33,654 bases of DNA from positions 1 to 33,654 of the forward strand of contig RBNJ01000302.1 in assembly GCA_003990765.1 (NCBI GenBank), in the 5' to 3' direction. This document shows positions 1 through 33,654 of this stretch, piece after piece. Position 1 is the stretch's first letter, and the number at the start of each line of letters is the position of its first letter. A program made the translations under genes and the position numbers. The notes beneath the pieces were generated by a model. The model saw only the letters and a program-made list of their open reading frames with translations. It ran no database searches and was not told where the DNA came from. The stretch is from Jimgerdemannia flammicorona (Eukaryota).

Positions 1-26
1 TGTAACGTTCTGTCCTGGCTTGGTAG

Positions 27-351
27 ACTTCCGGAAATGCCTCATCCTCAGCTGCCGAAACGTCCTCCGCCTCTTCTACTCTCGTCATCCCCGATTTTCT
101 CCAACTTAAAAACGTCGAGGATTGGAATATGAATGCCGTTTTCCAATTCCTGGATAAAAACAAAAACGTACAGTTCGGAGACTCACACGTTAAAGCCATT
201 TATGACCAAGAAGCTGCCGGCAGCGCTTTACTCGAGCTGACCTACACAAAACTTATTATGCCGCCTTACAACCTGAAAGGAGGACCAGCAGAGGGCATCG
301 TCTCATTAGTTAGAAAGTTAAAGGTTGCCAAGGGGCTCGCCAGCGACTCTG
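27..351 (+). CDS. Exon encoding SAM-like N-terminal domain
   Basis: Open from the AG at 25-26 through ORF 129..440; V..W....V..FL and G..LL.LT...L....L..GPA..I motifs; ends at G|GTAAGT. Confidence 0.65.
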
Positions 352-1727
352 GTAAGTGTCGTGTAATACATACATCTACTTTTGATTGGTTAGCGGACAG
401 CCTACTGCTTACTTTTTTCATTCATACAATTGGTGGTTAAAAAGAACATAACTCGGTTTCAAACCACTCTCTCAATCTTTCATTTCATTATCGTGTCTTG
501 CTCCCACCTTGTTCTTCATCACCTTCTGCAGCTCTCCACGGTAACATATTTGCCTTTTCATTTCGTTAACTCCACTTTACCTTTCGAAATCCAAACTAAA
601 TTTTTCTCCTTACTGCCATTTCATTTTAAACATTGCTCGTTCATTTCTAATCTTTGCCCATCCATCCATCACCCTTGACTATTTCAGGTACAATATTTCC
701 TTTTGCTTTATTATTTTTTTCCTAGAAAACCGTTACGATAGGCATTTTCCTTTTACTAATACTTGATCAAACTTACTTCTTCATCTACTCGCACACTATC
801 ACAGTGCCACTCAACGCCACTCCAGGTACATTTTCTTTCATTTTCTTTGGTTATTGTTGGATTTTCTGAAAGTACTCGAGGGTGTTATCTGTGCGCTTGG
901 AATGCTCTTTTCTCGGAGATCTTTGTCGATTCATTCGCGTTATTGCGGAACGACCTGAAAACCTCATTCCTGCATTCATACCTCCATCCGTCCACGTATT
1001 CATCCTTCCCGACATTCCCTTTCTACGTAAATCCCATGCCCCGATTATTTCAGGTATGATGTCTCTTTTGCTTTTTTACTCTTATTCCCATAAAATATTC
1101 CAATAAAATGCTCGAGTATATATATAGTAGATACGCTTGGAATAGTACAATTATAAGGATGTCTTGGTGTTTGATTTCCTTTTCATTTTACTTGCCAATT
1201 TTATTTCTTAACACGTTCTATCCAACCATTCCTGATTTGAACCTCGTTATCGCCAACAGCCTCCGTCGAAAGTACACATTTTAATATTTATGCCCTGCTT
1301 TCCACTTTCATTCATTGATTACCTAGTCTTACTCACACAAAGCTGTACGAGACTGATTTTCCACTGCCGAATGTTGCAAACCCTGACTGCCGGCGCTACC
1401 ATATTATTTATTAATTGGTTACCATTGTTCTTTCATTTTTATTTTTTCCATCAATTCTTCAACGAAACCATCGACCTGTTTTTCCTCACCGAAGTGCCTT
1501 CCGTTACCCAAGGTACGATCTCTTTCTTATGACTTCTGAGAACACTGGAATATTGACGTCGTTTCCAAAAAAAGAAAAAAAAAAATTGTATTAAATCGTT
1601 CGAAACTCTGCGCTACGCTGTTTCTAGCGTTTTGCTGTGTTTCCGGGAAAATATTAATGAGAAGAAATGATGTGGAAAGGCATAGACTTTCCTGCTCTAA
1701 TTTTCTTTCTTGCGCGATTATATTCAG

Positions 1728-2740
1728 ACAGGAGACCCTATCCCGATGAGACAGACGAGGGCCGAGACCAATTGATGGTGATACCAACCGAGCGGTTGGA
1801 ATATATCGAGAAATTCATAAGGAAACGACCCGTTACCCTTCTACGCAGCCCCCCGCTCTCGGGTAAGAGTACACTGGGCGTGACACTCCGGGACCGTTTC
1901 TTGGCTGGAAATTATGATGCTGTATACATATCTTTCGCGGGTTTGCCCCGTACGAATGCCCCTATCGAAGAGGATACCTTTGATAATTTCTGGAAGTACA
2001 AGGCTAAACGCACCTGGACGCAATGCCTTCGTTGTATAAAACCTACCATTGTCATTGTCGACGAGGCTCAGGCCCTCTACGGTAACAAAGCCATGTACTT
2101 TTGGGGAGACTTGAAGAATATTCACTCTGCAGACGGTCGCAACGATAAGCTTAGAGTGTTCCTGCTTGCTACCTACGACCCAGTGTGGAATGACAATTTG
2201 ACACCGTTACAATTTACGAACTCTCTTGGACTGAAGGATCTTCTTTTGTCGGAGTCAGATTTCGAAATCGTTGTGGAGTGGTTTGTTAACCTGCGAGATT
2301 CATGGGACAGTACGAACTTCAGCATCCCACAAGAGGTTGTCAAAACAATCTTCAACTTCACCGGCGGACACGCCGGTCTTTGTCGACATACGATTTTCAA
2401 AATGCGCGAAAAATTTCGCGACGGTGGCACAACAAAGGACATGCTTAAGTATCTCGTTTCTCGGAATTTTCTGCGATCTACAGAAGCCACACGCGCCTAT
2501 GAATGGGCCTCTAATTGGAATCCGACGAATGAAGAAGCCGAGTCTCTTCGCAATCTCCTTCTTCAAGATTACTCCGAACCTTTAGATCTTTCCGCTTCAG
2601 TTGCACAAAATTTCATCAAGTCAGGACTTCTTATCGTGGATTCCGATTATAATTACCATTTTGCCGCCCCCATCATGCGAACCTTTCTCACAAAGTCCTT
2701 GTTCAAAGCACGCGTAGACATTCGGAAGTCACCTTCGACG
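1728..2740 (+). CDS. CR-type (STAND/AAA+-like) P-loop NTPase exon
   Basis: ORF 1667..2770 with Walker A/B and GGHAGL motif; pyrimidine tract, CTAAT branch-like site and CAG before 1728. Confidence 0.85.
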
Positions 2741-3222
2741 AGTTCTTGTTGCGAACAATCGAACGCATGAGGCCGTCTGTCCTGAGGACGTCGTTAGGCC
2801 TAGGATCAGGCCCGGGTATGCGAATCCTCGAGAGAACTTGGCAAATGGAATGGTACCGCACGGCTCTCACCGTTGTCCCTGTCGGGGCCTCAGTTAGCCC
2901 GGACATTGGGAGCGTCTTTGGCTCTGACGGGTTCTTAGACTTCTATGTTAACGGCAAAGAGTACAGTTGGGGAGTCGAACTGCTCCGTGAGAGTGACCGA
3001 ATGAATGGACATGCCCGGATATTCGAGCCAGGCGGCGAATACAACAAAATTCCCCTTACAGATTATGTCATTATCGACTTCCGCCATGAGAACAAAACAG
3101 CTCAAACACCACTTCCTCACTTTTGGCATGCACTGTACACTGACGACTACGAACACATTACCATCCGGCGTTCCGGTGAAACGGATAAAGTCCTGATTTT
3201 GGGTGGTGATACGGAGATTTAA
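2734..3222 (+). CDS. C-terminal PD-(D/E)xK-like restriction-endonuclease-fold domain of the CR gene (out of frame with NTPase)
   Basis: FDEFLLRTIERM...ERTWQMEWYR...SPDIGSVFGSDGFLDFYVNG..WGVELLRE..H..IF..GGEY..IPL.DYVIIDFR, typical of NTPase-coupled CR-REase domains. Confidence 0.75.
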   Translation, partial: FDEFLLRTIERMRPSVLRTSLGLGSGPGMRILERTWQMEWYRTALTVVPVGASVSPDIGSVFGSDGFLDFYVNGKEYSWGVELLRESDRMNGHARIFEPGGEYNKIPLTDYVIIDFRHENKTAQTPLPHFWHALYTDDYEHITIRRSGETDKVLILGGDTEI

Positions 3223-3227
3223 TTTAC

Positions 3228-4213
3228 AATTGTTCAAGCCATTTCAATGACCATATGGTTAAATCGCTCAGCTACACCATTCTGCTGAGGTGTATAAGGA
3301 GCTGGTATTTGATGGAATATGCTGCATTTGCTCAGGAACTGCCTGAATGCATTGTTGATGTATTCGCATCCATTATCTGATTGTATAGTATGCACTCTAC
3401 ATTCTGTTTTATTCTTGGTGATTACTTTAAATTCTTTAAATTTGTCTAAGGCTTCACTCTTTACTAATAGGAAATATATATATACTTTATACATATATAT
3501 AATTATTGATGAATGTGATGAAATACTTCTTTCTAGAGTATGATGGCAAATGCATGGGGTCATATATATCAATATGGATAAGATTCAGAATCTCTGAGAT
3601 ATGCTTCAATTGTTCTTCAAATAGATGCTGAGATGCTTTATTTACTACACAATCCTCATAGAAGAAATTGTTTCCAAGGTGTATATTTGGTGGCAATCTG
3701 CTGACAGATTTATTCCTTATTATATATTTAAGGCTCATCTTGCTGATATATCCTAAGTATTAATTCTATATATTGGATATGTCTGGCATAGTTGTCATAT
3801 ATGCAGAGGCTTTCATACTATTCCTATTTGGTATACTATTGATTGTATAAAGATTGCAATATTTCAAAACAGTCAACTACTTATTGTCATATAATTCATA
3901 TACTATTGTACCCTTTACATATATGTATATATTCTTTATTATTATGTGAAATTATCTTCCCTATCAAAAAGAGGTTTTTGTCAATTTCTGATATCTAGGA
4001 AAGTGTTAGCAGGTTCTACAATATTACTATAGAGATGTATATATCTCAACATTTCTCTTTCTTGATTATATATGATATTGTTATCTCCTAGTTTGATAGA
4101 TACAGAGTACTCAAAAGGCTCATAAATAGAAAACCATTCTATATATAGTATCATATGTTATATGGCTCCTGAATTTATTAATCAGACATCATTTTTATTA
4201 GCTATATTAGTAT
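3228..4213 (-). mobile_element. Decayed Ty1/copia pol fragment (protease, GAG-pre-integrase, integrase core), 3'-truncated
   Basis: Minus-strand *LINSGAI*HM (WLIDSGA..HM protease) near 4155-4185; IHIDIYDPM; IQSDNGCEY...APYTPQQNGVAERFNH (integrase) in ORF 3234..3572. PR-IN order defines copia. Confidence 0.9.
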
Positions 4214-4225
4214 TATAACATGCCT

Positions 4226-4283
4226 GGCTCAATGGAGGCAAATTACAAGGTTGGGGGTTGATGTAGTTTGGCTTGAGCCCCCA
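4226..4283 (+). other. tRNA-acceptor-stem-like hairpin ending in C-CCA at the U5 end of the LTR (also 13146-13203, 30212-30269, 32634-32691)
   Basis: GGCTCAA(4226-32)/TTGAGCC(4273-79) stem, CAAATTACA/TGTAGTTTG inner stem with one G:U, 3' CCCA. Last 11 nt identical to the plus-strand PBS sequence at 13121-13131. Confidence 0.7.
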
Positions 4284-5302
4284 GTTACTTTGTCAAAAGC
4301 AACAAAATGTTCTATGATTCCTGAGGTCCTTGGTGGTGTTTAGTGGTATAATAGTCAAAGCTGGATATCTGTGGTCGATTTCCTTATTGGGACAGGTTCT
4401 CTGAGTGTAGCAGTGATTTGTGTGTGTGAACGGGTTTCCTTCTTGGGTCAACTGGGAATGGCAGAATTCGTGTATAGCGCGATGATCTCCTTGTGTGTGT
4501 GTGATGGTCTGGCAATTTAGCAGTTCTCCTTATATGATTTCTGCATGACAATCTCTGTGTAGCGCGGCAGGTTCCTTATGCGGGACGTTCTGATAATTTG
4601 GCGGATGACTCGATTCGGCTCTCCGGGAATAGAGAATGGTGTAGGTTCTTCCTGGGATGGTTTACTGGGAATTATACTGGCGGCGAGTTACTCAATAACT
4701 CGGGCTCACTGGGAACAACAGATAACTCGGATGGCACAGATTCTTCTGAATCGGCTTCAGAATCGGGCTCTTCTGGGAATGCGGATAACTTGAAAATGGC
4801 AGATGACGTGGATTCTTCTGAACTAGGATTCTTGGCAAGTTACATCAAAGACTGGCTTCGTTTGCATGGAGTTACATCGTAGACTGGCTCCACTGCAAAG
4901 TTGCATCAGAAAGACTGGCTTGTGGCAAGAATGGCAGCAAAAACTTGGGTTCTTCAGGCTTGTCTGGCAAGTGTACCAATAGCGCAGCTTATTCCTTAAG
5001 CAGCGGGTTTCTCTTCAAAAGGCAGTGAAGTTCTTCCTTGAACTTTGGCGGCAAATCTTCAGGCTTAGTCTGGCAAGTGTACCAATCAATCTTTGTATCA
5101 GAAAGTGGACTGGAGTGGAAAGGGGACCAATGCTCAATCTTTAGAGGCTTCTTTGGTGTTTGTATTTTGGACTGAGGTTTATTCACTCTTGTCTCTGGGG
5201 TAATTTATACAAGTTGGTTGCTATCTGATTACTATGTGGCTAACTATAGATTTGCTACTTCTGGTAATGCTTGGGTGTGTCCTCTGGGTACAGATATATC
5301 CA

Positions 5303-5397
5303 CAGGACATGAGTGTGCCCACATGACATGAGTGTGTCCACAGGACATGAGTGTGTCTGCAGGATATAAGTGTGTCTACAGGACATGAGTGTGTCCT
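5303..5397. repeat. 19-bp tandem repeat (CAGGACATGAGTGTGTCYR) in the U3 part of the LTR
   Basis: 5 units here, 3 at ~14281-14337, 4 in inverted orientation at ~31594-31670. Confidence 0.9.
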
Positions 5398-5563
5398 CAG
5401 GATACAGATAAACAATCCTGATCTGGTGTCTTGGCTAATTATAAGTGTGACAGACATGGGTAACTATGATACACTGGAAGTCACATCATGCTGAGTAAGT
5501 ATGCTAATTGTTCATATCATCTGGCTAAGTTATAATTCAGGTAGTATGTTTTGGTCTGTAACA

Positions 5564-5575
5564 TCAGCCCCCACT
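5564..5575 (-). promoter_or_regulatory. Short atypical polypurine tract (AGTGGGGGCTGA) abutting the 3' LTR
   Basis: G-run directly 5' of the 3' LTR on the element strand. Confidence 0.6.
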
Positions 5576-6112
5576 GAAGGGTAGTCTGTCTCAGACTATT
5601 CTTCAGTCATCATCCCAATAGGCATGAGCAGCTTCTGCATCTATACCTGTTCCATCATCATCATCTGAGCTACAGTCACTTCATTCCAGGGGCTCTTCTT
5701 CTTCCTCGGGAAATAGGATCTCTACTTGGTGAATAATGCTGAGGTAGGTGGGCAGTGTCATCCTTTGGAGGTCATTTAGAGAGAACTGGGCCTGGATTAA
5801 GGCAAAAGGGTTTTGTTTGTATATTGTGTATAGTCTGTCTGCAGCAGTAGTATTTCTGTTCAGGCCAGTGGTGTTTCAGATATAGGCTAGGTCTAAGAGA
5901 GGAAGATTCTGCAATTGTTCTCCAATTGCAAAATATGCCTGCAGCTGGTGGACCTGAAGTAGCCTCTTGGCCAAAGTGAGGTTCTCTTGATGAACTCAGA
6001 TTTTCTAAAGATATGTTCCATTGGGTTCCTAGAACTAAGACAGGGGAACTGATAGGGCTTGGAGGGAACTGAGGACAAGGGCTTAGAGGTGGTTGTCAAT
6101 TCTCTGATTCAT
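5564..6112 (-). pseudogene. Accessory ORF3 downstream of integrase (183 codons, unknown function)
   Basis: ATG at 6112 overlapping the pol end; one frame to TGA at the LTR border: MNQRIDNHL*ALVLSSLQ...QLQAYFAIGEQL...AADRLYTIYKQNPFALIQAQFSLNDLQRMT...EEEEE. Internal stops compatible with C-to-T. Confidence 0.65.
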
Positions 6113-7100
6113 GGTTTGAGAAGAGATATATCTTGAGGCAATTGATATATACTGGTGTTCTCAGGGTTTGTCCATCCATGCTTCTTAAATAGATACTGGT
6201 TCCTCTGATGTTGTGTACAAGATAAGGTCCTTCCCATTTGGGCTCCAATTTGGTAGCAAAGTTTGTTTCAATCATACTTCTCCAAACTAGTACTTGATCT
6301 TCAATCTTGATCTTCTGATCCTTCTGTCTTTGGTCATAGTACTTCTTTTGTCTTTCTTGGGCTTTGATAATCTGACCTTGGATCTGATTATGTAACTGTT
6401 CTGCCTTCTTGAGAAGATCTCTGAGATTCTCATGGTCAGCAGTTCTCATTTTCTTAGCAAACATCATTTCAAATGGCTTTTGTTTAGTTGAGGCAGCAGG
6501 GGTGTTCCGAATTTTCCATAGGATCTCAGGTAAGCAGAGGTCCCAATTGGTAGAATTGACTTGAGCAAGTTCTTTCTTGATGGTCTGGTTCATCCTTTCT
6601 GTCATGCCATTGGTCTGGGGATGGTATGATGTGGTCTGTTTGAGATGTATCTTGTGAATTCAAGCATAACTTGTAATTATGTTATTGATGAATTCTGTGC
6701 CTCAGTCAGAGATGAGTTCTTCTGGAGGTCTATATCTAAGTGTGAGTCTATGGAGAAGACCTACTATGGTTAGGGCATCAGCGATTTCCATTGGAAAAGC
6801 CTCAGGCCACTTGGTCAGATGTTCCACAAATACAAGGGTATATTTGTTTCTTCTTAGTATAACTGATAGAGGTCCAATTATATCTATTCCCCATCTTTGA
6901 AAGATGTGAGTGAGTGGGGGAATCAGTTGCAGAGAGACTTGATAGTTCTTTTTTCCTTGATACTTCAGGCAGATGTCACATTTCTGAATGATGTCTCAGA
7001 CTTGGGTTCTGAGGTGGGGCCAATGTTGATATTGTTTCGAATCTTGTCTTCTATGTATGTCTGTCCTTGGTGGGCTTTCTGATGTTCTTGTTGGATGAGA
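6096..7100 (-). pseudogene. Gypsy integrase (zinc finger, DDE core, GPY/F); no chromodomain seen
   Basis: HQKAHQG, PEELISD*GTEF, SYHPQTNGMTERMNQT, KLEPKWEGPY. Confidence 0.93.
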
Positions 7101-7199
7101 TCTTCTTGTTCCTTGATGGTCTGAGGAGCTTCCTTTAGGGTGTAGTTCCTCGGGACACCCTTCTTCTGGTTCATTGGAGCTGTTGGGAAAGTACTCAAC

Positions 7200-8460
7200 A
7201 TTGTTGTGAGCTTTCTCTGCTTTGTGAATAATGGTGATTTTGTAATTCTGAAGGATAAGGATCCAGTGGGCTAGGATTCCAGCAGGTTCCTTGTAGTTGA
7301 ATAGCTATTTGAAGGCTACATGGTCTGTGATCAGAGTGAACCTTTTTCTGATGAGGTAATGCTTGAACAGAGTGACCATCCATATGACTGCAAGACATTC
7401 CAGTTTGGTGCTACCATAGTTCATCTGCTGCTGGTTGATAGCTCTGCTTGCATAAGCTATCATATGGTACTATTGATCAGGTCCTTCTTGAGACAGAACT
7501 ATCCTGAGGCCATCTTTAGAAGCATCTATATACAAGATGAATGCCTTCTGTAGATTGGGGCACCCAAGGATAGGTGCTCTAGTCATGCAGTTCTTGAGTT
7601 CTCTGAAGGCTTTTTCCTGTGATTCTGTCTATTTGAATGGTGCTCCTTTCTTGAGAAGGATTCAGATTGGGGCAGTGATTTGGGTAAAATTCTTGATAAA
7701 CCTTCTATAGTAGGATACTAATATCAGGAATGATAGTGTTTCCTTTGGAGTCTTGGGTACTGGCCAATTGTTGATCTTCTCAGTTTTCTTTGGGTCTGCA
7801 TGAGTTCCTTCTTTTGAAACCATGAATCCTAGGAATTTGAGTTTCTGTTTCCCAAAGTAGTATTTTTTTGCATTCAATCTCAAGTAATTCTTGCAGGTGA
7901 GCTTGAAGAATTCCTCTAGGTGGTGCAAGTGTTCTTCAAAATTTGCTAAATAGATGTTGGAATCATCCATGTATACAATCAGGTAGTAGTAGATCAAGGG
8001 GGCATAGACTGAATTCATCATCCTCTGAAAGGTAGGGGGTGCATTGCAGAGTCCAAAGGGTATTTGGAGATATTCAAACAGTTTTTCTAGAGCAAGGAAG
8101 GCTGTCTTTTGAATGTCCTTAGGGTTCATGGGGATCTCATGGAATCCTGTAAAGAGGTCCATACTGCTGAAGTATCTGGCATCTTGTAACTGATCCAAGA
8201 GGTCATCGATTCTGGGCAGAGGATAGGCATCCTTTTCAGTGACTGAATTGAGTTTCCTGTAATCCATGCAGAGTCTCCATCCTCCTTTCTTTGGTACAAT
8301 AAGTATAGGGCTGGCCCAGGGGCTGGTAGAGGGTCGGATGACTCTATTGTCTAAGAGTCCTTGGATGTGCTCTTTTTCGAATATTTTCAAGTGATGGGGT
8401 ATTCTATAGGGTTTCTGCTAGATGGGTGTTGTATTTCCTGTATTTATGCTGTGGTGATAT
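7200..8460 (-). pseudogene. Gypsy reverse transcriptase and RNase H
   Basis: SPWASPILIVPKK..WRLCMDYRKLN, PFGLCNAPPTFQ, YMDD; RH FILYIDASKDG...IAYAS...NYGSTKLECLAV...LITDH. Confidence 0.97.
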
Positions 8461-8679
8461 GATGGATAGTATGGCAGATTGCCATAATTGGTAATAAAGA
8501 TATCTTGATATTTGTTGAGAAGTTCTACTAGTTGTTGTTGTTGAGGTGTCAATTCTTCAATATTGGTGGAAGGCTTCACTATCTCCTGGGTCGCAGAGGG
8601 GCCTTTCCTTTCTTCTGGGACCTTTTGCCATTTCCTGATAGGTTTAGTTCATAAACTTCCCTATGAGTTTGGTTGAGAA

Positions 8680-8960
8680 AAGGCACCAGATGTCCTATGA
8701 TGGTTCCTTTTGGTAAGATGATGGTCTCTCAACTTTGGTTGGTTGCTCGGGAGTGTACTGGGTTCATCTTGTCAGAGAATGTGTGTCCCTCTATGTCCAG
8801 GTGTAGGATATCTTTCTTAGGTTCGAAGAAATGGTTTCTGGGATCGGGTGGTGCAAAGATTTTGAAGATAGTTTGTTCTCCAGGCTCCAGGATGAGATTC
8901 TTGTACAGTCTGACTGGTTGCTGGTATACTTTCTGGGGAACATTCATCTTGAGGTGGTAG
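8680..8960 (-). pseudogene. Degenerate dUTPase-like domain between dUTPase and RT
   Basis: LILEPGEQTIF...ATNQS*ETIILPKGTIIGHLV parallels dUTPase I.PG..../N.S....I..G..IAQ.V but lacks catalytic motifs. Confidence 0.45.
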
Positions 8961-8987
8961 ACTTGAAGGAGATATACCTCCTTCCTT

Positions 8988-9400
8988 TCTGAACTTCCAA
9001 ATCCCTTGACTTGTCTTATTCCTTCAGTTAGTTCAGAGACTTCCTGTAACTGTGGGGTCTTGACCTTCATGAAGACTGCTTGGGCAATCTTCTGTCCTCT
9101 AATGATTCAGTACCATTCTGCACTACTGTTGTATAAGATAACCTTTATTTTGCTTATATATCCTGGGTCAATGGTTCCTCCTTCCACTATTATTCCTTGT
9201 CTGGCAAGTCCGGACCTTGAGGTCAGTTGGATATAAGCTCCTTGGGGTGGCTGCATGGCTAGTCTGGTTCTGACCATGAAGGTTTTTCCAGGCTTGATAG
9301 ATTTGTCCTCCAGGCTGTAAAGATCATATCCTACATCCTTGGGGTGGACTTTGGTCGGGGGTTTGGCCTTGGGGTGCAGCAGGGCATACTGGGCAATATT
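8988..9400 (-). pseudogene. dut: Trimeric-type dUTPase domain in the polyprotein
   Basis: All five motifs in one frame: VGYDLYS, SRSGLA, GGTIDPGY, GQKIAQAV, RQVKGFGSS; one internal stop. Mostly missed by the ORF track. Confidence 0.95.
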
Positions 9401-9719
9401 CTTGCTGAGTTCAGGTTTTTCTAAGACTGAAGCTCCACTAGCAGAAAGCCTTCAAGCTCTAAGGTTGAGGTGTAGACATCTGGCTCCAGTAGAGGAATCT
9501 TGGAGGTAGTTGATTTCCCTCCTTTCTGTAGAGTCAAGGGCTTCCATGAAGTTTGTGGCATCTTCTGCCTATCCTTGGCAGGTTGCATGTCTGATGAGAG
9601 CTAGGATGTCTTCTCCCAAATCATAGATCTTGAGGATTCTTTTCCTGGGCTTCTTGGTCTGGCTTTTTCGAATCTGGCTTTTTCAGATCTGGCTTTGGTC
9701 ATCTCCTTTCTTCAAAGTG

Positions 9720-10483
9720 TGCACTGCAACATCATGACTGAGGTGAATCTTCTAATGTCTGCAGTCTAGGCAGTCAGGGTGTCTTCTATGGTTGCAATAT
9801 TCCATTGCACAAAAATGATGTTCCCAGCTATTTATCTCTTGTTGTCTTGGGAATCAGTACCCATCTTGATCATAGGTTGGGGGAAGGGTAGACAAGGGAT
9901 ATATTTTTGTTTGGGTGAAGAAGCCTTGTCCTCTAAATCAACTTTGTAACCTTGTGGTGACTTCTTGAAAGGTGGTGGACTGTGCAAGAGTAGTTGGGGG
10001 TTCTGGTCTCTGGGGTCTCTATCTTTCTTGTTGGTCCAACAGATGACACTGATAGCAGTAGTCTCAGGGAGAGTGGAAGACCATTTGGTGTGGGCATCTT
10101 CCTAGCTGAAAAGCCTTTTCTTAGTGAGTTTCTTTCTTGAGAATAATGGTGATTGTACTGGGTCCTTCTTCTGTATTCCAAGGGTCATTGTCTTCAGGTG
10201 GTGTCCAGTAAGGGTCATTCCAGGAGATGAGTTCAGGGACCTCTTCTTCATCAGGTGCTTCTTGTTCAGGAACTTCTTGGTTGGAAGTTTCTTCTTCCTT
10301 GGATGATTCTTGACCCCAGATTGCTTGTACTTCTGCAGCTTCAGTTGTGGGTGTTTCTGGAATATGTCTGCATTTCTTCTTCTTCCTTCTGCACTCTGGG
10401 CAGGCTGTGCCTGGCAATTTCCTTGCTCCCATGATCTTGGAGGAGTGCTCAGGACACTTGTGTCTCTTGAGGCATGTAGGGTA
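9720..10483 (-). pseudogene. Cys/His-rich putative zinc-binding modules between protease and dUTPase
   Basis: In frame with gag-PR: YPTCLKRHKCPEH, ACPECRRKKKKCRH, CPHQMVFHSP*DYCYQC, HHFCAMEYCNHRRHPDCLDCRH. Confidence 0.55.
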
Positions 10484-10719
10484 TCCTTTGGCTTCTCCTG
10501 TGATAGCTCCAATGGTAATAGGGATAGTGTTCTTGGCCCACACATTATCTTCTGGTCAGTCATCCACCAGATTGATTTGGGGATTAAGTCTGTGATCATT
10601 TCCATCTTCAGATTCTTCCTCTTCTTCTGTGGTAGATTCTTCACTGCTGGCATACTCTTCCTGAATAGTGATCTTCTTCTTTTTCTTTGATTGCTCATAG
10701 CTGGTCACCTTAACTCTAT

Positions 10720-11060
10720 ACTTCTTGCCTCGATAATCAAACTTGAGTACTTGTTGGCCGATATCAACAACTGCATTCATTTCCTTCATCCAGTTGGTAC
10801 TAAGAATCATGTCATAGGTGACAGCTTCAGTGACAACAGCTTTGGAGATGGAGAACTGAATGTGTCCAAGAGAGATAGTGATATTTCATACTTCTCCAAG
10901 AAGTTGAGTTCAGGCTCCATCTGCTACTATGATGCTAAGGTTGGATGGTCCATCAATGGGCCATTGGAGGGTGTCCAAGAATTGTTTGGCAATGATACAG
11001 ACAGCTGCTTCTGTGTCTATGAGGATTTTCGCTTTTTGTCCTCTAATATCGCCATGTAAG
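10720..11060 (-). pseudogene. Retropepsin aspartic protease
   Basis: AKILIDTEAAVCII (DTG changed to DTE by G-to-A) and MILSTNWMKEMNAVVD (ILG.DW motif). Confidence 0.9.
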
Positions 11061-11669
11061 TAGGTGCTGACATATCTTTCGGCTGCTTGGACAGAGATAG
11101 AAGCTAGTTCTTGCTGTGGGATTGGAACTCAGCCAGTGCTAGACCTGGTGGTTCTCAGTAATTTGTTTCAGATCCCAGCTGGTATCAGTTGCAAGAACTG
11201 CAGGAGAGGGACTTCCATCTTAGCTTCTTGAATCTTCTGCTAGACTTCATTGTAAATGTCTCTAGACATAGTCTTTGGAGTGTACTTCTTCTTAGGTTTT
11301 GGAGCAGCAGGTTCCCATTCTTTTTGTTCCATTTTTTCATCTTTTGGTGGCAACTCATTTATCTCAGGAATATAAGGTAAAGGGGTTCAGGGAGGTGTTT
11401 CTACTTGTTCCTCCTCATGTTCTTCATCCTCTTCTTGGATAATTCTTCTGCTGATATTCCTGGATGGTCTTCCTATAGGTCTCTTTCTTTTTTCTGCTGG
11501 ATAGACTATTTTCTAGATTGTAACCTTAGTGGGGTACAAGTCTAGGTCACTGTAGTCTTCACTGTTACTTGCTTCTTCAAAATCTTCAACAGGATGGGCT
11601 TCAGTCTTCTTGTACTGAGTATCATTCCTTCAGTTCGGTGGTTCTGAGTCCCTTTGGTCACTTCTTTTG

Positions 11670-13132
11670 TTGTCACATTCAGTAGCATAGTGTCCAAATT
11701 ATCCACAGTAGAAGTATTGGACTTGGGCTCTATCTTGGACAGGGTACCTTCTTTTCTCTTACTGGTAATTCCTGTTATCTCTTGGTGGATAATCTTGGCT
11801 CCTCTGTGGTGGGTATCCTCTATTGTCTTGGTAGCCCCAATTTTCACATATGGTGAGTTTTTCAATCTGTCCAACCAATCAGTCTAACTTGGAGCTGAGG
11901 TCTTAGATTTCACTTCTGTCCTTCTTTCCTTTCTTGGCTGACCTTCTTTTCTTGGACCTTTCTTGTCCTTGAAGGAGTCCTTGCAGGGCTTTGACCAGGA
12001 TATCTTCTTTATCTTCCTTCTTGTCATGATCACTCCAGATAGTTCCTTGTCTGATATCAAAGAATCCTTGGGCTGCATCTACTTGCTCTTCAGACCCTCT
12101 GATGCCTAGGGTGCAGACATACTGGGCAATATTTGGGGGAATTCCATTTATGAAGGTCATTGGACCTATGATGTCTTGGTTGGTGGCATTGAACCCAGCA
12201 GAATGCATTCTCTTCTGGATTCTTGTAAAGAAGGCTCTGAGTGATTCTCCAAGATTCATCTTCATTCTCATGATGGATTTCTGAGCCTTATGGTAGGTTT
12301 CATTTCCTGCATACTTTTCAATTAGCCAGTAGACCATGGCCTCATATTATAGCTCATTGAACATTGCTGCTTGTATCTGTCTTGTTAGTTCTGAATCTCA
12401 GTTGTTTGCTATTCAATGGAAAATTCCTCTGACTGGTTCCCTGAGCTGAGGTTTGTAGATGGTAATTTTTCTTTCATCTGAGAGATTCCTTGAGGCTGCA
12501 ATTTCTTCAATCCCATCAAGGAATTCTCTGGGGTCTTCTTCTGGATATCCTGCAAAGGTTGGCAATGAGGTGGCCATTTAATCATCACTATCTTCTGATT
12601 CTGGTTCTGATTCTAGTTCTGATTCACTTTCTGAACTATCACTGGAGATGGGGGTGCTTGGGTATCTTGAAGATGGTGTTCTGGTCCTTGGATGGAGTGG
12701 AATAGGCCTAGATATTCTTGTAGGAGCTACTTCTGGTTCTGTAAGGAGTTGTGGTAGGGGTTCTATTGGTGAGATTGGTGGGACTAGTGTGGGGTATCTG
12801 GCTGTAAAGTATTGGGTCTGTGTGATAAGATCTTCAAGTTCTTGTGCAAGTTCTCCAAAATCTCTAGCAGGGCTGCATATATTGTCTGGTTGATCTGGTT
12901 GGGGATTTCGAGCTGTACTGCCTTCTGGTTCTGGTTGGGATCCTTCTGATGCTGGGTAATTGGCAAGTCTTGAAGTGATTACTTCTCTTCCTGTCCAGAT
13001 GCTGGTAATAACTGGTTCTCCTATAGTAGCAGAGGTTGGTGTTATATCAAATGTATCCAGTTTGACTGTGGGTTCTTGTGAGCTGAAAAGACATATTGAT
13101 TTAAAAAAAAATCTTCCCAGTTGAGCCCCCAA
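11670..13132 (-). pseudogene. Gag with Pro/Ser/acidic N-terminal extension, capsid region and CCHC knuckle
   Basis: ORFs 12578..13132 and 11903..12337 share a frame; MATSLPTFAGYPEEDPREFL at 12577; YFYCG*FGHYATEC (CX2CX4HX4C relic) at ~11675-11716. Confidence 0.85.
13115..13131 (-). promoter_or_regulatory. Primer-binding site complementary to a tRNA-Pro 3' end
   Basis: TGGGGGCTCAACTGGGA starts 2 nt after the 5' LTR; compare the MLV tRNA-Pro PBS TGGGGGCTCGTCCGGGAT. Confidence 0.85.
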
Positions 13133-13133
13133 A

Positions 13134-14492
13134 TGTAATGTGCCTGGCTCAATGGAGGCAAATTACAAGGTTGGGGATTGATGTAGTTTGGCTTGAGCCC
13201 CCAGTTACTTTGTCAAAAGCAACAAAATGTTCTATAATTCCTGAGGTCCTTGGTGGTGTTTAGTGGTATAATAGTCAAAGCTGGATATCTGCAGTTGATT
13301 TCCTTATTGGGATGGGTTCTCTGGGTGTAGCAGTGATTTGTGTGTGTGAATGGGTTTCCTTCTTGGGTCAACTGGGAATGGCAGAATTCGTGTATAGCGC
13401 GACAATCTCCTTGTATGTGTGTGACGGTCTGGCAATTTAGCAGTTCTCCTTATGCATTTTCTGCATGACAATCTCCGTGTAGCGTGGCGGGTTCCTTATG
13501 CAGGACATTCTGATAATTTGGCAGATGACTTGATTCGGCTCTCCGGGAATAGAGGATGGCGTAGGTTCTTCCTGGGACGGTTTACTGAGAATTATACTGG
13601 CAGCAAGTTACTCAATAACTCAGGCTCGCTGGGAACAACGGATAACTTGGATGGCGCAGATTCTTCTAAATCAGCTTCAACTGGGAATACTACTCGGATG
13701 GCATGAGTTATTCCGAATCAGGCTCTTCTGGGAATGCAGATAACTTGAAAACGGCAGATGACGCAGATTCTCCTAAATCGGTGGCTTCAACTGGGAATTA
13801 ACTAGGATTCTTGGCAAGTTACATCAAACACTGGCTTCGTTTGCATGGGGTTACATCATAGACTGGCTTCACTGCAAAGTTGCATCAGAAAGACTGGCTT
13901 GTGGCAAGAATGGTGGTGAAAACTTGAGTTCTTCAGGCTTATCTGGCAAGCGTACCAATAGCATGACTTATTCCTTAAGTGGCGGGTTTCTCTTCAAAAG
14001 GTGGCGAACTTCTTCCTTGACCTTGGTGGCAAATCTTCAGGCTTAGTCTGGCAAGTGTACCAATTAATCTTTGTATCAGAAAGTGGACCAGAGTGGAAAG
14101 GGGACCAATGCTCAATCTTTAGAGGCTTCTTTGGTGTTTGTATTTCAGACTGAGGTTTATTCACTCTTGTCTCTGGGGTAATTTATACAAGTTAGTTGCT
14201 ATCTGGTTACTATGTGGCAAACTATAGATTTGCTACTTCTGGTAATGCTTGGGTGTGTCCTCTGGATACAGGTGTGTCCACAGGACATAAGTGTGTCTGC
14301 AGAACATGAGTGAGTCTACAGGACATGAGTGTGTTCTCAGGATACAGATAAATAATCCTGATCTGGTGTCTTGGTATGGCAGGCATGGGTAACTATGATA
14401 CACTGGAAGTCACATCATGCTGAGTAAGTATGCTAATTGTTCACATCATCTGGCTAAGTTATAATTCAGGTGGTATGTTTTGGTCTGTTACA
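13134..14492 (-). repeat. 5' LTR (1359 bp)
   Basis: Plus strand TGTAATGTGCCTGGCTC...GGTCTGTTACA; adjacent to the PBS. Confidence 0.95.
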
Positions 14493-14496
14493 GTAT

Positions 14497-15866
14497 ATTC
14501 ATCAGATGTATAGCTAGGTATATTATTGGTACTTTTCATTAAGTTAAAAGTATTTTGCTGACCAGGATTCATAGATAATAAGTTTGGTAAATTTGGTAGT
14601 AGAACTGTGATCTATATATATTGCTTATACAAAGAATATATATACTATCACTATTATTAGTTTTGCTAGTATTTATATTGTAATACCTTTTTTTATCTCA
14701 ATAGTTCTTTCTGTTATCTCTATATTGTTAATACTAACTTCTATATTTACTTTTACTACTCTTCTTATTGTTTTTCCAGTAATAACAATTTTTGCTTTCT
14801 ATATTTATACTTGTTGTAATATATATATAACCCATTATACTTAGTTGTTTAGCTGCTATTATATTGTTGAGCTTGGGTTAAGTTTATTAGCATTATTGTT
14901 ATCTATACTTTTGATGTCATTTAGTACTATATCTATGAGACCTGCAGATATGTTTTCATTATTATTGATAATACCATTTTCTTGATATATTTTCTCATTT
15001 ATGAGGCTCATTATCATATGAGTATAATCTGTATATTTGCTACTTTCTTACATAGCTACTATTATGATATGATATACTTTAGAGGATTTCTTATAAGAGC
15101 CAGAACTTTGTCTTTATCTCTTATTCACTATGCTGACATTCTTAGAGAGTTTATCTGATTCATCAGATTATCAATATAACTGATATATTCATGAATGATC
15201 TTCTTAATATCATTTGTAGATTGAATAACTGAGATTTCAGAAAGAATTAATTTGATATAAATATTTGTATGTAATGATTACAAGTTAATATATATATTAT
15301 GAGCTTCATTGAGAGTTAATTAATATAAATACAATGTCTCATAATACTTGATAGTTATTTATAGCATTGTAATTTTGAATCAGTGCTTGTAATCTCATAT
15401 ATTCTATCAAGCCATATTTATTAAGAAGATTCATTATATAGAATACTTAGATCATATAATCTATCCTATTGAAGATTGAGATAGACCTCCTAGTTATATT
15501 TATACTTATAACTAAGACTGTATTTCCTATATCTATTGTAGTGGTTAAATCTATTATAGTAATAAAGACTATCATTATTAGAATACTCATAATTGGCATA
15601 TCTATTTTAATACTTTTATTATTAGATTAGTTATTACTTGATATTCTAGTATAGTATATATTAAAAGATGTATTTATTTGCTATAGCTACTTAGTTCCAG
15701 TGAGGCTTATAACATTTGTTATAAAGAGAGCAATTTTATTGAAGTTCTATAAGTTATATATTTTATGTATTACTAATATATGATATAAAATTAATAGAAT
15801 AGCATAATCACATATTGATATATGAAGTTGCTATTCTAATAGTTTAGAAAATATAATATTCCAATA
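14497..15866 (-). mobile_element. 5' part of the same decayed Ty1/copia: gag, PBS, probable short 5' LTR (~15717-15866)
   Basis: FNRIDYMI*VFYIMNLLNKYGL (copia gag N-terminus relic) near 15410-15475; GTTATAAGCCTC near 15702-15713 resembles the GGTTATGAGCCC internal-tRNA-iMet PBS; tentative LTR ends TATTGG...AACA. Confidence 0.7.
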
Positions 15867-16358
15867 TTACAAGAGATAATGTCATCAGGCTGACATTATA
15901 GGATTTATATCACCAGCAAGGTTATATACTAGAAAAACCAAGAATATTAGTGAGATCATAATGATTTTATACTAATTTCAGCCATCTTTAGCCAGTGATA
16001 TCATACTAGTCATACTAGCTTCTATTTTTTGTTTAGTGTATACTCACACTGACATCACTATGGATATGTCTCAGAAATAGACTAAGAATGCTAAAAATAA
16101 TATAGAACTAATTTAATCTTTAGCCACATTGATGTAATGAAATACTACATTATAAGTCTTAGTCAAAATCTAGAATAATTATCTCATAACTAGTACTGAA
16201 AATGACATTATTAAATAGCATCATTATAACTTCATAATGATACTATTATGGTATTATTTCTAGTAACTTTCTGTCTTATATCTTCTAGCCAATAGTTAGT
16301 TAATATGTAAGGTCCTTAAAAATATATAAATATCTCCAAGCAAGTAACTCAATAAAGG

Positions 16359-16403
16359 ACAGAATATTCACAGAATATTTACAGAATAATTTCCAGAATA
16401 ATT
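16359..16403. repeat. Short 11-12 bp tandem repeat (ACAGAATATTY x4)
   Basis: acagaatattc acagaatattt acagaataattt ccagaataatt; possibly the subterminal array of a decayed DNA transposon. Confidence 0.5.
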
Positions 16404-16797
16404 AAGATATAAAAAGTCTATAATATATAAATATATCTCTGAATAACTTAAACTAAAAAGACAAAATCTAAAAATAGATATCCTGAACTCTATCAATACT
16501 TGAACTCTGAAAAATCTAAATATAATTCTCAGAACTATACTATATCTCAAAAGGGTATACTAAAAGACTTAGACTATAAAGAATTAAAGTTTATAATTTT
16601 TATATTATTTTCTAAGTCTACTAGAAGGAGACTAGATTAATTAGAAGTATAACAGACAGTATTTAGATATTAAGACAGCTACCTTCTCAAGCTACAGACA
16701 TCTGATATAAGTATCTTTAAGTTGATATTAAGAATTATTAACTTAAAGGATATAACTACTAATAATAATGAAGATATACTGTTACAAAAGAGCTTTT

Positions 16798-17697
16798 AGC
16801 TATATAATAGAGAAGAGAAATATATGTCTTTAATGAGTATTATTGATCTTCATATTCACCAACTTTATATAAAAACTATATAATTAAAAGCCAACCTAAG
16901 AGACAAGATAGTATGGTCCAGAAGACAAGATAGTATAGTCTAATAGAGAAGTTGAAGATCACAGTCTTTGGTAAAGCCAGCAAAAGATAGTTCATAATCT
17001 TTCAGTATAAATTTTATATAATCTCATCACTAAGATTCACTAAATGGTATAATAGTCCTATATTAAAAGTAGTTGAAAAAAGTGCTTAGAATAATGCTTA
17101 TATAATAGAGGAGAGAAATAAATACCTTTAAAAAGTATCATTGGTCTTTATATTCACTAACTTTATATAAAAACCACATAATCAAGCATCTGCCTAAGAG
17201 ATAAGATAGTATAGCCTAGGAGATAGTTGAAGATCACAGTATTCAGTAAAGTTAGTAAAAGGTAATTCATAATCTTTTAGAGTAAATTTTGTATAATCTT
17301 ATCATTAAGATTCACTAATCTGTATAATAATTATAAGAAAAATAAAACAGTATTGGTATAAGTAGTAGTTGAGAGAGCAATGCTTAGATAATAGAGGAGA
17401 GAAATACATATCTTTAAAAAGTATTATTAGCTTTCATATTTACCAACTTTATAAGAAAAATACATAGTTGAGCACTAGTCTAAAGGATAAGATAGTATAT
17501 CTTAGGGGATGGTTGAAGATCACAGTCTTCTATAGAGCTAGTGAAAGCTGGTTTACCATCTTTCAGAGTAAATTTTATATAATCTCATCACTAAGATTCA
17601 CTAAACTGTATGATAGAAATAAGGAAAATATAATAGTAACTATATAGTAACTGTTCAGAAAAGGGCTTAAAGCTATATAATAGAGAAGAGAAATATA
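16798..17697. repeat. Degenerate tandem repeat, ~286-298 bp x3 plus start of a fourth
   Basis: Unit starts near 16801, 17099, 17385, 17674; shared blocks GTTGAAGATCACAGT and AAGATTCACTAA. Confidence 0.85.
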
Positions 17698-19627
17698 GGA
17701 GGAGGTAGGAAAGGTGAGGAGTAATAAGAGGAGGATTCAATTACAGTGAACCTCTCAGAGATTGGAGAAGATGTTATTGACCTGAGCAGATTTGCTGGTA
17801 GATTCTGATAATGAAGAGAACTATATAATGGTTCATTAAATACTAATAAAATTACTAAAAATTCCAATAGAATTTCTAATCAATAGTTATAAATACTATA
17901 TAAACTATAAATATATATAGATATATCTAATATATTATATTTTATTATAGCTTTAAATCTCTATAAATATCTTCTATACTTAGTATGTTGTAACCTTAGC
18001 TCAACTTTCTTCAAACATAAGAATAAAGTGATATTCTTATTAAGAAATACTAAGATCTGACTTGTTAACCATTCTGAGCCTAATTAACTTAAGATATAAG
18101 TACAGTACCTTTATTAATATAAGAACCTAAAAGTAATACTTAAACTACACTACTATAACAGATAATTGGAACTTAGTATTTCTTTACAAGAACTCAGAAC
18201 TTAGAACTAATAGTCATCTTGATTATCTTCAACATATAAATCCTTCTAGTATATAGTTTTATTAAATATATTTAATAATTATATTTGGAAATAGAATTAA
18301 TTTACTAAATTATTTTATTGATGATAATTTTTGAGTATCTCACATACTTTATTTACTGTATTAATATTAATTATTTAGAGAGTTTCTATAAGAACTTTCT
18401 TATTGTTATTATTTCATTTCAATTATTTGATTATATGTTTGTATAATTATTAGTATTTATTTAAAGATTAATAGATCTTAATTATATAGTAAGTATAATA
18501 TATGCTATAGCTTTTTCTAACTTTGTTTGAGTGTTTTACTATGGTATTATGTCAGGGCTTATACCCTTTGTTGGGATATCTGCAAGAGGTATGATTGAGC
18601 AAAAAACACAAACTTTATAGAATTTACAAGTTACGCCATTTTACGCGCTGCTGCAGCCAAAGAATATAGAAAATTCTGAATTACAACAGAGATTACCAAA
18701 ACCGCGCTGATTAATATAGATTTCTCCTAACCTCATCATAGTCATTTGATGGGACATTGGCGAGTGGCAATCGGTATTTTGATTCGTTGGATTTACCTAA
18801 TTCAATGTATATGCTTAAATACAGTTCTTCTGGAAAGCATTGTCGGACGCAAAATCAAACTTCGAAGTTGCGCAGTGAATGGAACAATTGCAACAAAACA
18901 AAAAAAAAAAAAAAAAAAGTGATTAACCTCTATCGCCAACACATATAATGTATGGGAAGAGACCGATTCCAGCAGCCATCACACTGCCTCTCCAAATGCT
19001 CCCCAACTGATACTTACTTCGTGTTCGGTCCCCTAAGGTCGTGAAATCCTGTTGTATCAGATCGAGAAGATTGGCCGAACACACATCGCGGTGGTATTAT
19101 AGTTTGAATTATGTACATACATAATTTTATTTTATTTTATATTATATTTTTACATGTTCAACGCTTCGCTGCTTCGTTGTGTCCTGTTGTGATGACGTCA
19201 CTGGGCGCTACAGTCAACAACCCCGCAAATTTTGCATAGTTCCTACTATCTCTTCTGTTTCCCCTCCATCCCCACAGGTCCCCCCCAAGTTTAGCTCGCC
19301 CTTTGAGTATGTACGCCGTTTCGTCTGCGGCATTCGTTTTACTACGCGCAAGTTGTCAGGATTGACAGTCGTCTTCGTGATGATAGTCTCCTCGCTTCAT
19401 GTGTTAAAGGTCCTGAGCAATTCCTTCACCAGGAATAGGGGAAAAATTGGTGGGCGCAGTTGTCCTTCAAAGGACGTTGTCCTTCAACGGCATTGCGTGC
19501 TGTCGGTTACGCCGCCGACAATAAAAAATCGCCGTGCTAGCATGACCTCAAGTCTTGAACCCCGTTCGTCGTTGTGGAGTCAGGTAATCTGTTTTTACGC
19601 AAACGAACACGCGAACGCATACTAACC

Positions 19628-19703
19628 ATCTCGCTGGTCCAAGACAACGACGGCTGCTATCCTTGGGATGCGGCAGATGTGGGTTCAAATCCCACACGAG
19701 ATT
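19628..19703 (+). tRNA. tRNA-like cloverleaf (pseudo-tRNA or SINE head), identity unassignable
   Basis: ATCTCG/CGAGAT acceptor, GTC/GAC D stem, GCTGC/GCGGC stem with 12-nt loop, perfect T arm GTGGG-TTCAAAT-CCCAC; lacks D-loop GG and an adjacent oligo-T terminator. Confidence 0.55.
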
Positions 19704-20659
19704 ACTCTGTATGCAACACGCGTGCTAACTTGAATGGTAGTCGTTTGAAAATCTTATTAAAACATCTACGACTTGTTGAAGGAACCTTCGCAGTTTCTCG
19801 TTCCTAAACCGACACTGTCGTCGCCGCGTTTAGCTTCAAATAGGATCCTTTTAGACGGAACAATGGGATTCAGAAAGTGGAGACACTATTTCGAAGTGCG
19901 AACATCCAACACCTCCGCGTTACACGTAAGGTATGTAAAACCAGAATGGAATGGTCGTGTAATGTAGCAGGTTAGACGTGAATTGGGAATGGTCCTAGAT
20001 ATTCCACCACTTTTGAGTGGCTAATGTTGTGCTCGATCACGACTGTCACTTTTATACACAGAACTTCGATTCCTCTTTCCCATCGCTCCTAATGGCACGA
20101 TTCGGGCGACAATGTTTCCACGACTCTAACGAGGACTTGGACGACGATGCTTCTACGACTCGGACGACGATGAGTTGCGGTACAACACACAAGGAGTGCC
20201 CCTTTTCGAGTGCCTGGATAACGCTCGTCGTTGGTGTGATGGACACGGGGAGTCGGCTGTTGAACACGCTCAATGAGGAGAGGTAGGGTGTGACGACGTG
20301 AAACGGGTATTGAACGTTGCTTATTGTTTGTGAAAGTGATGTTAGGTGAAGCCAACATTTAAACCAGATAATTATGTAGCAGGCTGTTCCGGTTGCATGC
20401 ACCAAGAATACTGTTCAATTTATTTTTTATTTTTTTATAGACAATACTTACCACCACTGAGAATAATGAGGGGGTTCGTTAGAATTCACAAGTCAACGAG
20501 GCAGGAATGTTTTGGGCGTCATGTGGAGGGTGTGGATGTTTTGTCGAGGTGTAAGGTGGAGTGAAATGGTAGATTGCATAATGCTGCGCCTATGCTGTAC
20601 TAGTTTAGCAATCGTTTTCTTCTTCGCACTCATACATCTGTCTATACACATATCGCACA

Positions 20660-23600
20660 TTCATCCATACTGTATTTGTTTTCTCTATGGTTCTCGCCAT
20701 TAATTCATGCCTCCTTTGTCATTATAAACCCTTTAACACCTCCAAAGGCCAACATGAACTCAGCTCCCCTGCCTGTCTGCTACGCTCTGATGTCCCCTTC
20801 ATTGAACAGATACTTCGTTTCCTCCAAGACAACCCCAATGAAGAAGAAAACTCCAACACTGACATTCTAGAGACTTATCTTGCCAACCTGGCTGAAAACT
20901 CTCCCTTGTTATGTACTCCTGCACATATATCAGCCTGTGTTGCTGAGAAAGCCCTGTGCAGCCTAAGGTCTCACAGTTATCTGGCCCAGCAACCTTACAA
21001 CTTTCCCCAGACACTTTCGTCAAAGATAACATCACCCTCCTGCAAGAACATGTCATCATCCAAGATCAGCATGTTGATGAAATCCTCTCTCTGCTACACT
21101 CCTGGTCTGAGCAGTCTTGAGTTGCTGCCCCCAACACTCCCACCTCAGTGATTGATCAAGACTTTATTGATAGGGCTACTGCACCTCTCTTGGCTGTTAT
21201 AGCAGCTATACCTCAACCCTCACCAGCTATCCCTACTTCTACACCTGTAGTGGGCCAAGGCCAAGACCCATCTGGTAACCTACAGGGTGAGTTTTCTTTC
21301 ATACTAACCACTCTCCCAGTAGCTCTGTCTCACATCATTATTTGTGACATAAATCTCTCCCTCAAATATGTACATGTTAATCAACATCTGCTTGATGCCA
21401 TGGTCAATAACTCCTCCTCTGCCAACTCTCTTAGTTGCTTTCTGGAATATAACATCATATCAAGTAGTACTATCCCAAGGTACAATTTATAGAATTCCTA
21501 GATAATACTGGTACAAGAGTCTTTTTATGGAAGCTGTTATCTCTTATCAAAGAACTTCCTAATATTTTGTCCCTCTTTGCTGCTCTTCTTATATATTTCA
21601 GCATTCTTCTTGACATCTATCCCAGCCTTACTAATCCCACTCACTTCTTCACCTATACTACTAACTTTATTCTGCTTTTAACCTCTTCCTTCTAGTCTGC
21701 CCTCCTTACTATTATGTCTCTTTTTACACTAAATATATATATTACAGAAATCACTAATGATAGTATCTTATCAGAATGATGCTGTCAATAGTCTTGGCAC
21801 AACTCTGACCTATTTATAGTTCTCAGTCTACACCAACAGCCATATATCCCCATGACTTCTACTTATGCCTCAAAGTCAAACATAAAATCCTGAGACCAAT
21901 TTTGATAATTCTCAGCAAGCAGCAATGGCTCTACTTTGATATTCAACCCTGGCTCTTTCATGTGGCCAATCTGTTGCTCCTACAATAGTATTATGATCAA
22001 TGGTCTGCCTATGAAGAATCCTGAATATCAACATAAAGGTTACACATATGCCCATATATGTATGCTCCTGATGCAGTAAAGAATACCCATAGATGCAATG
22101 CCCTCATAATCGTACCTATTACTCCTAGAAACTTGCCTCTATTACAACTTTTACCCTGCTCATATCTATATCTCTTTTATCTGCCCCAAATATTACTCTG
22201 TATTACTTACTTACTGTATCTCACAACACTACTAATCTCTCCATTATATATTAGTTCCCAACCCTACCAATTACACTCTGCTCTATATTATAGCTCTGTG
22301 AACTTCAGTACTATCCTGACCAATCTCTTGTCCAGACTGCTATCTCTGCTATCATACAAGAAGTTTTCTTGAGCTTTATTGGTCCTCATCAATGACTTAT
22401 AGGTCTTAACCACTATTCAGCTTTGGACCATCCAGATACTATCACAGCTGACATCACTCATGAGGTTACCACTGAAAGAGTCTGTGGCCACATTTCTTTC
22501 CTCCTATTTCTCAACTTCTGCTCATCACCTCTTAGTGCTATCACAAAGAAGAATTCTACATCAGTATAGTACTATATCCATGATCTGTCCTGGCCCTGTC
22601 AAGGCTGCTTTATCAATAAGGGTATCAATTCTAAAGTCTTTCATCTATCTTATTCTTATTTCAATGAAGTACTTGATTTAATTCTCCATTCTGATCATGG
22701 TTACCTATTATCTAAGGTTGACCTTGCTGATGTATACTGATATATACTTATTCACTCTGCTGACTGAGAGCTCTTGGGGTTTGAATGGTAAGACCAGTTC
22801 TACTTTGATTATTTTGACCTCTTTAGTATATCATTATCTCTATTTCTCTTCAATCTATTTGCTGAACTCCTGGCATAGGCTGCTGGCTAATATGGTATCT
22901 GCTTATTAATTTATTTTATAGACAATATTTTTATTGTCTCTGATCCCATTATTGCCCTACATCACCTCTAGACATTTCTATCTCTGTATCATAACCTCTG
23001 GTGGTTCACCCAAGTAAACAAGATTGAGGGTCTCACTACTTCTCTCACTTTTCTTAATATTAAGCTCAACTCTGATACTATAGAAGCTTGTCTTCCCCCA
23101 GGAAAACCTTCTGCTATTATGGAGAACCTTCTGCTATTATGGAGAACCTTTATCTATGGTCTTCTTGCTCATTCTGCACTAATCTACTATTATAGTCCCT
23201 CATTGGCTCTTTCACTTTTGCATGTAAGATCATTCTATCTGATTGCCTATTTCTCTAGTGTTTCATCAATCTGCTATCATACAACTCCCAATTTTACATC
23301 TATCTTACAGAGGAGTTTTACACAGACATTTGATGGTAGATTGCTTTCCTTCTATCCTGGAACAGTATATCTATCATTCATCCTATTGGGTGGTCACATA
23401 CTACTGATATATATCTCTGGATAGATGCTAGTAGCAGCCTTGGCTTTAGTGCCTTTTTTAATAGCTACTGGTTCTCTGCATTATAGTCATCTGTTCTCTT
23501 TCCACTTGATATTCAATTCAAAAGACTATATACTATCATTGTCACTGGTGCCATATGAAGTAATTATTGGTCATTTCAGCATATACTTTATCATATGGAC

Positions 23601-24425
23601 AATTAAGCTATTTTTGCTATTATCAACTCTAGAACCTCATACAACCTCCTAATTCTTGAGCTTATCTACCAGTTGTACTTCTTAATGGCCCAATATATAT
23701 TTCAACACTATGCAACATTTATCCCAACTATTGAGAATAGCATCACTAATGCTCTATCCTGTACTGATCTTCCTCATTTCTGTTATCTTGCTCCTTATGC
23801 TCAGATGTACCCAACAGTAACTGATTCAATCTCTATACTGCACTTCCTCTCATCATTATCTTCTTACAATGCATTTATATATTCATTGGGCCAATGAAAC
23901 TTTCTCCAATTCTGTGCCTTCTATGGTACTAACAATAATTCTAACAGCCCCTTGCTTATGTCCAAATTGATACTGATGTATGTACTAGATATACTCCCTT
24001 GTGGGATGACAGCTCCAACCATCCACTATCAAACAGTATCTCTCTCTAATCTGCTCACTCCATATTGACTCTAGTTTTGGTAACCCATTTCAAGACCTTC
24101 TCTAGCTTCCATAAGTCATGTGTAATATCAAATGTTAGCTTGGTATTTAGTCATTCCAACCCTGTCTTCTCATTATGCTTAATATTCTGCAATATCTCCT
24201 GGGCTTACTTTGTCTCTCCAACCATAATGATCTCATTCTGGCTACTACTATATAATTAGTCTATATTGGTTTTCTGTAATATAGTGAACTTATCTGAAGT
24301 AATCCATTTGATACATCCTATCAAATATTACAAAGCAGTATCATCTTCCACCTTAGTATTGCTGATCTCTCTCATATTGTCCTCACTCTTCTGGTCTCTA
24401 AGATAGACTCTTTTCATCAAAGTAT
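20660..24425 (+). mobile_element. Degenerate Ngaro/DIRS-order tyrosine-recombinase retrotransposon, 3'-truncated within YR
   Basis: Cys/His gag end ~21965-22105; RT IHDLSWP...INKGI, SKVDLADVY*...D*ELLGFEW, LFNLFAELL; RH LWIDASSSLGF...MDN*A...NSITNALS; YR GFL*YSEL...LTLLVSKIDSFHQ (GFLRCGE...SKTDPFRQG relic). Confidence 0.88.
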
Positions 24426-24469
24426 CTGGCAAAGAATGTTGATTTCTATCTTAAAATATATAGTATCCT

Positions 24470-27400
24470 TTATCAGTGGCAAGCAAATTACCTTATTAGA
24501 TTATGATCTTATTATACTGCTATTTAAAGAGAGAAAGTGCTGGCCAAGAGGTGAGAGAATAGAATAGTGGCCAATTATCTTTAATGACATTTTCTAACTC
24601 TTGAACAGCTTGAAGGAAGACTTAAGACTGGTAGATTCTTTGTTATTCTTCTTCTTGGAAATTATCAGTTTGGATATCTTGTAGTACTATGATATTTTTG
24701 ATAGCAGAGTCTTGATGTTCTTCTTTTTCTTAGATAGAAGCTTCTGGGACTTCTTGGTTCAGTTTTCATACATGGTAATATGACATATAACTAACAGGGT
24801 AATAGGTGATCATGGTAGCTCCTGCCTCTTACTTTGATGATAATAGATGATCCTTCAAATATTTCTATAAGACTCATTAAATAATATTGATAATTGTTTC
24901 AGAGTGAGGTAATATAAAAGCCTGGCAGAGTGGTTCAGTTTGAGTTTGTTGACTTCCTACAGTAATACATTTCCTCTCAATATAATTGACAACTTCAGCT
25001 TCCATCCAATTGACTTCTTCAGTAGTGAGGTAGACTAGGTTTCTAGTAGTAACTTCTTGTAAATAAGATATAGCCCAGGGTATATAGCAGAAGATTTGGT
25101 GGACATGAAGAGCTCTCTTGATCAGCAAGTTAGTGGTTAATAGTTCTACAATGAGGTCTTCCTAGTCATCTTCTTAGGCTTCATTACAGAGATGGTGTCT
25201 AATTTTATAGTCATACCAGAGGATCATTCAGTCAGTAGTATTCTTGAGCTACTGGATCATTATATAGTAGTAGTTGATGAAATGTCCAAAGTCTTCAGTA
25301 TAGAAGTTCAGATGCTCAGTTGTATCAGGGCACCAGATAGCTATTTTAATATCTTCAAGAACAAGACTCTTTTGACTTAATAAAGGAGTACTATAGTAGG
25401 AGGTCTGATTGGAGCAATAGGAAGGAGGCATTATATTCTTATTTTTTCTGATTCTTCTTGATACACTAGATCTAGGTTCTTTAAAGAATATAGCCTTCAC
25501 TTTAGCTCTGATTATCATTGCTCCTTTTGGTTAGTTATCTGATTGGTTGGGTGTATTATTAGACAGTATTATTTGATTATTATGACATAAGATTGGAGTT
25601 GTTATCTGATCAAGTTGATCATAAGATCTGTCATCATTGCTTCCATATTTCAGTATTGTCAGTTATACATATGTATGTATCATATCTGCTTCTTGCAAAA
25701 TTAGAGCTGTCCTTAGTAGTGATAGTTATATAGGTTTAGGTAGTCTTAACTCTAGAGACAAGCAGAATGTTAGTATATTTGCAACCACTGACCATTCTTG
25801 TCTAGGGCAAGGGCTCTCATTGTCATGGCTGGGGGTTTGAATATCTCAGAAATAATATTTTCTATAATTCAAGACAATTTTTAGTAGCAATATCTATTAT
25901 GTAGATGAGCTTGAGAATAGTTCCAACAGTATTGGCTTTTTGAGTTTTAGATAAAGTTTCTATTATTCTCCAATGAAGGTGATACATATAGATAAAGTGA
26001 ACAGAGTTGTACAAATTTGATTTACTTCTCTTGAGTAGTAGGGTTTTATACAGTTGTAGTATGTATATCTTAGTCTTGAGTAAAAGTCCATCCATTGTCT
26101 TGAGCTAATAGGTGTGATTTGTGAACACTGGGTGTGTAAGATAAGGTTCTTCCCAATTTGGTTCAAGTTTGATACTCTAGTTTCCTTCTATAATGATACA
26201 GTATACCAAGACTTATTGTTCAATAAGTAGGAGTTCAAGGACAGCTTTGTGGTCATTATACTTCTTTATCATTCTTGTACTTTGATAATGAATCCTTATA
26301 TCTGTTGGCATACTTTGTATAACTGAGTAATCTCTATAGTAACTCATTTTGTCAAATTTAGCAAGATTGGTTTAGTGGAATCCTGTGCTTCTCAACCATA
26401 CATCAGATAGAAAGGGGTTTGTCAAGTAGTAGTTTCTTTTGAAGTTTGAATGCTGAACAAGATTGCTAGAAGATAGATGTCTCAGTTAAGTTGATCAGAT
26501 TCTACTGAGATCTTGATTGTCTGGTTTATTTACTCAGTGAGTCTATTTACCTGAGGGTGATATACTGTTGTCAGCTATAACTTGATCTTAAAGTTACTTG
26601 TAAAGGTTTTTATGGCTTTGTTGATAAATTTCCAGTCTTGATCTTTGATGATTTCCTTGGATACACTAAAATGGCTGAAAATTTCATTATTCAGAATTCC
26701 AATAATTATCTGGACATTAGTAGTATCAATGGTGAAGACTTCAGGCTATTTTGTCAGGTGATCTTCAATGGTGAGAATGTAGTGTCTTTCTTGGCTAATT
26801 ATTAAAAGGGGTTCAATAATGTCTATTCCTAGTCTTTGAAAGGCTCCAGCTAGTACTGTGATCAGTATTTAGAGTTCTTTGTCACTTGGCTTTTATCAGT
26901 ATCTTTGGTAGATATCTCATTGTTAAATGTGTATTGAAATTTGTTTTCTCATTTTGGGTCATCTATATCACTTCTTGATTCTTGCAATAGTGTTACCAAT
27001 ATCTTGATGTGCATTCTGATCATAGTTTGTTATCAGGATTTTAGATATTTTTTCTTCTCTTAGGATATGGATATACTAATCTCTTTCTACTCTCTAAAGT
27101 TTGCCATTGCTTTTCTGAAATTTTTTAAATTTCTTTGGATGAATAGCTTATAAGTTGGCTGAATTTCTTTCTTGAAGCTTCTGTGGTGCAGACTCTAGGT
27201 GAGGGTGAGGCATAATTCTTAGTATATTTGGGAGAGTGGAAAGTAACCTTCTCTTTTGGAGACTTCTTCCCTTCTTATTGATTCTGTGGGATTCTTGACA
27301 GAGTATTGATATTGGGATTCTTGGCACCTTACTTATAGACAATAGTGAACTAGTATTCTTGCAAGGATGTAATATACCTAGTAAAGATTCCTGAAGGTTC

Positions 27401-27614
27401 TGGCTTATTGAATGACCATTATAGGGCTTGATGGTCTGTGATGAGAGCAAATCTCTTTCTCAGAAAATAGTGTCAAAAATGGTCTACTACTCATACTATT
27501 GATAGAAATTCCAACTTTGTGGCTCCATAGTTTACTTGTCATTCATTTGTAGCTTTGCTAGCATATTCAATAACATGCTCTCTCTTTTGGTCATCTTGCT
27601 GAAACAGAATTATT
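24470..27614 (-). mobile_element. Second, different gypsy fragment: RNase H, integrase and long 3' coding region; no LTR or RT seen
   Basis: EHVIEYASKATNE*QVNYGATKLEFL...LITDHQAL; TTVYHPQVNRL; KLEPNWEEPY. Confidence 0.85.
24877..25431 (-). pseudogene. ORF3-like accessory region of the second gypsy
   Basis: ORFs 25249..25518 and 24877..25128 are one frame; SLVLEDIK...ILWYDYKIRHHL...RALHVHQIFCYIPWAISYLQEVTTRNLVYLT aligns by eye to 5564-6112. Confidence 0.55.
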
Positions 27615-28801
27615 AAATAGGTTTAATTGCTATTTATAATATTACTAATGACTGATACTAGAAGTAGTATATAAAGGAATATTTATAGAAACGTATTCTT
27701 CATAGTATTCTTATCTGTTTATATCTGAGTTTCTGAGGTCTGAGAGAGGGGATATTTATATGAATAGGAGGTCTGGACTATACTAAATATGGATATAGCA
27801 CTTTAGTACTTAATGAGTCAGAATGTAGTCATATAGTACAAGTTTGAATTGATATGTCAAGGATTAACTAATTGATGAGTCAATATATAGTAATATATAT
27901 AATATAGATCTAACCAAATTGTACTAATGCCTGCTAAGCTATTTATAGGTTGAGATATTATCAATAATATTATCTTTGATAAAGTAGTTATTTAGAAATA
28001 TTGGTTTTTGAATTACATCTCTTTGTTTATTTATATAGTAATATGTTTGAACCAGATCACTATCTTACAGAATGATATTATTTATCTTTTATACTGGATA
28101 TATTATTAGTGAGCAGATAAGGAATCATCACTTTCATCAGATTTACCTGTCAGTATATCTTTGGTCTATTAAGAAATACTACTAAGATCATTATACTAGA
28201 AATCACATACTTTTAGAGATAGATTATAATACTATATAATATAAAGTTGTGGTAAGCTGGTACTTGTTCTTTATATCACTCATACTTAGGAGATGGAGTT
28301 GATAGTTCTATCTTAAGAGTTGTCTAGAGATACAGGTTATATTCTTTAGTCTCTACATTATAGTTGAAGTAGTTGGACATAAATACAGATTGATACTTAC
28401 ATTAGTAGTCATTATCTCAATAGGTTTTGTAGGCAGTTATAAACTATTATAAGTTCATCAGCAAGGTTGGCAGAGTGATCAGTATTGGCAGAGATTCTTG
28501 ACTGGAGGTCACATTAGTATCAGAGAGATTATTGTCTTCTGCTTTATTATTGCCAAACTGGATTATATCATAGATATCTTTTATACTATATTTAACTTAA
28601 GATATTTACAGAATATGGTCATTTAGATATGGAAATGGTTTAGGCATACTTGATATATTTGTAGTTATATTCTTATATTATGTTATTGATTTGACTATAG
28701 GTCAGAGTGGTAACCATTTCAGTAGTAAAACTTAGAGATGAGAAATAAAGATACTGTACTCATAAAAGAGCTCTCAGTATTTACAGGTGATGAGTTTCTA
28801 C

Positions 28802-29225
28802 TAATGCTCCCAAACAAGTCGAATCAATTCAAATTTAATTGAATTGAGGGTTAAACAAGTCGAATTGAATTGGGGATTTTTCAATTCAAATCAATTCGAA
28901 TCAAATCAAAAGTTGAATCGAATTGAGGGTCTGATTTGAACCCTAATTTTCAAAATGCAATAACTCAGCATAAACTCATCCAAATCTAATGTACTTTAGC
29001 TTGTTAGAATCACATTAATATGGTAAATATAACAAGCTAAAATACATTAAATTTAGATGAGTTTTCATCAAGTCATTATATTTTGAAAATTAAAGTTTGA
29101 ATCAAACTTTGAATTGAATTGGACCTTTGATTTGATTCAAATTGAATCAAATTGGACCCTTGATTTGATCGAATCAAATTGAGTTTGGGCCAAATTTGAT
29201 TTGATTTAATTTGTTGGAAGCACTA
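28802..29225. mobile_element. hAT-type MITE (424 bp)
   Basis: TIRs TAATGCTCCCAAACAA / TTGTTGGAAGCACTA; 8-bp flanks GTTTCTAC (28794-28801) and GTTTCTAG (29226-29233); subterminal TYGAA pentamer arrays and palindromic core. Confidence 0.85.
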
Positions 29226-30199
29226 GTTTCTAGTATTGAGATATTTCAGTAATATCTATATTATAGTAGTGGTTAATTATATCTTCTAGAAGATGACTAA
29301 TCTAATAATAGCTTGAGATTTGTCTGATTCAGTAAGCATCCTTAAGAATATTCAAGAAATTCCATTGGGGCTTTTATGAAGTAGAGAAGTACTAAGCTAT
29401 GAATATTTATAAGGGATAGGTACTATAGCTTAGTTGATAATAGCATTTTAAATATCAGTACAGATATAGTTGTAGACTTCAGTAGTTATATCTGGGTATA
29501 TATTTGAGAATTGTAGTTGAGGATTATAGTTCTTCATTTTAATATATTATATATTTAGTATATATGCTTTTAGTTCTGATTGGTATGTAAGATTTTATTT
29601 TTGTATATCTTATATTCTATAAATTCAAGTTGACTCAGCTTTACAATCTGTATCTTTGATTTAACTCAGCTTTATGATCTTATATGTGATTTTTGGATTT
29701 TTTCTGAGAGTGACATGTAATTTTGATAACTTAGAGATTATATACTTATAGTATATATCTCAATAACTTCCTAATCTGAAAAGATTTTATAGTATATATT
29801 GCAGTACTTTTCTCTGTATAGAGTCTTTATCATTAGAGAGTTTGTCATACTTATTTTAAATCTTTTTTATTCTTAGCTCAGATAACTCTGGCTTATTTAG
29901 TAGATAATTTTCAACTAGCTAAGTTGAAAAATATTTTCTTTAAACTAGAGAGATAGATGACAATTATGCTAACTACTACATTTTTACTAACTGAGATACA
30001 GAGAATATTTCAATTAGTATTTCTATATAAAATTCTTGATTTTTCTTTTTCTTAAACTATATATTATATAAATAACTATATATTATTTTTTTATATTCCA
30101 GAGTCTGTACATTTTGTTATAATATCTAAGAAATATGTACTAGCTAGCTTTAGACTTGAACTTATATTGATTGATATTACTTTTGTCAAAATTGAATAT

Positions 30200-30630
30200 T
30201 ATAATGTGCCTGGCTCAATGGAGGCAAATTACAAGGTTGGGGATTGATGTAGTTTGACTTGAGCCCCCAGTTACTTTGTCAAAAAGCAACAAAATATTCT
30301 ATGGTTCCTGAGGTCCTTGGTGTTTAGTGGTATAATAGTCAAAGGCAGGATATTTGTGAGCAATTTCCTTATTGGGATAGTTCTCTGGGTGTAGCAGCAA
30401 TTTGTGTGTGAATGAGTTTCCTTCTTGGGTCAACTGGGAATGCCACAATTTTGTGTAGGGAGGCAATTCCAAAAGTGTGCAATTTCTGGGTGACGGTCTG
30501 GCAATTTAGCAGTTCTCCTTCTTGGGTGATGGGCGATCTCTGTGTAGCATGACGATCTCCAAAAGTATGCAATTTCTGGCAGATAACTCGATTTGGCTCA
30601 CTAGGAATAGAGGATGGCACGGATTCTTCT
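30200..30630 (-). repeat. Truncated LTR (U5-end portion) of the dUTPase-gypsy family
   Basis: TATAATGTGCCTGGCTCAATGG... similar to the first ~430 bp of the LTR at 4214, then similarity stops. Confidence 0.9.
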
Positions 30631-31427
30631 TAGTATTTTTCAGTCTTATCTGATTTAGTTAGTACACCCTCTATACAAGTATGTTATAGTTTAGCCAAAT
30701 ATTGAATAGCCCTCCTATTACCTAAATATTCTTTGCTAGCAGCACAAAACAAGAGTATTCCAACCTTACTCTATTAGTATAGTCTTTACTACTGATGTAC
30801 TGCTACTGGTAAACCAATAGTATATCCAGACCTTACTACTAGGATATAGCAGAAATATGTTTAAATACCCTCAAAAACTAGAGTGAAAAAATCTCAGTTA
30901 GATAGTTTGAAGTAAAAAGGATTTACAGAGAAATATACTGCCTCTAAGAGTTAAGAGATTACTCTTGCTACCTTGGAAATTGATATAAAAATTATTATGA
31001 AACTTAAGATATAAACTGCTATCATTATGAAAATTGTCACAAAAAGATACAAGTCAATCAGTTAAGAAATACCACTATAGAAATTAGATATAAGATTTTA
31101 GACCATATAAAATTTGAGATACAAGATTGCTAACTTACCAGAAAACTTTGCTAAGAACATCAGGATAACTATCAGTATGTCAGAATCTATAACACATATA
31201 CTTTCACCTTCTGTACTTCTAAATGTCTAGTTATGTAACTAATGACTCATAATATGTAAACTTCAATGACATGCAAACTCCAACTTGATGTAAATAAGAA
31301 ATACAAATAAATCAAAGAGTAGTTGAACTTAACATTGAGCTAGAATATTATCAGATAAAAAGATAAACAATATAAAAGATAACTAAGTGAAATATTAAGT
31401 AGTATATTCTGCAAGCAGAATATATAT

Positions 31428-32622
31428 TGTAACAGACCAAAACATACTACCTGAATTATAACTTAGCCAGATGATGCGAACAATTAGCATACTTACTCAG
31501 CATGATGTGACTTCCAGTATATCATAGTTACTCATGCCTGCCACACTTATAATTAGCCAAGATACCAGATCAGGATTGTTTACTCATATCCTGCAGACAC
31601 ACTCATGTCCTGCAGACACACTCATGTCCTGTGGACACACTCATGTCCTGCAGACACACTCATGTCCTGTGGACACACCTGTACCCAGAGGACACACCCA
31701 AACATTACTGAAGATAGCAAATCTATAGTTAGCCACATAGTAACCAGATAGCAACCAACTTGTATAAATTACCCCAGAGATGAGAGTGAATAAAAAACCT
31801 CAGTCCGAATTGAAGTGCAAACCAAAGAAGCCTCTAAAGATTGAGCAATTGGTCCCCTTATTCTCACTCTGGTCTACTTTTCGATACAAAGAAGAGTTTG
31901 TTACGTTTTTGGTTCACTTACCAGATAAGCCTGAAGATTTGCCACCTAAGTTCAAGGAGAACTTTGCTGCCTTTTGAAGAACCTGCTGCTTAAAGGAATA
32001 AGCCATGCTATTGGTATGCTTGCCAGATAAGCCTGAAGAACCCTACCCTCCACCTTCTCAAGAAAGCTGCCTTGCTCAAGCCAGTTTCTGACGCAACTTC
32101 GCAGTGATCTGTTCATACAAACGAAGCCAGTCTTTGTGACGCAACTTTGCCAAGAGACCCTTTCCAAGCCACCATCCCATTTCCCAGAAGAATCCTGCCG
32201 ATTCAGGAAGAATCCGTGTCATCTGCCATTTTTGAGTTAGCCACATTTCCAGTCGAAGCCACTGATTCAGGAAGAATCCACGCCATCGTATTCCCAGTTG
32301 AAGCCACTGATTTAGAAGAATCTGCACCATCTGAGTTAATTCCCAGTTAAGCTGCCATTTTCAAGAAGCCCGCCGATTCAGGAGAATCTGTGTCATCCGC
32401 CATTTCCAAGTTATCTGCTATATTCCCAGTTAAAGCCAAAACCGCGATATCTGAGTTATTCATCATTCCCGGTGAGCCCAAGTTATCGAGTTATCTGCCA
32501 CCCGAGTTATTCCCTGAGAACCCCGCCATTTCAGGAAGAATCCATACCATACAATTCCCAGTGAGCCAAATCAAGTCATCCGCCAGAAATCGCATACTTT
32601 TGGAGATCATCGCGCTACATAG
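31428..32622 (+). repeat. LTR of the same family in opposite orientation, interrupted at 32622
   Basis: Starts TGTAACAGACCAAAACATAC, the reverse complement of the end at 14492; no PPT before it, so 5' or solo LTR. Confidence 0.92.
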
Positions 32623-33654
32623 TGTAACGTGCCGGCTCAATGGAGACAAATTACAAGGTTGGGGGTTGATGTAGTTTGGCTTGAGCCCCCAGTTACTTTG
32701 TTAAAAGCAACAAAATGTTCTTGGTGTTTAGCGGTATAATAGTCAAAACTGGGTGTCTGCGAGTGGTTTCCTTATTGGGACTGTTCTCTGGGTGTAGCGG
32801 TGGTTTGTATGTCTTTTCCTTCTTGGGTCAGCTGGGAATGGCACAATTTCTGTGTAGCGCGATGATCTCCTTGTGCGTGACGGTCTGGCAATTTAGCGGT
32901 TCTCCTTCTTGGGTGACAGTCTCTGATTTCTGCGTGACGATCTCTTGTGTAGCGCGACGATTTCTGTGTAGCGCGGCGGGTTCCTTATGCGGGGCGTTCT
33001 GATAATTTGGCGGATAACTCGATTTGGTACGGATTCTCCAAAAGCGGCGGGCTTCACTGGGAATTGTATGGCGTGGATTCTTCCGTAACAGGCTCACTGG
33101 GAATGTAGATAACTTGGGAATGGCGGATGATGCAGATTTGGCGGGCTTCTTGAAAACGGTGGCTTAACTGGGAATTAACTCAGATGGCGCAGATTTGGCT
33201 TTAACTGGGAATACGGTGGATAACTCAAAAGCGGCAGGCTTCTAACTGGGAAACGGCGGTGAAGTTCTTCCTTGAATTTGGGCGGCAAACTTCAGGCTTA
33301 TCTGGCAAGCGTACCAATAGTTCCAAAGGCGGCGAAGTTCTTCACTCGAACTTGGTGGCAAAATCAGCTTTGTATCGGAAAGTGGACCGGAGTGGAAGAG
33401 AAGAGAACCAAGCTCACAACTTCTTGGCAGTGGCTCGTTGGCAGGCATATCTCCTAAGTGTTGCAATCCTTCCTAGATCAAGTGGCTTTTGGCAGGCGTT
33501 TCTCCTAAGTGTACCAGACAATTGACTTTTGCTTTGGTTTGTATTCAACTTTCGGACTGAGGTTTTATTCACTCTCGCCACTGGGGTAATTTATACAAGT
33601 TGGTTGCTATCTGGTTACTATGTGGCTAATTATACATTTGCTATCTTTGGTAAT
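32623..33654 (-). repeat. Younger, CpG-richer LTR of the same family nested in the previous LTR; runs off the window
   Basis: Starts TGTAACGTGCCGGCTCAATGG; broadly collinear with 4214-5270. Confidence 0.92.

Follow-up and report, generated by a model that had tools for sequence, protein, structure and literature searches.

A degraded Ty3/gypsy element and its primer-binding site

The window analysed here, a stretch of 33,654 nt from a Jimgerdemannia flammicorona contig (RBNJ01000302.1), carries on its minus strand a full-length but degraded LTR retrotransposon of 10,279 nt (4214..14492), recognised by its LTR pair and Pfam matches and bordered by a 4-bp target duplication, GTAT (4210–4213 and 14493–14496). 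The 5′ LTR (13134..14492, minus strand, 1359 nt; sense-strand end ...GGCACATTACA) and the 3′ LTR (4214..5563, minus strand, 1350 nt) have TG...CA ends and are 85.9% identical, indels being present, while two LTR fragments elsewhere in the window show 75.6–79.9% identity. Within 7662..9451 (minus strand), Pfam recognised a dUTPase (8729–9451; 63.4 bits) followed by a reverse transcriptase (RT; 7662–8417; RVT_1, 105 bits), both in broken frames; integrase matches downstream of the RT remained under the Pfam cut-off (18.1 and 24 bits). The gypsy-type RT, together with the LTRs, the target duplication and a primer-binding site (PBS), identifies the element as a Ty3/gypsy (Metaviridae) LTR retrotransposon. 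With its broken frames and with LTRs that are 86% alike, the copy in the window is dead. The RT has 3093 relatives, many with the RNase H-linked domains PF17917/PF17919; the nearest lie on metagenome contigs of at most 2 kb, with the exception of one 66%-identity relative on a 5.3-kb contig, and a comparison of the RT protein with viral contigs found no relatives. Upstream of and adjoining the 3′ LTR, the polypurine-tract position (5564..5575, minus strand) reads AGTGGGGGCTGA, which is purine in part only. G-runs are common at polypurine-tract positions, and the likeness of TGGGGGCT at this position to the start of the PBS was therefore put down to chance. A tRNA-Ser gene is the sole tRNA gene within the window, and among the flanking ORFs Pfam recognised only a STAND/AAA-like one. 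Part of the stretch was found in two of the four soil-metagenome runs listed (shares 0.14 and 0.06); no RNA run was among those listed. In run X1, summed contig depth, a quantity that cannot rank parts of the stretch, peaks at 13152–13253 and 14121–14222.

The PBS (13114..13131, minus strand; sense TGGGGGCTCAACTGGGAA) is separated from the 5′ LTR by a TT spacer (13132–13133). A previous sequence-only reading of this DNA had placed it next to the LTR; its length is 18 nt, one above the earlier count. All 18 nt are complementary to the 3′ end, CCA included, of metagenome tRNA-Pro genes (tRNA-Pro(UGG) of locus L005 plus CCA). Judged by this match, the PBS is that of a tRNA-primed element (tRNA-Pro, about 18 nt including CCA), the tRNA model being metagenomic and not the host's. 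The metagenome scan used the PBS-derived 3′ end and the T loop as query, the pattern including the T loop and the 3′ 15 nt and leaving the 5′ end free. It returned eight loci, all of which have a tRNA-Pro-like 5′ end, GGCT(C/T)A(A/G)TGG. Three of them (L005, L001 and L007) start exactly with GGCTCAATGG; a primer combining the PBS-matching 3′ end with the 5′ end predicted earlier thus occurs in metagenomes. TGG stands at tRNA positions 8–10 in 8/8 loci. The Rfam tRNA threshold was passed by L005 (47.8 bits), L003 and L008. The comparisons below use a 75-nt tRNA-Pro model whose source is a metagenome contig and not the host, and a scan of genome contigs with the tRNA 3′ pattern gave no loci. The predicted 18-bp PBS:tRNA duplex has an energy of −37.5 kcal/mol, and in a cofold of the PBS RNA with tRNA-Pro exactly the 18 PBS nt pair (−66.7 kcal/mol, as compared with −49.3 kcal/mol for the monomers). 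In scans for the PBS string itself, a 15-mer matched 75 viral loci and an 18-mer matched 15 loci in prokaryote genomes. Of these 90 pattern matches, only two show so much as an anti-PBS heptamer in the 200 nt upstream, and a copy of the PBS is absent from all of them; they were taken as chance matches.

A PBS copy and its inverted complement at the U5 end

On the plus strand of the window, a 58-nt inverted repeat occupies 13146..13203, with copies at 4226–4283 (in the 3′ LTR), 30212–30269 and 32634–32691. It starts 12 nt inside the LTR, since the latter begins at 13134. The plus strand reads GGCTCAATGG...CAAATTACA-loop-TGTAGTTTG-GC-TTGAGCC-C-CCA, which had been interpreted as a hairpin reproducing both ends of the primer tRNA. 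Its location 12 nt inside the U5 end is confirmed by the sequence of all four copies, and 16/16 stem pairs (15 Watson–Crick and one G.U) are intact on this strand in each of them, in LTRs that otherwise differ, indels included, as had been stated. The inner G.U pair exists on the antisense strand only, becoming an A.C mismatch on the sense strand. Indeed, apart from the length of the PBS, every sequence statement of the earlier reading holds on re-reading. Exact copies of GGCTCAATGG begin at 4226, 13146, 30212 and 32634; with up to one mismatch allowed, eight matches (four of them exact) were found where 1.41 are expected, a number reached by 0/100 shuffles. There are five occurrences of TTGAGCCCCCA, one per LTR copy and the fifth in the PBS at 13121, as compared with 0.39 expected, and none of 100 shuffles reached five.

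On the sense strand, the window's minus strand, seven short segments, a to g, can be distinguished, six of them in the final 70 nt of U5 and the seventh, g, being the PBS itself; the 58-nt hairpin is the antisense image of the pairings a:e and b:d. Segment a, the pseudo-PBS (13193..13203, minus strand; UGGGGGCUCAA), is an exact copy of PBS nt 1–11. Segment b (13182..13190, minus strand; CAAACUACA) is the partner of d in the 58-nt hairpin, with the A.C mismatch in sense and the G.U pair in antisense. Segment c (13171..13177, minus strand; (U/C)CCCCAA), polymorphic at position 13177, has two predicted partners, namely the spacer together with the initial bases of the PBS or, once the PBS is occupied, the UGGGGG stretch in the pseudo-PBS. 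Segment d (13157..13167, minus strand; UGUAAUUUGCC) is the strand common to two predicted folds, pairing with b in an open and with f in a closed one, f being the LTR-terminal 11 nt (13134..13144, minus strand; GGCACAUUACA). Segment e (13146..13155, minus strand; CCAUUGAGCC) consists of the anti-PBS heptamer plus CCA and is complementary in 10/10 positions to nt 1–10 of the L005 tRNA-Pro (predicted duplex −16.6 kcal/mol). The 11-mer copy of the PBS and this 10-mer complement of the tRNA 5′ end are 37 nt apart, in hairpin register and at most 72 nt from the PBS. An exact run of at least 11 nt shared with the complement of the 75-nt tRNA-Pro occurred in 1.3% of 300 LTR shuffles.

Among the four copies, 3/58 columns of the hairpin vary, all three in unpaired parts, as compared with 155/347 further into the LTR. 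The other zones give 4/12 at the LTR tip, 2/30 at 13204–13233, 51/128 at 13234–13361 and 99/190 at 13391–13580. The U5 motif is therefore far better kept than the LTR at large, but not better than the adjoining 30 nt. As 13204–13233 is equally conserved and has no assigned role, the conservation may reflect the whole of U5. Segment e and the pseudo-PBS are invariant in 4/4 copies of LTRs that are only 76–86% alike. Covariation is absent among the four copies: the stems of the 58-nt hairpin never vary, and the d:f helix shows no compensatory double changes. The variable sites of d:f (13135, 13139 and 13158) are G.U-paired on the sense strand in all copies and correspond to mismatches on the antisense strand, an argument that relies on three sites (p ~0.125 if transitions are neutral). 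Soil-metagenome contigs aligned with the LTR show, among the differences listed, only two within 13134–13203, namely 13177 A>G and the deletion of one nt at 13145.

The LTR sense strand contains about eight tRNA-Pro 3′-end-like motifs, which were absent from the earlier reading. One of them, M7 (13362..13379, minus strand; AUUCCCAGUUGACCCAAG), is an anti-PBS motif that can pair in 11/11 positions with PBS nt 8–18 and, in addition, through CCCAA with UUGGG; the island containing it is present in 4/4 copies, with 5/29 columns varying. M1–M6 (13540..13802, minus strand) are tandem modules of about 45–65 nt, each starting with such a motif, and M1 (13780–13802) matches positions 52–74 of the 75-nt tRNA model.

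Predicted folds and a putative U5–PBS switch

Folded as antisense RNA, the 58-nt hairpin has a predicted energy of −20.1 kcal/mol (z −1.89; 10/200 shuffles as good), and as DNA of −11.7 (z −1.67), while its sense-strand complement gives −12.2 kcal/mol (z −0.40). Predicted folding energy by itself is weak evidence for this hairpin. A second hairpin of 57 nt, which closes across the LTR/PBS border on the sense strand, is predicted at −21.0 kcal/mol (z −2.89), with 2/200 shuffles as good. For 111 nt of sense RNA, the predicted minimum (−26.2) corresponds to the closed fold, and forcing the open one gives −21.1. In a 301-nt sense RNA, M7 pairs with PBS nt 8–18 around the closed hairpin (−63.8, z −1.75, 8/100 shuffles); this energy is not unusual, nor is that of a 116-nt sense RNA (z −0.08). 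On the antisense strand, addition of the PBS complement yields a minimum that uses GGCUCAA otherwise (−29.8 versus −24.2 for the hairpin); with the PBS included, the 58-nt hairpin is the minimum-energy fold on neither strand. Segment e is predicted to supply the apical loop when the hairpin is closed and, in the open fold, the 3′ strand of its basal stem. Pairing with the pseudo-PBS would thus mask it only in the less stable of the two folds (−21.1); in the minimum-energy fold it is looped. When the PBS was blocked in the prediction, UGGGGG of the pseudo-PBS paired with CCCCAA, as it did again in the tRNA cofold. With the PBS free, the cofold did not choose the pairing of segment e with the tRNA 5′ end.

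The U5 motif is most likely a cis-acting part of the element's own RNA rather than a separately made tRNA mimic; what resembles a mimic would be the antisense reflection of a module acting in cis on the genomic RNA (the window's minus strand). Our preferred reading, held with moderate confidence and built on predicted pairings, is that the motif combines a PBS duplicate with an anti-PBS similar to a primer activation signal (PAS), both forming part of a U5–PBS switch that would control primer loading on the genomic RNA. The seven segments could adopt two mutually exclusive pairing schemes. In the closed state, the predicted ground state, d would pair with f, and c would engage the spacer and the initial bases of the PBS; from its position 235 nt upstream, M7 would be able to cover PBS nt 8–18 if it is part of the leader, and CCAUUGAGCC would be exposed in a 10-nt apical loop. 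In the open state, about 5 kcal/mol higher, a would pair with e and b with d (the complement of the 58-nt hairpin), thereby freeing the whole PBS and the LTR end. Host tRNA-Pro would next anneal to the 18-nt PBS, and the pseudo-PBS would then take over segment c, so that the duplicate may serve as an internal competitor that keeps the PBS open. Finally, CCAUUGAGCC may capture the released 5′ strand of the tRNA, like the masked PAS of HIV-1. As in a PAS, the stretch of tRNA to which CCAUUGAGCC is complementary (nt 1–10, in 10/10 positions of the metagenomic L005 tRNA) lies outside the 3′ 18 nt of the primer. Combined with pairing at the PBS, this interaction is pseudoknot-like, and m1G at tRNA position 9 would presumably block one of its pairs. 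The analysis demonstrates the sequences and their complementarity, the conservation among four diverged LTR copies, the occurrence of a matching tRNA-Pro and the calculated energies; that these pairings form in vivo and regulate priming is inferred. The previous suggestion that a second PBS and CCAUUGAGCC on the sense strand form a priming switch fits the data and has been taken over here in modified form. Two other roles were considered and set aside. Segment e could hardly act as a self-primer, a cut there leaving only about 18 nt of template, and the pseudo-PBS is an unlikely target or decoy for 3′ tRNA fragments, because the part that would pair with the 5′ seed of such a fragment is missing.

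Alternatively, the motif may be a relic without a function of its own, which we regard as unlikely. The 11-mer would then be left from a duplication of the PBS, a downstream shift of the priming site or captured tRNA sequence, and the inverted repeat would be chance pairing among G-rich and C-rich tRNA-derived pieces, kept since the whole U5 end is constrained by strand transfer, packaging or integration. The equal conservation of the adjoining 30 nt and the modest folding z-scores of the hairpin are consistent with this, as is the gapped local alignment score of the 11-mer (22), which is within the range of shuffles (mean 19.4, sd 2.0, max 27). Moreover, the LTR is full of other tRNA-Pro-like pieces, which implies that copies arise easily in this family, and the available text of Kojima 2024 (PMC10886601) mentions 'not a few' Repbase LTRs with partial similarity to tRNAs. 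However, a relic would not readily account for an exact 11-mer and an exact 10-mer standing in hairpin register near the PBS and unchanged in four copies that differ by 14–24%, nor for the rarity among shuffles of an exact run of that length.

It is also conceivable, albeit distinctly unlikely, that U5 acts as a dock for the tRNA by strand exchange. The basal helix of the U5 hairpin has the sequence of the tRNA-Pro acceptor stem, and the two helices would swap strands, the pseudo-PBS binding the 3′ strand of the tRNA (11 bp) and CCAUUGAGCC the 5′ strand (10 bp), 21 bp in total; a 5′ UGGG overhang is complementary to the single-stranded CCCA-3′ tail of the tRNA. The tRNA would thereby be recruited and its acceptor stem opened at no net cost, its 3′ end then moving to the PBS 72 nt downstream, and the many other sense-strand copies of the tRNA 3′ end would have a part in it too, by covering the PBS or by bringing the RNA into a circle. 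When the PBS is blocked, precisely this complex emerges as the minimum of the cofold (−57.9 versus −40.5 kcal/mol for the monomers), which lies at −8.6 kcal/mol relative to free closed RNA plus free tRNA. Its duplexes (−21.2 and −16.6) sum to about the energy of the 18-bp PBS duplex, the match to the tRNA 5′ end is complete (10/10), and binding of the two acceptor strands is nested in the order a...e, as opposed to crossing in the order e, PBS. This support is, however, purely thermodynamic and follows from complementarity itself. The complex is 8.8 kcal/mol worse than annealing at the PBS, priming at the pseudo-PBS would produce strong-stop DNA devoid of the LTR end, a route for hand-over to the PBS is not evident, and a literature search found no precedent.

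Self-priming as in Tf1 appears less probable again. M7, at or near the 5′ end of the transcript, would fold onto the PBS and be cut by RNase H to yield the primer, and the hairpin at the U5 end would be the U5-IR-like structure that such elements require. The complementarity of M7 to the PBS and the retention of its island in all four copies agree with this, and self-priming has been reported, in the available texts, for the fungal Ty3/gypsy lineages Tf1, Tj1 and Tcn1. Yet the PBS complements a tRNA 3′ end perfectly over 18 nt, CCA included, a match that a self-primed element would have no reason to keep; M7 leaves PBS nt 1–7 mispaired, precisely where the 3′ end of the primer must sit; and the candidate TATA-like TATACA upstream is TACACA in 2/4 copies.

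An antisense transcript trimmed to a CCA-ended minihelix of about 58 nt, proposed earlier as a self-encoded primer, decoy or PBS blocker, is very improbable: the hairpin taken alone is the minimum-energy antisense fold, its 3′ 11 nt are complementary to the PBS and one G.U pair is possible only on that strand, but the latter point is offset by the three variable sites of the closed hairpin that are paired only in sense, the antisense minimum changes once the PBS complement is included, and such a primer would pair with only 11/18 PBS positions. The Rfam tRNA model (RF00005) gave no match on either strand of 13050–14550 even at E≤10, inspection by eye revealed neither A and B boxes nor a run of at least four T within 60 nt behind the hairpin, and in the 5′ LTR the promoter would need to lie in the gag leader; the proposal thus finds no support. 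That CCA is encoded indicates a copy of either the PBS or the mature tRNA rather than a tRNA gene.

Relation to described priming systems

The selection of a folded tRNA, its opening and its placement on the PBS have been well worked out only in a few retroviruses and yeast elements, in which extra tRNA–template contacts and masked motifs are needed. If our favoured switch is correct, the present element would represent a different solution, namely a PBS duplicate and a complement of the 5′ acceptor strand of the tRNA that together form a helix identical to the acceptor stem. The previous assertion that no equivalent has been described was too strong, since the HIV-1 PAS and tRNA-like element, the U5-IR and U5–leader stems, extended PBSs and Helenus are all related. 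The U5-IR and U5–leader stems known from retroviruses (RSV), like the U5-IR-like stem-loop found in Tf1, comprise a U5-terminal inverted repeat and a stem at the U5/PBS border that encloses the start of the PBS. The predicted closed hairpin has the same layout; unlike in those structures, its apical loop is a 10-nt complement of the primer 5′ end, and a competing upstream hairpin reuses one of its strands.

According to the available parts of the sources, the PAS of HIV-1 is a U5 motif that binds a further part of the primer and that base pairing within the template keeps masked until it is needed (PMC1865047, PMC8473020), and a switch of primer requires changes in the PAS (Ooms et al. 2007, PMC1865047; Beerens and Berkhout; PMC8473020). 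Segment e is likewise a short U5 motif upstream of the PBS; its sequence is that of the tRNA strand which it would displace, and it may be masked within the template. Contrary to the HIV-1 PAS, the candidate would pair with the acceptor 5′ strand plus U8–G10, and its masking partner, known here from sequence and predicted folds, would be an exact 11-nt duplicate of the PBS. Pairing between tRNA and template outside the PBS is also reported, in the portions available, for RSV, FIV, Ty1 and Ty3. The extended, bipartite or double PBSs of Ty1, Ty3 and Gypsy provide contacts of the primer tRNA beyond the canonical PBS, the freed tRNA 5′ ends serving dimerisation in Ty3 and a second tRNA-binding site being present in Gypsy (PMC5371799, PMC1635307). 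As far as the available texts go, however, these extra sites either base-pair with the T and D arms or are located in U3, at the genome's 3′ end, and none is described as a U5-internal duplicate of the PBS or as a complement of tRNA nt 1–10. The tRNA-like element beside the HIV-1 PBS is a mimic of the primer tRNA on the genomic strand that aids primer loading (Jones et al. 2013, 2014, in PMC8473020). In the passages accessible, it is an anticodon-arm mimic that works via lysyl-tRNA synthetase, whereas the likeness here is to the acceptor stem and CCA end and any action would be by base pairing. In the self-primed Tf1, Tj1 and Tcn1, the available accounts describe a PBS that matches the element's own 5′ end and not a tRNA (PMC4600332, PMC6317226, PMC2864245). 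The present element shares with them upstream LTR sequences complementary to the PBS (M7, M1–M6 and segment e), but differs in having a full 18-nt tRNA-Pro site as PBS.

If the proposed pairings are real, they would offer a compact, testable model of primer-loading control by RNA only, as well as a signature that could be looked for in other LTR families, namely a copy of the PBS accompanied by its inverted complement, both no more than about 100 nt from the U5 end. If they are not, the locus would caution that debris derived from the PBS or a tRNA in an LTR can look designed. Helenus, Cassandra and Ajax also have LTRs containing sequences of small-RNA genes, and in Helenus these are tRNA-derived, in fungi as well, as described in the available text (Kojima 2024, PMC10886601). 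The same text presents Helenus elements as TRIMs, short and non-autonomous, in which the pol III A and B boxes are conserved and the tRNA-like LTR part has no complementarity to the PBS (PMC10886601). Membership of Helenus/TRIMp3 was considered and rejected: the element described here is autonomous in size (10.3 kb, with pol domains), gives no match to a tRNA model, and carries pieces of the primer tRNA itself that are complementary or identical to the PBS. Its LTR sense strand is thus scattered with pieces of its own primer tRNA, explicitly unlike the LTRs of Helenus.

The hairpin in U5 and its presumed primer

The window carries a Ty3/gypsy retrotransposon on its minus strand, bounded by LTRs at 4214–5563 and 13134–14492 (both minus strand; 85.9% identity), with a 4-bp duplication, GTAT, on both sides of the pair; the hairpin is located in the 5′ LTR, at its inner end. 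Every feature described there from the sequence alone is indeed present. The primer-binding site (PBS) occupies 13114–13131 (18 nt, minus strand) and is followed by a 2-nt spacer and then by the LTR end. The hairpin, a 58-nt inverted repeat at 13146–13203 that had been interpreted as an antisense mimic of the primer tRNA, retains all 16 stem pairs in the four copies, as claimed, one of them being a G·U pair that turns into an A·C mismatch on the opposite strand. The 11-mer that we call the pseudo-PBS reproduces PBS nt 1–11 exactly, and a run this long in common with the tRNA complement occurred in 1.3% of 300 shuffles. Taken alone, the folding energy of the hairpin is unremarkable (z −1.89). 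Only 3 of the 58 hairpin columns vary among copies with LTRs 14–24% different, as compared with 51/128 and 99/190 columns deeper in the LTR, but the adjoining 30 nt are as quiet as the hairpin itself (2/30).

Metagenome contigs were scanned for the primer tRNA with a pattern derived from the PBS and the universal T loop. In all eight loci recovered, the 5′ part resembles tRNA-Pro and begins with GGCT(C/T)A(A/G)TGG, and the predicted 5′ start, exactly GGCTCAATGG, was seen in L005, L001 and L007. Among the five loci scanned with Rfam (L001, L002, L003, L005 and L008), the tRNA threshold was passed by L005, a tRNA-Pro UGG gene with an intron, and by L003 and L008; it was not reached by L001 and L002 as contiguous genes, both of which have long insertions. 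In the tRNA-Pro-like loci L001/L007 and L002/L004/L006, a distance of 167 or 113 nt separates the 5′ part from the T loop downstream, implying long or multiple insertions. Since a PBS-matching 3′ end and the predicted 5′ start occur together in metagenome loci, a natural tRNA-Pro with both inferred ends exists, albeit from metagenomes and not from the host itself. The sequence-only interpretation is supported in part: a tRNA with the postulated ends occurs in metagenomes, but the LTR gave no tRNA-like match with Rfam, even at E ≤ 10, which speaks against an antisense mimic RNA.

Copies of the tRNA 3′ end across the LTR

A pattern missed by the sequence-only reading is that the LTR sense strand contains repeated copies of the tRNA 3′ end. 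At ≤2 mismatches, ATTCCCAGTTGA is matched 18 times in the window against 3.7 expected (0/100 shuffles); 16 of these matches are in LTR copies, all in LTR sense, while one is the PBS complement and one lies outside the LTRs. On the minus strand, the interval 13362–13802 bears about seven further motifs that resemble the 3′ terminus of the primer tRNA-Pro (ATTCCCAGTTGA...GCC); corresponding ones occur in the 3′ LTR and at 30430, 32245–32433 and 32828–33212. They head tandem modules of about 45–65 nt, whose number differs between copies. The motif M1 (13780–13802) aligns to positions 52–74 of the 75-nt tRNA model with a score of 29, as compared with a maximum of 27 in 300 shuffles, and extends past the PBS-covered part to include part of the T loop. 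It may be that CCATTGAGCC is simply a further copy, the eighth, in shortened form (CC[C]A[G]TTGAGCC), in which case its CCA is explained without tRNA positions 8–10. The motifs may have arisen by template switching onto a packaged tRNA or by insertion of a SINE, and may serve in PBS masking, in 5′–3′ pairing or as a protein site.

Alternative folds and a possible priming switch

Formed by sense-strand RNA, the hairpin's complement has little predicted stability (−12.2 kcal/mol, z −0.40). A strong closed hairpin is predicted on that strand across the LTR/PBS border (−21.0, z −2.89, 2/200 shuffles), in which the LTR-terminal GGCACAUUACA would pair with UGUAAUUUGCC, and CCCCAA with the spacer plus the initial bases of the PBS, leaving CCAUUGAGCC as the apical loop. 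In a 111-nt sense RNA the lowest-energy structure is this closed hairpin (−26.2), the fold proposed earlier (−21.1) being 5 kcal/mol costlier. When the PBS is occupied, either by constraint or by cofolding with the tRNA, the partner of CCCCAA becomes UGGGGG of the pseudo-PBS instead of the PBS. Three variable sites in the inner stem of the closed hairpin keep G·U pairing on the sense strand only, and all three variable sites of the 58-nt hairpin fall at its unpaired positions. Neither observation carries much weight by itself (p about 0.1 for each); in combination they are consistent with a single RNA that can adopt two alternative folds.

Position 13177 is an A in the 5′ LTR (sense U), which in the closed fold forms a U·G pair with the PBS. 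It is a G, giving a C–G pair, in two of the four window copies and in 17 contigs of one soil-metagenome run, in which G holds 995/1007 of the summed contig depth.

From sequence, conservation and predicted energies, on which all our functional statements about the module depend, we infer, at roughly even chances, that it works as a cis-acting switch within the genomic RNA. In the ground state the PBS would be masked, to be released by the alternative fold or by arrival of the tRNA; the pseudo-PBS would then capture the masking strand, stabilizing the freed state, and CCAUUGAGCC could catch the 5′ strand released from the tRNA, in the manner of a primer activation signal (PAS). That the module is a relic without function is considerably less probable. 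An unlikely alternative is a strand-exchange dock, in which the pseudo-PBS would take the tRNA 3′ end and CCAUUGAGCC its 5′ ten bases: with the PBS blocked, this arrangement is the predicted cofold minimum (−57.9 vs −40.5), but the result follows from complementarity itself. Slightly more doubtful still is Tf1-like self-priming via M7 (13368–13379), a motif within an island found in all four copies, which pairs with PBS nt 8–18 in a predicted 301-nt fold. An antisense minihelix RNA is very improbable; on the antisense strand including the PBS complement, the 58-nt hairpin is again above the minimum (−24.2 vs −29.8).

The known ground for the U5 module is that of extended primer-template signals and U5–PBS structures, on which it is a variation. 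Structurally, the closest analogue of the closed hairpin is provided by the U5-IR and U5-leader stems. Functionally, the closest to the module is the HIV-1 PAS (PMC1865047; PMC8473020). Ty1, Ty3 and Gypsy illustrate that retrotransposons often have additional or second sites for tRNA binding (PMC1635307; PMC5371799). The Helenus LTR sequence is tRNA-derived but explicitly without PBS complementarity (PMC10886601). Full-text searches of a literature collection that mostly leaves out subscription journals turned up no description of a second PBS copy within U5 that is paired with the complement of the tRNA 5′ acceptor strand.

The retrotransposon and its surroundings

The interior of the element encodes dUTPase (63.4 bits) and reverse transcriptase (105 bits) domains together with weak integrase matches, all in broken frames. 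Fungal gypsy elements with dUTPase are on record. A search with the reverse transcriptase yields 3093 relatives (E ≤ 0.001), of which many carry gypsy-type RNase H domains and the nearest (81% identity) comes from Logan assemblies of public sequencing data; among the runs listed, those containing parts of the stretch are soil metagenomes only. At the polypurine-tract position (5564–5575, minus strand), AGTGGGGGCTGA is only partly purine and has TGGGGGCT in common with the PBS start. Both LTRs have tandem repeats with a 19-nt period towards their outer (U3) end (5272–5453 and 14250–14374).

Between 30200 and 33654 lie two truncated copies of the LTR and an inverted fragment (31422–32338), all of the same family, suggesting insertions that were nested or rearranged; in this cluster no PBS follows either hairpin copy. 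The window also contains a 369-aa open frame (1661–2770, plus strand), with only a sub-threshold KTI12 match in Pfam; its closest clusters in the Atlas are NTPases of the STAND/AAA type. Insertion near pol III genes occurs for some gypsy elements. The sole tRNA gene in the window, tRNA-Ser (GCT) at 19628–19703 (plus strand), is located ~5 kb from the element. The DNA on both sides of the element is AT-rich, and tandem repeats with a period of ~286 nt occupy 16801–17638, where the sequence is very AT-rich (GC 26–28%).
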